Part shown: positions 1 through 40,000 of the stretch, one piece after another
Layout of the letters: each line of letters opens with the position of its first letter
Position numbering within the stretch: the first letter of the stretch is position 1
Source of the DNA: Clostridia bacterium
GTDB taxonomy: Bacteria > Bacillota > Clostridia > TANB77 > UBA1234
Assembly: GCA_017469465.1 (NCBI GenBank)
Contig: JAFUGH010000014.1
Coordinates: 67,773 to 107,772 of the forward strand
DNA length: 40,000 bases
Direction of reading: 5' to 3'
Translations under genes and position numbers: made by a program
Notes under the pieces: generated by a model
What the model was told of the DNA's origin: nothing
Seen by the model: only the letters and a program-made list of their open reading frames with translations
Databases searched by the model: none

Positions 1-337
1 GCATATTTTAAAACTAAATCCCAAGTATTTTGAATATATGAAAAATGGTACTAAAATTATTGAAGTAAGATTAAATGATGAAAAGAGAAGAAATATAAGA
101 GTAGGGGATTTAATAATATTTAAGAAGGAACCAGATTTAGTTGAAGAAATTCATACAATAGTAGAGAATCTTATATACCAAGACAGTTTTCAAAAATTAG
201 TTGATGAAATAGAAACATCTTTGTATTCGGATGTGACTGAAACAAAAGAAAAATACTTAGAGGATATATTTCATTTTTACACGAAAGAAGAAGAACAAAA
301 ATATGGCGTTGTTGGAATAAAAATAAAGAAGGTGTAA
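1..337 (+). CDS. ASCH (PUA-like) domain protein, 5' end probably just outside the window
   Basis: ORF track 38..337. The frame stays open back to base 2 (HILKLNPKYFEY upstream of the ATG), which fits the usual ASCH N-terminus followed by G.K.IEVRLNDEKRR. Stop TAA 335-337 lies 1 nt before the next ATG (339), so the genes are translationally coupled. Confidence 0.7.
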   Translation, partial: HILKLNPKYFEYMKNGTKIIEVRLNDEKRRNIRVGDLIIFKKEPDLVEEIHTIVENLIYQDSFQKLVDEIETSLYSDVTETKEKYLEDIFHFYTKEEEQKYGVVGIKIKKV

Positions 338-338
338 A

Positions 339-1817
339 ATGAAAAAAGTTTTATTAGATACAAATATGTTCATATATCTTTTGGACCATCATGTTTTGAA
401 TCCAAAAGTTGAAAAATTAACAAGAATGCTTTTTGACTCAGAAGAATATAAAATTGTTATTCACCCAAAAACAATAGTTGAGGCGCAAAAGATAAAAGAT
501 CCAGTATTAAAAGAAATCTTTTTATCTAAATTACGTATTTACAAACAAATTGATAAACCTCCAATTCCATCAGAAGAGTTTATAAAAAGTTTGAGAGTTT
601 CATCTGATAATGATGAAATTGATATAGAGTTATTATATTCTGTACAAAAAAATTGTGTGGAGTACTTTATTACAAATGATAACGATTTGAAGAAAAAAGC
701 ATCTCGAATAGGACTGGGTGAAAGGGTTTTAAGTATTGATGAAGCGTTGGAGTTTTTCAAACCTGTAAAGGAAGAATTTGTAGATATTCCTGCTTTTATA
801 GAAGAAGACTATTTACGAAATATGGAATTAGATGACCCGTTTTTTACAAGCCTAAGAAATGATTATTGGGGATTTGATAATTGGTTTTTAAGAAAGAAAG
901 AAGAAAAGGCATATGTAATTAGAAATGATAAAAGACAAATAACATCATTTTTAATGCTTAAAGAAGAACCAGAAGATGATGTAGACCAATCTCTATTAAA
1001 GCAACTGCCGAATCAGAAAAGAATTAAAGTATCAACGTTTAAGGTAACAAATAGAGGAAAAAGAATAGGAGAAACATTTATAAAAATAATGCTTAGATAT
1101 GCAAGCAAAAGGAATGTTAATCTTTTATATGTAACAGTATTTCCAAAACAGGCTCAGTTAATAACTCTACTATCTGATTATGGTTTCACACTTTATACAC
1201 AAAAAATGACAACCAACTCAGAAGGAATTTCTTTAATGGAAAATGTATATGTTAAATATTTGGATGATTATACTAGTTTCCCTAATATCGAATATACCAA
1301 TCAGGGAATTTTCCTAGTTCCTATTAGACCAGAGTACAATAAGTTGTTATTTCCTGAATCAGAAATTAATTTCCAGCTATCATTGGATGATTATAGAGGT
1401 GAAATAACTTCGTCAAATGCTATAAAAAAAGCATATATATGTAATTCCAATACGAAACAAATTAAAAATGGAGATTTATTATTCTTTTACTCGACAAGAG
1501 AAAACATGAGAATGACAGCAATAGGGGTCGTTGATGAGGTATATGATCGTTTTGATAGTATTGACGATATTTTCGACATAGTGAGAAAAAGAACAGCGTA
1601 TTCTAATGAACAATTAAAAGATGTTGCAAGATTAGATAGCTTAGTAATCTTATTTAAACACTACTTATCTTTTGAACAAGAAATTAGATATAGAGATTTA
1701 ATAGAAATGGGTGTTATATCCAGTGGAATTCAACAAATTCAAAAAATAAATCAAGAAAAGATGAGTTTAATCATTTCAAGAGATGATAGTGTCGCAAATC
1801 ATATAAAATTTAATTAA
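339..1817 (+). CDS. 492-aa fusion: N-terminal PIN-like domain, central GNAT acetyltransferase-like domain, C-terminal PUA-like (ASCH/EVE-like) domain
   Basis: N-terminus LLDTNMFIYLLD ... FITNDNDLKKKA fits the PIN acidic-residue pattern. The middle KVSTFKVTNRGKRIGETFIKIMLRYA..LLYVTVF..LITLLSDYGF fits the GNAT motif A region. The C-terminus IKNGDLLFFYSTRE..MTAIGVVDEVY resembles an ASCH/EVE beta-barrel core. Domain calls are by eye only. Confidence 0.55.
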   Translation: MKKVLLDTNMFIYLLDHHVLNPKVEKLTRMLFDSEEYKIVIHPKTIVEAQKIKDPVLKEIFLSKLRIYKQIDKPPIPSEEFIKSLRVSSDNDEIDIELLYSVQKNCVEYFITNDNDLKKKASRIGLGERVLSIDEALEFFKPVKEEFVDIPAFIEEDYLRNMELDDPFFTSLRNDYWGFDNWFLRKKEEKAYVIRNDKRQITSFLMLKEEPEDDVDQSLLKQLPNQKRIKVSTFKVTNRGKRIGETFIKIMLRYASKRNVNLLYVTVFPKQAQLITLLSDYGFTLYTQKMTTNSEGISLMENVYVKYLDDYTSFPNIEYTNQGIFLVPIRPEYNKLLFPESEINFQLSLDDYRGEITSSNAIKKAYICNSNTKQIKNGDLLFFYSTRENMRMTAIGVVDEVYDRFDSIDDIFDIVRKRTAYSNEQLKDVARLDSLVILFKHYLSFEQEIRYRDLIEMGVISSGIQQIQKINQEKMSLIISRDDSVANHIKFN

Positions 1818-1818
1818 G

Positions 1819-1860
1819 AATAAGACAAATTGCAAAAAGAAGCAATTTGTCTTATTTTTT
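1819..1860 (+). terminator. intrinsic terminator after the PIN-GNAT gene
   Basis: 15-bp perfect stem AATAAGACAAATTGC / GCAATTTGTCTTATT, 8-nt loop, followed by a T-run. Confidence 0.85.
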
Positions 1861-1939
1861 GCTTTACTATTCTTTTTCATATGGTATAATTGTATTAACA
1901 ATAATGCTTATAAGCATATATGTTAATAAAGGAGAAGAA

Positions 1940-2305
1940 ATGGATAAAAAATTTGGAGAATTGGTTAAACAATATAGAGGAAACAGGAGCTTACAAAATC
2001 TTGGAAATGAAATTGGGGTTACTGCTTCATACTTATCAGATATTGAAAAAGGAAATAGAATTCCTTCTATAGATAAAGTTGATAAACTTATTAAAGTATT
2101 TAAATTAGAGGGGAAAGAAAAAAATCAATTTTACGATTTAGTGGCCGATGAAAGTCCAAACAAATATAAAGTTTCAGGAGATATTGCAGAATACATAATG
2201 AAAAATGATTACTTGAGGGAACTCATAAGATTGGCTAAAGAAAAAAATGTGAAAAAAACGTATTGGAAAAATAAAATCGAAGAGATTAAAGCAGAGGGGG
2301 TATAA
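1940..2305 (+). CDS. XRE-family helix-turn-helix transcriptional regulator
   Basis: Start moved to ATG 1940, which sits behind the SD AAAGGAGAAG. LQNLGNEIGVTASYLSDIEKGNRIPS is a classic HTH_3 motif. The track start at 1847 overlaps the terminator and promoter. Confidence 0.85.
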   Translation: MDKKFGELVKQYRGNRSLQNLGNEIGVTASYLSDIEKGNRIPSIDKVDKLIKVFKLEGKEKNQFYDLVADESPNKYKVSGDIAEYIMKNDYLRELIRLAKEKNVKKTYWKNKIEEIKAEGV

Positions 2306-2307
2306 CT

Positions 2308-2676
2308 ATGTGTAATATATTAATATCTATTAATCCAGAACATGTTGAAAACATTTTTAATGGAAGTAAAAAGTATGAATACAGGAAGGTTAAATGCAAA
2401 AAAGAGATTGATAAAATAATAATATACTCAACTTATCCTGTTAAAAAGGTTGTAGGTGAAGCAACTGTGGAAGAAATACTAGAAGATTCTCCAGAAGTTA
2501 TATGGAATGAAACAAAGGATGAATCGGGCATTAATCTTAATTTCTATGAACAATATTTCAAGAATAGAAATAAGGCTGTGGCATATAAATTGAAAGACAT
2601 AAAAAAATATAATAAACCTAAGTCCTTATTGAATTATGGAATTAAATCAGCACCACAATCATATGTGTATGTTTAA
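2308..2676 (+). CDS. ASCH domain protein (COG4933-like small PUA-fold protein)
   Basis: LISINPEHVENIFNGSKKYEYRK....IIIYSTYPVKKVVGEATV is the typical ASCH N-terminal pattern. The ATG is 2 nt after the XRE stop, so the genes are coupled. Confidence 0.8.
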   Translation: MCNILISINPEHVENIFNGSKKYEYRKVKCKKEIDKIIIYSTYPVKKVVGEATVEEILEDSPEVIWNETKDESGINLNFYEQYFKNRNKAVAYKLKDIKKYNKPKSLLNYGIKSAPQSYVYV

Positions 2677-2720
2677 AAAGGTTATTTAATAGAAGATTTA
2701 ATAAGTAGAAAGGACAAACC

Positions 2721-3485
2721 ATGATTTATATTACAGGTGACACTCATGCAGATTTTTCAAGATTTGAAGATGGTAAATTTTCAATACAAAATGAAATGAC
2801 GAAAGATGACTTTGTAATCATTTGCGGTGATTTTGGTGGCGTATGGACTTATGAAATGGAAAGTATTTTAGAGCAAAAGAATTTAGATTGGCTTAATACT
2901 AGAAATTTTACTACACTGTTTGTAGATGGAAACCATGAAAACTATACAAGATTATATAATGATTATCCAGTAATAGAATGGCATGGTGGAAAAGTACATA
3001 AAATTAGAGATTCTGTATTACACTTAATGCGTGGAGAAGTTTTCGACATAGATGGAAAAACAATATTTGCATTTGGTGGTGCAAGATCACATGATATTCA
3101 AGATGGAATACTTAATTTAGATGAAGAGGAGAAGATATATGAATATCGAAAAAGAGGTGCATATTTTAGAATAAGAGATTATTCTTGGTGGGATTTAGAA
3201 TTGCCAACGGAAGCGGAAATGAAAAATGGAATTGCAAATCTGGAAAAGAATAATTTCAAAGTAGATTATATTATTACACATTGCTGCCCAACCAATGTTC
3301 AAACATTAGTAAATTTAAGATATAAAAAAGATTACTTAACTGATTATTTGCAAACGATAGCAGAAAAGTGTGATTTCAAAAAATGGTTCTTTGGACACTA
3401 TCACGAAAACAAACATATTAATCCTCAATACACATTGATATATGAAGGTATAGAACCATTGGAATATGTTAAAGAGTTCATATAA
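2721..3485 (+). CDS. calcineurin-like metallophosphoesterase
   Basis: Motifs GDTHAD, ICGDFGG, VDGNHENY and GHYH. SD AAAGGA lies upstream. Confidence 0.85.
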   Translation: MIYITGDTHADFSRFEDGKFSIQNEMTKDDFVIICGDFGGVWTYEMESILEQKNLDWLNTRNFTTLFVDGNHENYTRLYNDYPVIEWHGGKVHKIRDSVLHLMRGEVFDIDGKTIFAFGGARSHDIQDGILNLDEEEKIYEYRKRGAYFRIRDYSWWDLELPTEAEMKNGIANLEKNNFKVDYIITHCCPTNVQTLVNLRYKKDYLTDYLQTIAEKCDFKKWFFGHYHENKHINPQYTLIYEGIEPLEYVKEFI

Positions 3486-3512
3486 ATGTAATATATTATG
3501 GAGGTTAATACA

Positions 3513-4151
3513 ATGAAAGATGGTAAAACGCCTGATCCAAATACAATTTATCCGATTAACGGATATGATAAAGAAATATATATAAAGCCGACTATTAAGA
3601 ACAAAAACATTATTGTAGGAGATTTTTCATATATTGCAGATTCTGATTTTGAAAGCCATGTAACACATCATTATGAATGGAATAATGATAAGTTAATTAT
3701 AGGAAAGTTCTGTCAGATTGCTTCAGGAGTTGAATTTGTAATGAATGGAGCAAATCATCAAATGAATGCTGTTTCTACATTTCCATTTTACACTTTAGAA
3801 GGATGGGAACAAACACCACCAACACAAAATGATTTACCAATTAAGGGAGATACTATTATTGGTAATGATGTGTGGATAGGTCAAAACGCGACTATTCTTC
3901 CAGGAGTACATATTGGAGATGGAGCAATCATTGGCGCTAATAGTGTTGTTGGAAGTAATGTTGAGCCATATACGATTGTAGCAGGCAATCCATCAAAGCC
4001 AATTAGAAAAAGGTTTGATGATGAATTAATTGATATTATGGAAAAGCTAAAATGGTGGGATAAGAGTATTGAAGAAATAAATGGTTTAATTCCATTATTA
4101 ACATCAAGTGATTTAGAAAAAGTGAAAGAAGAATTATCAAAATTAGTTTAA
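3513..4151 (+). CDS. vat: Vat-family streptogramin A / xenobiotic O-acetyltransferase (hexapeptide repeat)
   Basis: MNGANHQM..STFPF, LPIKGDTIIGNDVWIG, GDGAIIGANSVV, AGNPSKPIRKRF and KWW closely match remembered Vat(D)/SatA blocks. Start moved to ATG 3513, 7 nt after GGAGG. Confidence 0.85.
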   Translation: MKDGKTPDPNTIYPINGYDKEIYIKPTIKNKNIIVGDFSYIADSDFESHVTHHYEWNNDKLIIGKFCQIASGVEFVMNGANHQMNAVSTFPFYTLEGWEQTPPTQNDLPIKGDTIIGNDVWIGQNATILPGVHIGDGAIIGANSVVGSNVEPYTIVAGNPSKPIRKRFDDELIDIMEKLKWWDKSIEEINGLIPLLTSSDLEKVKEELSKLV

Positions 4152-4155
4152 GATA

Positions 4156-4186
4156 GATGCCCTCGTTACTGAAGAGGGCATCTTTT
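4156..4186 (+). terminator. intrinsic terminator after vat (first part of repeated module, copy A)
   Basis: GATGCCCTC / GAGGGCATC stem followed by TTTT. Confidence 0.8.
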
Positions 4187-4267
4187 GCATTATAAGACTC
4201 AACTTTCATACTGATGATGACGTCAAATGTCAGTACAAAAATCAAATTGCAAAGTGCTAATCTTTCC

Positions 4268-4422
4268 TTGACAGTCTATCTACAGTCAACCCCACGGAAA
4301 ATACGGAAAATACGGAAAGAAAAACTAAGACACGAATCATACTTAGAGTGTCAGAAAACGTAAGCGTATCAGTGCATATATGGTAAAAAACAAAGAATTT
4401 CCCGAAGGCCTTAGTAAAAATT
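4268..4422. repeat. ~155-bp intergenic repeat element, copy A
   Basis: Starts CCTTGACAGTCTATCTACAGTCAACCCCACGGAAAAT... and ends ...CCCGAAGGCCTTAGTAAAAATT. It is homologous to 6436..6602 and 18833..18987. Confidence 0.8.
4294..4319. repeat. 9-bp tandem array ACGGAAAAT, about 3 units (copy A)
   Basis: ACGGAAAAT ACGGAAAAT ACGGAAAG read directly. Confidence 0.9.
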
Positions 4423-4462
4423 ACTACATCAAAAAAATTCTATATCTTGATACATATCGAGA

Positions 4463-4490
4463 TTGCAAAAACTTTCTTTTTTGATATAAT
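4463..4490 (+). promoter_or_regulatory. putative sigma-A promoter (TTGCAA, extended -10 TGATATAAT)
   Basis: TTTTTTGATATAAT at 4477-4490. The same 16-mer promoter core recurs at 13074-13090. Confidence 0.5.
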
Positions 4491-4552
4491 CAGAATATAA
4501 GGAACAATTAGTAATTATAAATGCAAATAGTAAGTTAAAAGGGAGTGATTTC

Positions 4553-4645
4553 ATGCCACTCGGAGTAACAATAGCTATTATATTTGTAATTGAGGTTAGA
4601 ATTTATGCTGATTTGAAAAAGAGAAATAAATATTTATTAGAATAA
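4553..4645 (+). CDS. 30-aa hydrophobic/basic peptide (MPLGVTIAIIFVIEVRIYADLKKRNKYLLE), below the ORF-track cutoff
   Basis: Strong SD AAAAGGGAG 7 nt upstream of the ATG. It has one predicted TM stretch and a Lys/Arg tail. Its own promoter lies upstream and the shared terminator at 4722-4757 lies downstream. Confidence 0.4.
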   Translation: MPLGVTIAIIFVIEVRIYADLKKRNKYLLE

Positions 4646-4721
4646 ATAATAAGTTATGAGGGATATCATATATGAAAACAAAAGAACGAAGTTATTTTCA
4701 ACTTTAAAAATGCGTGAAAGC

Positions 4722-4757
4722 AAAAGCAGAGATGGCATATATACCATCTCTGCTTTT
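4722..4757. terminator. bidirectional terminator between convergent transcripts
   Basis: AAAAGCAGAGATGG / CCATCTCTGCTTTT, 14-bp stem flanked by an A-run and a T-run. Confidence 0.85.
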
Positions 4758-4762
4758 ATTAA

Positions 4763-4996
4763 TTAGAAACCACCGCCATAGTCGTAGGTCGGACGACCAT
4801 CCTTGGTAGAATGAACATTGGTGATGCTACCGTCAGGCTGGATGTCGTACGACAAATGCCAGTTGCGACTCGTCGCATAAACAGAAACATGCGTCACTCC
4901 ACCAGAATGGGTTTCGTGCTTGCCACCACCAGCGGCAAGAATCGCCCGCTCCATTTCCTGAACATTCACCTTACCAGGATTATTGTACAGCGCCAT
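4763..4996 (-). CDS. 77-aa hypothetical protein with anomalous GC content (~51% by hand count)
   Basis: Start moved to the second ATG (4996), 7 nt behind the SD GAGGAG. Terminator lies downstream. Codons are G/C-rich, unlike every neighbouring gene. No family recognised (MALYNNPGKVNVQEMERAILAAGGGKHETHSGG...). Confidence 0.65.
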   Translation of the reverse strand: MALYNNPGKVNVQEMERAILAAGGGKHETHSGGVTHVSVYATSRNWHLSYDIQPDGSITNVHSTKDGRPTYDYGGGF

Positions 4997-5022
4997 AGAA
5001 GATCTCCTCTTCATTTTATTTT

Positions 5023-5043
5023 TAATACGCTATTTGCGTATTA
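5023..5043. promoter_or_regulatory. inverted repeat TAATACGC-N5-GCGTATTA just upstream of the GC-rich ORF's SD
   Basis: 8-bp perfect arms read directly. The position fits an operator or a 5'-UTR hairpin. Confidence 0.4.
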
Positions 5044-5233
5044 AATGCTCAAATATAATTATATAGATTTGAAAAGAATAGCCATATGTCTTATAACATA
5101 CGACATAATATCATAGCTTATGCATTATGTCAACGTTTTTACGAAAACTTTTTCAATATTTTTCTGAACTTATACGTAATTCAATAATTTATTCGTTAAT
5201 TTTGATATCAAAGATAAAGTGCAAAAATCGTCA

Positions 5234-5262
5234 AAATAAAGTGCAAATATTGCACTTTATTT
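5234..5262. promoter_or_regulatory. perfect palindrome AAATAAAGTGCAA-ATA-TTGCACTTTATTT upstream of fic, with an extra half-site at 5214-5225
   Basis: 13-bp perfect arms. The direct copy ATAAAGTGCAAA lies 20 bp upstream. The site sits just upstream of the probable promoter (GGTATAAT at 5285-5292). Confidence 0.55.
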
Positions 5263-5313
5263 CTTGCTATTGCTGAAAAAAGTTGGTATAATAGTATATA
5301 GGAGGTAGTTTCA

Positions 5314-6369
5314 ATGGGTAAAAATAAAAATTGGAATGTGGAATTATCTGAATATATTAAGCAAGGTGAACCAACTAGAGTAGAAAAAACAAAAGCATGG
5401 GAAACAGCAATTGGGCTTCAGGATGTTGATGGATTGAAACCTTCTAAATATTTGATTAAAACAGCGAAAGAACATATTGAAGGAAATATTGATATTGCAG
5501 AAGCAAAGGAAAGAATTAATCAATACTACGAAGAAGTAGATAATAGGAAAAAGATAGAAGAGGAAAATGAAGAAGCGGATAAAGTTGCTGTTAGAATCAC
5601 TGAGATTTTAAGTGAGAAAACTTTTAGCTTTATTCCAAATGAATTATTAAATATTCATAAGAGATTATTTAATGGTATTTTTAAGGGTGCTGGAGTATAT
5701 AGAGATTATAATTTTACTAAAAAAGAATGGGTGTTAAATGGTGATACTGTTTTATATGCACCATTCGAAACGATAAAAGAGGCTTTAGAATACGACTTTA
5801 ATCAAGAAAAAGAGTTTTCATATAAAGACTTAGGTATGGAAGAAGCAGTTAAGCATATATGCAAATTTGTTTCAAATATATGGCAGGTGCATCCGTTTTG
5901 TGAAGGTAATACAAGAACGACAGCAGTATTTTTAATAAAGTATTTACGAACATTTGGATTTAATGTAAATGATGATATTTTTGCAGACAATTCATGGTAT
6001 TTTAGAAATGCTTTAGTGAGAGCAAATTATAAGAATTTTGATAAAGGGGTTTTTGAAGATATAACATTTTTAGAAAAATTCTTTAGCAATTTGTTAATGG
6101 GAACAAATTATGAATTAAAAAATAGATACTTGCATATCGATTATAAATCAGATACTGATGACAAAAAAATTAATGAGAGTAAATATACAATAGAAGAACA
6201 AGCAATCATTAATCTATTAAAAGACAATCCAACAATAAACCAAGAAGAAATTGCAAAACATATTGGCAAGTCTTTAAGAACAGTTAAAACATATATGTCT
6301 GAAATGCAGGAGAAAGGTATAATCGCAAGAAAAAATAGTAAGAAAAGTGGCGAGTGGATCATATCATAA
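5314..6369 (+). CDS. fic: Fic/DOC (Fido) family protein with C-terminal winged-HTH
   Basis: The Fic core motif is present as HPFCEGNTRTTA (canonical is HPFx[D/E]GNGRxxR). The C-terminus INQEEIAKHIGKSLRTVKTYMSEMQEKGII is HTH-like. SD GGAGG. Confidence 0.85.
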   Translation: MGKNKNWNVELSEYIKQGEPTRVEKTKAWETAIGLQDVDGLKPSKYLIKTAKEHIEGNIDIAEAKERINQYYEEVDNRKKIEEENEEADKVAVRITEILSEKTFSFIPNELLNIHKRLFNGIFKGAGVYRDYNFTKKEWVLNGDTVLYAPFETIKEALEYDFNQEKEFSYKDLGMEEAVKHICKFVSNIWQVHPFCEGNTRTTAVFLIKYLRTFGFNVNDDIFADNSWYFRNALVRANYKNFDKGVFEDITFLEKFFSNLLMGTNYELKNRYLHIDYKSDTDDKKINESKYTIEEQAIINLLKDNPTINQEEIAKHIGKSLRTVKTYMSEMQEKGIIARKNSKKSGEWIIS

Positions 6370-6387
6370 TAAACATTCAATTTATGG

Positions 6388-6418
6388 TGTCCTCATTATT
6401 GAAGAGGGCATCTTTTTT
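6388..6418 (+). terminator. intrinsic terminator after fic (repeated module, copy B)
   Basis: TGTCCTC / GAGGGCA stem plus a T-run. The right arm GAAGAGGGCATCTTTT is identical to the copy A terminator. Confidence 0.75.
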
Positions 6419-6435
6419 ATATATCAAGATCTACC

Positions 6436-6602
6436 TTGACAGTCTATTTACAGTTGAACCCACGGAAAATACGGAAAATATGGAAAATAGAGAAAATACG
6501 GAAAGCATAATCAAGTGTCAACCAAAGCTTAGAAACTCACCAACTTCGCCAATAGTAACTATTACATCAAAATTCAAAAGGACTACCCCGAAGGTATTAG
6601 TA
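6436..6602. repeat. ~155-bp intergenic repeat element, copy B (longer because of extra 9-mers)
   Basis: CCTTGACAGTCTATTTACAGTTGAACCCACGGAAAAT... to ...CCCCGAAGGTATTAGTA. Confidence 0.8.
6462..6505. repeat. 9-bp tandem array, about 5 units (copy B)
   Basis: ACGGAAAAT ACGGAAAAT ATGGAAAAT AGAGAAAAT ACGGAAAG. Confidence 0.9.
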
Positions 6603-6616
6603 TATCTATTATTATC

Positions 6617-6680
6617 TAGACTCGGGGACATTCATCATTTGTCTAAATAGGTGGAGCTTTATTGGACATCCCCAAGTCTA
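6617..6680. repeat. 12-bp inverted repeat TAGACTCGGGGA ... TCCCCAAGTCTA (40-nt spacer), present only in copy B
   Basis: Arms at 6617-6628 and 6669-6680 with 1 mismatch. The GGGGACAT / GGACATCCCC cores resemble the REP core GGGACA. Confidence 0.5.
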
Positions 6681-6781
6681 AATTTAACAGAAAGTGATAC
6701 AATTTAAATATGATCTCATTACTACATAGGTCATCTAAGATTAAATTATTTTTTGTACAAGTCGTTAGAAATAAAATGTTG

Positions 6782-6810
6782 TTGTAAACATACTTATTTT
6801 TTGATATGAT
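6782..6810 (+). promoter_or_regulatory. putative promoter of SLH protein 1 (TTGTAA-17-TATGAT with TG extension)
   Basis: Read directly. A homologous promoter lies at 19075-19103. Confidence 0.5.
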
Positions 6811-6835
6811 ATTTTTGAAATGAAAGTGCTAATTT

Positions 6836-6884
6836 TAAGAGGGTTAGATAGAATATGAAAAGAAGAAAATGAACCTTCCTCTTA
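6836..6884 (+). promoter_or_regulatory. conserved 5'-UTR hairpin with embedded mini-ORF (MKRRK*)
   Basis: TAAGAGGG ... TCCTCTTA stem around a conserved loop ..TTAGATAGAATATGAAAAGAAGAAAATGA... A homologous hairpin lies at 19126-19173. Confidence 0.5.
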
Positions 6885-6912
6885 AAGAAAATTTTAAAAG
6901 GGAGGATTTTTT

Positions 6913-8964
6913 ATGCATAGTAAATTAAAGTTTTTAGGTATGCTAATAATTGTTATCTCGATGGTGTGTTTTGTTCCAACAGTATTTGGTGCAAAAGAAA
7001 TATTTATAAATAAAACAATAGATAAAATTGTTATTAATTTTGACTATGAAGCATATCCAGCCAATACAACAAGAACTTATGGAGAATTAGCTAATGATTT
7101 ACGATATACTTATCCAAGGGATGCTTCATATTCAACTGATACCTATTGTTTTGTTGATTCAAATCATATAGGACTTAGTTATAAGAAAAATGGAGAAATA
7201 ATAGCTGTTCCTTATCCAGAATATGATAGTAAAATTAATGCAAATGATGAACTATATGTGTCTTACTGGATATATCCAGCAACAAGTAAAGGCTATGAAT
7301 TTGGTAGCTCTGAAGCAAAAGTAATATTTAACGATAAAGAACTACCAAAAACAGAATATGTATATAAAGATCGTTCTTCATTTATTTTACTTTATATCCA
7401 TATACCTATTATTGAAGGAACAAAAGTGGATAGAGTTTTATTCGAAGAGTTTGAACCTATATACGATGGTCAACAATACATTTCAAATGTGGAGATTGAT
7501 AATTCATTCGATGTTCCATGTACTATAACGAAACAAGGCTTTCTAATGTTTAATAAAGAATTAACTGGAACAGCTAAAAAAGGTGAAACAGTTGGGCAAT
7601 ATGTTATCGTAAAACTTGACGAAGGATATTATTGGGCTGATGATTCGATTGGTAGAATAGTTGGAACACGAAATACTTTCTCACAAGGCGAAAAAATAAG
7701 TGATAATGAATATAAATTCATATATGTCTATACAATTGAAAGCAAAAAAGATTTATTAGTAATTCATGATTTGCCAGATATCATAGAATACAAAGAAGGA
7801 GAAGAGGTTAAACTATCAATTTATGCTACTTCTGGTGCTACTAAAGTTCAATGGAATGAAGTAATTGATTTAGGAGGGAAAAAAGGAACCAAAGAAATTC
7901 CAATTGAAGGAGCAACAACTAATACTTTAGATTTAGGTAAGATTGATAATACTTACGATGGTAAACATTATAATATTGTTGCTTCGGATGATACAGGAGC
8001 AATTAGAAAATCTAAAACTTTTACTTTAAAATGTACTGGGGTTGTGGAAACAACGCAAATAGAACAACCTGCAAAAACTGAAACACCAACACACCAACCT
8101 ATACAAACAGAACAACAAAAGACTGAAGTTAAGTATAAAGTTGAATTTAATTCAAATGGCGGAAACATTGTTGCGACTCAAGAAGTAGCAGAAAAAGGAA
8201 AAGTAACAAAACCAGCTACTCCAACAAAAGATGGATATACATTTGATGGTTGGTATACGGATGAAAAATTAACAAAAGTATTTGATTTTAATACAGCAAT
8301 AAATAGTGATATTACTTTATATGCAAAATGGAATGTAACTAAAAAAGAAGAACAACCAACTATTTCAATAGAGCCAACAACAAATCCATCGCAACCAAAT
8401 GAAGGAAAAAAGGAAACTTGGAGCAATGCTTCAGAGTGGGCGAAAGAAGAATTATACAAAGTAAATGAAGAAAATCTAATGCCTTGGATATTTGACAAAG
8501 AGGATTTAACAGTAAATATTACAAGACGTGAATTTGCTTATGTAGCAGTAAAATTATATGAGAAGATAACGAATGAGAAGTTAGTAGAATCGAAAGAAAA
8601 TCCATTCATAGATACAAGTGATATTGAAGTTTTAAAAGCATATAATATTGGTATCACAAATGGTACATCTGCAACAACATTTTCACCAGATACTTTAATC
8701 ACTCGTGAGCAAATGGCAACAATGATGACAAGAGCGGTTTCAAAAGCAGAAATTGATACGAAAGTAGATTTAAGTAAGGTAAGTAAGTTCGCAGATGATA
8801 GCGAGATGCACGATTGGGGCAAAGAGTCAATCTACTTTATGTCTAACATAGAGATAATTAAAGGAATTGGAAATAACACGTTTAATGTATTGGGCAATGC
8901 GACAAGAGAACAAGCATTACTGATATCAGTAAGGAGTGCAGCAAAGTTTAGCAGTGCGAAATGA
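6913..8964 (+). CDS. secreted surface protein: signal peptide, Ig-like region, Listeria-Bacteroides (Flg_new) repeat, C-terminal SLH domains
   Basis: N-terminal signal LGMLIIVISMVCFVPTVFGA. YKVEFNSNGG...GYTFDGWYTD...ITLYAKW is a Flg_new repeat. SLH-like blocks are WA.E.., FSPDTLITREQMATMMTR and FADDSEMHDWGKESIYFM...GNATREQALL. Confidence 0.9.
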   Translation: MHSKLKFLGMLIIVISMVCFVPTVFGAKEIFINKTIDKIVINFDYEAYPANTTRTYGELANDLRYTYPRDASYSTDTYCFVDSNHIGLSYKKNGEIIAVPYPEYDSKINANDELYVSYWIYPATSKGYEFGSSEAKVIFNDKELPKTEYVYKDRSSFILLYIHIPIIEGTKVDRVLFEEFEPIYDGQQYISNVEIDNSFDVPCTITKQGFLMFNKELTGTAKKGETVGQYVIVKLDEGYYWADDSIGRIVGTRNTFSQGEKISDNEYKFIYVYTIESKKDLLVIHDLPDIIEYKEGEEVKLSIYATSGATKVQWNEVIDLGGKKGTKEIPIEGATTNTLDLGKIDNTYDGKHYNIVASDDTGAIRKSKTFTLKCTGVVETTQIEQPAKTETPTHQPIQTEQQKTEVKYKVEFNSNGGNIVATQEVAEKGKVTKPATPTKDGYTFDGWYTDEKLTKVFDFNTAINSDITLYAKWNVTKKEEQPTISIEPTTNPSQPNEGKKETWSNASEWAKEELYKVNEENLMPWIFDKEDLTVNITRREFAYVAVKLYEKITNEKLVESKENPFIDTSDIEVLKAYNIGITNGTSATTFSPDTLITREQMATMMTRAVSKAEIDTKVDLSKVSKFADDSEMHDWGKESIYFMSNIEIIKGIGNNTFNVLGNATREQALLISVRSAAKFSSAK

Positions 8965-8990
8965 CCCAAGTGGGACAACCTTTTTTGGTT
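8963..8990 (+). repeat. REP copy R1
   Basis: GACCCAAGTGGGACAACCTTTTTTGGTT. The TGA stop of the SLH gene (8962-8964) overlaps its left end. Confidence 0.85.
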
Positions 8991-9017
8991 AGCAACTCTT
9001 GTTTAATGGTGTCTATT

Positions 9018-9043
9018 GTCAATTAGGGACATTCCTTTTTGAC
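9018..9043 (+). repeat. REP copy R2 (GTCAA variant)
   Basis: GTCAATTAGGGACATTCCTTTTTGAC. Confidence 0.8.
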
Positions 9044-9127
9044 AAAAATAAGGATGTGATTTTTTTGAAAAATTTTTTAAATAATATTAGATGTGTAGAA
9101 AATGACATTAAATTAAAAAATAAAATA

Positions 9128-9715
9128 ATGAATAGCATACTAATTTTTCTATTTGGAATAGTTCTAGGAATGTTTTCTAAATGGTTAGATAATTTAGTAC
9201 TTGATAGTAACATTTGGTGGATGAAAATTATTGAAAAATTTGATTTGAATTATTTCTTTTCTGAAATGGCCATTTGGCTTTTTATAGCTATTGCTATTTC
9301 AGTTTTTAGTAAGTCTCCGTTAAGAGCTAGTGTTAATGTTTTTCTATTTTTTATTGGTATGTGTATTAGTTATCATTTATATACAATTATATTTAGTGGA
9401 TTTAATCCTCAAAATTACATGATGATATGGTATGGATTGACTATTATATCACCACTTCTTGCATATATATGTTGGTATAGCAAAAGTGAAAAAAAATTAT
9501 CAATTATTATAAATGCTTTGATAATGTTTATAATGTTTGCGAGTTGTTTTAGTTTTGGAATGTTTTATTTTGATTTTAAAGGAGCTTTATACACAATCGT
9601 ATTTATAGGTACTTGCATAGTTTTGTATAAGAAACCTATAAATTTAGAAATTAGTTTAGTAGTAATAGGTTTAGTACTAGCATTTATGATAAAAATACCT
9701 TTTATAAGTGGCTGA
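9128..9715 (+). CDS. polytopic membrane protein, unknown function
   Basis: Track ORF 8999..9715. Start moved to ATG 9128 because the upstream part overlaps the REP copies. About 6 hydrophobic segments. The SD is weak, so the start is uncertain. Confidence 0.6.
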
Positions 9716-9789
9716 TGATGCGAGGTATGATGTAATAGAGCTGTTCCTATTTGTCATGTGGTGATGAATAGCTGATTGGAGGAATTAAA

Positions 9790-10296
9790 ATGATTTTTAG
9801 GTTGGCATGTGTGAATGATTTGAGTAGTATAAAAACAATGTATGAGGAAATTATAGAGAATATGAATCAAAATAATATTTGTATTTGGAATGAGTATTAT
9901 CCGTTTGAATGTTTTGAAGGAGATATTAATAGTCAAAGGCTTTACGTACTGGAAGAAAATGATAGTATTGTAGCTGCATGTGCTTTGTGCGATTCTAATG
10001 AAGCAGAAAAAAATATGAAGTGGAAAAATGAAGAAGCCAGAGCTTTATATATTGATAGATTGGGAGTAAATGTAAATTATCAAGGAAAAGGATATGGTTC
10101 TTTGGTAATTAAAAATGTGATTGAGATAGCAAGAAAGAATCAATTTGAATATTTAAGACTATTTGTAGTAGATATCAATAATCCAGCGATTTGCTTATAT
10201 GAAAAGAATAGATTTGAAAAACTTAATGGAGTTTATGAAGAAAAGATAAATGAAAAAGTAACATTAAAAGAATATGCCTATGAAATGAAAATTTGA
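9790..10296 (+). CDS. GNAT family N-acetyltransferase
   Basis: LGVNVNYQGKGYGSLVIKNVIEIARK is the Q/RxxGxG/A motif. SD GGAGG. Confidence 0.85.
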   Translation: MIFRLACVNDLSSIKTMYEEIIENMNQNNICIWNEYYPFECFEGDINSQRLYVLEENDSIVAACALCDSNEAEKNMKWKNEEARALYIDRLGVNVNYQGKGYGSLVIKNVIEIARKNQFEYLRLFVVDINNPAICLYEKNRFEKLNGVYEEKINEKVTLKEYAYEMKI

Positions 10297-10321
10297 ACAA
10301 CTGGGACAACCTTTTTTGTTC
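10295..10321 (+). repeat. REP copy R3
   Basis: GAACAACTGGGACAACCTTTTTTGTTC. The stop TGA 10294-10296 overlaps it. Confidence 0.85.
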
Positions 10322-10350
10322 ACATCCACATATGGTCAGCATTAAAAAAT

Positions 10351-10377
10351 GATCCAAAAAGACTGTCCCAATTGTTC
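10351..10377 (-). repeat. REP copy R4 (inverted partner of R3)
   Basis: Reverse complement reads GAACAATTGGGACAGTCTTTTTGGATC. Confidence 0.8.
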
Positions 10378-10406
10378 ATAAAATTTATAAAAAAAGGACT
10401 TAAAAT

Positions 10407-11465
10407 ATGTCAGTTACATTTAGTGATTTTTTAAATAATTTAATAAGTACACCAGTTTTATTTATTATTTCTATTTTAATATCAGCAGTCATGTTTATTA
10501 ATGGATGTTCGGATGTGCCAAATGCTATTGCTACTTGTGTTTCTACAAGAAGTTTAAGTCCTAAAAAGGCATTAGTATTAGCAGCAATTTTTAATTCTTT
10601 AGGAGTTTTTGTTGTTACGTTGATAACATCGAAGGTAGCAGAAACGGTATTTCATATTGTCAATTTTGAAAGCGATGGCATGAGTAGTATCATTGCTCTA
10701 TGTAGTGCTTTAATCGGAATTGTATTATGGTGTACAATATCTTGGCTTTTTGGAATTCCTTCAAGTCAGTCGCACGCCTTAATTGCAGGTATCTCTGGAG
10801 CTGCAATAGCTTTGCAAGGCAATCTATCGGGAATTAATTTCGAAGAATGGAAGAAGGTTCTATACGGTTTATTTATCATAAATATTCTTGCATTTTTTAT
10901 GGGATTTTTAATAACAAAATTAATTGAAAAAATTTGTAAAAACATGGATAGAAGAAAAACGAATCGATTTTTCAAAAGGATGCAGATTTATGGTGCTGTT
11001 TCAATGTGCTTTATGAATGGTGCTCAAGATGGACAAAAATTTATGGCAATTTTATTATTAGGCGTTGTACTTGCAAATGGAAATACACAATTATTAGGTA
11101 GTTTTTCTATCCCGATTTGGCTTATGATTTATTGTTCATTACTAATAGCAATGGGTGCTATTATTGGTGGAATAAGAATTATAAAAACGATTGGAACGAA
11201 AGTAAGTAAGGTGGAAAGATATCAGGGAACTGCAGCAGATATTTCAAGTACATTGTGCTTAATAGGATCTTCTATTCTTGGTATTCCAGTTAGTTCAACA
11301 CATACAAAAAACTGTGCTGTTATGGGAGTAGGAGCTTCAAAGAGATTATCAAATGTTAATTGGAAAGTGGCTAAAAATATTGTACTAACGTGGCTACTTA
11401 CATTTCCTGGATGTGGTTTATTAGGGTATATTTTAACGAAAATTTCTATCTCTATATTTTTGTAA
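10407..11465 (+). CDS. pit: inorganic phosphate transporter, PiT (PHO4) family
   Basis: GCSDVPNAIATCVSTR, GIPSSQSHALIAGISGA and GIPVSSTHTKNCAVMGVG are the duplicated PiT signature. Confidence 0.9.
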   Translation: MSVTFSDFLNNLISTPVLFIISILISAVMFINGCSDVPNAIATCVSTRSLSPKKALVLAAIFNSLGVFVVTLITSKVAETVFHIVNFESDGMSSIIALCSALIGIVLWCTISWLFGIPSSQSHALIAGISGAAIALQGNLSGINFEEWKKVLYGLFIINILAFFMGFLITKLIEKICKNMDRRKTNRFFKRMQIYGAVSMCFMNGAQDGQKFMAILLLGVVLANGNTQLLGSFSIPIWLMIYCSLLIAMGAIIGGIRIIKTIGTKVSKVERYQGTAADISSTLCLIGSSILGIPVSSTHTKNCAVMGVGASKRLSNVNWKVAKNIVLTWLLTFPGCGLLGYILTKISISIFL

Positions 11466-11482
11466 AGGTAAAGGTGATTTCA

Positions 11483-12106
11483 GTGAAGAAAAAAGAAAAT
11501 TATAATTATTTTACGGAGTTAATAACAATTACAGAGCATATAGTAAAATCTGCAGAAACTTTAAAAAATGTTATAGAAAACTTTAATCTAGAAAAATTAA
11601 ATATGGAAATTCACGAAGTTCATGGCTTAGAAAATGAAGCGGATAAGATAGTGCACACAATGAGAAACAATCTTGTCAAAGATTTTCTCCCGCCCATTGA
11701 TAGAGAAGATATTGCTCTTATTAGTCATAAATTAGATAATATAGAAGATGGAATAGATGAGGTATTAATTAATATAAAAATACTAGATATTACAGAAATA
11801 AGGGAAGAAGTAATAGAACTTGTAAATATATTACTTTCCTCTTGCAAGGTTGTGCAAGAAATATTTGTTGCATTTAATAATTTAAAAAATTTAGAGCTTG
11901 TGAGTCAAAAAGTAATTGACGTTAATCAATTGGAAGAGAAGGGAGATAGAGCATATGAAAAACTCATGACATCTTTATATAAAACTGAAAAGAACTCGAT
12001 CAATTTAATAAAATGGTCGAGCATATATAATTGTCTTGAAGAAACGATTGATAGTTGTGAAGAAATTGCTGATTCTATGCAAGATGTTGTGATGAAAAAT
12101 TCATGA
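11483..12106 (+). CDS. DUF47 / PhoU-like phosphate transport accessory protein
   Basis: GLENEADKIVHTMRNNL..FLPPIDREDI is typical of DUF47 proteins that follow PiT genes. Start set to GTG 11483 behind AAGGTGA. The track start at 11390 would overlap pit. Confidence 0.8.
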   Translation: MKKKENYNYFTELITITEHIVKSAETLKNVIENFNLEKLNMEIHEVHGLENEADKIVHTMRNNLVKDFLPPIDREDIALISHKLDNIEDGIDEVLINIKILDITEIREEVIELVNILLSSCKVVQEIFVAFNNLKNLELVSQKVIDVNQLEEKGDRAYEKLMTSLYKTEKNSINLIKWSSIYNCLEETIDSCEEIADSMQDVVMKNS

Positions 12107-12131
12107 CCAAGTGGGACAGCCTTTTTTGTTC
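12105..12131 (+). repeat. REP copy R5
   Basis: GACCAAGTGGGACAGCCTTTTTTGTTC. The stop TGA 12104-12106 overlaps it. Confidence 0.85.
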
Positions 12132-12165
12132 ACAAGGATAATTTTTTTGAAAGAGGGGATTATAA

Positions 12166-12909
12166 ATGAACAAGTATATTAATTTAACAGAGGAGAATAT
12201 GGAGGAAGAACATATTTGTTGTGCAATAGGAGATCCAAAACATCAAGAAGGTGTTGAGAAAAAGAAGGAATGGATGAAAAAGAAGCTAAAGGATGGCCAT
12301 GTTTTTAGAAGACTGGATGCGAGAGGAAAAATCTTTATTGAATATGAACCATTAGATACAGCTTGGGTACCAATTAGTGGTAAGAATTATGAGTACATAT
12401 ATTGTTTATGGGTTGCTGGTAGTTTTAAAGAAAAAGGGATTGGAAGAGAACTATTAGAATATGCGATTGATGATGCAAAGAAACAAAAAAGAAATGGTAT
12501 TTGTACTATTGTATCCAAAAAGAAAAAGCCTTTTATTGGGGATAAGAAATTTTTTGAACATTTTGGATTTGAAGTTGTAGATGCTATCTATGATTATGAG
12601 CTAATGGCTTTATCGTTCAAAAAAGGAGAAACACCTAAGTTTAATGAAATGGCAAGAAGTATGAAGATTAAGGATAAAGATTTTACCATTTATTATAGTA
12701 ATGAATGTCCATATGTAGAATACGAAGTGAAAGAATTATCCGATTATGCAAAGACTAATAAGATAAAAATTAATTTTGTTAAAATTGACTCTTTAAAGAA
12801 AGCAAAAGATGCTCCTTGTGTATTTAATAATTGGGCAAATTTTTATAAAGGAGAATTTATATCGAATACAATACTAAATGCAAATGCATTAGAAAAGTTA
12901 TTAAAGTAA
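12166..12909 (+). CDS. GNAT acetyltransferase with C-terminal YoaP-like domain
   Basis: WVAGSFKEKGIGRELLEYAIDDAKK is the GNAT motif. The C-terminus ECPYV....KIDS...A...PCVFNNWANFYKGEFIS resembles the YoaP-like domain. Confidence 0.75.
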   Translation: MNKYINLTEENMEEEHICCAIGDPKHQEGVEKKKEWMKKKLKDGHVFRRLDARGKIFIEYEPLDTAWVPISGKNYEYIYCLWVAGSFKEKGIGRELLEYAIDDAKKQKRNGICTIVSKKKKPFIGDKKFFEHFGFEVVDAIYDYELMALSFKKGETPKFNEMARSMKIKDKDFTIYYSNECPYVEYEVKELSDYAKTNKIKINFVKIDSLKKAKDAPCVFNNWANFYKGEFISNTILNANALEKLLK

Positions 12910-12922
12910 CAAAGATAGACAG

Positions 12923-12968
12923 TCTGGATTGCAAAGTTTGGAAAAATCTACTGCAATCCAGATTTTTC
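12923..12968 (+). terminator. intrinsic terminator
   Basis: TCTGGATTGCA / TGCAATCCAGA stem plus TTTTT. Confidence 0.8.
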
Positions 12969-13000
12969 ATGTTTGACAAAAAGTTTTAAAGGAGATAGGT

Positions 13001-13063
13001 ATGGATAATTTAAAAAAATTAAAGAATGGCGAAATGGTGGTCCTATTTAACAAATGTGATTGA
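13001..13063 (+). other. 20-aa ORF MDNLKKLKNGEMVVLFNKCD behind a strong SD; resembles the 5' end of the HIT gene at 23511
   Basis: AAAGGAGA SD lies 5 nt upstream. The first 15 nt ATGGATAATTTAAAA are identical to 23511-23525, and the peptide start MDNLK.LKN is shared. A possible TTGACA lies at 12972. Confidence 0.25.
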
Positions 13064-13112
13064 ATGAAACCAATTTTTTTGATATAATCACGTTAGAAAA
13101 AGAGGAGGTTAT

Positions 13113-14006
13113 ATGATGGAAAGAATAAAAAAATTATTTGGTGGAATTGACTTAAGCTGGAAAAAGTTAATTATATTTGCAATAATTACAGCAGTATATA
13201 CAGCAATTATGGCTATCATCCCAATCACTGCAGATACATCTTTTAGAGATATAGCTGCCACACTTGAATGGTGGATATTATTTGGTGTAATTATTATTTG
13301 CAATAGTAAGTCTAATTTAGATTCTGCTTTAAAATGTTTTGTATTCTTTTTAATTAGTCAACCTTTAATATATTTGTTACAGGTTCCATTTAGTTGGCAA
13401 GGTTGGAATTTGTTTTCATATTATAAATATTGGTTCATATGGACACTACTTACAATTCCAATGGGATATATTGGATATTACATAAAAAAAGACAATATAT
13501 TCAGTGTAATCATTTTACTCCCAATGCTAATATTACTAGCTATTATGGGTATAGGATTTTTCAGCAGTGCATTGGCAAGCTTTCCACATCATCTATTATC
13601 TGGTATATTCTGCTTTATTGCAATAACACTTATTATACTAGGAGTATTAAGTAAAAAGAAAAATATAATACTATCATTTGCTGTTATTATTACATTTACA
13701 ATTGTCTATGTGTTAATTAGCAATGGAATATTATTTGATACATATAAAAAATACGAAACATATGAAGATTTAAAAGAATATGGCATTACATTAAGTGATG
13801 AATATTACGTTTCTGGATTTTTTAGTACAGAACAAGGAACTGCTGAACTAATTGAAAAAGATGGAGAGCATGTGTTGAAATTAACTGGAATAAAAAATGC
13901 AATTTATAAATTTGGTATTTCTAGTGAAGATGATACGCAATTAAGATTTGAATATCACTTTGATAATGATGGAAAATTAGTTTTAGAAAAAGTTGATGTC
14001 AATTAG
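13113..14006 (+). CDS. membrane protein with C-terminal soluble domain, unknown function
   Basis: SD GAGGAGG. About 6 TM segments followed by a ~90-aa hydrophilic tail. The last codons and the TAG stop lie inside REP R6. Confidence 0.75.
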   Translation: MMERIKKLFGGIDLSWKKLIIFAIITAVYTAIMAIIPITADTSFRDIAATLEWWILFGVIIICNSKSNLDSALKCFVFFLISQPLIYLLQVPFSWQGWNLFSYYKYWFIWTLLTIPMGYIGYYIKKDNIFSVIILLPMLILLAIMGIGFFSSALASFPHHLLSGIFCFIAITLIILGVLSKKKNIILSFAVIITFTIVYVLISNGILFDTYKKYETYEDLKEYGITLSDEYYVSGFFSTEQGTAELIEKDGEHVLKLTGIKNAIYKFGISSEDDTQLRFEYHFDNDGKLVLEKVDVN

Positions 14007-14023
14007 GGACATACCTTTTTGAC
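13998..14023 (+). repeat. REP copy R6 (GTCAA variant)
   Basis: GTCAATTAGGGACATACCTTTTTGAC. It contains the upstream gene's TAG stop (14004-14006). Confidence 0.8.
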
Positions 14024-14067
14024 GATACATGTAACATCAAAAATGGTTACTCATGTTTAATATTTTT

Positions 14068-14094
14068 GACCAAGTGGGACAACCTTTTTTGGTC
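14068..14094 (+). repeat. REP copy R7 (consensus)
   Basis: GACCAAGTGGGACAACCTTTTTTGGTC. Confidence 0.9.
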
Positions 14095-14122
14095 AGCAAC
14101 ACTTGGGCAATGTCGAAAAATT

Positions 14123-14149
14123 GAACAAGAAAGGTTGTCTCGTTTGTTC
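14123..14149 (-). repeat. REP copy R8 (inverted partner of R7)
   Basis: Reverse complement reads GAACAAACGAGACAACCTTTCTTGTTC. Confidence 0.8.
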
Positions 14150-14161
14150 AGTTCCATTTGT

Positions 14162-14515
14162 TCATTTTATAACTGCATCATTAGCTGTAAATTCTTCAAG
14201 AGAATTTTCTTTTACTTGGATACAAACATAGGAAATAGAGTTATCTTGTGCTGCAAAAAATTGACGTTCAGCAGTTGGCGAAATTCTAATCCAATCTCCA
14301 GCAGTTAAATTAATTTCTTCATTGTCAATAACTGCTTTACCAGTTCCACATGTGATATAATAAATTTCTTCATTTTTCTTGTGAGAATGCACGAAAGGTA
14401 CTTTTTCTCCAGCAGATATGGTATTAACACTTATTTCTGCACCTGTTAAACCTAACTTATCGTGTAATTCTACTCTTGGTGCATTTTCTAAACTTACTTT
14501 CTTATAATTTGACAT
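14162..14515 (-). CDS. cupin domain protein
   Basis: PFVHSHKKNEEIYYITCGTGKAVID....LTAGDWIRISP fits the cupin_2 two-motif pattern. SD AAGGAGG. Confidence 0.85.
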   Translation of the reverse strand: MSNYKKVSLENAPRVELHDKLGLTGAEISVNTISAGEKVPFVHSHKKNEEIYYITCGTGKAVIDNEEINLTAGDWIRISPTAERQFFAAQDNSISYVCIQVKENSLEEFTANDAVIK

Positions 14516-14653
14516 TTTAATTTTCCTCCTTAAATTAACTTATAATAAATATATATCATACTAAATATTCAAAAACAATTACGCACTTTAAAGTAACTAT
14601 ATACATATTTTAAAATACGTATTATAATATGAATTAATGTGAGGTGTATGGAT

Positions 14654-14977
14654 ATGAGAAATAAAGCAGAATTACCAGAATGCCCTGTTGCAACAACAGT
14701 ATCATTGATAGGTAATAAGTGGAAATTATTAATAATAAGAAATTTAATGACAAGAACATGGAGATTTAATGAATTGTTGAAATCGTTGGAAGGAATTTCA
14801 CAAAAAGTATTAACTGATAATTTACGACAATTAGAAAATGATTCTATTATTTACAGGAAGGATTATCATACGAACCCACCAAAAGTCGAATATGGAATGA
14901 CTGATTTGGGATTAGAATTAAGCAATACATTAGAGGTATTGGCATCATTTGGTGAATTTTATAAATCACAAATATGA
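14654..14977 (+). CDS. HxlR-family winged-helix transcriptional regulator
   Basis: CPVATTVSLIGNKWKLLIIRNL ... F.EL...L.GISQKVLTDNLRQLE. It is divergent from the cupin gene, which is the classic arrangement. Start at 14648 or 14654. Confidence 0.85.
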   Translation: MRNKAELPECPVATTVSLIGNKWKLLIIRNLMTRTWRFNELLKSLEGISQKVLTDNLRQLENDSIIYRKDYHTNPPKVEYGMTDLGLELSNTLEVLASFGEFYKSQI

Positions 14978-15000
14978 TCAAAGAGTAAAGGAGATGCGAA

Positions 15001-15633
15001 ATGGCGAAAGATTTTGTGAGGTTGTCTAAGGAATGGTTTGATAAACAAGCACCAGTATATGATGAAACAGATACCATCCTATATTCTAAGTATGGAAAGA
15101 TTAGTTGTAAGTATATTTATGATTATTTGAAAGATAAAGAGTATAAAAATCTATTGGATATTGGTTGTGGTACTGGTTATTTGATTAATATGCTTTCAAA
15201 GGAAAAAGATGCGGAATATGTTGGTCTTGATCTTTCTTCTGAAATGATAAAACAAGCAAATAATAAGAATATCAAAAATGCAAAGTTTATAGAAGGAAAA
15301 TCTGATGAATTACCTTTTGAAGATAACACGTTCGATATAGTGACTTGTTCTCAAAGTTTTCATCATTATCCAGAAACGAATAAGCCATTACAAGAAGCTT
15401 TAAGAGTATTAAGGAAAGGTGGACTTTATATTCTTTCTGATACTGGCGTTGGACCTTTTGAAATTGTTGGTGTAAAGTTTGATGATTTTCTTTATCGATG
15501 TTTTGCTACAACAGGAGATTGCAATGTTTCTTACTTAAAAAAGATGAAAAAAGATATGATGCAAAATGGATTTGAAATTGTACAAGCAGAAAAAGTTACT
15601 ACTTTTATATATGCGATAGTTGGAAAGAAGTAA
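15001..15633 (+). CDS. class I SAM-dependent methyltransferase
   Basis: LLDIGCGTGYL, VGLDLSSEMI and FDIVTCSQSFHHY. Confidence 0.85.
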   Translation: MAKDFVRLSKEWFDKQAPVYDETDTILYSKYGKISCKYIYDYLKDKEYKNLLDIGCGTGYLINMLSKEKDAEYVGLDLSSEMIKQANNKNIKNAKFIEGKSDELPFEDNTFDIVTCSQSFHHYPETNKPLQEALRVLRKGGLYILSDTGVGPFEIVGVKFDDFLYRCFATTGDCNVSYLKKMKKDMMQNGFEIVQAEKVTTFIYAIVGKK

Positions 15634-15660
15634 CAAACGAGGACACTATTTTTTGTTAAC
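15631..15660 (+). repeat. REP copy R9 (degenerate)
   Basis: TAACAAACGAGGACACTATTTTTTGTTAAC. Its first 3 nt are the TAA stop of the methyltransferase. Confidence 0.6.
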
Positions 15661-15729
15661 TGTGAATGAAAAAAGAGTGAAACTTTTTTGCATTTGTATT
15701 GTCTAATAGTTATGAAAGGTTGTGAGAGA

Positions 15730-16458
15730 ATGAAGAAAGTATTATTAATTGTGATGAGTTTTATTTTAATTTGGGGATTGATGGCTTGTGATAAAGGAAA
15801 CGATAAAACGTACACTTTCAAAGGTAAAGTCGTTGAAATGTATATGAATAATCTTATTGTTGAACCATTAGAAAATGAAGACATAAGACGTTCGGCAGAT
15901 AAAATTCAAGTGTGGATTGGACAAACTCCAACATTTCACCCACCAATATTTCCAGAGGGCACCTTAGTGGAAATAGAGTATGATGGAAATGTTGCTGAAA
16001 CATATCCTGTACAAATTAATGCAATTACTTTAAGGACAATTGATGAAGAAGGAAATGATGTTATCCCACCGATATCTCAAATGGAAAGCAACAAAATTAC
16101 GATTAAGAATGGTAAAAACGATTATGATTCAATCAATGTAGGAAGAATAGAAAGTTTCATTGAAAATTCTAAAAATGGCAATGATGATGAAATTGAAGTT
16201 ACACAATATACTATTGAAGGAGATCCTATTATTACTACCGTAAGGTATAACGGAACTGATGGTACATTTCAAACTATTAGGGATACAACACAAGATAAGT
16301 TTGGTGCCCCAGAGATAATAAAGAAAGAGTATGATAATAGTTATAGGGCGGTGCTAAGTGGCGAAGTCCTATCCAAAGATGGTGCTGAAAGAAGTTATTA
16401 TGCATTTCAATTAGTAAGTGAAGAAGAAACAGTAGATATTTGTATGTTTAATTATTAA
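15730..16458 (+). CDS. lipoprotein (possibly DUF4362-like C-terminal part)
   Basis: Start moved to MKKVLLIVMSFILIWGLMAC (lipobox LMAC). YTIEGDPIITTVRYNG resembles DUF4362, recalled from memory and tentative. Confidence 0.7.
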   Translation: MKKVLLIVMSFILIWGLMACDKGNDKTYTFKGKVVEMYMNNLIVEPLENEDIRRSADKIQVWIGQTPTFHPPIFPEGTLVEIEYDGNVAETYPVQINAITLRTIDEEGNDVIPPISQMESNKITIKNGKNDYDSINVGRIESFIENSKNGNDDEIEVTQYTIEGDPIITTVRYNGTDGTFQTIRDTTQDKFGAPEIIKKEYDNSYRAVLSGEVLSKDGAERSYYAFQLVSEEETVDICMFNY

Positions 16459-16474
16459 GATAATGTGTTAAAAG

Positions 16475-16506
16475 TTGGGCAAGTAAGGATACTTGCTCAA
16501 TTTTTT
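16475..16506 (+). terminator. intrinsic terminator
   Basis: TTGGGCAAGTA / TACTTGCTCAA stem plus TTTTTT. Confidence 0.8.
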
Positions 16507-16642
16507 AGTATTTGAGTAAAGCAAGTAAGAGATAGTATTTATAAAATGATAAATTTACAAAAATTACATCACTCATTCAAAATTATTCCAAATTTTTTTC
16601 ATATACTTTAATTATACTAAAGAATGATTGGAGGTGAAGTAT

Positions 16643-17086
16643 ATGAATAAAAACTTAAAAAGAGCATTAGGAGGAGGTGTAATTTTAGTAGGGCTATTTG
16701 GTGCAAGTGTATTTGCAGCAAGCACAACCAACGAAGTAAAAGATAATGCTTCTTTGAAAGTAAAGAAAGGTAATCATTCTCAATATGCTATGGTAAAGCA
16801 TGTAGACAAGTCTTCTTTATCTGAAGAAGAGTTGGAAGCATTAAAAGAAAAATTTGCTTTAAGAGAAGAAAAGAAAAAATCAAAGCAAACTTCTGGGGAT
16901 ACTGCCTCAGGAGAAAGTGAGAGTGAAACTTCTTCTAAGAAAACTAGAAAACAAAGAATAAAGAAGCATCGTAAAGAAGAGGTAGAAGAAAATGAGAAAG
17001 CTACTAATGATAGTGGAGAAACGATGAAACACAGTGGTAGAAAAATGAGAAAAAAAGTTACTTCAGGTTCTGACGAAACTGTTTAA
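16643..17086 (+). CDS. secreted, highly charged low-complexity (K/E/S-rich) protein
   Basis: Start at ATG 16643, behind GGAGGTG. Signal peptide ALGGGVILVGLFGASVFAAS. Confidence 0.7.
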   Translation: MNKNLKRALGGGVILVGLFGASVFAASTTNEVKDNASLKVKKGNHSQYAMVKHVDKSSLSEEELEALKEKFALREEKKKSKQTSGDTASGESESETSSKKTRKQRIKKHRKEEVEENEKATNDSGETMKHSGRKMRKKVTSGSDETV

Positions 17087-17233
17087 TCTCCATTTAAGGC
17101 TGCAAGTGTGGCAAGTGTATCTCCGCAATTGAACAAAAAAGGCAGATAAGGTAGCTATTTCTTCTGGAGTTTTATCTTTCGCAATATTACATGCTAGTAT
17201 AGAAATAAGTGTTACAAATTCACAACTTGGCAT
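17063..17233 (-). pseudogene. small Cys-containing clostridial-type protein (conserved ..QLGDTLAT.. family, possibly DUF6774) with an apparent +1 frameshift
   Basis: SD AAGGAGG then ATG at 17233: MPSCEFVTLISILACNIAKDKTPEEIATLSAFFVQL. After an extra base near 17125 the alternative frame reads GDTLATLAALNGD* (stop at 17083-17085). The unshifted frame ends at 17063. Below the ORF-track cutoff. Confidence 0.45.
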
Positions 17234-17306
17234 AAAACGAGCCTCCTTGTGATATTATATGTAACACTTATTTTTTGGTTAATGATATATCTATAGTTCA
17301 TCTATC

Positions 17307-17332
17307 AACAAACACGGACTGTCTTTTTGTTG
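17307..17332 (+). repeat. REP copy R10 (degenerate)
   Basis: CAACAAACACGGACTGTCTTTTTGTTG. Confidence 0.55.
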
Positions 17333-17379
17333 TATATAAGATATTTTTAGATGGCCGTACTATTAGTTAGGTCATCTTT

Positions 17380-17562
17380 TTAGGAGTGTTTTTGAAGGGT
17401 GATTTTAACAATATTAAGTCCGTCAATGAAACCTTGTTTATAATATTTTTCATTATAGTATACAGATTCAGCATTCATGTCTTTAGTAAGAGCATCAAGA
17501 GAATGCAAGTCTTTTCTCCAAGAAATAGTTAATTTATTGACATTATTCGACAAAAAACTCAT
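17380..17562 (-). CDS. 60-aa ORF, doubtful (no SD); possibly a gene fragment
   Basis: ORF track only. No recognisable RBS or family. It lies in a patch of decayed genes. Confidence 0.2.
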   Translation of the reverse strand: MSFLSNNVNKLTISWRKDLHSLDALTKDMNAESVYYNEKYYKQGFIDGLNIVKITLQKHS

Positions 17563-17627
17563 AGACAGGAATCGACAGAATGTGATATATTCATGAAGAA
17601 TTCAAAATGTAAAAAATAAAAGGTGAT

Positions 17628-18074
17628 ATGATGGCATTATTTGAGGTGTTTAAAGAAACATTTTTTGCATTTGTTGGTGCAAGATCACATGATATTCAAG
17701 ATGGAATACTTAACTTGGATGAAGAAGAAAAGATATATCAGTATCGAAAAAGAGGTACATATTTTAGAATAAGAGATTATTCTTGGTGGAATTTAGAATT
17801 GCCAACAGAAGAAATGCAAAGCGGAATCACAAAAATAGAAAAGCACAACTACAAAGTAGATTATATTATCACGCATTGTTGTTCAACAAATATTCATCCA
17901 TTAATCAATCTAGCATATAAGAAAGATTACTTAACTGACTACTTGCAAACAATAGCTGAAAAGTGTGATTTTAAAAAATGGTTTTTTGGGCATTACCATG
18001 AAAATAAATCAATTAATTCACAATTTAAATTATTATATGAAGATATAGTGCCAATAGAATACAACAGATGTTAA
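17628..18074 (+). pseudogene. 5'-truncated paralogue of the metallophosphoesterase at 2721..3485
   Basis: From about 17650-17665 onward the DNA is visibly highly similar to 3050-3470 (FAFVGARSHDIQDGILNLDEEEKIY...KKWFFGHYHEN). The N-terminal GDxH / GD / GNHE metal-binding motifs are absent. Confidence 0.8.
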
Positions 18075-18100
18075 AATTTATTTTTTTAATAGGTGATAGT

Positions 18101-18741
18101 ATGAAAGAAACAACAATTTATCTTATCAGACATTCAGAGCAAGTTAAACCAATTGAGGATTTGTATGACACAAAACTTTCACAGCTTCAAAATGAAATGA
18201 ATGCATTATCGAAAAATGGAGAATTACTTGCCAAAAAATTAAGTGAAGAAAAAGAATTGCAAAATATTGATATATTATATTCGAGTCATTATGAAAGAGC
18301 AATTGCAACTGCAAAATATATAGCAGAACAAAATAATATAAAAATGAATATTGATACAAGACTACGGTGAAAGAAAATTGCGGCAATTTAAACAATTTGA
18401 AGCAACTTGAAAAGCTATTTGATAATAGCTTTTCAAAAGAACAATTATTGAATGAAAATCTGAAGAATAATGAAGGAGAATCTAATATTGAGGTTAGAAA
18501 AAGAATGGTATCAGCAATCAATGACGTTTTGGAGAATAATTATGGCAAAAGAGTTGCTATCGTGTCACATGGTGCTGCTATAAAATTCTATCTTCAGAAT
18601 TTTTGTAAATTTGATAGTTCAAAGGATGTTTTTTATTTTAAAGGTAAAGAAGTAGGTCCTCTTCAAATAAAGTCACCTAGTGTTTTAAAATTACAGTTTA
18701 ATGATAATGATCTTATGAAAATAAAAGTAATCAATATTTAA
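18101..18741 (+). pseudogene. histidine phosphatase (phosphoglycerate mutase-like) family gene split by a frameshift near 18365
   Basis: The first half carries TIYLIRHSEQ (RH motif), ending at TGA 18368-18370. The second half (frame of 18367) carries GES..EVRKR...VAIVSHGAAIK (second catalytic His). Confidence 0.75.
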
Positions 18742-18780
18742 TAAACGAAATTTATTACAATTTAAAGTAACATATATACA

Positions 18781-18807
18781 GATGCCCTCACTAGTAGTGC
18801 TGGCATC
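18781..18807 (+). terminator. degenerate terminator-like hairpin (repeated module, copy C)
   Basis: GATGCC ... GGCATC. It is homologous to the copy A left arm GATGCCCTC but lacks a T-run. Confidence 0.35.
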
Positions 18808-18832
18808 TGTCATACTTACTCTAAAATACCAC

Positions 18833-18987
18833 TTGACAGTCTATCTACAGTCGACCTCACGGAAAATATAGAAAATACGGAAAGCAAAATCGAGTTCAAA
18901 GCAATGTTTAGAAAGTCAGTAACTTAGCCAATATCAATTGATTTAAGGAAAAATCAAAGGTATAGCTAGAAGTCCTTAGTAAAAATT
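18833..18987. repeat. ~155-bp intergenic repeat element, copy C
   Basis: ACTTGACAGTCTATCTACAGTCGACCTCACGGAAAAT... to ...AGTCCTTAGTAAAAATT. Confidence 0.8.
18859..18884. repeat. 9-bp tandem array, about 3 units (copy C)
   Basis: ACGGAAAAT ATAGAAAAT ACGGAAAG. Confidence 0.9.
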
Positions 18988-19074
18988 GAACAAGACATAT
19001 TAAACAAAAAACTAGATATAGGAAGAGATTAGCTTCGACTGCTAAAAATAACAGGTAATATTTATGATTTCTTG

Positions 19075-19103
19075 TTGAAAAAAGACATATTATTTGATAT
19101 TAT
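19075..19103 (+). promoter_or_regulatory. putative promoter of SLH protein 2 (TTGAAA-17-TATTAT with TG extension)
   Basis: Read directly. It is positionally homologous to 6782-6810. Confidence 0.45.
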
Positions 19104-19125
19104 ATTTTTGGTTTAAGAAATTATT

Positions 19126-19173
19126 TAAGGGGATTAGACTAAATATGAAAAGAGAAAATGATTTTTCCTCTTA
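19126..19173 (+). promoter_or_regulatory. conserved 5'-UTR hairpin with embedded mini-ORF (MKRENDFSS*)
   Basis: TAAGGGGA ... TCCTCTTA stem. The loop ..TTAGACTAAATATGAAAAGAGAAAATGA.. is homologous to 6836-6884. Confidence 0.5.
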
Positions 19174-19206
19174 AACAAATAATAAAAAATGAGGGGGAGT
19201 TTTATA

Positions 19207-21339
19207 ATGAAAAAACTTGTGCTTTTAGCAACTTTAGTTTTGACAGTATGTATTTTTTTAGTTCCAAGCATTTGTCTTGCAGATGCTGCAGGCAGTTACT
19301 CTTTGTCTTCAGTATTCGTTACAATGACTGAACCAAAGTTTAACACAGTATTACCTACTGACATGACGGCTAGTAGTAAAAATATTACTATTAGTAATGT
19401 TGTCTGGAAAGATTCATCCAGTAAAACTTTAGCAAATACAGACAAAATAACAGCAGGTGGAACTTATACTGTGACATTTGATTTAAATAGAGTAGCAGGA
19501 GATAGTTTTGCTGGACGTACTTCAGTATATATTAATAATAGTGCTGAAGGAGTTTCAAAAACGAGTGTATCTTCAAATAAAATGACAGTTTCTAAATCAT
19601 TTACTGTACAAGGTGGAAGACTAAGTAATGCCAATGGTAAAGCTCAATTTATGGAAGGAGGAGAAGCCTCTACAGCTACAACAGCAGATGGTAAAAAAGT
19701 ATTAGGACTTTTAGTTTTCTTAATTGACGGTAATGTTGAAGAAGGTAAGGCACTACCAACTTCTTTCCAACTTAAAACAGATTTAGATACAACATTTAAA
19801 AAGTATAATATTTATAAAACATCACCAAGTGATACTTCTAAACCTTATGCAGTTTGGCAACAATATGATGAAAATGCACAAGCAGATAAGTCATATACTT
19901 TAAGATATATATTCCCAATTCCGGGTGATGTATCAGTTGCTGATGATTGCCAAATTTCAATTGACGGAAACAAAGTTTCTAAAGCAGGATTAATGGGTAG
20001 TTTATTCTTTGATCAAACATATAAAACAGGTGCATCAAAGACTGCATCAGAAATTAAATACGTTTCTAAAGTAGAATTTGAAAACTTTACGTGGCCAGTA
20101 GATGGACAAAAATATGAAACAAGTGTTAAATTGAAAGATGGATTTCCGGGCAAAATAACAAGATATACATTCGAAATGTTTAGAAAATCTTTAAATGGTA
20201 CAGCTGCATCAGCAGGAGATAACATCGGGTTGTGTATATATGTAGATTTAAATGATGGCTATCAATGGGCTGATGAAAAGAACGGATACTTAAATGGTCA
20301 AATACAAGATATGAGAATTCATAATGATAGCATGGGCACTGAATGGGGGTTTGCTTGGAATGAGCATAGAACAGAGTATACAGATAAAATAAAAATAGAA
20401 GATCAATCGCCAGAAACACTAGAATATGTTGAAGGTGAAGATGTTAAACTATTTGTTAAAGCAACAGGAGCAGATACATATCAATGGGCTAAATATGGAA
20501 CAAGTGGTGGCGGAATAAAACAAGTATTTAGAGCAAGTAAGATAGATGGCGCTACAAAGAATGAATATGTAATTGAAAAAGCTTCAAAAGATTTGGATGG
20601 AGCACAATATGAATGCGAACTTAAGACAAGTGCAGGTGAAAGACTTGTTTCAAAAACAATTAAATTAAAATTAGTTGAGAAGAAGACCGAACAACCAGCT
20701 ACTGTACCAACTGCAACATCAGGTGAGCAACCAACTACTACCACAGGTGGAGAACCAGCTACTGTATCAACAGAGCAACCTACAACGCCTGAAAGAACTT
20801 GGTCGAAAGCATCTGAATGGGCAGTTGCTGAATTAGATAAAGCAAATGAAGCTAATTTAATTCCTTGGATATTTGAAAAAGAAGATTTAACAAAAAATAT
20901 AACAAGAAGAGAATTTGCATATGTTGCAGTAAAACTATATGAAAAAATTTCAAATGAAAAACTTGTCGAGGCAAAAGAAAATCCATTCACAGATACAAAT
21001 GATATTGAAGTATTAAAGGCATTAAATGTTGGTATTACGAATGGTACATCAGATACAACATTTGATCCAAATGCATTAATTACTCGTGAGCAAATGGCAA
21101 CGATGATGACAAGAGCATTAACCAAAGCAGGAATTGATACAAAAGTAGATTTAGAAAAAGTTTCTAAATTTGCTGATGATAGCGAGATGCACGATTGGGG
21201 TAAGGCTTCAATCTACTATATGTCTAGCATTGAAATCATTAAAGGTGTTGGAAACAATACATTTAATGTATTAGGAAATGCCACAAGAGAACAGTCTTTA
21301 TTAATAAGCGAAAGAAGTGCAGATAAGTTCAGCCATTGA
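19207..21339 (+). CDS. secreted surface protein paralogue with Ig-like region, Thr/Pro-rich linker and C-terminal SLH domains
   Basis: Start moved to MKKLVLLATLVLTVCIFLVPSICLADA behind GAGGGGGAG. The C-terminal ~180 aa are close to those of 6913..8964 at both protein and DNA level. Confidence 0.9.
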   Translation: MKKLVLLATLVLTVCIFLVPSICLADAAGSYSLSSVFVTMTEPKFNTVLPTDMTASSKNITISNVVWKDSSSKTLANTDKITAGGTYTVTFDLNRVAGDSFAGRTSVYINNSAEGVSKTSVSSNKMTVSKSFTVQGGRLSNANGKAQFMEGGEASTATTADGKKVLGLLVFLIDGNVEEGKALPTSFQLKTDLDTTFKKYNIYKTSPSDTSKPYAVWQQYDENAQADKSYTLRYIFPIPGDVSVADDCQISIDGNKVSKAGLMGSLFFDQTYKTGASKTASEIKYVSKVEFENFTWPVDGQKYETSVKLKDGFPGKITRYTFEMFRKSLNGTAASAGDNIGLCIYVDLNDGYQWADEKNGYLNGQIQDMRIHNDSMGTEWGFAWNEHRTEYTDKIKIEDQSPETLEYVEGEDVKLFVKATGADTYQWAKYGTSGGGIKQVFRASKIDGATKNEYVIEKASKDLDGAQYECELKTSAGERLVSKTIKLKLVEKKTEQPATVPTATSGEQPTTTTGGEPATVSTEQPTTPERTWSKASEWAVAELDKANEANLIPWIFEKEDLTKNITRREFAYVAVKLYEKISNEKLVEAKENPFTDTNDIEVLKALNVGITNGTSDTTFDPNALITREQMATMMTRALTKAGIDTKVDLEKVSKFADDSEMHDWGKASIYYMSSIEIIKGVGNNTFNVLGNATREQSLLISERSADKFSH

Positions 21340-21346
21340 ACGAAGT

Positions 21347-21396
21347 GACCAAGTGGGACAACCTTTTTTGACCAAGTGGGACAACCTTTTTTGGTC
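21347..21396 (+). repeat. tandem REP doublet R11-R12, left flank of the RAYT gene
   Basis: GACCAAGTGGGACAACCTTTTTT GACCAAGTGGGACAACCTTTTTTGGTC. Confidence 0.9.
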
Positions 21397-21432
21397 ATTT
21401 GAATGACATACTTATCGACATAATCTGAAGCA

Positions 21433-21460
21433 TTGACATTTATTTTAATTGTGATAGAAT
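21433..21460 (+). promoter_or_regulatory. putative promoter of the RAYT gene (TTGACA-16-TAGAAT with TG extension)
   Basis: Read directly. Confidence 0.5.
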
Positions 21461-21476
21461 AAAAAAAGTTTATGGG

Positions 21477-21516
21477 GAAAACTTGCTAAATTATATTAGC
21501 TAGTTTTCTCTTTTTT
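21477..21516 (+). terminator. terminator-like hairpin inside the RAYT 5' leader
   Basis: GAAAACTTGCTAA / TTAGCTAGTTTTC (13 bp, 1 mismatch), 6-nt loop, then TCTTTTTT. It lies between the promoter and the SD GGAGGGGAGGAG. Confidence 0.5.
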
Positions 21517-21538
21517 GTAAACAGGAGGGGAGGAGAAG

Positions 21539-22294
21539 ATGCCTAGAAAACCTAGATATTATAATACATCAGATTTTTATCATATTATGGTACAAGGAGA
21601 TGAAAAGAAATATATTTTTAAACACGATAAGTATAAAAGAAAATATCGATATTTATTGAAACATAATGCAATGAAAAATGATGTTGAAATTATTTCATAT
21701 TGCATAATGAATAATCATGTTCATGTATTAGTTTTTTGCCCTGAAATTAAAAGAATATCTAAAATGATGTTGCAGATTAATACTTCATTTGGCTTGTATT
21801 ATAATAATGATCGACAAAAAGTGGGTCATGTTTTTAGAGAAAGATATAGGGCAGAAGCAATATATACTAAATACCATCTAATAAACTGTATAAAATATAT
21901 TCATGAAAATCCAGTTAAGGCAGGAATATGTAGGAAATGTAATGAATATATGTATTCAAGTTATCAAGAAATTTCTAAAGTAAGTAATAGTCTATTACAA
22001 ATTTGTGATATTTCCACTAATGAGTTAAATAATATTCTTAATTCTCCACATACAGAAAGTAAATTTATTGATGATGATAGTGAAAAGGAGGATGTTGAGA
22101 AAGTTTTTGTAGAAATAAAGAGGAGAAAAGATATTAAAGTAGAGGATACTAAATATATTTCAGAAATATATTGTGAAATAAAAAAAAGATGCAAAGTAAC
22201 GGATAGCCAAATTGCAATTTTGTTAGGAATTGAGAGAAGCAAATTCTTAAGAATGCTTAGAAAAGAAGGAATTAAAAAAGTTGTTCATAGATAA
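21539..22294 (+). CDS. REP-associated tyrosine transposase (RAYT; IS200/IS605 TnpA-like HUH Y1 enzyme) with C-terminal HTH-like tail
   Basis: MPRKPRYY..DFYHIMVQG, the HUH motif NNHVHVLV, GHVFRERYRAEAI and YIHENPVKAGI match the COG1943/RayT pattern. Confidence 0.85.
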   Translation: MPRKPRYYNTSDFYHIMVQGDEKKYIFKHDKYKRKYRYLLKHNAMKNDVEIISYCIMNNHVHVLVFCPEIKRISKMMLQINTSFGLYYNNDRQKVGHVFRERYRAEAIYTKYHLINCIKYIHENPVKAGICRKCNEYMYSSYQEISKVSNSLLQICDISTNELNNILNSPHTESKFIDDDSEKEDVEKVFVEIKRRKDIKVEDTKYISEIYCEIKKRCKVTDSQIAILLGIERSKFLRMLRKEGIKKVVHR

Positions 22295-22306
22295 TGTTGA
22301 AAAAAT

Positions 22307-22364
22307 GACCAAAAAAGGTTGTCCCGTTTGGTTAAAAAAGGTTGTCCCGTTTGGTTACTTGGTC
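22307..22364 (-). repeat. tandem REP doublet R13-R14 (inverted), right flank of the RAYT gene
   Basis: Reverse complement reads GACCAAGTAACCAAACGGGACAACCTTTTTTAACCAAACGGGACAACCTTTTTTGGTC. Confidence 0.9.
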
Positions 22365-22366
22365 AG

Positions 22367-22395
22367 TTGACAAATTTAAAAAAGAATGTTAAAAT
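22367..22395 (+). promoter_or_regulatory. promoter TTGACA-17-TAAAAT
   Basis: Read directly. It lies ~210 nt upstream of the methyltransferase start codon. Confidence 0.6.
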
Positions 22396-22401
22396 GGATT
22401 T

Positions 22402-22567
22402 GTGGTAAATCAATTAGTTATTCGCGGCTTATCACCAATTAAGTTTTGAAAAACTTTGGGTTAATAATGACGAGAACCTTAGAATCTCATCATGAATGAC
22501 AAAAAATACTACAGCTATAAATCTGTGGTTTGTTTTTGCTGTTCATGAAAGGAGGTTCTTTTTTTTA
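22402..22567 (+). promoter_or_regulatory. ~165-nt structured leader ending in a terminator-like long hairpin: candidate attenuator or riboswitch of unknown class
   Basis: AGAACCT (22473-79) pairs with AGGTTCT (22553-59), and TCATGAA (22490-96) pairs with TTCATGA (22542-48). A T8 run follows. The real SD AAGGAG lies 30 nt further downstream. Confidence 0.4.
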
Positions 22568-22609
22568 TTATTTAAAACCACAAAAAATAAAATATAAGGA
22601 GAAATGAAA

Positions 22610-23374
22610 ATGGAAGAAAAAGAATATTATGAGCAAATAAAAGATTGGAATTTTGATGAGTTCCAAATTGAAACAGAAGAATTTACAAACTGGGATATGT
22701 TTGAAATTTTAAAAAGTGTTACAAATGAAAATTCGAGAATACTAGATTTAGGAACTGGTGGAGGCGAAAAAGTGATAAAGTATTTCCCTGAATATGCAAA
22801 AGAAATAATAGCAACAGATTTTTCAAAAGCAATGGTTGAAACTGCAAAAGAGAATCTAAAAAAATCAGGAAGAAAAAATATTACATTTAGAATAATGGAC
22901 AATTTACACATGGATGTTCCAAAAGAATATTTTGATGTAGTAGTTGCAAGAAATACTCCATCTTGTCCAAAGCAAATCTATGAATGTTTGAAACCAGGAG
23001 GTTATTTAATCATTCATGGAGTGGATAAATATGACTGTTTTAACTTGAAAAAACTATATGGAAAAGGTCAGGCTTATGATGATACTACTCCAATAAGCAT
23101 CATTGACTATAGTGCGGTTATAGATGCAGGTTTTAAAGATGCTGAATTGGTTCCTCTTCATGAAAGAGAGTATTTTAAAAACGAAGATTTGTTATATAAA
23201 TTCATGCTTAAAGTACCGATTTTAGATGAATTTTCAGAAGAAGAGGGAGAGGTTAAGGACTATTACTTAAATGAACTAGATAAAGAAAAACTACATGAAT
23301 ATGTATTAAAAAACACTTGTGAAAAAGGAATAAGATTAATAAGAAGATATTATGGAATTACAGCAAGAAAATAA
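22610..23374 (+). CDS. class I SAM-dependent methyltransferase
   Basis: ILDLGTGGGEKV, ATDFSKAMVE and DVVVARNT. Start set to ATG 22610, 8 nt after AAGGAG; ATG 22604 is too close to the SD. Confidence 0.8.
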   Translation: MEEKEYYEQIKDWNFDEFQIETEEFTNWDMFEILKSVTNENSRILDLGTGGGEKVIKYFPEYAKEIIATDFSKAMVETAKENLKKSGRKNITFRIMDNLHMDVPKEYFDVVVARNTPSCPKQIYECLKPGGYLIIHGVDKYDCFNLKKLYGKGQAYDDTTPISIIDYSAVIDAGFKDAELVPLHEREYFKNEDLLYKFMLKVPILDEFSEEEGEVKDYYLNELDKEKLHEYVLKNTCEKGIRLIRRYYGITARK

Positions 23375-23510
23375 TAATTGAAGACAGTTTTTCTCTAAAG
23401 AGAGCATTTAGAATAGCTTTAATTGTAAAACAATTAATTATATGATGTTGGCAAATAGAAGTATTCAAATGTTAATATCATTATTGTGTATAATAGGAGG
23501 AAGTGGTTAT

Positions 23511-24020
23511 ATGGATAATTTAAAAGAATTAAAAAATGAGAGTATTATAGAGTTAATAAAAAGAGGAAAAGTTACTGCGGCTGATTTTGTTGATTCTGGA
23601 ATATGTCCGACATGTTTTGATAGACAAAATAATCATATTTTATATGGAAATAATGAAGATAAAATGATTTTTGAAAATGATAAATTTGAATGCTTCTTGG
23701 TAGGCAATCCAAGAGCTGAAGGACATGCTGCTATAAGCACAAAAAAACACTTTAAGGATATGATGGGGATTGATGATGAAACGTGTAAAAATATATTTTT
23801 AATAGCAAAAAAATTAATGAATTTATTAAAAGAAATATATAATGCTGAAAGTGTATATTTATGTACAATGTGTGATGGACCAATGAATCATTTTCATTTA
23901 CAATTAATTCCAAGGTATTCATTTGAAAAAAGAGGTTCAAAAAATTTTGTTAAACCTAGATTTGAATATAAAGAAAATAGAGACAAACTTATGGAATTGA
24001 GAGATAAAATGCAAAATTGA
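23511..24020 (+). CDS. HIT (histidine triad) family protein, H-x-H-x-Q variant
   Basis: Triad NHFHLQLIP. Start moved to MDNLKELK behind AGGAGG. A CPTC motif lies near the N-terminus. Confidence 0.85.
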   Translation: MDNLKELKNESIIELIKRGKVTAADFVDSGICPTCFDRQNNHILYGNNEDKMIFENDKFECFLVGNPRAEGHAAISTKKHFKDMMGIDDETCKNIFLIAKKLMNLLKEIYNAESVYLCTMCDGPMNHFHLQLIPRYSFEKRGSKNFVKPRFEYKENRDKLMELRDKMQN

Positions 24021-24055
24021 CCAAGTGGGACAACAAATAGTGACAAATTTTGGTT
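24019..24055 (+). repeat. REP copy R15 (interrupted)
   Basis: GACCAAGTGGGACAAC, then a 13-nt insertion, then TTTTGGTT. The stop TGA 24018-24020 overlaps it. Confidence 0.6.
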
Positions 24056-24200
24056 ATTTGAATATTAGATAAAGGTAATGAATCTTTTTTGCATTTAATA
24101 AACAATACTAATTATCAAAAAATTGATTTTAATCTTGTTAATTTATGTTAGAATATATTATAATGAAATGTACATATAAATAATGAGTTGGAGGGGAAAA

Positions 24201-24638
24201 ATGAAAAAGATTTTTAAAGTAATAATAGCAATGATGATGGTGTTTATGCTTGTTGGCTGTGGTACTACGAAGAACGAGATTACGGACAATTCTAATCAAA
24301 TACAAAATACTGAAAATAACACATCAGAAGCTTTGGAAAACATTAACTCAAAAAGCAAAGTAACAGCAGAATTGGCTTATGAAGGAATAAATAACTATTG
24401 CCATAGTGAATACGATTGGAGTATTGCGAAAGATAATCCTTCTATAATGTATTTAGAAATGGGAGAAGAAACGGAGAATGAGTATCAAGTGGTATTTCGT
24501 AGCTATACAGGTGCAATCGTATATTTCTATGTTGATAAGGCAACTGGAATTACGAGAATGATAGAGCATGTTCCGAGTCTTGAAATTGAGGAAGAAATAG
24601 GGACAATTAATGTATATGATTATATAAATAAAGATTAA
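24201..24638 (+). CDS. lipoprotein, unknown function
   Basis: MKKIFKVIIAMMMVFMLVGCG lipobox. SD GGAGGGG. Confidence 0.75.
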   Translation: MKKIFKVIIAMMMVFMLVGCGTTKNEITDNSNQIQNTENNTSEALENINSKSKVTAELAYEGINNYCHSEYDWSIAKDNPSIMYLEMGEETENEYQVVFRSYTGAIVYFYVDKATGITRMIEHVPSLEIEEEIGTINVYDYINKD

Positions 24639-24643
24639 AAAAG

Positions 24644-24672
24644 AATGCCATCACGATTGTTGATGGCATTTT
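24644..24672 (+). terminator. intrinsic terminator
   Basis: AATGCCATCA / TGATGGCATT stem followed by TT. Confidence 0.7.
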
Positions 24673-24696
24673 ATATGGTACGAATTAGAAGATATC

Positions 24697-24726
24697 AAAA
24701 AGCCCTAATGAGAATTAGAGCTTTTT
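24697..24726 (-). terminator. terminator of the minus-strand lipoprotein gene (bidirectional shape)
   Basis: AAAAAGCCCTAAT / ATTAGAGCTTTTT, 1 mismatch. Confidence 0.7.
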
Positions 24727-24731
24727 GTTTT

Positions 24732-25298
24732 TTAATAATCAATTTCTTCAACAGCAGCCTTTACTTCCTCTAAGGAAACACCGTTGACATAGTCAATTGA
24801 ATGCGAATAAGCACCATCATTCCATGTAATTAATTGAATAGAGTCTTCAGAGTCTCCCTTTATTGTAATAATGTTGCCGTTTGACTCGAATGTGCTTTCA
24901 TATGGGTAAGAATTGTAATTTCCACTAATATCTCCAGAAGGTCTAGCTTCTTCACGAAGTGTTAAAATATCTCCTTCATCATCAGAAAAAACAATTTGAA
25001 TAAGTGTGTTATTAATAACACTTGCTTTCTGATTATATCTAGTATAAATTGTTGGAACAGGACATAAATGACCTACTTGAATGACAGCATCTTCTACTGT
25101 ATCATATTCAACAATAGGATTTGCAATTTGTTGGCTTTGTTCTTCCTCTACTGGTTTTACTGCTTCTTCTTGAGATTTTTCTTCAAATGGAGTAACATTC
25201 TCCTCTTGAACTGGTTCTTTTTTGCTATTACAAGCTACAAGTACAAACGTTAAAGCATAGATAACAAGCATTAGGCATAATACTTTTGTATATTTCAT
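24732..25298 (-). CDS. lipoprotein, unknown function
   Basis: MKYTKVLCLMLVIYALTFVLVAC lipobox. SD AAAGGAG. Confidence 0.75.
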   Translation of the reverse strand: MKYTKVLCLMLVIYALTFVLVACNSKKEPVQEENVTPFEEKSQEEAVKPVEEEQSQQIANPIVEYDTVEDAVIQVGHLCPVPTIYTRYNQKASVINNTLIQIVFSDDEGDILTLREEARPSGDISGNYNSYPYESTFESNGNIITIKGDSEDSIQLITWNDGAYSHSIDYVNGVSLEEVKAAVEEIDY

Positions 25299-25449
25299 CT
25301 TTATCTAATCTCCTTTCAATAATCTAAAGCTATTATAATATCCCAATGGATATTTGTAAAGAATAGAAGATATTTTTAAAATAAATTATGAAAGAAGTAT
25401 TTTTAAAATCTAAAAAAATCCTATTATTCAAGAAAAATTTCATTAAACA

Positions 25450-25504
25450 GTGAAGCAAAGCTTCACACATGTAAATCAGCAATCTTTGATTGCTAGATTT
25501 ACAT
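25450..25504 (-). terminator. two tandem hairpins downstream of ttcA
   Basis: ATGTAAATC(T)AGCAATC / GATTGCTGATTTACAT and GTGAAGC-AAA-GCTTCAC. Confidence 0.6.
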
Positions 25505-25509
25505 TTTTA

Positions 25510-26229
25510 TTATTGTTCCTGATGATTCCAACCTTTTATAGTAGAACGTTTTATTGCTCCAAAGATATTATTTTTAAGACGTGGTATTTTTTTCCCAAGC
25601 TCTATGAGTAAACTCTTCATATCTTCACGTTTTGTTTTTCCATCTACGACACATGTTTTTTTCATAACAGGAATATGATTCCTTTTGACGAATGCTGTTA
25701 TTTCTTTTTCTTCGAGGTAAATCATCGGTCTAATAGAAGTAATTTCATTGCGAGATAAATAGGTGCATGGTGCAAATGTATGAATATGTCCTTCATAAAA
25801 TAGACTAAGGAAAAAAGTTTCAATTACATCATCCATATGGTGTCCAAGTGCTACCTTCGTACAACCGTTTTCTTTGGCTGTGCTATATAGAGCTCCTCTT
25901 CGAAGGTTAGCACATAAAGAACATGGATTTTTTTCATTACGAATATCAAATACTATTTCTTTTATATGTGTATTTACGATTACTAATTCAACATCTATTT
26001 TCTTGCAAAAAGTTTTTAAACTTTCTATATCAAAACTATCAAAACCAGGATTAATTGTTATTGCTAATAGTTCAAAATGATTAGGATAAAAAATTTGCAA
26101 ATTTTTTAATGCAAGAAGAAGGGTAAGACTATCTTTTCCACCCGATAGACCAACAGCAATTTTATCTCCTTCTTGAATCATATCAAAATCTTGCACAGCT
26201 TTACGAATCTTACTTAATAGTTGTTTCAT
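25510..26229 (-). CDS. ttcA: PP-loop ATPase, tRNA 2-thiocytidine synthase TtcA-like
   Basis: SGGKDS PP-loop, CSLCANLRRG and GHHMDD. Confidence 0.8.
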   Translation of the reverse strand: MKQLLSKIRKAVQDFDMIQEGDKIAVGLSGGKDSLTLLLALKNLQIFYPNHFELLAITINPGFDSFDIESLKTFCKKIDVELVIVNTHIKEIVFDIRNEKNPCSLCANLRRGALYSTAKENGCTKVALGHHMDDVIETFFLSLFYEGHIHTFAPCTYLSRNEITSIRPMIYLEEKEITAFVKRNHIPVMKKTCVVDGKTKREDMKSLLIELGKKIPRLKNNIFGAIKRSTIKGWNHQEQ

Positions 26230-26352
26230 GAATACTCACCTTTTTGGTTTAAATTTTTTTTATTATATCACGTTTAAGTGATGATGCCAAATGATTTTAC
26301 AAGGTGCTTCCTTTTAATTTTATGTTAATATAAAAAAGTTTTGCAAAAGCTC

Positions 26353-26383
26353 TTGACTTAAAGCTAACGTTAACTTGTATAAT
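26353..26383 (+). promoter_or_regulatory. promoter with 19-bp spacer containing a dyad (MerR-type architecture)
   Basis: TTGACT (26353-58), a 19-nt spacer TAAAGCTAACGTTAACTTG, then TATAAT (26378-83). The dyad AAGCTAAC/GTTAACTT has 1 mismatch. Confidence 0.45.
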
Positions 26384-26421
26384 AACAGTATAAAAAAATA
26401 TTTCAATGTTTGGAGGAAACA

Positions 26422-26925
26422 ATGAAAATGATTTCAAAAGTAGTAATTCCTATCATCATTGCACTAATGATTGTTGGATGTGGTGCTGAAAAAAATGAGC
26501 TAATACCTGAAAATAGCAATAATGTAAGAAAAGAATCTATAATGGAAAACGAAGAGGTAATAATGAGTAATTTAAAATTAGTGGTAAATGGGAAAGAATT
26601 AGATGTTGTATTGGAAGAAAATAGTGCAACAGTTGAATTATTAAGTAAATTAAAAAATGGTGATGTTGTTATTCATGCATCAGAATATGGAGGATTTGAA
26701 AAGGTTGGTTCATTAGGCTTTTCACTTCCAACAGAAGATAAACAAATGACAACGGAAGCCGGAGATATTGTCCTATATCAAGGAAATCAGATTTCTGTAT
26801 TCTATGATTCTAATTCATGGAGTTATACAAAGATTGGAAAAATTAAAGACATCTCACAAGAAGAATTAAAAAATATTTTAGGTGATGGAGAGGTTACCTT
26901 TACTTTTATAATTAATCAAAATTAA
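26422..26925 (+). CDS. lipoprotein with cyclophilin-like fold domain
   Basis: IIALMIVGCG lipobox. The pattern NGKELDVVLEENSATVELL.......ASEYGGFEKVG.....TTEAGDIVLYQGNQISVFY is typical of the cyclophilin-like superfamily. Confidence 0.7.
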   Translation: MKMISKVVIPIIIALMIVGCGAEKNELIPENSNNVRKESIMENEEVIMSNLKLVVNGKELDVVLEENSATVELLSKLKNGDVVIHASEYGGFEKVGSLGFSLPTEDKQMTTEAGDIVLYQGNQISVFYDSNSWSYTKIGKIKDISQEELKNILGDGEVTFTFIINQN

Positions 26926-27118
26926 AGACACGAAAAAAAGAATAATGTGATTTAGCACTTCAAATATTAGATCGTTTTCTAATATTTGGGGTGCATTTTA
27001 GTGTCTAAAATTTTCTTTTAAAATGTAAAGTATACTTGACATTCTGCTCAAAACAGGTTATACTATTCTTAAAGTAAAGGAAACTTTACATGAGTAAAGA
27101 AGGTAAGGAGGTGCTTTC

Positions 27119-27316
27119 TTGAAGAACAAAGTGGAAGAAATGAGAAAGATACATAATGAAAAACAGGAAGATTTAGCAAAAATTGTGGGTGTTTCTAGGC
27201 AGACAATTATATCGATTGAGAGAGGAAAGTATAATCCTTCTATTTTACTTGCTTTTAAAATTGCTAATCATTTTGGAAAGAAAATAGAGGAAATATTTAT
27301 TTATGAGGAGGAGTAA
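27119..27316 (+). CDS. small XRE-family HTH regulator (YozG-like)
   Basis: TTG start behind GGAGGTG. QEDLAKIVGVSRQTIISIERGKYNPS. Confidence 0.85.
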   Translation: MKNKVEEMRKIHNEKQEDLAKIVGVSRQTIISIERGKYNPSILLAFKIANHFGKKIEEIFIYEEE

Positions 27317-27318
27317 AG

Positions 27319-27744
27319 ATGAACAAATATTTAAAAAGATCATTCATATCTGCAGGAATTGAATTGTTAGTTGGCATGATTTCTATTTTCATTACTATTT
27401 TTTATGCAGACAAGTTATCTGAAGTTAGTTTGAGCTATTTAAGGAGTTTTGGAAATGCATTATTGGTTGTTGGAATATGTATTTTGATTAGAACAATTAG
27501 ATTATCCAAAAGAAAAGATTTATTAGAGAAAATGGAAATTGCTTCAAATGATGAAAGGTATATTAGTATTAGAGATAAAGCTTCTGCCAATACATTGCAA
27601 ATATCACTTATAGTGGAAGCTTTTGGCGGATTTCTTCTTGCAATGTTAGGATATGAAACAATTGGATTAGTTTTATGCAGTGCATACGGAATACAAACAG
27701 TAATCTATTTTATTGCTTATTTTGTAAATAGTAAAAAGTTCTGA
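27319..27744 (+). CDS. membrane protein coupled to the XRE regulator
   Basis: The ATG is 2 nt after the XRE stop. Four hydrophobic segments. Confidence 0.7.
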   Translation: MNKYLKRSFISAGIELLVGMISIFITIFYADKLSEVSLSYLRSFGNALLVVGICILIRTIRLSKRKDLLEKMEIASNDERYISIRDKASANTLQISLIVEAFGGFLLAMLGYETIGLVLCSAYGIQTVIYFIAYFVNSKKF

Positions 27745-27879
27745 TGAGTGAATATTCAAAAAATAAAAATAGAATCTTCTAAGAAAAAAGGTTCTATTTT
27801 TTATGTATTTCAATTGAATCTTGCGATAATTGATGATACAATCGCAATTGAAATAGAAGAATAAATAGAGGGAGGAAAG

Positions 27880-28407
27880 ATGAATTATAAAATTTTAAAT
27901 GAGTACAATTTAACAGAAGATGAAATGGATGGAGTAGTAGTTAGAGTGAAAGCTTTTGTTATCAATAGTAAAAATGAAATAATGCTTGCATCTTCTAATG
28001 GCGGAGTACAATTGCTTGGCGGACATGTGGAAATTGGAGAAGAACCGGTAGACACACTCAAAAGAGAAATGATGGAGGAAGCAGGGATTGAAATTGCAAA
28101 CCATGAAATTTCAGAGCCTTTTTATGAAGTAAAGCACTATACTAAAAATTATTTTCATTCTTCAAAAAATATCATTGCTAAAATTGTTTATTATATAGTA
28201 CGAACCGATAAAGTTCCTAATAGAAATCGTGTTAAATTAACAAAACAAGAGCAAAACTATGACTTCCATATTCAATGGATTCCTTTTGAATCTTTTGAAA
28301 AGTATGTAGAAGGATTTTTAAATAGTGAAAAAGAAGTGAATAGATGGATTGCAAGTGAAATGCTATCAGCATTTTGTGAAGTAAAAAGTATTTCAAGCAT
28401 GTCATAA
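27880..28407 (+). CDS. NUDIX hydrolase
   Basis: Complete Nudix box GHVEIGEEPVDTLKREMMEEAGI. Confidence 0.85.
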   Translation: MNYKILNEYNLTEDEMDGVVVRVKAFVINSKNEIMLASSNGGVQLLGGHVEIGEEPVDTLKREMMEEAGIEIANHEISEPFYEVKHYTKNYFHSSKNIIAKIVYYIVRTDKVPNRNRVKLTKQEQNYDFHIQWIPFESFEKYVEGFLNSEKEVNRWIASEMLSAFCEVKSISSMS

Positions 28408-28430
28408 TATATTTAATAAAGGAAAATGAT

Positions 28431-29156
28431 ATGGAAAAGTTATTTGTGAAGTGTGTGAAATTGAATAGAGATAATATAGATAACAATCGATATCCCTTTA
28501 ATATACCATGCTTAAAGAATTTTGATGAAATAAAAATAAGTGTACCTGTTACTTTCTTTTATGGAGAAAATGGTGTTGGAAAATCTACGCTAATAGAAGC
28601 AATTGCAATTAGTCTTGGGCTAAATCCAGAAGGTGGTAGCAATAATATGCAGTTTTCTAATTATGATGATTATTCAGAACTATATAAGCATTTAATAATT
28701 GGAAAGTTTGGAGTACCAAAAACAAAGTTCTTTTTAAGAGCAGAATCATTTTATAATGTAGCGACAGATATTAGTAACAATGGAGATTTAGTGGAAACTA
28801 CGTATGGGGGAGAAGACTTACATGCTTGTTCTCATGGAGAATCTTTTTTGAAATTAGTAGAACATCGATTTTGGAATCATGGGTTATATATTTTAGATGA
28901 ACCAGAGGCTGCATTATCCCCACAAAGGCAAATGACTTTGCTTTGCTATATTCATGAATTAGCACAAAATGGTTCTCAATTTATCATTGCAACACATTCA
29001 CCTATTTTATTATCGTATCAATATGGAAAGATTATGGATGTGAATCATAATATGGAAATAATCAAATATGAAGACACAGAAGTATATAAAATTTATAAAA
29101 ATTTTTTGAATAATCCTTATGGGATGCAAAAGGTTTTGTTTGAAGATTTATCATGA
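28431..29156 (+). CDS. AAA/ABC-like ATPase (COG3910-type)
   Basis: Walker A GENGVGKST, SHGESF, Walker B LYILDEPEAALSP and ATHSPILL. Confidence 0.8.
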   Translation: MEKLFVKCVKLNRDNIDNNRYPFNIPCLKNFDEIKISVPVTFFYGENGVGKSTLIEAIAISLGLNPEGGSNNMQFSNYDDYSELYKHLIIGKFGVPKTKFFLRAESFYNVATDISNNGDLVETTYGGEDLHACSHGESFLKLVEHRFWNHGLYILDEPEAALSPQRQMTLLCYIHELAQNGSQFIIATHSPILLSYQYGKIMDVNHNMEIIKYEDTEVYKIYKNFLNNPYGMQKVLFEDLS

Positions 29157-29222
29157 GATTCACATTTCTTAGATCTAAATAAAGAAAGATTTAATAAAGC
29201 AAGAGGAATAGGAGAAAATATT

Positions 29223-30680
29223 TTGAAAAAATTAAAAGCGTTAGTATTGGCAATTATTTTATTTATTATTTCAGTAGTAGTAATTATCATAAATGGAAAA
29301 ACATATACCATGAAGATAGATAATACTGGTTACATAAGTGATATAGAGGAATGGAATATAGAGATTCAAGATGAGAATGTTGTAAAAGTTATTGATAAAA
29401 GCTTAGAAAACAATACTTTAAGTATTAAATTAGAATCAATTTCAAAGGGAAAAACATATGTACATATTATTAATGCAAAAAATAATAATTCTTTTTTGAT
29501 ATCGATATATGTTCACGATTTTGGAATTATTACTTACAATGAATATATGGGGGATAGTAATGGAAGTATTGCCATTCCAATTTCAATTACTATATGGTTA
29601 ATTTATGTTTTATATTTGTTAATTGTTTCATATAAGCAAAGTGTAAGAAAAAGTATGTATCTTTATAAGAATATAGCATATTTAGGTGTTATTTTTTTCA
29701 CGTCTTTTTCTTTGATGAGTCAGGTAATTGCTCTATTTAAATATAAAGGATTAATTAGCACGATAGATGGAATGCTAAATATGTTTTCATTTGCAATAAT
29801 ATTTTTCCCAGTTGTTTTTGTTGTATCAATACTTGTTATTGTAAGCAACATGGTTTTATTAAAAAAAGAGGGATTTAATCTAACCAATATGTTAGGATTA
29901 ATTTTGGGAACAATGCTATGTGTTGCAACCATTACACCTGAAATAATGTATAAAGCACTTTATTCAGCATCTTGGATTGATATTCATAATCAAAATGGGA
30001 TAGGCTTGTATATCTATATTTTTGTTGAAAAATTTATATTTATTACAATTACATATGTTGAATGTGTTTTAATTGGTACAATTATAATGGGGGTTAAATC
30101 TGCCAAGCATATTCCCCAATTAGATAAAGATTTTATTATCATACTAGGTTGTCAAATAAGAAAAGATGGTATGTTAACGAATCTTCTAAAAGGTAGGGTA
30201 GATAAAGCGTTAGAGTTCGCTAAAATGCAAAAAGAAAAGGTGGGAAAAGAAATTATTTTTGTCCCTTCAGGTGGCAAAGGCGATGATGAGGTAATTTCGG
30301 AGGCACGAGCAATGAAGAATTATTTATTAGAACATGAAATAAAAGAAGAAAACATTTTAATGGAAGATAAATCAAAGAATACATTTGAAAATATTAAGTT
30401 TTCGAATCAAATAATTAAAGAAAAAATGAAAAATGCAAAAGTTGCTTTTTCTACAACTAATTATCATGTTTTTAGAGCGGGAAATATTGCCATGGAACAA
30501 AGTCTTAATATGGAAGGCATTGGAGCAAAAACGAAAAGTTACTTTTGGATTAATGCTTTTATTAGAGAATTTATAGCCACAATTTTTTATGAAAAGAAAA
30601 AACATGTAACGGTAATGTGTGGAATAGTACTTGTAGCGGCTATTTTGATAGGGATAACGTATTTAAATAACAATATTTAA
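29223..30680 (+). CDS. membrane protein with C-terminal YdcF/DUF218 domain
   Basis: TTG start behind AGGAG. Multiple TM segments, then FIIILGCQIRKDG....RVDKALEF...FVPSGGKG......EARAMKNYL. Confidence 0.75.
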   Translation: MKKLKALVLAIILFIISVVVIIINGKTYTMKIDNTGYISDIEEWNIEIQDENVVKVIDKSLENNTLSIKLESISKGKTYVHIINAKNNNSFLISIYVHDFGIITYNEYMGDSNGSIAIPISITIWLIYVLYLLIVSYKQSVRKSMYLYKNIAYLGVIFFTSFSLMSQVIALFKYKGLISTIDGMLNMFSFAIIFFPVVFVVSILVIVSNMVLLKKEGFNLTNMLGLILGTMLCVATITPEIMYKALYSASWIDIHNQNGIGLYIYIFVEKFIFITITYVECVLIGTIIMGVKSAKHIPQLDKDFIIILGCQIRKDGMLTNLLKGRVDKALEFAKMQKEKVGKEIIFVPSGGKGDDEVISEARAMKNYLLEHEIKEENILMEDKSKNTFENIKFSNQIIKEKMKNAKVAFSTTNYHVFRAGNIAMEQSLNMEGIGAKTKSYFWINAFIREFIATIFYEKKKHVTVMCGIVLVAAILIGITYLNNNI

Positions 30681-30778
30681 AAAAAGATATAAAAGCTTGA
30701 AAAAAAGAGATAGTTGTGGTATTCTATGCATGCACTTTGAAAGTACAATAATTATTTAGATAAAGGAGAGAGAACAGT

Positions 30779-31669
30779 ATGAAAAGAAAAGTTTTAGGCA
30801 TTTTAGCAGTTCTTGCAATTATGAGCTTAACAGCATGTGGAAATAAGCCAGAAGTTGAGCCTATTCCGGAAACAAATAACAATGAAGTAATTGAGAACGT
30901 TGTTGAGGTTCCTGAAAGAGACGAGCGAGAAATTGCAAAAGAGTCTTTGATTGAAGGAGGAGAATGGAAACCAACAACTGGATTTGCCAAAGAAAATGAA
31001 AGCGGAGAGATTATTGAATATACTGCGGAGACTATTTATGGAAAATATGCAGGAGTAGGTGGCGCAACATTCCATGAAGATGGAACATTTACAAAATTTG
31101 TTGGGGTTTTTGAAGCTGAGGAAGTAGCAGATAAAACAGGTACTTATTCAATTAATACTGATGACCACACAATTACATTCAATTATAGTCGCGGTGAAGT
31201 AGTAACAATGGAGTATGGTTATTCAGATGAAGGAAAAGTTATGTATTTTAATTATCCAGAAGAAAATTTTATTGTTAGATTCGATCCAACAAATTCCATT
31301 TCATTAAAGGACAATAATGAAGAAGCAAAATATCAAATCGAATTAGCAATGAAAAATCAAATTAAAGAAATGTTTGGTAACGATGTAGTTGATTCTAAAG
31401 TATTTATCCAAAAAATTTATACACCTGCAGATGAACAAGAAGTAGAGCCTTTAAAAGAAATGAACTTAGGTAAAAATGAAGTTGCATTTGAAGTAAAATA
31501 TGAACTAAAACCAGCAGAGGGAGTTGATGTTATGTCCCTAACAGCTGCAACTGGTGAGTATGATGAAGAATCGGGATGGGTGAAAGAAAAATATAATCTA
31601 GGAATTTTAAGACCAAATGATAGTGGAGATGCAAAATATAAAATTACAGATTTTGGAACAGGTTGGTAA
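30779..31669 (+). CDS. lipoprotein, unknown function
   Basis: LAVLAIMSLTACG lipobox. SD AAAGGAGAG. Confidence 0.75.
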   Translation: MKRKVLGILAVLAIMSLTACGNKPEVEPIPETNNNEVIENVVEVPERDEREIAKESLIEGGEWKPTTGFAKENESGEIIEYTAETIYGKYAGVGGATFHEDGTFTKFVGVFEAEEVADKTGTYSINTDDHTITFNYSRGEVVTMEYGYSDEGKVMYFNYPEENFIVRFDPTNSISLKDNNEEAKYQIELAMKNQIKEMFGNDVVDSKVFIQKIYTPADEQEVEPLKEMNLGKNEVAFEVKYELKPAEGVDVMSLTAATGEYDEESGWVKEKYNLGILRPNDSGDAKYKITDFGTGW

Positions 31670-31671
31670 TA

Positions 31672-31729
31672 AAAAAGTCGAAAATCGCACAGTGTGAATG
31701 TCACCACTGTGCGATTTTCGACTTTTTTT
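31672..31729. terminator. very strong intrinsic terminator
   Basis: ~22-bp perfect stem AAAAGTCGAAAATCGCACAGTG / CACTGTGCGATTTTCGACTTTT plus a T-run. Confidence 0.9.
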
Positions 31730-32011
31730 ACAACATCTTTATATTTGATTTATTAAGAGGATGAACTAAAACAGATATAATTAAGTGGGACAATAATTAT
31801 TTAAAATATTCGTAGGTAATGTACTTTTTATTTCCTTTATGATAAAATAACTCTGAAATAAAATTTACAAATCTAGTTATTGCTTATTTGTAAGTAATGA
31901 ATATTATGAAGAACAATCACAAGGAATAGCTATACTGAATAAAAAAGTCAAAGTAAAGCAACAAAGGAGTTCTTAAAAATATTAATGAATCAATAGAAAG
32001 GATGGGTAAGT

Positions 32012-32542
32012 ATGACATCTGAATATGAGGTTAGACTATTAGACATTGATAAAGAAAAATTTATTAAAAAAATTGAATCATTGGGTGCAAAATACATTAA
32101 TAAATATGATCAAAAAAGATACATTTATGATTTTAATCCAAAGGTAGATAATAAGTGGATAAGACTCAGAACAGATGGATATAAGACAACACTTGCTATT
32201 AAAGAATATCAAAGTCAAGATATTGGAGGAACAAAAGAAGCAGAAATTGAAGTATCGGATATTGAAACTACAAATGAAATTTTAAATCAATTGGGCTATT
32301 TTAAAAGAAGTGTACAAGAAAATAAAAGAATGAGGTACATGTTAAATGATGTAGAAATTGATATTGATACCTGGCCTCATTTAAATACATATGTAGAATT
32401 CGAGGGAAAGAGCAAAGAAGCAGTATTACATATTTTAAAACTTCTAGAAATAAATGAATCTGATGTCACAACAATGGATGCACAAGATATTTATTTAGCA
32501 AAAGGATATACATTAGAAGATTTGAATGATTTAAAATTTTAA
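32012..32542 (+). CDS. CYTH domain protein (class IV adenylate cyclase / triphosphate tunnel metalloenzyme family)
   Basis: N-terminal EYEVRLL (ExExK-like) and WIRLRTDG.KTTLAIKE. Confidence 0.8.
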   Translation: MTSEYEVRLLDIDKEKFIKKIESLGAKYINKYDQKRYIYDFNPKVDNKWIRLRTDGYKTTLAIKEYQSQDIGGTKEAEIEVSDIETTNEILNQLGYFKRSVQENKRMRYMLNDVEIDIDTWPHLNTYVEFEGKSKEAVLHILKLLEINESDVTTMDAQDIYLAKGYTLEDLNDLKF

Positions 32543-32637
32543 ATAAAAAGGATTATTTGCAAATATATTTAATATAATATTTTAGATATATAGAAAAGAA
32601 TAATCTATTGATGTAAATAGAAAATGGAGGTAAAAAA

Positions 32638-33195
32638 ATGAAAAAAGAATTAAAAGTAACACCTGGAATTTTTCCTATGCCAGTATTAATGATAGGAACG
32701 TATAATGAAGATGGAAGTGTGGATGTAATGAATGCAGCATGGGGAATGGCACAAAGTATGAATGAGTTAAAGCTATGCTTAACGGAATCACATAAAACTG
32801 TTCAAAATATGAAGAGAACAGGGTATTGTACTGTTGCATTAGGAACAAAAGATTTGGTAGTAGAATCAGATTATTTAGGAATGGTGTCAGGAAATAATGT
32901 TCCTGATAAATTTGAAAAATCTGGTTTGCATGCCACAAAATCCAAAAAAGTAGATGCACCAATTATTGAAGAGTATCCAATATGTATGGAGTGCAAAGTT
33001 GTAAGCTTTGAAGAGGATGGAACCTTGGTTCAAGTTGTTAATGTATTAGCGGATGAGAAATATTTAAATGACGATGGAACAATTAGATTAGATGAAGTCG
33101 GTATTATTTCTTATGATCCATATGGCCATGGATATTATGTAGTTGGAAATAAGGTAGGTCAAGCATTTTCTGATGGAAAACAATTAATGAAATAA
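32638..33195 (+). CDS. flavin reductase-like FMN-binding protein
   Basis: PMPVLMIGTYNEDGSVDVMNAAWG fits the split-barrel flavin reductase pattern. Confidence 0.8.
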   Translation: MKKELKVTPGIFPMPVLMIGTYNEDGSVDVMNAAWGMAQSMNELKLCLTESHKTVQNMKRTGYCTVALGTKDLVVESDYLGMVSGNNVPDKFEKSGLHATKSKKVDAPIIEEYPICMECKVVSFEEDGTLVQVVNVLADEKYLNDDGTIRLDEVGIISYDPYGHGYYVVGNKVGQAFSDGKQLMK

Positions 33196-33411
33196 GATTA
33201 TTAAAAATATTTCATGATAAAGAGCATGTTATCTATTCATAGAGCATGCTTTTTTTGTACAATAGGAAAAATAAATACATCAAACAGTAAAGCGAAAATT
33301 CACTTTTTTTACAATGAATAAGTTAAAATTAGTTAGTAAGTTGAAAGTTTTTAGAATTATATGATATAATTGGCACGATAATAATTAATAGAGGGATAAA
33401 GGAGTGAAAAA

Positions 33412-34428
33412 ATGATTTATCCGAAGTTTTTGAAAGAGGGAGATACGATTGGTATTGTTGCATTAAGTAGTGGAATAAACATGGAAGATACAAGCTTTGA
33501 TGTATCATTAGAACATTTGAAAGAAGAAGGCTATAACATTGAAGAAATGCCAAGCACAAGAACTGGTGAAACACCATCGGCAAGTGCACATACACGTGCA
33601 TTAGAATTTAATAAACTAATGTCACGAGAAGATATAGATTTTATTTATACAGCTGCAGGAGGAGATTTTTTAATAGAAGTTTTACCATATATAGATGATA
33701 AAATTTTGCAAGAGAAAATAATAAATGGTCAATTGAAATGGTTTGTTGGCTATTCTGACCCAACTACTTTATTATACTACTTAACCACAAAATATGATAT
33801 TGCAACGATTTATGGAACAAATGCAGGAAGTTTTGCACAAAGACATATGCATATTAGTCTAAAAAACGCATTAAGTATTATAAAAGGAAATATTCCATTA
33901 CAAGAAAGCTTTGGCGTTTGCCAAAGAGCTTCCTACGAAGAAATAGAGAAAAGTGGAACTAATGACTATATTCTTAACTCTTATGAAGAATGGAAAACGC
34001 CAAATGGAAATGTAGACATAGAGGGAAGGTTAATTGGAGGTTGCATTGATTGTCTTGGCGTTTTGCTAGGAACGAAATTTGACTATACACATATGTTTAT
34101 TGAAAAATATAAAGAAGATGGAATTGTTTGGTATTTTGACAATTTTGCTTTAAAGTCGGAAGAGTTATATTATACATTATGGAAAATGAGAGAAGCAAAT
34201 TGCTTCAAATATGCGAAAGGCTTTGTTTTTGGAAGAACAAAATATGAAGGGACAAGTGTTAATTTGTCATATGAAGATGCAGTGAGAAGGGCTTTAGGAA
34301 ATGAACTTCCGATCATTATGGAAGCAGATATCGGTCATGTAAAACCAACATTCAGTTTAATTAATGGCTCTATTGCTCATTTTGTATCTTCTAATGGAAA
34401 AGGAACACTAGAAATGAAATTAAGATGA
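33412..34428 (+). CDS. S66 family LD-carboxypeptidase (MccF-like)
   Basis: GDTIGIVALSSG, VGYSDPTTLL and EADIGHVKP. Confidence 0.85.
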   Translation: MIYPKFLKEGDTIGIVALSSGINMEDTSFDVSLEHLKEEGYNIEEMPSTRTGETPSASAHTRALEFNKLMSREDIDFIYTAAGGDFLIEVLPYIDDKILQEKIINGQLKWFVGYSDPTTLLYYLTTKYDIATIYGTNAGSFAQRHMHISLKNALSIIKGNIPLQESFGVCQRASYEEIEKSGTNDYILNSYEEWKTPNGNVDIEGRLIGGCIDCLGVLLGTKFDYTHMFIEKYKEDGIVWYFDNFALKSEELYYTLWKMREANCFKYAKGFVFGRTKYEGTSVNLSYEDAVRRALGNELPIIMEADIGHVKPTFSLINGSIAHFVSSNGKGTLEMKLR

Positions 34429-34461
34429 GTGTTTTAAATTAAATAAAGAAGGAGAATGAGG

Positions 34462-35022
34462 ATGGCAAGTTTACCAATTATTGTGAAATATATTATCGTT
34501 TTTGTAGTGAGTATGTTACCTATTATTGAATTAAGAGGAGCAATTCCAATTGCAGAAGGATTAGGACTTAATATTTTTTGGTACTATCCAATAGCAATTA
34601 TAGGAAATATGCTACCAGTCCCATTTATTTATTTATTTGCAAGAAAAATATTAGAATGGGGAAAAGATAAGATAATCATAGGAAAATTTTTTACATGGTG
34701 TTTGCAAAAAGGTGAAAGTGGAGGAGAAAAATTAAAAAAGTCAGCAGGTAAAAGTGGTATATTTTTAGCATTACTTTTTTTTGTTGGAATTCCACTTCCA
34801 GGAACTGGTGCTTGGACAGGAACGCTTGCTGCAAGCTTCTTAAAACTCGATTTTAAAACTAGCGTAACAGCGACGATGCTTGGAGTAATACTTGCAGGTA
34901 TTATTATGTCATTTGGAAGTAAAATTGTAGCCACTCTAGGATGGATTGGAATACTAATATTAGTTGCAATAGTAATTACAATGGTTGCTGCGTTTATGAT
35001 AGTTAGAAAAAAAGAAAAATAA
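34462..35022 (+). CDS. small multidrug export-like membrane protein (COG2426 type)
   Basis: MLPIIELRGAIPIAEGLGL. Start at ATG 34462, 7 nt after AAGGAGA. Confidence 0.7.
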   Translation: MASLPIIVKYIIVFVVSMLPIIELRGAIPIAEGLGLNIFWYYPIAIIGNMLPVPFIYLFARKILEWGKDKIIIGKFFTWCLQKGESGGEKLKKSAGKSGIFLALLFFVGIPLPGTGAWTGTLAASFLKLDFKTSVTATMLGVILAGIIMSFGSKIVATLGWIGILILVAIVITMVAAFMIVRKKEK

Positions 35023-35108
35023 GTAAATATTTAAAAAGTGAATAATGTTTGGAATCAGTGCAATAATAAAAATGTAATTTAAATGGTCACAAAAAATTCA
35101 CAATAAAA

Positions 35109-35135
35109 TTAGCACTCTCGTATTGACAGTGCTAA
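35109..35135. promoter_or_regulatory. CIRCE (HrcA) operator overlapping the hsp20 promoter
   Basis: TTAGCACTC-N9-CAGTGCTAA versus the consensus TTAGCACTC-N9-GAGTGCTAA (1 mismatch). The TTGACA -35 (35123-28) is embedded in it. Confidence 0.75.
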
Positions 35136-35238
35136 AAAAAGTGATATAACTATAGTTGTAATGAGAATTACATATGTGCATACCCTATGAAAAGAGTATC
35201 AACACATAAAAAATTATTTTTTAAAAGGAGTGGTTTTT

Positions 35239-35661
35239 ATGATGATGATACCAAGAAGAAGGAATGAGTTTGATTTATTTAATGATTTCTTTGGAGGAGA
35301 TGATTTCTTTACTAGAAGAGAAAGTGCAATAATGAAGACAGACATTAAAGAAAAGAAAGACAACTATGTGATAGAAATGGATTTGCCTGGTTATGAAAAA
35401 GAAAACATTAGTCTTGAATTAAAAGAAGGTTATTTAAATGTATCAGCAAAAGTTGAAAAAGAAGAAAATGGAGATGAAAACGAAAAGTTTGTTCACAAAG
35501 AAAGATTTTATGGTCATTGTTCAAGAAGTTTTTACGTAGGAGAACAAATAACAGAAGAGGATATAAAGGCAGAGTTTAAAAATGGAATATTAAAAGTGAC
35601 AATTCCGAAAAAAGAAGAAAAGAAAGAATTACCTGAAGCAAAACATATTGAAATAGAATAG
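35239..35661 (+). CDS. Hsp20/alpha-crystallin small heat-shock protein
   Basis: TDIKEKKDNYVIEMDLPGYEKENI ... ERFYGHCSRSF.....I..E.I.AEFKNGILKVTIPK. Confidence 0.9.
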   Translation: MMMIPRRRNEFDLFNDFFGGDDFFTRRESAIMKTDIKEKKDNYVIEMDLPGYEKENISLELKEGYLNVSAKVEKEENGDENEKFVHKERFYGHCSRSFYVGEQITEEDIKAEFKNGILKVTIPKKEEKKELPEAKHIEIE

Positions 35662-35694
35662 TTAGTGAATGCACGGTAAGGTATAGTTAACAGA

Positions 35695-35730
35695 CAAAGC
35701 AAGAAATGAATGAATTTCTTGCTTTGCTTT
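35695..35730 (+). terminator. intrinsic terminator
   Basis: CAAAGCAAGAAAT / ATTTCTTGCTTTG stem followed by CTTT. Confidence 0.8.
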
Positions 35731-35739
35731 ACATAAAGG

Positions 35740-35767
35740 TTGACATTCATATAGGAAATGATATAAT
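35740..35767 (+). promoter_or_regulatory. near-consensus promoter TTGACA-16-TATAAT (TG-extended), ~170 nt upstream of the next CDS
   Basis: Read directly. Confidence 0.6.
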
Positions 35768-35941
35768 GATTACTTGAAAAGTAAGATTTATGTATTATTG
35801 TTTCCTAGAAATAATGCAGTGTTTAAAGATAGTATTATTATGTAACGAGATTTCAGCTTGAACTTAATTGCGAATGAAAAAAAGTTTAAACGTGAGTATA
35901 GTAAAAATGAGTAGTGCAACTATAGTAGAAAGGAGCATAAT

Positions 35942-36286
35942 ATGAATATGATTACTTTACTAGAATTGTTTGAATGCATTGAAACACATTTGCATGATAA
36001 ACTTTTTTATCGGCTTGAGATCACTGAAAATGATGAAAACAGCTGCAAGATATTGTTTCTAGAAGAGGATGTTCCTAGTAAAATAATTCGAACAACCAGC
36101 AATATGTATGATGAAGTCTATAATTCAATTTGTGATAGATTTGGAGAAAGTGTGTGGACAATAAAAGTACATTCTGTATGTTATGGTGATTTTATCTATG
36201 TGATAATAGGAGAAAAGGTTTGTATTACGTTCAGATATGTCTTTAAATCTGGAAGAGAATGGTTATATAGATTTTGTAATAATTAA
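35942..36286 (+). CDS. 114-aa hypothetical protein
   Basis: SD AAAGGAG 8 nt upstream. Terminator downstream. No family recognised. Confidence 0.6.
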   Translation: MNMITLLELFECIETHLHDKLFYRLEITENDENSCKILFLEEDVPSKIIRTTSNMYDEVYNSICDRFGESVWTIKVHSVCYGDFIYVIIGEKVCITFRYVFKSGREWLYRFCNN

Positions 36287-36293
36287 ATAAAAA

Positions 36294-36333
36294 AGAGATA
36301 AGAAGCTTTTAATTAAGTTTCTTATCTCTTTTT
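36294..36333 (+). terminator. intrinsic terminator
   Basis: AGAGATAAGAAGCTT / AAGTTTCTTATCTCT stem plus TTTT. Confidence 0.85.
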
Positions 36334-36443
36334 AGTATTGAATGGAATATACGTATAAATGGTTGATTTTTGGATTTGACAATATGCATACTTAAATATA
36401 ATATTTAAGAAAAATAAGTTTTTTATTGGGGTAGGGGTGAATT

Positions 36444-37166
36444 ATGAGTAATCAAGAAAAAATAGAATCGTTCAGAAAAATAATTAATGAAAGTGATAAC
36501 ATTGTATTTTTTGGCGGAGCTGGAGTTTCGACGGAAAGTGGTATTCCAGATTTTAGAAGCAAAGATGGATTATATAATCAAACCTATGCATATCCTCCTG
36601 AAGAAATATTGAGTCATTCATTTTTTAAGAAGCATCCAAAAGAGTTTTTTCGATTTTATAGAGATAAACTAAATGCTTTGAGTTATGAACCAAATATCAC
36701 TCATTTGAAATTAACTGAATTAGAAAAACATGGAAAATTAAAGGCAATAGTAACTCAAAATATTGATGGACTACATCAAAAAGCAGGTTCTAAACATGTA
36801 TATGAACTTCATGGTAGTATTTATAGAAATTATTGCATGAAGTGCCATAAGTTTTATGATGCAGAATTTGTTTTCAATAAAAGTTCGTTGCCTAACTGTG
36901 AATGTGGTGGATTAGTAAAACCAGATGTAGTTTTGTATGAAGAGGGATTAGATCAAGAAGTTGTAAGTAAAGCTATTAACGCAATTTCAATGGCAGATAC
37001 ATTAATTATTGCTGGCACTTCATTAACTGTATATCCTGCAAGCGGACTCGTGAATTATTTTAAAGGAAAGAATTTAATATTAATAAATAGGGATTCAATA
37101 TCATTTAATTATAAAATAGATTTAGTGATTAATGATTCACTTGGAAATGTTTTTAAGAGCATTTAA
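36444..37166 (+). CDS. cobB: NAD-dependent protein deacylase, Sir2 family
   Basis: GAGVSTESGIPDFRS, TQNIDGLH, HG and the zinc ribbon C..C...CECGG. Confidence 0.9.
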   Translation: MSNQEKIESFRKIINESDNIVFFGGAGVSTESGIPDFRSKDGLYNQTYAYPPEEILSHSFFKKHPKEFFRFYRDKLNALSYEPNITHLKLTELEKHGKLKAIVTQNIDGLHQKAGSKHVYELHGSIYRNYCMKCHKFYDAEFVFNKSSLPNCECGGLVKPDVVLYEEGLDQEVVSKAINAISMADTLIIAGTSLTVYPASGLVNYFKGKNLILINRDSISFNYKIDLVINDSLGNVFKSI

Positions 37167-37214
37167 TTGATTTAATAAGTAAAAACTTATTCCTGAATGG
37201 AAAATATATTTGGT

Positions 37215-37781
37215 TTATAGATTTAGTATTCCGAGATGCTCTAGTAATATTTTTATGCCAATTAAAATCAAAATAAGACCACCAATTAATTCGGCTTTAG
37301 TATGAAATTTATTGCCAAATCGATTCCCAATTAACACCCCAATTAGTGATAGTATAAAAGTTATTATTCCTATTATAAAAACAGCAAAGATAATATTAGT
37401 TTTGAAAAAAGCAAAAGTAATGCCTACCACCAAAGCATCTAGACTTGTTGCAATAGCTAATAATATCATATTCTTTGCATTAATATTAATATTTTCTATA
37501 CTTTTTGGCTTGTTAAAAGATTCTTTTATCATATTTTTGCCAATAACAGTTAGCAGGATAAATGAAATCCAATGAGTAATTGTATTTACTAGCCCTTGAA
37601 AAGCTATTCCTAAAAAATATCCTATTAATGGCATTAAAGCTTGGAAAACACCAAAATATGTAGCTATAATAATTGCATTCTTCCAATTAAATTTTTTCAT
37701 GGATAAGCCTTTGCAAATCGATACAGCAAAAGCATCCATTGATAGACCAATTCCGATCAGAATAATTTCAAATATCTCCAC
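37215..37781 (-). CDS. mntP: manganese efflux pump MntP
   Basis: GLSMDAFAVS and TSLDALVVG duplicated motifs. GTG start. Confidence 0.85.
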   Translation of the reverse strand: MEIFEIILIGIGLSMDAFAVSICKGLSMKKFNWKNAIIIATYFGVFQALMPLIGYFLGIAFQGLVNTITHWISFILLTVIGKNMIKESFNKPKSIENININAKNMILLAIATSLDALVVGITFAFFKTNIIFAVFIIGIITFILSLIGVLIGNRFGNKFHTKAELIGGLILILIGIKILLEHLGILNL

Positions 37782-37926
37782 TAATTATAGGAACCTTTCT
37801 AAAAAATTTCTAATACTATAATATAATTTGAATCATTTATCTATGCACATTTTTTATAAGAAGTTATTAGATATAACTTAAATATAAAGTAAGTATTAAA
37901 AATTCATGATTTTTTTGAAAAATTTC

Positions 37927-37955
37927 TTGACATATAGAATTAGTGTTGTTATAAT
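37927..37955 (+). promoter_or_regulatory. consensus promoter TTGACA-17-TATAAT for the tRNA
   Basis: Read directly, ~20 nt upstream of the tRNA 5' end. Confidence 0.7.
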
Positions 37956-37975
37956 AACAATTGTCCAATATGAAT

Positions 37976-38049
<74 letters not shown>

Positions 38050-38055
38050 TAATGC

Positions 38056-38130
38056 GTTTTCGTCGAACTAATTGTAATGCTACTGTATGTAGCGGAGCAC
38101 TGTGTGCTCCATAAAGAATAGAACGAAAAC
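38056..38130 (+). other. structured tRNA trailer: 8-bp closing helix around two hairpins
   Basis: GTTTTCGT (38056-63) pairs with ACGAAAAC (38123-30). Inner hairpins are GCTAC-TGTAT-GTAGC and GGAGCAC-TGT-GTGCTCC. Confidence 0.3.
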
Positions 38131-38157
38131 AAAAGTGAATATCATATCACTTTATAT

Positions 38158-38184
38158 AAGTCGATTTAGTCGGCTTATTTTTTT
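38158..38184 (+). terminator. intrinsic terminator of the tRNA transcription unit
   Basis: AAGTCGA-TTTAG-TCGGCTT (one G-U pair) followed by ATTTTTTT. Confidence 0.6.
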
Positions 38185-38258
38185 GCTTTAATTTATAAAA
38201 ATTGGAAATAAAAGTAAGAAATGGCCTCAAAATATTGAAAAAAGGAGGTTTTTGTGAT

Positions 38259-38531
38259 ATGATATCTACAGTTAAAAGAGAAATAACAATAAGTAAAGAA
38301 TTACATTCTAAAATTGAATGGGCTTGCACTTTTAGTAATTGTAAACCAAAGATAAAGAATGGTAATTTGAGAATGGTAGAAAAAACTAATATTGCTTATG
38401 TAGAACCACATACTGCTGTTATTAAAGGTAAGTTATATTTATTCTTTAATGAACACGAATACTTTTACATAGGTAATTTGGCAAATAAATATCCACTCTC
38501 CAAATTAAGAGATTTTATCAATGGTAACTAA
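38259..38531 (+). CDS. 90-aa hypothetical protein (mobile-element cargo?)
   Basis: Start moved to ATG 38259 behind AGGAGG. No family recognised. Confidence 0.5.
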   Translation: MISTVKREITISKELHSKIEWACTFSNCKPKIKNGNLRMVEKTNIAYVEPHTAVIKGKLYLFFNEHEYFYIGNLANKYPLSKLRDFINGN

Positions 38532-38626
38532 TACTAGAAGTTTTCTTTATTTTTAGCAAGTATATTTAAGTAAGTTAAAGTGTTAGTTATCAGACTAGCA
38601 CATTGTTTGTTTTTAGGAGGTTTTAA

Positions 38627-40000
<1,374 letters not shown>

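Follow-up and report, generated by a model that had tools for sequence, protein, structure and literature searches.

The four genes at the start of the window (the whole 40,000-nucleotide stretch of Clostridia DNA that was analyzed) are a four-gene form of the (PIN)-GNAT-EVE/ASCH plus ASCH module, which PADLOC lists as candidate PDC-M11. The module is widespread and already cataloged as a toxin-antidote or phage defense candidate; it is of the accessory conflict type and is not housekeeping. With moderate confidence, we lean toward reading it as an RNA-directed toxin with one or more ASCH antidotes, possibly acetyl erasers, in mobile or defense contexts. The initial annotation did not recognize the architecture as a named system, but it is PDC-M11, and the (PIN)-GNAT-EVE/PUA plus ASCH operon was described by Matelska 2017 (PMC5499597) and Bell 2020 (PMC7641849), who both attribute its original description to Iyer 2013; a PIN-less form has been annotated as GevT/GevA. 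The literature searched yielded no functional data on any PIN-containing member and no validation of PDC-M11, which serves there only to label annotations and has the status of a candidate. The new details here are that the C-terminal domain of ORF2, a paralogue of ORF4, lacks the Lys/Glu/Arg signature, that the PIN acidic residues are kept, that the GNAT motif A is noncanonical, and that a conserved 36-bp palindrome lies at the XRE promoter. The genes are as follows.

1..337, + strand: ORF1, small PH0355-type ASCH protein; coupled to ORF2
339..1817, + strand: ORF2, 492-aa PIN / GNAT-like / PUA-like (ASCH-EVE) fusion; PDC-M11A
1940..2305, + strand: ORF3, 121-aa XRE-family HTH protein; coupled to ORF4
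2308..2676, + strand: ORF4, 122-aa free ASCH protein; PDC-M11B/GevA-type

These genes form two translationally coupled pairs, ORF1-ORF2 and ORF3-ORF4, with a terminator hairpin and an extended -10 promoter between them, an arrangement described in the initial annotation and borne out by coordinates, folding, and a promoter scan. ORF2 starts at 339, 1 nt past the ORF1 stop, and ORF4 at 2308, 2 nt past the ORF3 stop. ORF1 can be read from base 2 to its stop codon at 335-337, its 5' end lying outside the window; in the source contig (L024, 9658-9999) the protein has 113 aa, and about 2 codons are missing from the window. For ORF3, a TTG at 1847 was rejected as the start in favor of the ATG at 1940, which has a GGAG at 1931-1934. 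Could the order be accidental? The same four-gene layout is repeated in loci L001, L028-30, and L033, whose ORF2 homologues are 50 to 70% identical to that of the window, and it is therefore not a chance arrangement. The GC content of the cluster is that of its flanks. Three features occupy the space between the pairs.

1816..1866, + strand: intrinsic-terminator-like hairpin and T run; arms 1816-1833 and 1842-1859; closes the ORF1-ORF2 unit
1863..1890, + strand: sigma-70-type promoter with extended -10; TTTACT (1863-1868), 16-nt spacer, TGgTATAAT (1882-1890)
1893..1928, no strand: 36-bp palindrome (18 + 18 nt), downstream of the -10 and upstream of the RBS; candidate XRE operator

The hairpin at 1816-1859 (inverted repeat I1) has 18-nt arms and an 8-nt loop followed by the T run, and its dG is -21.1 kcal/mol (z = -5.7; 0 of 200 shuffles fold as well). 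A simple terminator scanner failed to flag it; folding and inverted-repeat analysis detect it. Hairpins of different sequence are found in the same position in L001, L028, and L033, where the -10 of the XRE promoter is also kept. That promoter, which serves the XRE-ORF4 unit, has 10 of 12 matches plus the TG flag. The palindrome (inverted repeat I2) is 83% complementary in the window and fully so in L028 and L033. Loci with ORF2 homologues just 50 to 70% identical to the window's have the same core, ATGCTTATAAGCAT, without change, and exact matches to it occur once per locus in nine four-gene loci, always just upstream of the XRE gene. The palindrome, which overlaps the XRE promoter, is a candidate operator of the XRE repressor. 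ORF3 itself is an XRE protein (HTH_3, E 4.4e-9) with PADLOC matches to HTH_VI, capH, and Control_protein. An HTH_3+ASCH fusion adjoins a PIN-GNAT gene in L037; on a Rhizobium plasmid, the HTH_3+ASCH fusion is accompanied by a PIN_3+Acetyltransf_1 protein and an AAA_17 ATPase. ORF3 and ORF4 are the split form of this alphaproteobacterial HTH-ASCH fusion. ORF3, like ORF1, is a lineage-specific addition to the core.

The putative effector, ORF2, matches PDC-M11A over its full length (E 2.5e-131), and its AF2 model has a pLDDT of 86.6. Its relatives comprise 851 cluster representatives (50% identity) at E<=1e-30, and nearly all of the best 150 of these 851 are about 500 aa long. The protein divides into three domains.

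339..773, + strand: PIN RNase domain, ORF2 residues 1-145; Pfam PIN_3 in the family and structure model
786..1268, + strand: GNAT-fold domain, ORF2 residues ~150-310; Foldseek
1272..1814, + strand: PUA-like beta-barrel, ORF2 residues ~312-492; Pfam EVE, Foldseek, hhalign

These calls, along with the two ASCH proteins and the XRE protein, had all been made beforehand, and all stand after Pfam, PDB, and AF2-plus-Foldseek comparisons. Of 33 N-terminal domains in the family, 27 match Pfam PIN_3 (best E 4.6e-6); the N terminus of ORF2 alone matches PIN at E 0.013, covering 118 of 120 profile positions. The PIN model (pLDDT 91.8) is matched by Foldseek almost solely to PIN structures (3ix7, VapC, including VapC15 and VapC11, HARP, Utp24, FitB, and SMG6). 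Its acidic residues, D7, E48, D95, and D114 in the window, are kept across 137 representatives (D7 97%, D/E48 99%, D95 99%, D114 98%).

The center of ORF2 resembles Naa10, NatD, PaiA, and Naa60 in Foldseek (E 5e-6 to 1e-4). Its CoA-loop motif, R239-G-K-R-I-G244-E245, is noncanonical, and the family loop (G240 96%, K/R242 88%, G244 95%, E245 99%) does not fit Q/RxxGxG/A. This departure from the canonical motif A leaves acetyltransferase activity unestablished, and Matelska 2017 considered the domain degenerate and its activity lost (PMC5499597). The GxKxGE loop is near invariant, which argues for selection on that site, and the Rhizobium homologue scores above the Pfam Acetyltransf_1 threshold (32.1 bits; cutoff, 20.7). 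The C terminus matches Pfam EVE (E 2.9e-6) and, in Foldseek, ZmASCH 5y6b (E 5.3e-7; TM 0.81 on target). Aligned to the ORF4 family by hhalign (probability 89.6%, E 1.9e-6, 116 columns), this domain is a paralogue of ORF4. The ASCH catalytic signature GxKxx[ETS]xR occurs in 0 of 69 ORF2 C-terminal domains; the domain is therefore a reader at most. We predict that it is a nucleic-acid reader or targeting domain.

What, then, of the free ASCH proteins? ORF4 matches PDC-M11B (E 2e-43) and, over its full length, a “GevA antitoxin” (42% identity, E 3e-34). Its Pfam ASCH score falls under the cutoff (18 versus 21.2 bits), and its nearest solved structure is ZmASCH 5gus (E 3.3e-10). In a family of 68 sequences, K21, E24, R26, Y40, and P116-Q-S118 are each 100% conserved, and the octapeptide Kxx[ETS]xR (KxxExR in ORF4) is present in 68 of 68 relatives. 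ORF4 is predicted to be an antidote or eraser. In vitro, 19 of 19 tested ASCH proteins, including ZmASCH and those of Pyrococcus, removed ac4C from bacterial tRNA, and the octapeptide Lys and Glu/Thr were essential for this removal (bioRxiv 10.64898/2026.02.27.708502). ZmASCH, which removes tRNA ac4C in vitro (bioRxiv 10.64898/2026.02.27.708502), neither hydrolyzed free ac4C nor lowered ac4C in vivo, and it is reported to be a Mg-dependent single-stranded RNA (ssRNA) RNase; for these reasons ORF4 could be a second nuclease instead of an antidote. The earlier proposal of an acetyl writer and eraser in one unit has gained support from this ac4C removal by ASCH proteins. Of the catalytic residues, the PIN acidics (97 to 99%) and the ORF4 octapeptide are in place, whereas motif A departs from the canonical form. 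ORF1 matches Pfam ASCH (E 3.6e-7), DUF3850 (E 8.9e-7), and, in the PDB, PH0355 (2z0t, E 9e-10). Its octapeptide (G-T-K-I-I-E-V-R) is intact, and it has only the N-terminal ASCH signature in common with ORF4.

Which of these genes travel together? An ORF4 homologue adjoins the ORF2 homologue in 23 of 23 related loci from bacterial and archaeal genomes (Clostridia, Bacilli, Muribaculaceae, Gastranaerophilales, Thermoplasmata, and Methanobacterium), and these two genes are the evolutionary core. The locally coupled pairs are not the conserved unit, and coinheritance of a small ASCH gene with the PIN-GNAT fusion is found for ORF4 but not for ORF1, whose type lies upstream of an ORF2 homologue only in L001, L028-30, and L033-34. 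ORF1 is a lineage-specific accessory outside the universal core. ORF2 changes faster than its partners; between the window and L033, identity is 51% for ORF2, 68% for XRE, and 75% for ORF4.

The distribution is patchy, spanning bacteria, archaea, plasmids, and prophages, with 30 to 50% identity across distant phyla and no phylogenetic coherence. This sporadic pattern is one reason why a housekeeping role, in which the fusion would modify or process tRNA/rRNA with the ASCH proteins as helpers, strikes us as highly improbable. Such a role could appeal to the occurrence of GNAT, PUA-like, and PIN domains in RNA maturation, to the JGI label “rRNA-processing protein FCF1” on two homologues, and to the fusion of an ORF4-type domain to ribosomal protein L22 in some genomes (NCBIfam PRK12279, E 5.5e-14), but carriage on plasmids and phages, integrase, Fic, and R-M neighbors, and an entry in a catalog of defense candidates all speak against it.

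Type I R-M, GmrSD, ThsB-TIR, Fic, and integrase genes lie beside homologues in relatives, and together with the PADLOC entry and the patchy distribution they uphold the earlier view of an accessory conflict module. Among 150 flanking ORFs, integrases are commonest (10), 6 are Fic/SoFic, and R-M genes are also present. A defense-island setting is found in some relatives (type I R-M, GmrSD, ThsB-TIR); for R-M it fails in the window, where neither the 10 kb upstream nor the 37 kb downstream of the cluster contain such a system, and in most loci, since tblastn places Hsd genes within 6 kb of only 3 of the 23. Among other genes of the window, vat, the 254-aa gene, and the GC-rich ORF do not recur as neighbors of homologues, and fic, 2.6 kb downstream, is a separate PADLOC candidate, PDC-S72.

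The R-M neighbors bear on a rather unlikely explanation, a modification-sensing, restriction-like system in which the PUA-like domains (ORF2 C terminus, ORF4, and ORF1) would recognize base modifications on incoming foreign DNA or RNA. PIN would be the sole effector and the GNAT-like domain a degenerate scaffold, while ORF4, HTH- or HsdS-fused elsewhere, would bind modified DNA and regulate or target alongside type I R-M. PUA-family domains are frequent sensors in type IV restriction enzymes, and BapA, an ASCH-like 5hmC DNA glycosylase, defends against T-even phages. PIN domains, however, are overwhelmingly RNases, not DNases. Hsd and GmrSD genes do adjoin homologues, and Bell 2020 (PMC7641849) reported type I R-M linkage and a Methanohalophilus ASCH-HsdS fusion and argued that ASCH binds modified DNA, but R-M linkage is missing from the window and from most of the 23 loci. 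The noncanonical motif A and the loss of activity argued by Matelska 2017 (PMC5499597) fit a scaffold; conservation of G240, G244, E245, and other GNAT-core residues at 95 to 99%, and one family member above the Acetyltransf_1 threshold, do not. Finally, PIN-less GNAT-EVE pairs are labeled toxin/antitoxin, and PIN therefore cannot be the sole effector.

A further proposal, that of Iyer 2013 as summarized in PMC7641849 and PMC5499597, is epigenetic-type marking of self versus nonself. The PUA-like domain (perhaps with an RNA) would guide GNAT to acetylate a base of the host's DNA or RNA, the ASCH proteins would read or recycle the mark, and PIN would attack unmarked or aberrant nucleic acid. 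A writer, a noncatalytic reader, and an eraser-competent ASCH protein in one unit would suit it, as would some association with R-M loci. We consider it improbable: systems of this kind are not known to acetylate DNA bases, motif A is noncanonical, genome-wide marking would have to be constitutive, which sits ill with a sporadic and mobile module, and the prophage form carries a toxin-antitoxin annotation. Equally doubtful is a counterdefense or addiction cassette of mobile elements, outside host immunity, that stabilizes plasmids, prophages, or islands by postsegregational killing, or shields them from host R-M, with no antiphage role. Homologues are found on 33 plasmids (11 conjugative) and in 16 phage records, among them the inserted fragment of psiM100 and a lambdoid immunity region, integrases are the commonest neighbors, and Bell 2020 (PMC7641849) speculated that GNAT-EVE shields phages from R-M. 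However, the viral contig collection gave just one locus, the window's cluster and many relatives are chromosomal, PADLOC lists the module as a phage defense candidate, and addiction can coexist with abortive-infection defense.

How might the toxin-antidote module that we favor work? ORF2 would be a toxic, RNA-directed effector whose reader domain docks on RNA, most plausibly tRNA or rRNA, which PIN would then cleave and/or GNAT acylate. ORF4, and here ORF1 too, would be antidotes, whether by hydrolyzing off the acyl mark as amidohydrolases or by competing for the RNA site of ORF2 with the paralogous domain, and XRE would autoregulate the antidote operon. If host transcription or translation collapsed, upon phage infection or element loss, the effector would prevail, leading to growth arrest or abortive infection. 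For this model speak the PIN fold with its acidics, the GNAT fold with its conserved loop, and the faster divergence of ORF2; the octapeptide in ORF4 relatives versus none in the homologous ORF2 C termini, and ac4C removal by ASCH proteins; and the GevT/GevA label, the conserved terminator, promoter, and palindrome, the Rhizobium HTH-ASCH fusion, and the R-M, GmrSD, ThsB-TIR, and integrase neighbors. Against it stand motif A, in a domain argued by Matelska et al. to be degenerate and inactive (PMC5499597); an ORF4 that has no DNA-binding domain and whose binding to ORF2 is hypothetical; a gene order with the putative toxin first; and the lack of R-M near the window's cluster, the few Hsd-linked loci, and the flank-like GC content.

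Compared with PDC-M11 as cataloged, the cluster has the same parts in the same order on one strand, ORF2 being M11A and ORF4 M11B. It differs in that an XRE gene stands between A and B, together with a separate terminator, promoter, and candidate operator, and in that another ASCH gene precedes A and is coupled to it. With the (PIN)-GNAT-EVE or PIN-GNAT-PUA plus (HTH-)ASCH operons (Iyer 2013; Matelska 2017, PIN_15/PIN_17; Bell 2020), it shares the three-domain fusion, a second PUA-like ASCH protein, XRE HTH links, and defense or mobile settings (PMC5499597, PMC7641849). Unlike them, it has its HTH as a separate gene, adds a PH0355-type ASCH protein, and has no adjacent type I R-M; the Rhizobium operon also differs in having the AAA_17 ATPase, absent from the window's cluster, and in placing HTH-ASCH first, whereas the effector comes first here.

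GevT and GevA of Escherichia phage PhiR47_2 (GenBank PV340567.1) match PDC-M11A (E 2e-133) and PDC-M11B (E 7e-52), respectively. GevT is 30% identical to ORF2 residues 161-447 but has 357 aa and no PIN domain, and the pair has neither an XRE gene nor an upstream ASCH gene. The toxin and antitoxin names are the depositor's annotation, the basis for which was not found in the literature searched. In this E. coli lambdoid phage, the pair sits in the prophage immunity region, immediately after cI and ahead of kil. Phage lambda carries rexAB in this interval. Among solved structures, ZmASCH of Zymomonas mobilis (PDB 5guq/5gus) is nearest to ORF4 and also gives the best structural match to the ORF2 C terminus. 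ORF4 keeps the GKER octapeptide and the equivalents of ZmASCH Tyr47 (Y40), and Gln127-Ser128 (Q117-S118); Lys53 corresponds to K46, yet this residue is conserved in just 20% of the ORF4 family.

In GNAT toxin-antitoxin systems and VapBC, the toxins act on tRNA or aminoacyl-tRNA and a small neighboring gene neutralizes them. ORF2 has the GNAT and PIN folds of TacAT, AtaRT, ItaRT, and VapBC, but it is a 492-aa triple fusion with a noncanonical CoA motif, its partner is an ASCH enzyme-like protein rather than an RHH/DUF1778 or VapB-type DNA-binding antitoxin, and we know of no significant sequence link to TacT-type toxins. DarTG, a writer toxin with an eraser antitoxin, is active in phage defense. 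It places ADP-ribose on DNA, uses other folds, and has no homology to the present module, but under the preferred toxin-antidote model it would be a functional analogue, pairing a nucleic-acid-modifying toxin with an enzyme that removes its mark.

The four plus-strand genes at window positions 1-2676 are near certain to belong to the family listed by PADLOC as the phage-defence candidate PDC-M11, that is, to the (PIN)-GNAT-EVE + ASCH family. The initial annotation had not recognized this architecture as a named system, yet the combination of ORF2 and ORF4 is already catalogued, both as PDC-M11 and as the PIN-GNAT-PUA + ASCH arrangement of Matelska et al. 2017 and Bell et al. 2020. The ORF2 protein matches the PADLOC M11A model (PDLC04422) with an E value of 2.5e-131, its residues 3-481 aligning with profile positions 2-491 of 501, and ORF4 matches M11B (PDLC04425) at 2e-43. 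ORF4 is taken as the M11B component because ORF1 matches that model at an E value of 0.014 only. The A and B genes share a strand and are separated by 490 nt that hold the XRE gene. The features of the cluster are as follows.

2-337, plus strand: ORF1, small ASCH protein, open from base 2 and running off the window start, stop codon at 335-337
339-1817, plus strand: ORF2, 492-aa PIN / GNAT-like / PUA-like fusion and predicted effector, starting 1 nt past the ORF1 stop
1893-1928: 36-bp palindrome between the XRE -10 element and ribosome binding site, candidate operator
1940-2305, plus strand: ORF3, XRE gene, start ATG 1940 behind GGAG at 1931-1934, stop 2305, in agreement with the gene call on the source contig
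2308-2676, plus strand: ORF4, small ASCH protein, starting 2 nt past the ORF3 stop

In the source metagenome contig, ORF1 is complete, starting 5 nt before the window and encoding 113 aa. The two coupled gene pairs that had been read from the sequence (337/339 and 2305/2308) are indeed there, with gaps of 1 nt and 2 nt, and so are the terminator and extended -10 promoter between them. The hairpin at 1816-1859, with 18-bp arms and a T run behind, folds at -21.1 kcal/mol (z = -5.7), and none of 200 shuffles folds as well. It came from folding and a repeat search, the terminator scanner having returned no sites. Together with the promoter at 1863-1890 (TTTACT-16 nt-TGgTATAAT), it parts the two gene pairs. 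A TTG at 1847 was rejected as the ORF3 start in favor of ATG 1940, which has the GGAG and the source-contig gene call on its side. The GC content of the cluster, 25-30%, equals that of its flanks. The same four-gene layout is present again in relatives (loci L001, L028-30, and L033/34) whose ORF2 homologues are 50-70% identical, so it is no chance arrangement.

Which of these genes belong together? The initial annotation had paired them by local coupling. Among 23 related genome loci from Clostridia, Bacilli, Muribaculaceae, Gastranaerophilales, Thermoplasmata, and Methanobacterium, however, it is the ORF4 homologue that goes with the ORF2 homologue, in every case. The two are directly adjacent in 19 two-gene loci and have an XRE gene between them in four-gene loci. 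Homologues of ORF1 and ORF3 stand beside the pair only in some Firmicutes lineages. To judge from this conservation, the functional pair is therefore ORF2-ORF4, and the coupled pairs are local operon structure. The expected co-inheritance of a small ASCH gene with the PIN-GNAT fusion thus holds for ORF4 (23/23) and, for ORF1, only in some lineages. At least two lineages carry the four-gene form, and between them the ORF2 homologues share only 49% identity. The ORF2 family as a whole numbers 851 cluster representatives (50% identity, E<=1e-30), and nearly all of the best 150 of these 851 are about 500 aa long.

The folds of ORF2 emerged only with family-wide scanning and predicted structures; scanned as a single sequence against Pfam and NCBIfam, ORF2 gave EVE alone, with neither PIN nor GNAT, and a sequence search of the PDB gave no match. 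Over the first 148 residues, Pfam PIN_3 is matched by 27 of 33 diverse members of the family. A PDB profile search adds weak PIN matches (E values of 0.05-0.3) that are supporting, not decisive, and a separate model of this part (pLDDT 91.8) matches almost only PIN structures in Foldseek, including TTHA0540, VapC15, VapC11, FitB, HARP RNase P, Utp24, and SMG6. Across 137 representatives of 26-50% identity, the acidic residues of the PIN site are kept (D7 97%, D/E48 99%, D95 99%, D114 98%). In the AlphaFold2 model of ORF2, built from 40 homologues (pLDDT 86.6), the central domain finds Naa10, NatD, PaiA, and Naa60 (E values of 5e-6 to 1e-4), which is the GNAT fold, and a Rhizobium homologue clears the Pfam Acetyltransf_1 cut-off. 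The C-terminal domain scores 27.8 bits against Pfam EVE (cut-off 23), its best Foldseek match is the Zymomonas protein ZmASCH (5e-7), and it is homologous to the ORF4 family by hhalign (probability 89.6%, E value of 1.9e-6, 116 columns). With ASCH homology in ORF1 and ORF4 and Pfam HTH_3 in ORF3, sequence searches, family-wide scans, and AlphaFold2 with Foldseek bear out the PIN, GNAT-like, PUA-like, ASCH, and XRE folds that had been predicted.

Is the GNAT-like domain active? Canonical motif A, Q/R-x-x-G-x-G/A, is absent; the window has R239-G-K-R242-I-G244, with K/R instead of G at the fourth position, and a noncanonical GNAT motif in these proteins was already remarked by Matelska et al. 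(PMC5499597). One rival explanation is that ORF2 is a PIN nuclease reading modified bases, its GNAT domain being dead. The departure from motif A is in its favor. On the other side is the loop itself, for which the family consensus is G240-x-[KR]-[ILV]-G244-E245 (G240 96%, K/R242 88%, G244 95%, E245 99%). It is near-invariant despite its misfit to the canonical motif, and the site is under selection. We regard the dead-GNAT explanation as doubtful. Were it correct, the module would be a PIN effector guided by modified-base readers, still an uncharacterized defence logic. The same GNAT fold would suit an Iyer-type nucleic-acid acetyl-marking system, and the same missing motif A tells against one; we consider that explanation improbable.

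The two ASCH proteins differ in type. ORF1 is of the PH0355/PF0455 type (Pfam ASCH, E value of 3.6e-7; PDB 2z0t, 9e-10), while ORF4 is a sequence homologue of ZmASCH (5gus, 3.3e-10). ZmASCH has a nucleic-acid-binding cleft with Tyr47, Lys53, and Ser128 and cleaves single-stranded RNA according to the literature on that protein. In ORF4 the corresponding Y40 and S118 are invariant, and K46 is present but kept in only 20% of the family, Gly being commonest there. The Tyr matching Tyr47 is common to both homologous domains (Y384 in ORF2, Y40 in ORF4), as is a C-terminal Gln (Q465 in ORF2; Q117 in ORF4, within a PQS motif). A recent preprint on ASCH erasers (bioRxiv 10.64898/2026.02.27.708502) reports that 19 of 19 tested ASCH proteins, ZmASCH and the Pyrococcus ones included, strip ac4C34 off bacterial tRNA in vitro; ZmASCH showed no activity in vivo or toward free ac4C. 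It defines an octapeptide, G-x-K-x-x-[E/T]-x-R, of which the Lys and the Glu/Thr are essential for ac4C removal. This octapeptide is intact in ORF1 (G-T-K-I-I-E-V-R) and in ORF4 (G19-S-K-K-Y-E-Y-R26), where K21, E24, and R26 are each 100% conserved in 68 relatives; Kxx[ETS]xR is present in 68 of 68 ORF4-type proteins. The octapeptide, searched as GxKxx[ETS]xR, is found in 0 of 69 ORF2 C-terminal domains. Such a split, with the octapeptide kept in ORF4 and lost from the homologous domain of ORF2, is what a division into reader and eraser would predict. The catalytic residues that the initial annotation had counted on thus appear to be retained in the PIN domain and in both ASCH proteins and to be missing from GNAT motif A and the ORF2 C-terminal domain.

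Several further observations concern the ASCH proteins. ORF4 is 100% identical to an NCBI "Clostridia bacterium" MAG protein. It also matches the "unknown domain" of NCBIfam PRK12279 (L22/unknown domain fusion; E value of 5.5e-14, profile positions 191-309 of 311); some genomes therefore have this ASCH subtype joined to ribosomal protein L22, which hints at a ribosome or rRNA connection. ASCH genes seem to build up around this type of module, too. Stand-alone ASCH genes of 130-131 aa lie 6.4 kb upstream of the window's cluster on its source contig (L024 2887-3279) and directly past the ORF4 homologue of the related locus L033 (11415-11810; weak PDC-M11B match, 6.5e-5).

How might such a module be regulated? 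ORF3 is an XRE protein (HTH_3, E value of 4.4e-9), and the palindrome at 1893-1928 stands out as the candidate operator through which the XRE-ORF4 unit would be autoregulated. It is perfect in the homologous loci L028 and L033 (TATTAACAAATATGCTTA / TAAGCATATTTGTTAATA) and almost invariant among loci whose proteins have diverged to 50-70% identity; in the adjoining terminator of the same loci, the sequence has changed and the hairpin is kept. The 14-nt core occurs as an exact match once per locus in nine four-gene loci, always just upstream of the XRE gene. An HTH_3 protein with a promoter overlapping a conserved palindrome is what marks an autoregulated unit of the XRE/C-protein type, the binding here being predicted. 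A search upstream of ORF1-ORF2 found no such palindrome, so control of the whole cluster by XRE through the same operator was dropped. The proteins themselves diverge unevenly: between the window and L033, identities are 51% for ORF2, 56% for ORF1, 68% for XRE, and 75% for ORF4, with ORF2 diverging faster than its partners.

A toxin/antidote logic for the module is plausible. The proposed steps are 4-fold. (i) ORF2 would be an RNA-directed toxic effector, acting by PIN cleavage and/or GNAT acylation, with docking by the reader domain. (ii) ORF4, and here ORF1 too, would counter it by erasing the mark or competing for the site. (iii) XRE would hold the antidote unit under autoregulation. (iv) Infection or element loss would release the effector. 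Taken as one statement, these steps are, in our judgment, slightly more probable than improbable. A narrower reading, which we put forward tentatively and think rather unlikely, is a reversible RNA-acylation toxin-antidote system, in which the GNAT-like domain would write an N-acyl (ac4C-like) mark on tRNA or rRNA, docked there by the catalytically dead ASCH-like domain of ORF2, and RNA so marked would be cleaved by the PIN domain. ORF4 and ORF1 would then serve as dedicated erasers on which cell survival depends, until infection or element loss cuts off their XRE-controlled supply. If true, RNA base acetylation would have its first writer/eraser pair in biological conflict, and the large, enigmatic ASCH family would gain a physiological role.

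The company that the homologues keep argues for a conflict system, as had been proposed, rather than for housekeeping. A 70%-identical four-gene cassette adjoins hsdMSR, integrase, and ThsB-TIR genes; a 50%-identical one adjoins hsdMSR, GmrSD, and another ASCH gene; and a two-gene cassette is flanked by a Fic gene and a small integrase, with MazE-hsdMSR-GmrSD nearby. In a set of 150 ORFs flanking 21 genome loci, Phage_integrase (10) and Fic/SoFic (6) are the most frequent families; the set also includes three type I methyltransferase genes and one each of type II/IIG R-M, ThsB, AbiEii, and AbiD. Relatives are carried by 33 plasmids and are present in 16 phage records, the inserted fragment of psiM100 included; a viral contig scan gave a single locus, too few for any conclusion. 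Housekeeping RNA processing is extremely unlikely in view of these neighborhoods and the PDC-M11 match. A cassette that serves mobile elements purely for addiction or counter-defence fits the plasmids, phages, and integrases, and the listing as a phage-defence candidate fits it less well; we judge it quite improbable.

Homologues have mobile or defence neighbors, and type I R-M is alongside in all three metagenomic contig sets inspected. By tblastn with three Hsd query sets, Hsd genes lie within 6 kb in 3 of 23 genome loci, and no R-M system was found in the window; the closest gene there that is recognizably of the conflict type encodes a Fic-wHTH protein. A universal link with type I R-M is therefore rejected: the linkage is frequent, not defining. 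In Bell et al. 2020 (PMC7641849), the PIN-containing form is tied to type I R-M and the PIN-less form is found in prophages.

Mobility shows in other details. In six loci (L003, L004, L005, L006, L009, and L031), a small tyrosine recombinase (Phage_integrase; 204 aa in L031, about 200 aa elsewhere) lies directly downstream of the ORF4 homologue on the opposite strand. It recurs after the two-gene cassette in Bacilli, in L031 between the cassette and the MazE-hsdMSR-GmrSD block, and suggests a mobile cassette or a phase-variable R-M locus. In the Methanothermobacter prophage psiM100 (NC_002628.3 8233-10078), the PIN-GNAT-EVE homologue ORFD occupies the end of what is annotated as "inserted fragment IFa". 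Next comes ORF5, an ASCH protein recorded as common to phage psiM2; the effector gene may thus have been inserted beside a pre-existing ASCH gene.

The rest of the window contains the following.

2721-3485, plus strand: 254-aa ORF, 45 nt past ORF4, weak PDC-S10 match (E value of 1.6e-7)
3498-4151: vat
4763-5014, minus strand: 83-aa ORF under a GC bump
5314-6369, plus strand: Fic + winged-HTH protein, 351 aa, PADLOC PDC-S72 (E value of 1.2e-129), weakly SoFic and PDC-S04
37976-38049, plus strand: tRNA-Gly(TCC), the sole Rfam/ARAGORN match of the 40-kb window

The vat and fic genes had been counted as possible members, and neither is conserved beside homologues; the same holds for the 254-aa gene. 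All three were rejected as system parts, fic also being a PADLOC candidate of its own. Fic genes of another type than the window's (HTH_17-Fic, SoFic-like) do stand immediately upstream of the ORF2 homologue in four Bacilli loci (L004, L009, L021, and L031), so a Fic/PDC-M11 association may be recurrent. The 254-aa ORF has no Pfam match; by eye it carries calcineurin-type phosphoesterase motifs (GDTHAD, GDFGG, GNHEN, GHYH), and locus L003 has a homologue with 30% identity, 5 kb upstream of its cassette. The 83-aa ORF, without a Pfam or PADLOC match, is overlapped by a rise in GC at 4600-5200 (37-40% versus 25-31% around it), and 4152-5313 is otherwise devoid of long ORFs and of Rfam matches. 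Because the remainder encodes SLH/Flg_new surface proteins, methyltransferases, DUF218, and LD-carboxypeptidase, the cluster is set in an unremarkable accessory stretch of the chromosome in a low-GC Clostridia MAG.

To specialists the module will be unsurprising. It is a well-defined entry to the role of PIN-GNAT-PUA/ASCH systems and of free ASCH proteins, in a large family, listed as a defence candidate, that spans bacteria, archaea, plasmids, and prophages. New here are the precisely located candidate XRE operator, the signature split between paralogous domains, the near-invariant GNAT loop, and the uneven divergence. With the evidence for ac4C-erasing ASCH proteins, the idea of a writer/eraser RNA-acylation conflict becomes directly testable.

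How does the cluster compare with known systems? TacAT, AtaRT, and ItaRT consist of a stand-alone GNAT toxin and an adjacent RHH (DUF1778-type) antitoxin, whereas the GNAT domain of ORF2 sits inside a 492-aa fusion whose neighbors are ASCH and XRE genes, with no DUF1778/RHH among them in profile scans. In VapBC, a small DNA-binding antitoxin is encoded ahead of a PIN toxin of about 130 aa and wraps its active site; here, by contrast, PIN forms the N terminus of a larger fusion protein, an ASCH gene lies upstream, and XRE is downstream in a separate transcription unit. Since architecture and partners differ, ORF2 was rejected both as a TacT/AtaT-type toxin and as a VapC.

The PIN-less form offers a closer likeness. 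Escherichia phage PhiR47_2 carries a pair that its depositor labels "GevT toxin" and "GevA antitoxin" (PV340567.1). Both proteins match the PDC-M11 models; ORF4 is 42% identical to GevA, and the GNAT-PUA part of ORF2 is 30% identical to GevT. The pair lies directly downstream of cI, between cI and kil, the interval occupied in phage lambda by rexAB. Literature searches on PDC-M11, PIN-GNAT-EVE, GevT/GevA, and PhiR47 found no experimental study, no paper behind the GevT/GevA names, and no demonstrated activity for any PIN-containing member. An ASCH gene inside a Dickeya dadantii 3937 prophage, Dda3937_01763, is reported to be essential by Tn-seq (bioRxiv 10.64898/2025.12.09.693261), which is how a GevA-type antitoxin gene would be expected to look; a search for GevA homologues had no Dickeya entry among the matches listed.

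The closest published match is the family itself, the first description of which is credited to Iyer et al. 2013 by both PMC5499597 and PMC7641849. Matelska et al. 2017 (PMC5499597) described PIN-GNAT-PUA proteins (PIN_15, PIN_17) encoded with a second PUA/ASCH protein, HTH-fused in alpha-proteobacteria, and Bell et al. 2020 (PMC7641849) described "(PIN)-GNAT-EVE" operons with ASCH almost always and an AAA_17 ATPase often. A Rhizobium etli plasmid matches this published architecture: it encodes an AAA_17 ATPase together with a 301-aa HTH_3+ASCH fusion and a 512-aa PIN_3+Acetyltransf_1 protein. ORF4 is 29% identical to the ASCH half of that fusion, and XRE plus ORF4 is the split version of the HTH-ASCH arrangement. 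The cluster is thus a four-gene form of a known, experimentally uncharacterized kind.

What the first reader, a model, noticed from the sequence alone, without database searches (positions are those of the whole stretch)
4156..4422. Three-copy intergenic module: terminator + ~155-bp conserved element beginning TTGACAGTCTATCTACAGTC and carrying a 9-bp tandem array
Copies lie at 4156-4422, 6388-6602 and 18781-18987. All share the following: (a) a related terminator hairpin (GATGCCCTC / GAGGGCATC type); (b) CCTTGACAGTCTATCTACAGTC, which contains ACAGTC twice at 11-bp spacing; (c) tandem ACGGAAAAT units; (d) a ~90-nt weakly conserved stretch (..TTAGAAA.TCA..AACTT.GCCAATA..); and (e) a conserved end CC(C)GAAGG..TTAGTA(AAAATT). 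No frame is open across all three copies, so the element is non-coding. The TTGACA has no -10 partner at 16-18 nt, so it is not an obvious sigma-A promoter. Each copy sits 3' of an accessory gene (vat, fic, histidine phosphatase) and 5' of a TG-extended promoter. The iteron-like repeats suggest a protein-binding platform (regulator or recombinase arm sites) or a structured RNA. I do not recognise it as a described element.
Basis: seen in the sequence. Interest (0 to 1): 0.65.

Follow-up and report, generated by a model that had tools for sequence, protein, structure and literature searches.

The report
New head–array–tail intergenic DNA repeat
The three copies are real members of an undescribed, lineage-restricted, non-coding DNA repeat found between accessory genes of an uncultured low-GC Clostridia-like bacterium; it resembles the composite repeats already known in other bacteria and shows no sign of being an RNA, so it is a modest rather than a startling find.

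Summary
Three same-strand copies lie at 4263-4425, 6431-6608 and 18830-18990. Each has a 149-172 nt "head – 9-mer array – body – tail" element after a related terminator hairpin.

The family is real but narrow. I found 10 further loci in metagenome contigs from related low-GC organisms. I found none with the exact head 19-mer in the 185,579 species-representative genomes, and none in plasmids, phages, viral contigs, Rfam or the literature.

Across 11-12 copies the body is only 55-75% identical. The roughly 36-nt head TTGACAGTCTATYTACAGT..A.C..A...AAAATA is nearly invariant, and the tail motif CCCGAAGG is conserved. The 9-mer count varies from 3 to 5, even between orthologous copies.

Several readings failed their tests:
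- No conserved RNA structure or covariation on either strand.
- No conserved open frame.
- No standard sigma-A promoter.
- No terminal inverted repeats and no target-site duplications.
- The head does not form a stable hairpin.

Best reading: a composite interspersed DNA repeat, analogous to pneumococcal BOX or Porphyromonas BrickBuilt. Its selected head, two 11-bp direct repeats plus a fixed A-rich hexamer, is a site for a sequence-specific DNA-binding protein. It probably acts on transcription of the downstream gene. Novelty: a new member of a known kind. Interest is moderate to low.

The parts
4155..4183 (+). Copy 1: terminator-type hairpin AGATGCCCTC-N9-GAGGGCATCT followed by TTTT, just after the vat-like gene (stop at 4151)
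   Evidence: Inverted repeat, 10/10 complementary. DNA fold -10.5 kcal/mol, z = -4.7. Same hairpin family at copies 2 and 3 and in L032, L038 and L040, with a compensatory GCCCTC/GAGGGC to GACCTC/GAGGTC change.
4268..4293 (+). Copy 1 head: TTGACAGTCTATCTACAGTCAACCCC. It is two 11-bp direct repeats, (G/T)ACAGTC.A.C, and also an imperfect 9-6-9 palindrome.
   Evidence: Exact pattern hit. These columns are invariant across 11 copies.
4294..4318 (+). Copy 1: 9-mer array, ACGGAAAAT x 2.8
   Evidence: Tandem Repeats Finder.
4319..4425 (+). Copy 1: body and tail. The body includes CTTAGAGTGTCA, which is inverted relative to the head. The tail is TTTCCCGAAGGCCTTAGTA.
   Evidence: nhmmer envelope 4263-4425. 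Alignments. Head/body inverted repeat counted.
6387..6411 (+). Copy 2: hairpin GGTGTCCTC-N9-GAGGGCATC followed by TTTTTT, after the fic gene (stop at 6369)
   Evidence: -3.8 kcal/mol, with G-T pairs. Conserved in the orthologous contig L076.
6436..6608 (+). Copy 2 element: head 6436-6461, array ACGGAAAAT x 4.8 at 6462-6504, then body and tail ending in CCCCGAAGGTATTAGTA
   Evidence: (nhmmer 6431-6608, E = 2e-46).
18778..18810 (+). Copy 3: imperfect hairpin ACAGATGCCCTCACTA/TAGTGCTGGCATCTGT with no T-run, after the frameshifted histidine-phosphatase gene (stop at 18741)
   Evidence: 16 nt, 88% complementary. (-11.5 kcal/mol, z = -5.0).
18833..18990 (+). Copy 3 element: head 18833-18858, array x 2.8 at 18859-18883, then body and tail ending in CTAGAAGTCCTTAGTA
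   Evidence: (nhmmer 18830-18990, E = 7e-37).
4463..4490 (+). Promoter-like site downstream of copy 1 (TTGCAA-16-TATAAT with TG). It lies outside the conserved element.
6782..6810 (+). Promoter-like site downstream of copy 2 (TTGTAA-17-TATGAT with TG), 174 nt after the element. It precedes the leader and the SLH gene 6913-8964.
   Evidence: Leader paralogous to that of copy 3.
19075..19103 (+). Promoter-like site downstream of copy 3 (TTGAAA-17-TATTAT with TG), 85 nt after the element. It precedes the leader and the SLH gene 19189-21339.

Best explanation
The finding is a lineage-restricted, non-coding composite interspersed repeat that acts as double-stranded DNA.

**Layout**
- A terminator hairpin inherited with the module.
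- A variable spacer.
- A head of about 36 nt: two 11-bp direct repeats (G/T)ACAGTC.A.C, which embed a perfect TTGACA, followed by CCCA and a fixed RAAAATA.
- A slippage-prone array of 3-5 A-tract 9-mers.
- A drifting body of about 70 nt that carries an inverted partial copy of the head.
- A conserved tail, CCCGAAGGyCTkAGTA.

**Shown**
- The head is kept almost unchanged in copies whose bodies have diverged by 25-45%, so it is under selection or repeated conversion in place.

**Inferred**
- The head is the recognition site of a sequence-specific DNA-binding protein. Two half-sites one helical turn apart suit a head-to-tail dimer such as an OmpR/PhoB-type winged-helix regulator.
- The phased A-tracts bend the DNA. 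About 18 degrees per tract at a 9-bp period gives a net bend of roughly 40 degrees for four tracts (my own calculation).
- The complex modulates transcription into the co-directional downstream gene. It would work as a portable, insulated, regulator-dependent promoter or operator module, as reported for BOX and BrickBuilt elements.
- The module spreads by recombination or segmental duplication, or by a mobilisation in trans that is still unknown.
For: **Real and dispersed.** There are 3 copies in the window. Further copies at non-orthologous sites with unrelated flanking genes lie in L032, L038, L039, L040, L051, L054 and L059, twice in L071, and in L076.

**Sharp limits.** Closely related copies (L032/L038 at 88%, c2/L054 at 82%, c1/L071B at 77%) lose homology right after TAGTA / GGTCTGA. 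They also lose it upstream of the head or the hairpin.

**Selection on the head.**
- 32 of the first 38 alignment columns are invariant, plus four more at 90% or above, in 11 copies whose overall pairwise identity is 54-89%.
- Five copies found without using the head as bait also have intact heads. These are the 3 window copies and the 2 L071 copies found by full-length profile.

**Which feature is invariant.**
- The direct repeat is what is kept. Copy 2 loses the palindrome (ACAGTTGA) but keeps ACAGT-N6-ACAGT.
- As a hairpin the head is negligible: -2.2, 0 and -0.6 kcal/mol.

**Array behaves as a slippage tract.**
- It has 3-5 units.
- One unit differs between c2 and its ortholog in L076, at 92.6% overall identity.
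- Units degenerate to AYAAAAAAT, keeping the A-tract period.

**Position and polarity.**
- The element always sits after the upstream gene's terminator-like hairpin; 9 of 10 loci have one.
- It is co-directional with the downstream gene in 9 of 10 loci where that gene is visible.
- It lies upstream of that gene's own promoter-like site.

**Not RNA, not coding.**

**Literature analogues with the same head-array-tail plan and regulatory or promoter effects.** BOX (PMC3049150) and BrickBuilt (PMC4596501).
Against: - No binding protein, transcript or regulatory effect has been observed. Everything about function is inference from anatomy.
- The -10-like RAAAAT is weak. It sits 23 nt from TTGACA, so no ordinary sigma-A promoter is formed.
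- The distance to the downstream promoter-like sites varies from about 20 to 175 nt. That is unusual for a position-dependent activator site.
- No stand-alone copies of the direct-repeat motif occur elsewhere in the 40-kb window, so there is no sign of a wider regulon. L032 has one extra pair.
- Seven of the related copies were retrieved with the exact head as the search pattern. That inflates the apparent head conservation.
- The mode of spread is unknown: no terminal inverted repeats, no target-site duplication, no linked transposase.
- Conservation of the tail and of the body motif CTTAGA is not explained by the model.
Confidence: 0.45

Rival explanations
1. It is a selfish non-autonomous mobile element, MITE-like or BOX-like, with no host function. 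An enzyme encoded elsewhere recognises the conserved head and tail as element ends, and the body drifts.
For: - Copies lie at non-orthologous sites with sharp boundaries.
- The ends are more conserved than the interior.
- The element lives in a highly mosaic accessory-gene array that also holds a RAYT-like transposase with its own REP-like repeats.
- Subfamilies are shared between organisms: c1 with L071B, c2 with L054.
Against: - There are no terminal inverted repeats between head and tail. The only inverted repeat pairs the head with the body.
- There is no target-site duplication. The same-copy flank match is 4.0 nt against 3.99 for cross-copy controls.
- No related autonomous element appears in genomes (exact head 19-mer), plasmids, phages or viral contigs.
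- The three window copies are old (64-71% identical) yet keep intact heads. Dead copies of a selfish element would not.
- Copies 2 and 3 look like part of a larger segmental duplication, not independent insertions.
Confidence: 0.22
2. It is a site-specific recombination site, attC-like, res-like or cer-like, that marks cassette junctions. The imperfect 9-6-9 palindrome would be the crossover core. The 9-mers and the body half-site would be accessory or arm sites. Directly repeated copies would allow excision and shuffling of the genes between them.
For: - The architecture fits: core plus adjacent direct repeats plus bent DNA, about 150 bp in all.
- All copies are in direct orientation, 3' of co-directional accessory ORFs.
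- The window and L071 arrays are mosaics of the same ORF-sized blocks in a different order.
- Fic is flanked by two copies in both organisms.
Against: - Breakpoints between related contigs fall at window 3513, 5178-5255 and 6363-6371, not in the head.
- No integrase or resolvase is linked. The only recombinase seen is a large serine recombinase about 20 kb away, beside a tRNA gene.
- Copy 2 lacks the palindrome.
- No attC-like folding is found.
- Most junctions in the array carry a different repeat, or none.
Confidence: 0.1
3. It is a small RNA or cis-acting RNA, on either strand. One candidate is a minus-strand transcript from the TTGAC[GA]-17-TATTTT site inside the body. Another is a 5' leader of the downstream gene.
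For: - A minus-strand sigma-70-like site scoring 10 of 12 is called in copy 2 at 6521-6493.
- The same arrangement can be read in 7 of 12 copies (alignments).
- BOX and BrickBuilt elements are transcribed.
Against: - There is no Rfam family even at E<=10.
- RNAalifold finds no structure beyond 7 pairs and no compensatory changes on either strand.
- No terminator follows in either direction.
- The minus-strand promoter is absent from c1, c3, L039, L040, L071A and L071B.
- On the + strand the element lies between a terminator and the next promoter-like site.
Confidence: 0.07
4. It is a neutral relic with no function: left-over intergenic DNA copied along with neighbouring genes by segmental duplication and horizontal transfer.
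For: - Copies 2 and 3 share the downstream promoter, leader and SLH gene at 71-79% identity, consistent with one old duplication.
- Copy number in the sampled DNA is low.
Against: - The head would be expected to carry about 10 substitutions at the divergence seen in the body. It carries 0-3.
- The same module is joined to unrelated genes on both sides in at least 8 loci.
Confidence: 0.08

Closest known systems
BOX elements of Streptococcus pneumoniae (boxA - boxB(n) - boxC) (PMC3049150)
   Same: - A small non-coding composite intergenic repeat.
- A conserved 5' module, a tandem array of variable copy number, and a conserved 3' module.
- Array length varies between strains at the same locus.
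- Proposed or shown effects on expression of neighbouring genes.
   Different: - BOX modules are 45-59 nt. Here the tandem unit is only 9 nt and A-rich.
- BOX has terminal inverted repeats resembling those of ISSpn2 and a strongly base-paired predicted RNA.
- This element has neither.
- There is no sequence similarity.
BrickBuilt MITE/minisatellite of Porphyromonas gingivalis (PMC4596501)
   Same: - A leader - tandem repeat - tail plan.
- Always intergenic.
- Species-restricted.
- About 20 copies or fewer.
- Segments have promoter activity.
   Different: - BrickBuilt has a 23-nt unit and small inverted-repeat ends.
- It comes from a different phylum, and there is no sequence similarity.
- Promoter activity is untested here.
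Pho-box-type operators of OmpR/PhoB-family response regulators (my own knowledge, not tested here: E. coli CTGTCAT-N4-CTGTCAT; B. subtilis PhoP TT(A/T/C)ACA-N5 repeats; WalR TGTWAH-N5-TGTWAH)
   Same: - Two direct half-sites with an 11-bp period.
- The reverse strand reads CTGTAGA-TAGA-CTGTCAA.
- The site overlaps a -35-like hexamer, and an A/T-rich hexamer lies about 8-10 bp downstream.
   Different: - No cognate regulator has been identified.
- The site is embedded in a 150-170 nt repeat.
- No other sites of the motif occur in the window.
- Orientation relative to the putative -10 is opposite to that of classical pho boxes.
REP/REPIN sequences with their RAYT transposase (PMC2817692, PMC3337134)
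   Same: - Short intergenic repeats 3' of genes.
- A RAYT-like gene (21539-22294) and its own REP-like repeats share the same array.
   Different: - The head is not a stable hairpin.
- The sequence is unrelated to the GGGACAACC repeats that flank the RAYT-like gene.
- The element is much longer than a REP sequence.
Integron attC sites / Vibrio cholerae repeats (my own knowledge)
   Same: Repeats at the 3' end of co-directional accessory ORFs in a mosaic array.
   Different: - No attC-type imperfect palindrome or folding.
- No integrase.
- Only a minority of junctions carry the element.

Membership tests
MITE | Terminal inverted repeats at the two ends | tested here: not met
   Inverted-repeat search of 9 copies finds no head-tail pair. 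The only recurrent inverted repeat pairs the head with body columns 100-109.
MITE | Target-site duplication flanking each copy | tested here: not met
   The longest word shared by the 14-nt flanks of the same copy averages 4.0 nt, against 3.99 nt for cross-copy controls.
MITE | Small, non-coding, multiple copies at non-orthologous sites | tested here: met
   The element is 149-172 nt. There are 13 loci with unrelated flanks. Stops occur in every frame in some copies.
MITE | A parent IS with matching ends | tested here: inconclusive
   None appears in genome, metagenome or viral scans for the head or tail, nor in plasmids or phages. The host genome itself could not be searched as a whole.
BOX-like composite repeat | Conserved 5' module, tandem array of variable number, conserved 3' module | tested here: met
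   Alignment of 11-12 copies. Arrays of 2.8-4.8 units. The ortholog in L076 differs by one unit.
BOX-like composite repeat | Strongly base-paired predicted RNA or ssDNA structure | tested here: not met
   The RNAalifold consensus is -3.7 and -3.8 kcal/mol, with 7 pairs and no covariation.
REP / REPIN | Short stable palindromic hairpin | tested here: not met
   The head folds at -2.2, 0 and -0.6 kcal/mol, no better than shuffles.
REP / REPIN | Flanks or matches the repeats around a RAYT gene | tested here: not met
   The RAYT-like gene 21539-22294 is flanked by GGGACAACC-type repeats, not by this element.
Structured non-coding RNA (sRNA, riboswitch, leader) | Match to a described RNA family | tested here: not met
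   Rfam 15 at gathering score finds only a tRNA at 37976-38046. At E<=10 the hits are chance-level and none covers the element.
Structured non-coding RNA (sRNA, riboswitch, leader) | Conserved secondary structure with compensatory changes | tested here: not met
   No pairs with changes on both sides, on either strand.
Structured non-coding RNA (sRNA, riboswitch, leader) | Own promoter and terminator, and a discrete transcript | not testable with these tools
   Only consensus scans are possible. No + strand promoter is called at the head. A minus-strand site occurs in some copies only. No expression data were available.
Sigma-A promoter | A -35 and a -10 hexamer 16-18 nt apart | tested here: not met
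   TTGACA has no -10 partner at 16-18 nt. The scan calls nothing at 4268, 6436 or 18833 on the + strand.
Integron attC / cassette recombination site | Imperfect inverted repeats folding into an attC-type hairpin | tested here: not met
   No long-range pairing is found.
Integron attC / cassette recombination site | Linked integrase, and recombination breakpoints at the site | tested here: not met
   No tyrosine recombinase is present in the window plus flanks. Breakpoints with L005, L071, L072, L075 and L076 lie elsewhere.
Iteron-type replication origin or centromere | Sequence-conserved iterons next to a rep or par gene | tested here: not met
   The 9-mers degenerate to AYAAAAAAT in relatives. 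No Rep or Par protein is encoded nearby.
OmpR/PhoB-type response-regulator box | Two direct half-sites one helical turn (10-11 bp) apart | tested here: met
   ACAGT-N6-ACAGT is invariant in all 11 aligned copies. There are 3 hits against 0.23 expected in the window.
OmpR/PhoB-type response-regulator box | A cognate regulator binds the site and activates an adjacent -10 | not testable with these tools
   No regulator has been identified. A fixed RAAAATA lies 8 nt after the second half-site, but its function is unknown.

The most novel reading that the evidence does not exclude
The head-array-tail modules, together with the REP-like GGGACAACC repeats that overlap the stop codons of neighbouring ORFs, would be the junction sites of an integron-like cassette system in an uncultured Clostridia lineage. 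An unidentified recombinase, or the RAYT-like HUH enzyme encoded in the array, would excise, capture and reshuffle ORF-sized accessory genes. The invariant head would be its recognition site. This would explain why the window and contig L071 carry the same ORF-sized blocks (Fic, YoaP-GNAT, CYTH, metallophosphatase) in a different order.
Probability: 0.07. Interest if true: 0.8.

Novelty: new member of a known kind. Interest (0 to 1): 0.32.

Why it matters
If the head is a regulator-binding site carried on a portable module, it would show how horizontally acquired accessory genes in an uncultured gut or rumen-type Clostridia lineage get wired into a host regulatory circuit. The genes in question include surface SLH proteins, Fic, restriction-modification and toxin-like genes. 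The module would arrive as a ready-made "terminator + operator/promoter" cassette.

It also gives a compact 36-nt probe for fishing out the binding protein.

If it is instead only a selfish or relic repeat, its value is practical. It is a marker for strain typing through the variable 9-mer number. It is also a source of assembly breaks in these metagenomes.

Tried and rejected
**1. CsrA- or Hfq-type RNA sponge (tandem ACGGA motifs).**
- The GG is not conserved in related copies, where the units read AYAAAAAAT.
- No RNA evidence exists.

**2. Structured RNA on either strand.**
- There is no structure or covariation.
- There is no Rfam match.

**3. Small protein or pseudogene remnant.**
- The frame open through copy 2 and L054 has stops in copies 1, 3 and L032.
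- A protein-database search with the translated element found nothing. That search was wasted.

**4. Standard or MerR-type sigma-A promoter on the + strand.**
- The spacing to any -10-like hexamer is 23 nt.
- By eye I also saw no ECF, sigma-D, sigma-H or sigma-54 pattern that holds in all subfamilies.

**5. REP-like ssDNA hairpin for an HUH enzyme.** The head's hairpin energy is negligible, and the hairpin is absent in copy 2.

**6. MITE.** There are no terminal inverted repeats and no target-site duplication.

**7. Plasmid or phage origin.** There is no match in PLSDB, INPHARED or IMG/VR.

**8. Head motif hits outside the family.**
- The three genome hits (L001-L003) and 27 of the 34 metagenome hits lack the rest of the element.
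- They sit in unrelated, often GC-rich or coding, contexts.
- The Gudongella hit (L002) lies inside the 3' end of an ArsA-like reading frame (my reading).
- I treated all of these as chance.

**9. Long-range head-body pairing as an RNA helix.** It is present in 74% of cells, but with no covariation and a shifted partner in subfamily B. It is better read as a DNA inverted repeat.

**10. Association with the Fic-HTH gene.** It is seen in the window, L071 and L076, but the last two were retrieved through Fic, so the sample is biased. L072 and L075 have Fic without the element.

**11. Literature string search.** A search for the core and the 9-mers gave no papers.
Full report
**1. Checking the observation**

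The three regions were read directly.
- The 20-mer TTGACAGTCTATCTACAGTC occurs at 4268 and 18833 exactly, and at 6436 with two mismatches. All three are on the + strand. No hit occurred in 100 dinucleotide-preserving shuffles.
- A repeat search recovers the three copies as one 76-nt family. It also recovers the related upstream hairpins as another family.
- Tandem Repeats Finder reports ACGGAAAAT arrays of 2.8, 4.8 and 2.8 units.
- The hairpins at 4155-4183 and 18778-18810 fold well as single strands (-10.5 and -11.5 kcal/mol, z about -5). The one at 6387-6411 is weaker at -3.8 kcal/mol.
- Upstream genes are a Vat-like hexapeptide acetyltransferase, a Fic protein with a C-terminal winged helix, and a frameshifted histidine phosphatase.
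- TG-extended promoter-like sites follow each copy at 4463-4490, 6782-6810 and 19075-19103.

The description is therefore accurate. A profile built from the family finds exactly these three copies in the window, at 4263-4425, 6431-6608 and 18830-18990. It finds none in about 14 kb of extra flank fetched from the source contig and a related one.

**2. Where the window comes from and what surrounds the copies**

- The window matches a 120.9-kb metagenome scaffold at 99.9% identity. Near-identical contigs occur in several other samples.
- The DNA is low in G+C.
- A related contig carries sporulation genes (SpoIIP, SpoVS). The nearest named Fic homologue is from a 'Clostridia bacterium' MAG.
- The first 24 kb of the window is a co-directional array of accessory genes.
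- The array is mosaic. A related contig, L071 (Fic 89% identical at the DNA level), carries several of the same ORF-sized blocks in a different order.
- The Fic gene has different neighbours in L072, L075 and L076.

**3. Is the family wider than three copies?**

Searches that found nothing:
- An exact-pattern scan of one genome for each of 185,579 species found only three hits to the head. None has the rest of the element, and I judge them to be chance.
- Plasmid, phage and viral collections gave nothing.
- Full-text search for the sequence strings gave nothing.

Searches that found copies:
- The metagenome scan gave 34 hits. Seven carry the whole element: L032, L038, L039, L040, L051, L054 and L059.
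- L071 has two more copies flanking Fic-PRiA4.
- L076 has the ortholog of copy 2.

The family is therefore real, confined to a narrow uncultured lineage, and undescribed. The three window copies are only 64-71% identical to one another, so they are not a recent duplication. Copies 2 and 3 share the downstream promoter, a leader hairpin with a mini-ORF, and paralogous SLH genes at 71-79% identity. They therefore probably descend from one old segmental duplication whose left edge is the module's hairpin. Copy 1 belongs to another subfamily, whose nearest relative is L071B at 77%.

**4. Anatomy from 11-12 copies**

- *Hairpin.* A terminator-type hairpin of one family (AGATG.CCTC ... GAGG.CATC TTTT) is present in c1, c2, c3, L032, L038, L040 and L076, and in a related form in L071B. 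It shows a compensatory change between GCCCTC/GAGGGC and GACCTC/GAGGTC. It is replaced by a different hairpin in L039 and is absent in L071A. Unrelated insertions of 65-90 nt separate it from the head in c1, L040 and L071B. One more hairpin of this type, at 17351, has no element after it.
- *Head.* The consensus is TTGACAGTCTATYTACAGTCAAMCCCAYRRAAAATA. Of the first 38 alignment columns, 32 are invariant.
- *Array.* There are 3-5 nine-mers. They read ACGGAAAAT in the window but AYAAAAAAT in subfamily B. What is conserved is the A-tract at a 9-bp period, not the unit sequence. The ortholog of copy 2 in L076 has one unit fewer.
- *Body.* About 70 nt, 55-75% identical, in three subfamilies. It has a conserved CTTAGA that forms an inverted partial copy of the head. 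The head and body pair in 74% of cells, against 17-39% when the partner is slid, and there is no covariation.
- *Tail.* CCCGAAGGyCTkAGTA, after which homology stops abruptly.
- *Length.* From TTGACA to TAGTA is 149-172 nt.

**5. What it is not**

- *Not a described or structured RNA.* Rfam at gathering score and at E<=10 gives nothing on the element. RNAalifold on either strand finds only seven pairs of the head palindrome, at about -3.8 kcal/mol, with no compensatory change.
- *Not coding.* Every frame has stops in some copies. A protein search with the translated open copy found nothing.
- *Not a normal sigma-A promoter.* Nothing is called at the TTGACA on the + strand. The nearest -10-like hexamer is 23 nt away.
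- *Not a REP-type hairpin.* The head folds at -2.2, 0 and -0.6 kcal/mol, no better than shuffles. Copy 2 has lost the palindrome altogether.
- *Not a MITE by the usual criteria.* There are no terminal inverted repeats and no target-site duplications (4.0 against 3.99 nt in controls).
- *Not demonstrably a recombination site.* Homology breakpoints between related contigs lie at window 3513, 5178-5255 and 6363-6371, not in the element. No integrase is linked.

**6. What it most likely is**

The informative fact is the contrast between the head and the rest.
- At the divergence seen in the body, a neutral 28-36 nt stretch would carry about ten substitutions. The heads carry zero to three.
- Seven copies were retrieved using the head as bait, so they say nothing on this point.
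- The three window copies and the two L071 copies were found by similarity over the whole element, and they too have intact heads.
- The head is therefore maintained in place. That argues for a function as double-stranded DNA, because neither an RNA nor a hairpin is supported.

The feature kept in every copy is not the palindrome. It is a pair of direct repeats 11 bp apart, (G/T)ACAGTC.A.C, followed at a fixed distance by RAAAATA. Two half-sites one helical turn apart are the usual target of head-to-tail dimers such as OmpR/PhoB-type response regulators. That comparison rests on my own knowledge of those families and not on a test here.

The element always sits after the upstream gene's terminator. 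In nine of ten loci it points toward a co-directional downstream gene.

My preferred model has three parts:
- It is a portable 'terminator + operator or weak promoter' module whose head binds a specific protein.
- Its A-tract array bends the DNA and changes length by slippage.
- Its effect is on transcription entering the downstream accessory gene.

All of the functional steps are inference.

The published composite repeats BOX (boxA - boxB(n) - boxC) and BrickBuilt (leader - 23-nt array - tail) have the same ground plan. Both have reported regulatory or promoter activity (PMC3049150, PMC4596501). Unlike this element, they have inverted-repeat ends and, for BOX, strong predicted structure.

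**7. Rivals**

- *A selfish mobile element.* This remains possible, given the sharp ends, the unrelated flanks, and subfamilies shared between organisms. It lacks terminal inverted repeats, target-site duplications and a parent element. It also does not explain intact heads in old copies.
- *A cassette-junction recombination site.* This is the most interesting reading and fits the mosaic array, but it has no positive evidence.
- *An sRNA.* A minus-strand promoter-like site exists in 7 of 12 copies (for copy 2). Structure, terminator and universality are all missing.
- *A neutral relic.* This is contradicted by the conservation of the head.

**8. Verdict**

The finding is real and undescribed. 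It is a new member of a familiar class, the lineage-specific composite intergenic repeats. Its function is unproven, and the structured-RNA reading is not supported. Interest is moderate to low. The neighbouring REP/RAYT-like system and the ORF-sized mosaicism of the array may deserve as much attention as the element itself.

Noticed in passing
window 21539-22294, with repeats at 8960-8992, 10291-10323, 10361, 12101-12133, 14064-14096, 14133, 21343-21398, 22311-22356 and 24015-24047: A 251-aa IS200-like Y1 protein scores just under the NCBIfam cutoff for REP-associated tyrosine transposase (73 bits against 80). It is flanked by two forward and two reverse copies of a repeat of about 30 nt, TGACCAAGTGGGACAACCTTTTTTGGTCA. 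The same repeat follows many genes of the array, twice as inverted doublets about 57 nt apart. This looks like a REP/REPIN-RAYT system in a Clostridia-like genome.
   Followed up: partly
window 8962-8964, 10294-10296, 12104-12106, 21337-21339 and 24018-24020: In five cases the TGA stop codon of the upstream ORF lies inside the 5' arm (TGACCAA / TGAACAA) of the REP-like repeat. The repeat therefore supplies or overlaps the stop codon. The gene-repeat junction is strikingly precise.
   Followed up: partly
window 1-24000 compared with L071 (also L072, L075, L076): The accessory arrays of the window and of a related contig share ORF-sized homology blocks in a different order and with different neighbours. 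The blocks are Fic, YoaP-GNAT 12157-12909, CYTH 31999-32543, and metallophosphatase 2696-3137. Block edges lie within about 10-130 nt of start and stop codons, giving a cassette-like mosaic with no integrase seen.
   Followed up: partly
window 4553-4645 (+), with a minus-strand terminator-like hairpin at 4561-4543: This is a 30-aa hydrophobic ORF with a basic tail (MPLGVTIAIIFVIEVRIYADLKKRNKYLLE) behind a strong ribosome-binding site, just downstream of copy 1. An antisense terminator-like hairpin overlaps its start. The arrangement is reminiscent of a type I toxin-antitoxin locus. There is no family hit.
   Followed up: no
window 6800-6912 and 19090-19188: The two paralogous SLH surface-protein genes share a leader with a 9-bp stem (TTTAAGAGG ... 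CCTCTTAAA). The stem encloses a mini-ORF (MKRRK* / MKRENDFSS*). This may be an attenuation or translation-control leader. It has no Rfam match.
   Followed up: no
window 5205-5262; L071 9895-9945; L076 about 470-530; L040 1045-1090: A repeated motif, ATAAAGTGCAA, is followed by a palindrome, AAAGTGCAAAWWTTGCACTTT. It lies just upstream of the Fic-HTH gene promoter in every Fic context, which makes it a candidate autoregulatory operator. In L040, L051 and L059 it occurs directly upstream of the element's head.
   Followed up: no
window 18068-18741: The histidine-phosphatase gene upstream of copy 3 is split into two overlapping ORFs (18068-18370 and 18367-18741). These match the N- and C-terminal halves of His_Phos_1, so this is a frameshifted pseudogene or a sequencing error.
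   Followed up: no
window 37976-40000 (L068 7292-9155): A tRNA gene is followed by a large serine recombinase, called as two ORFs (Resolvase 127 aa plus Recombinase 506 aa), and by a protein kinase gene. This is probably an integrated element at the tRNA.
   Followed up: no
window 3513 (L005 6288): In one sample the vat-like gene and everything to its right is joined to a completely different left flank (DarA_C, sortase). The breakpoint is at the vat start codon. A second contig from the same sample carries the window's arrangement. This is either strain variation or a second copy.
   Followed up: partly
L032 3031-3050: About 90 nt downstream of the element in L032 there is a second, stand-alone pair of direct repeats, GACAGTCTGTTGACAGTCT. 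The period is the same 11 bp. It lies upstream of an MmeI-like restriction-modification gene. It is the only head-like site found outside a full element.
   Followed up: partly
window 2721-3485 and 17628-18074: A metallophosphoesterase-like gene (254 aa) upstream of vat has a truncated paralog (79-92% DNA identity over 3058-3466 against 17656-18061) upstream of the histidine-phosphatase gene. Copies 1 and 3 therefore both lie two genes downstream of related sequence.
   Followed up: no

Follow-up and report, generated by a model that had tools for sequence, protein, structure and literature searches.

A RAYT-type Y1 transposase gene between inverted hairpin repeats in a Clostridia genome: a probable REPtron-like unit of the HTH-bearing branch

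The 40,000-nt stretch of Clostridia DNA analysed here (the window) contains a gene for a Y1 HUH protein of the RAYT/TnpA-REP family, enclosed by inverted arms of short repeats. The locus probably represents a REPtron-like unit of the RAYT branch that carries a helix-turn-helix (HTH) domain, with proposed mobilisation of the repeats. The original prediction of a RAYT-type Y1 transposase with inverted repeats that are also dispersed nearby was borne out by profile scores, matches to Escherichia coli TnpA-REP (PDB 4er8), 61-nt arms and about 50 homologous loci. To our knowledge, REP/RAYT biochemistry is available only for the E. coli, Stenotrophomonas and Marinomonas enzymes (groups 2 and 3); as far as we know, the HTH-bearing branch exceeds the other groups in size and breadth of distribution, no substrate has been defined for it, and it has been reported without REP-like hairpins. 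The locus is real and, within this widespread, little-studied branch of a known system, fairly ordinary. Because the protein family is common (thousands of clusters), the value of the find lies in its usefulness and not in surprise. Together with its relatives, the locus offers a compact candidate substrate (29-nt hairpin, conserved loop core), natural sequence variants and candidate junction points, which makes direct in vitro testing possible in a low-GC Gram-positive background. It also lends itself to the question of how a flanking repeat becomes a genome-wide repeat family.

The 251-aa product of the intact ORF carries both motifs previously noted in it, i.e. the HUH motif NNHVHVL (H60, H62) and the tyrosine region YIHENPVKAG (Y120). 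The HMM search suggested with the original prediction gave a clear ranking in favour of this classification, with a score short of the curated threshold: the protein matched the Pfam family Y1_Tnp ("Transposase IS200 like"; E = 4.9e-11) and scored 73.2 bits (E = 1.9e-20) with the NCBIfam model REP_Tyr_transpos (NF047646), below its equivalog cut-off of 80, against 18.2 bits with the IS200 model NF033573 (cut-off 55). The REP model gave the best score in all 45 aligned homologues, 27 of which also produced weak IS200 matches. H60, H62 and Y120 occur without exception in all 45 sequences, and the segments H60-V-H62, F99-R-E-R102-Y103 and Y120-IHENPVKAG are invariant or nearly so. The second of these segments fits the (W/F)xxR(F/Y) motif typical of RAYT/TnpA-REP enzymes, which precedes their tyrosine, and the third fits the tyrosine context YxxxNP(V)(K/R). 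The invariance of the HUH histidines and the tyrosine suggests that catalysis is under selection.

The predicted fold is closest to that of E. coli TnpA-REP. The AlphaFold model (pLDDT 85.6) had 4er8_A as its best Foldseek match (E = 4e-7; TM 0.68, target-normalised), followed by IS608 and ISDra2 TnpA at about 1e-4. A search of the PDB with the family profile likewise placed 4er8 (E = 2.5e-4) ahead of ISDra2 TnpA (0.03), and the motifs of the window protein align to H59/H61 and Y115 of 4er8; the single-sequence search was uninformative (4er8 at E = 1.5). No tnpB partner gene was found among the window ORFs. An identical protein is encoded on 8 contigs with the same neighbouring genes in each of them, and the gene, which would encode a domesticated single-strand-DNA endonuclease/transferase, appears to be single-copy and fixed in the chromosome.

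A repeat search of the window revealed that the gene (21539-22294) is enclosed by inverted arms of 61 nt (21340-21400 and 22303-22363) with 89% complementarity. Each arm contains a 23-nt tandem pair with 100% identity within the pair, and three positions distinguish the left unit (TGACCAAGT) from the right one (TAACCAAAC). The foldable repeat unit is 29 nt long (TGACCAA, 15-nt loop, TTGGTCA), which replaces the 27-bp substrate unit proposed originally. The two forward and two reverse REPs of that proposal hold as tandem inverted pairs at nearly the same positions, but each doublet comprises one complete hairpin and an extra 23-nt copy (5' stem plus loop) without its own 3' stem. No target-site duplication is visible in the window sequence outside the arms. 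All window copies lack a GTAG tetranucleotide at or beside them, and the flanks outside TGA...TCA of the repeat copies show no conservation. Features of the locus and of the dispersed copies are summarized in Table 1.

Table 1. Positions of the gene, its putative expression signals and the repeat copies in the window
Feature	Position	Strand	Details
Dispersed copy	8962-8991	+	First three bases TGA = stop codon of ORF 6913-8964
Variant copy	9017-9044	+	Stem TGTCAA/TTGACA, loop TTAGGGACATTCCTT; z = -3.0
Dispersed copy	10294-10322	+	Covarying stem TGAACAA/TTGTTCA; TGA = stop codon of ORF 9790-10296; pairs with inverted copy at 10350
Degenerate inverted copy	10350-10378	-	56 nt start-to-start from the 10294 copy
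Dispersed copy	12104-12132	+	TGA = stop codon of ORF 11390-12106
Variant copy	13998-14023	+	Stem GTCAA/TTGAC; contains stop codon TAG of ORF 13113-14006; z = -4.3
Dispersed copy	14067-14095	+	23-nt stem-plus-loop unit identical to the left-arm unit
Degenerate inverted copy	14122-14150	-	TGAACAAACGAGACAACCTTTCTTGTTCA; 55 nt start-to-start from the 14067 copy
Left repeat arm	21346-21397	+	Two 23-nt units (5' stem TGACCAA, loop GTGGGACAACCTTTT..), closing 3' stem TTGGTCA; TGACCAAGTGGGACAACCTTTTT at 21346-21368 and 21369-21391, then TGGTCA at 21392-21397
Putative sigma-70-type promoter	21433-21460	+	TTGACA-16 nt-TAGAAT with TG extension; 11/12 matches; function inferred
Leader stem-loop and T-run	21474-21516	+	Stem-loop 21474-21510, T-run 21511-21516; RNA fold -19.7 kcal/mol, z = -3.5
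RAYT/TnpA-REP family Y1 HUH gene, 251 aa	21539-22294	+	Core ~10-145 (H60, H62, Y120); HTH-like region ~186-242 (22094-22264)
Right repeat arm	22306-22365	-	Inverted relative to left arm; on the - strand, 22365 to 22306: outer TGACCAAG, two TAACCAAACGGGACAACCTTTTT, TGGTCA
Truncated copy	24018-24034	+	5' stem and core only; TGA = stop codon of ORF 23442-24020

The repeat stem comprises 7 bp and is AT-rich, while the 15-nt loop starts with a conserved core, (T/C)GGGACAACC. Stem covariation is seen inside the window: TGACCAA/TTGGTCA is replaced by TGAACAA/TTGTTCA in the copy at 10294. In homologous loci the stems are lineage-specific yet complementary, and the conserved part is the loop core GGGGAC, not the stem. 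When 5' and 3' stem halves were exchanged between loci, the mean uninterrupted Watson-Crick stem was 3.42 +/- 0.15 nt (maximum 3.96 in 2,000 permutations), compared with 5.37 nt in the authentic combinations. Sequence comparison thus indicates that the repeat hairpin is under selection. Since the stems covary so that pairing is kept and the loop is conserved, a folded single strand is indicated rather than a duplex site. The hairpin is weak (-4 to -6 kcal/mol as DNA); single copies have z values of just -1.3 to -1.6, and the arm doublets fold no better than shuffled sequences.

The partial tandem units begin at the 5' foot of the hairpin, both in the window arms and in homologous loci. They end either directly after GGGAC(G), as in loci L009, L038, L049, L102 and L018, or at the border of loop and 3' stem, as in both window arms and in L024, L054 and L088. 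These junction points recur between loci. Replication slippage could be the source of the tandem units.

About nine further occurrences of the arm repeat were detected in the window. The 22-mer ACCAAGTGGGACAACCTTTTTT occurs eight times with at most three mismatches, against no occurrences in each of 100 dinucleotide shuffles of the window, and a looser search of the same sequence added degenerate and variant copies. Each dispersed copy is either a lone hairpin or part of an inverted pair; none is a pair of 61-nt ends. The stop codons of several window ORFs are supplied by repeat copies. The contig holds 16 copies in 58.7 kb, where chance would give 0; from 24.1 kb to the window end at 40 kb there are none. 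Values for the genome-wide repeat copy number, like the single-copy status of the gene, are extrapolations. GC skew is positive throughout (+0.16 to +0.34) and 40 of the 44 ORFs lie on the + strand, which would place the GGGACA strand of most single copies on the lagging-strand template; the strand bias of the repeats is confounded with gene orientation.

Among 185,579 scanned species genomes, a set from which the host species is absent, CAANYGGGACARCCTTTTTTGKT had three isolated matches, all in unrelated genomes. Over four metagenome contigs of this organism, identity to the window is 99.9-100% and the repeat content is unchanged; no insertion polymorphism is visible among the available metagenome contigs, all of which are near-identical to the window. 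Intrinsic termination was rejected as the main role of the repeats on account of their AT-rich stems, 15-nt loops and the lack of a T-run after the + strand copies. The repeat copies were not called in a terminator scan. No Rfam family matched the repeats, and none matched the leader hairpin or the downstream gene's leader.

A predicted C-terminal HTH domain is fused to the Y1 core and conserved across the family. In the AlphaFold model, helices occupy residues 186-242 (pLDDT ~76-91). Weak matches to HTH Pfam families were obtained for family members (HTH_24 in 11, HTH_Crp_2 in 8, HTH_8 in 7, HTH_7 in 3 and HTH_23 in 2), and none was significant in the window protein. HTH domains at this end are described for TnpA-REP subclass 2.1 (Quentin et al. 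2018, PMC6006769), those of the branch resembling Bac_DnaA_C, HTH_23 or HTH_28. The residues contacting GTAG in E. coli TnpA-REP (PMC6006769, Fig. S11), i.e. W94, Q95, W99, E100, H101 and R104, correspond to F99, R100, R104, A105, E106 and Y109 of the window protein, and in the family profile alignment these positions read F, R, R/K, A/S, E, Y. The HTH domain, the replaced contact residues and the short-stem hairpins together indicate that this is not a classical GTAG-REP/RAYT pair. The layout described originally as that of proteobacterial REPtrons stands as regards the inverted flanking repeats, but the locus probably belongs to the HTH-bearing branch rather than the E. coli type and has no GTAG tag.

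These traits fit the HTH-bearing branch under any of its published names: RAYT Group 1, TnpA-REP subclass 2.1 or TIRYT/"TIRtron". TIRYT is probably equivalent to subclass 2.1 and likely to Group 1; this equation, like the placement of the window protein in these groupings, is drawn from shared features. Clostridia are already among the reported hosts of RAYT Group 1 (Bertels et al. 2017, PMC5581495), so a Clostridia-type pair is less novel than was first implied. The flanking motif of TIRtrons is GGGGWSAS, and dispersal in the form of dimers or clusters is described for some of their repeat families (Di Nocera et al. 2013, PMC3733652). The window motif (T/C)GGGACAA matches it at six of eight positions. 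Relatives contain the exact matches GGGGACAC and GGGGACAG, and the commonest form among them is GGGGACGG.

The protein family comprises 2,447 clusters at E <= 1e-30. In 49 (~50) homologous loci the gene lies between inverted arms built of a stem, a GGG(G)AC core and a complementary stem; this layout was present in every locus first examined. The repeat is restricted to the vicinity of the gene in 32 of 44 related loci, so proliferation is not general to the branch. Dispersed copies were also observed in relatives L011, L014, L017 and L018.

The window locus shares with TIRYT/TIRtron units a RAYT-like Y1 enzyme longer than classical RAYTs, with a C-terminal HTH-type domain, and a gene placed between inverted repeats with a G-rich motif (published GGGGWSAS, nGGGACAA in the window). 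A further likeness is that in some TIRtron-bearing genomes the flanking repeat makes up a dispersed family of moderate abundance (single copies, dimers, clusters). To the TIRYT description the window and the ~50 related loci add that each arm forms a hairpin whose stem is lineage-specific and whose conserved motif lies at the 5' side of the loop. With the classical REPtron (E. coli TnpA-REP, RayT/YafM, 4er8) the locus has in common an apparently single-copy Y1 HUH enzyme, its fold and the HxH and YxxxNPVK motifs, as well as a gene bracketed by inverted short palindromic repeats that are also dispersed in intergenic DNA; the inverted pairs in the window resemble BIMEs/REPINs. It differs from RAYT groups 2 and 3 in the missing GTAG and the replaced contact residues. 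A 7-bp AT-rich stem with a conserved 15-nt loop takes the place of the long, GC-rich, imperfect stem of classical REPs, the protein has an extra HTH tail of ~100 aa, and the host is of the Clostridia type with 29% GC.

In the proposed mechanism, the enzyme would mobilise the repeats. Metal binding would fall to H60 and H62, with Y120 as the nucleophile. The enzyme may recognise the repeat as a single-stranded hairpin, the lagging-strand template being the most plausible setting, and would read mainly the loop core and not a GTAG tag. Cutting and rejoining would occur at the hairpin foot and/or just 3' of the core. Such activity could have placed repeats in intergenic DNA close by, most of them directly at gene 3' ends, and the same cut-and-join reaction could have yielded the partial tandem units beside the gene.

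The block of arms and gene might instead be an autonomous transposon, a "TIRtron" unit, whose solo ends or miniature derivatives are the dispersed hairpins. The 61-nt arms do resemble terminal inverted repeats, and among the true RAYT groups it is Group 1 that is duplicated at the highest rate and is most often present on plasmids (PMC5581495). The gene neighbours also vary among related species: SLH and methyltransferase genes in the window, PPDK in L009, phosphodiesterase and uvrB in L011, CinA and ThrRS in L020. We nevertheless regard this explanation as unlikely, given the constant context on the eight contigs with an identical protein, the lack of a visible target-site duplication outside the arms and the form of the dispersed copies, which are not pairs of 61-nt ends. 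Moreover, the upstream SLH gene is common to the window and L014 despite a protein identity of only 50%, an indication that the gene is inherited vertically and its site is fixed. An ordinary IS200/IS605 insertion sequence with the repeats as subterminal hairpins is highly improbable. The Pfam family name and the weak IS200 matches in 27 of 45 homologues speak for it. Features shared with IS608 and ISDra2 TnpA are the Y1 HUH fold, recognition of single-stranded hairpins (inferred here) and an expected preference for the lagging-strand template. The IS200 model score, however, is far below its cut-off. The tyrosine context is YxxxNPVK, as in TnpA-REP, instead of YxxxQ, and IS200/IS605 TnpA proteins are only ~130-150 aa long. 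IS200/IS605 elements are multi-copy mobile units whose left end differs from the right and whose hairpins are not dispersed alone, whereas here the inverted-repeat ends are symmetric, the gene is apparently single-copy without tnpB, and repeats occur without the gene at many sites.

It is also distinctly unlikely that the repeats are double-stranded operator or structural sites for the HTH domain, the protein being a domesticated regulator or nucleoid-organising factor whose Y1 catalysis has ceased to act on the repeats. Family-wide conservation of the HTH domain would suit such a role, as would the position of repeats at gene boundaries and beside promoters (a -35 box at 22367 abuts the right arm) and the presence of only two flanking copies in most relatives, as autoregulation would predict. 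Against it stand the HUH histidines and catalytic tyrosine, unchanged in 45/45 homologues, and the covarying stems with a conserved loop, which are the pattern of a folded single strand. In addition, the flanking motif is unlike DnaA boxes, according to Quentin et al. (PMC6006769).

Within the preferred reading, a REPtron-like unit of the HTH-bearing branch, we tentatively consider a wider and rather doubtful proposal: that the whole branch acts on a distinct substrate with an arbitrary short stem and a GGGGAC loop core, that a REP-like expansion took place in this Clostridia lineage and that a leader attenuator keeps the enzyme in check. If so, cleavage or joining would take place at the 5' foot and just 3' of the core, a logic nearer to that of rolling-circle Rep proteins, whose origins are nicked in the loop, than to REP cleavage guided by GTAG. 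The system of this Clostridia lineage would then have grown into a REP-like population, its members inserting at gene ends and supplying stop codons, with the enzyme restrained by a conserved leader attenuator.

The putative promoter lies upstream of the gene and within the inverted arms, and comparable -35/-10 boxes were seen in homologous loci. The enzyme would be expressed from this promoter of its own, and expression is probably kept low by the leader terminator hairpin. A disguised repeat core in the leader hairpin was considered and rejected, as GGGGACAA is present there in L014 only. The leader stem-loop sits between the promoter and the ribosome-binding site and is terminator/attenuator-like. 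It was found in seven homologous loci, with compensatory changes at 7 of 14 pairs.

In this window of 29% GC, the Y1 gene is intact and encodes a 251-aa protein with a Y1_Tnp domain (Pfam, E=4.9e-11). The NCBIfam model REP_Tyr_transpos gave 73.2 bits, short of its equivalog cut-off of 80, against 18.2 bits for the IS200 model, and it ranked first for 45 of the 45 aligned homologues; this ranking favours the predicted RAYT-type Y1 transposase. The HUH motif residues H60 and H62, and Y120 within YIHENPVKAG, are invariant in this alignment. A family-profile search retrieved E. coli TnpA-REP (4er8, E=2.5e-4) ahead of ISDra2 TnpA (0.03), with an alignment spanning the HUH motif to the catalytic tyrosine (Y120 = Y115). 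The best PDB match of an AlphaFold model of the protein (mean pLDDT 85.6) was again 4er8 (E=4e-7); the IS608 and ISDra2 transposases came next, at about 1e-4. The enzyme family and its intact catalytic residues are established, as is a helix-turn-helix (HTH) tail: the protein is helical past residue ~145, and its final four helices (186-242) behave as an HTH domain. Weak matches to HTH_24, HTH_Crp_2, HTH_8, HTH_7, Sigma70_r4 and HTH_23 occur in many family members, with no significant HTH match for the window protein itself. Clustered at 50% identity, this very large family comprises 2,447 clusters with E<=1e-30, or 21,290 when the limit is E<=1e-10.

The location of the gene between inverted repeat doublets was confirmed (Table). 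The arms form a 61-nt inverted repeat, 89% complementary, and the left one lies directly 3′ of the stop codon of an upstream SLH-domain gene. The repeat unit exists, but its size differs from the 27 bp of the original prediction: a 15-nt loop closed by a 7-bp stem (TGACCAA/TTGGTCA) makes up a foldable unit of 29 nt, and the tandem period is 23 nt. Likewise, tandem copies are present on both sides, but each "doublet" consists of an additional 5′ stem-plus-loop copy followed by one full hairpin. Individual hairpins in the window are weak (folding energies of -4 to -6 kcal/mol and z-scores around -1.5), and their stems covary (TGACCAA/TTGGTCA versus TGAACAA/TTGTTCA).

Table. Coordinates of the distinguished features (window positions unless a related locus, L, is named)
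Feature	Position	Description
Left arm (partial tandem unit)	21346-21397 (+)	TGACCAAGTGGGACAACCTTTTT x2 (21346-21368, 21369-21391), then TGGTCA
Putative Y1 gene promoter	21433-21460	TTGACA, 16 nt, TAGAAT, with TG; near-consensus; between the inverted arms
Leader stem-loop	21474-21510	T-run to 21516; between Y1 promoter and ribosome-binding site
Y1 gene	21539-22294 (+)	
Right arm (partial tandem unit)	22365 down to 22306 (-)	TGACCAAG, then TAACCAAACGGGACAACCTTTTT x2, then TGGTCA
Second promoter	22367-22395	TTGACA, 17 nt, TAAAAT; near-consensus; adjoins outer end of right arm
Terminator-like hairpin	22508-22529	T-rich tail
Methyltransferase gene	22604-23374	
Inverted pairs	10294-10378; 14067-14150	starts 10294/10350 and 14067/14122
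Inverted pair, upstream (L104)	~2753-2803	~6.9 kb upstream of window start
TGA stops in repeats	8962-8964; 10294-10296; 12104-12106; 24018-24020	first three bases of the copy, ending the upstream ORF
TAG stop	14004-14006	within variant repeat copy
Partial tandem units, L009; L038	9923-9960; 5903-5940 (+)	L038 also in downstream flank
Partial tandem units, L049; L102; L018	493-520; 13-50; 9770-9840	
Extra repeat copies, L009; L024	9745-10000; 2405-2552	between leader hairpin and Y1 start codon
bAvd and reverse transcriptase, L017	8082-9858	
tRNA gene	37976-38046	
Resolvase-domain and large serine recombinase genes	38627-39010	continuing in L106 (10344-11864)
Duplicated segment	3058-3466; 17656-18061	

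The identical protein was found on eight metagenome contigs, with the same neighbours in all eight. Comparison was extended to loci with homologues at 37-56% identity and to 80 more distant metagenome loci. Inverted arms flank the gene in all seven of the loci inspected first and, overall, in 49, where they share the design short stem, core GGG(G)AC, complementary stem. Close relatives keep the window core GGGACAACC with different stems (CGTCAAAA/TTTTGACG in L009, CGCACA-type in L011), while in more distant ones the core is mostly GGGGACGGTTCT and the stems include GGCAGGCAA/TTGCCTGCC, GAGACAG/CTGTCTC and AACACAA/TTGTGTT. The mean uninterrupted Watson-Crick stem was 5.37 nt, compared with 3.42 ± 0.15 nt (maximum 3.96) in 2,000 permutations that swapped 5′ and 3′ halves between loci. 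Given this result and the varied stems, stem pairing is conserved under selection and the loop core is fixed, while stem sequence is free; this combination is the hallmark of a single strand that folds and is recognised via its loop. The inverted-hairpin layout is itself conserved. In L017, a bAvd and reverse transcriptase pair resembling a diversity-generating retroelement lies directly upstream of the Y1 homologue and its repeats.

Local dispersal of the repeat family, also predicted, was confirmed. The 22-mer core occurs eight times in the window at <=3 mismatches (none in 100 dinucleotide shuffles), and looser searches added degenerate copies, one truncated copy (24018) and two variant ones (GTCAATTAGGGACATnCCTTTTTGAC). 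Together with ~9.7 kb upstream and ~9 kb downstream on the same contig, 16 copies were found in 58.7 kb. Further copies kilobases away from the gene occur in the window lineage and in its closest relations (L011, L014, L017, L018), and in 32/44 loci the repeat is seen solely as flanking copies. The branch thus typically takes the form of a two-copy unit, with proliferation in some lineages, the present one included. Two inverted pairs in the window (55-56 nt start to start) and one upstream, spaced about 50-56 nt overall, look like REPIN/BIME-like dimers. SLH-domain genes precede several repeats, and repeats supply 5 of the 15 non-TAA stops of the window (29 TAA, 12 TGA and 3 TAG overall). In most single copies the GGGACA strand coincides with the + strand, which shows a strongly positive GC skew throughout (+0.16 to +0.34) and carries 40/44 ORFs; the GGGACA strand is therefore assigned to the lagging-strand template. 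This placement fits a single-strand model, though it is confounded with gene orientation.

The stem-loop in the Y1 leader (-19.7 kcal/mol as RNA, z=-3.5) occurs in seven close homologues, where 7/14 pairs show compensatory changes, and may be a terminator or attenuator limiting expression. It recalls RNA structures repressing IS200 transposase synthesis. Repeats inserted in L009 and L024 part promoter and leader from the ORF. A ~210-nt leader containing the terminator-like hairpin separates the second promoter from the methyltransferase gene; no Rfam family was found for 22367-22603.

A likely mechanism can be drawn from the Y1 HUH chemistry known for IS608, ISDra2 and TnpA-REP (PMC8266576). 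The enzyme would bind the repeat hairpin in single-stranded DNA, Y120 would cleave it to give a 5′-phosphotyrosine, and strand transfer would then move or copy repeats. Partial tandem units always start at the hairpin 5′ foot and end either right after GGGAC(G) (L009 twice, L038, L049, L102, L018) or at the loop/3′-stem border (both window arms, L024, L054, L088). Recurring in independent lineages, these junctions may be cleavage or joining sites: a 3′-OH from either point, joined to a 5′ end from the foot, would produce exactly such units. Replication slippage is an alternative source of the partial units.

The feature is real and its original interpretation essentially correct. The window locus has the layout of a REPtron (Nunvar; Ton-Hoang, PMC3333891) but lacks the defining GTAG tag and the residues that contact it, and was accordingly not filed with classical group 2/3 REPtrons. 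The E. coli GTAG-contact residues W94, Q95, W99, E100, H101 and R104 (PMC6006769 Fig. S11) correspond to F, R, R/K, A/S, E and Y in the family. By common features rather than by a tree, the system matches both TIRYT/TIRtrons and TnpA-REP subclass 2.1. The former are RAYT-like genes flanked by inverted repeats with a common GGGGWSAS, some being dispersed families present as dimers or clusters (Di Nocera, PMC3733652); the latter encode long proteins with C-terminal HTH domains, and are reported to have no REP-like sequences near them (Quentin, PMC6006769). A likely third counterpart is RAYT Group 1, of all groups the largest and most widespread, which is reported to have Clostridia members as well and moderately repeated flanking 16-mers (Bertels, PMC5581495). 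New beyond these papers are the reading of the "TIRs" as hairpins with a conserved loop and a specific example of Clostridia type whose repeat family has proliferated. The locus, no surprise in itself, offers a good experimental way into the poorly characterised HTH-bearing RAYT branch.

Elsewhere in the window, the tRNA gene and the recombinase genes following it (37976-39010) probably lie at the border of an integrated mobile element, and a ~410-bp segment is duplicated in two paralogous ORFs (83% identity).
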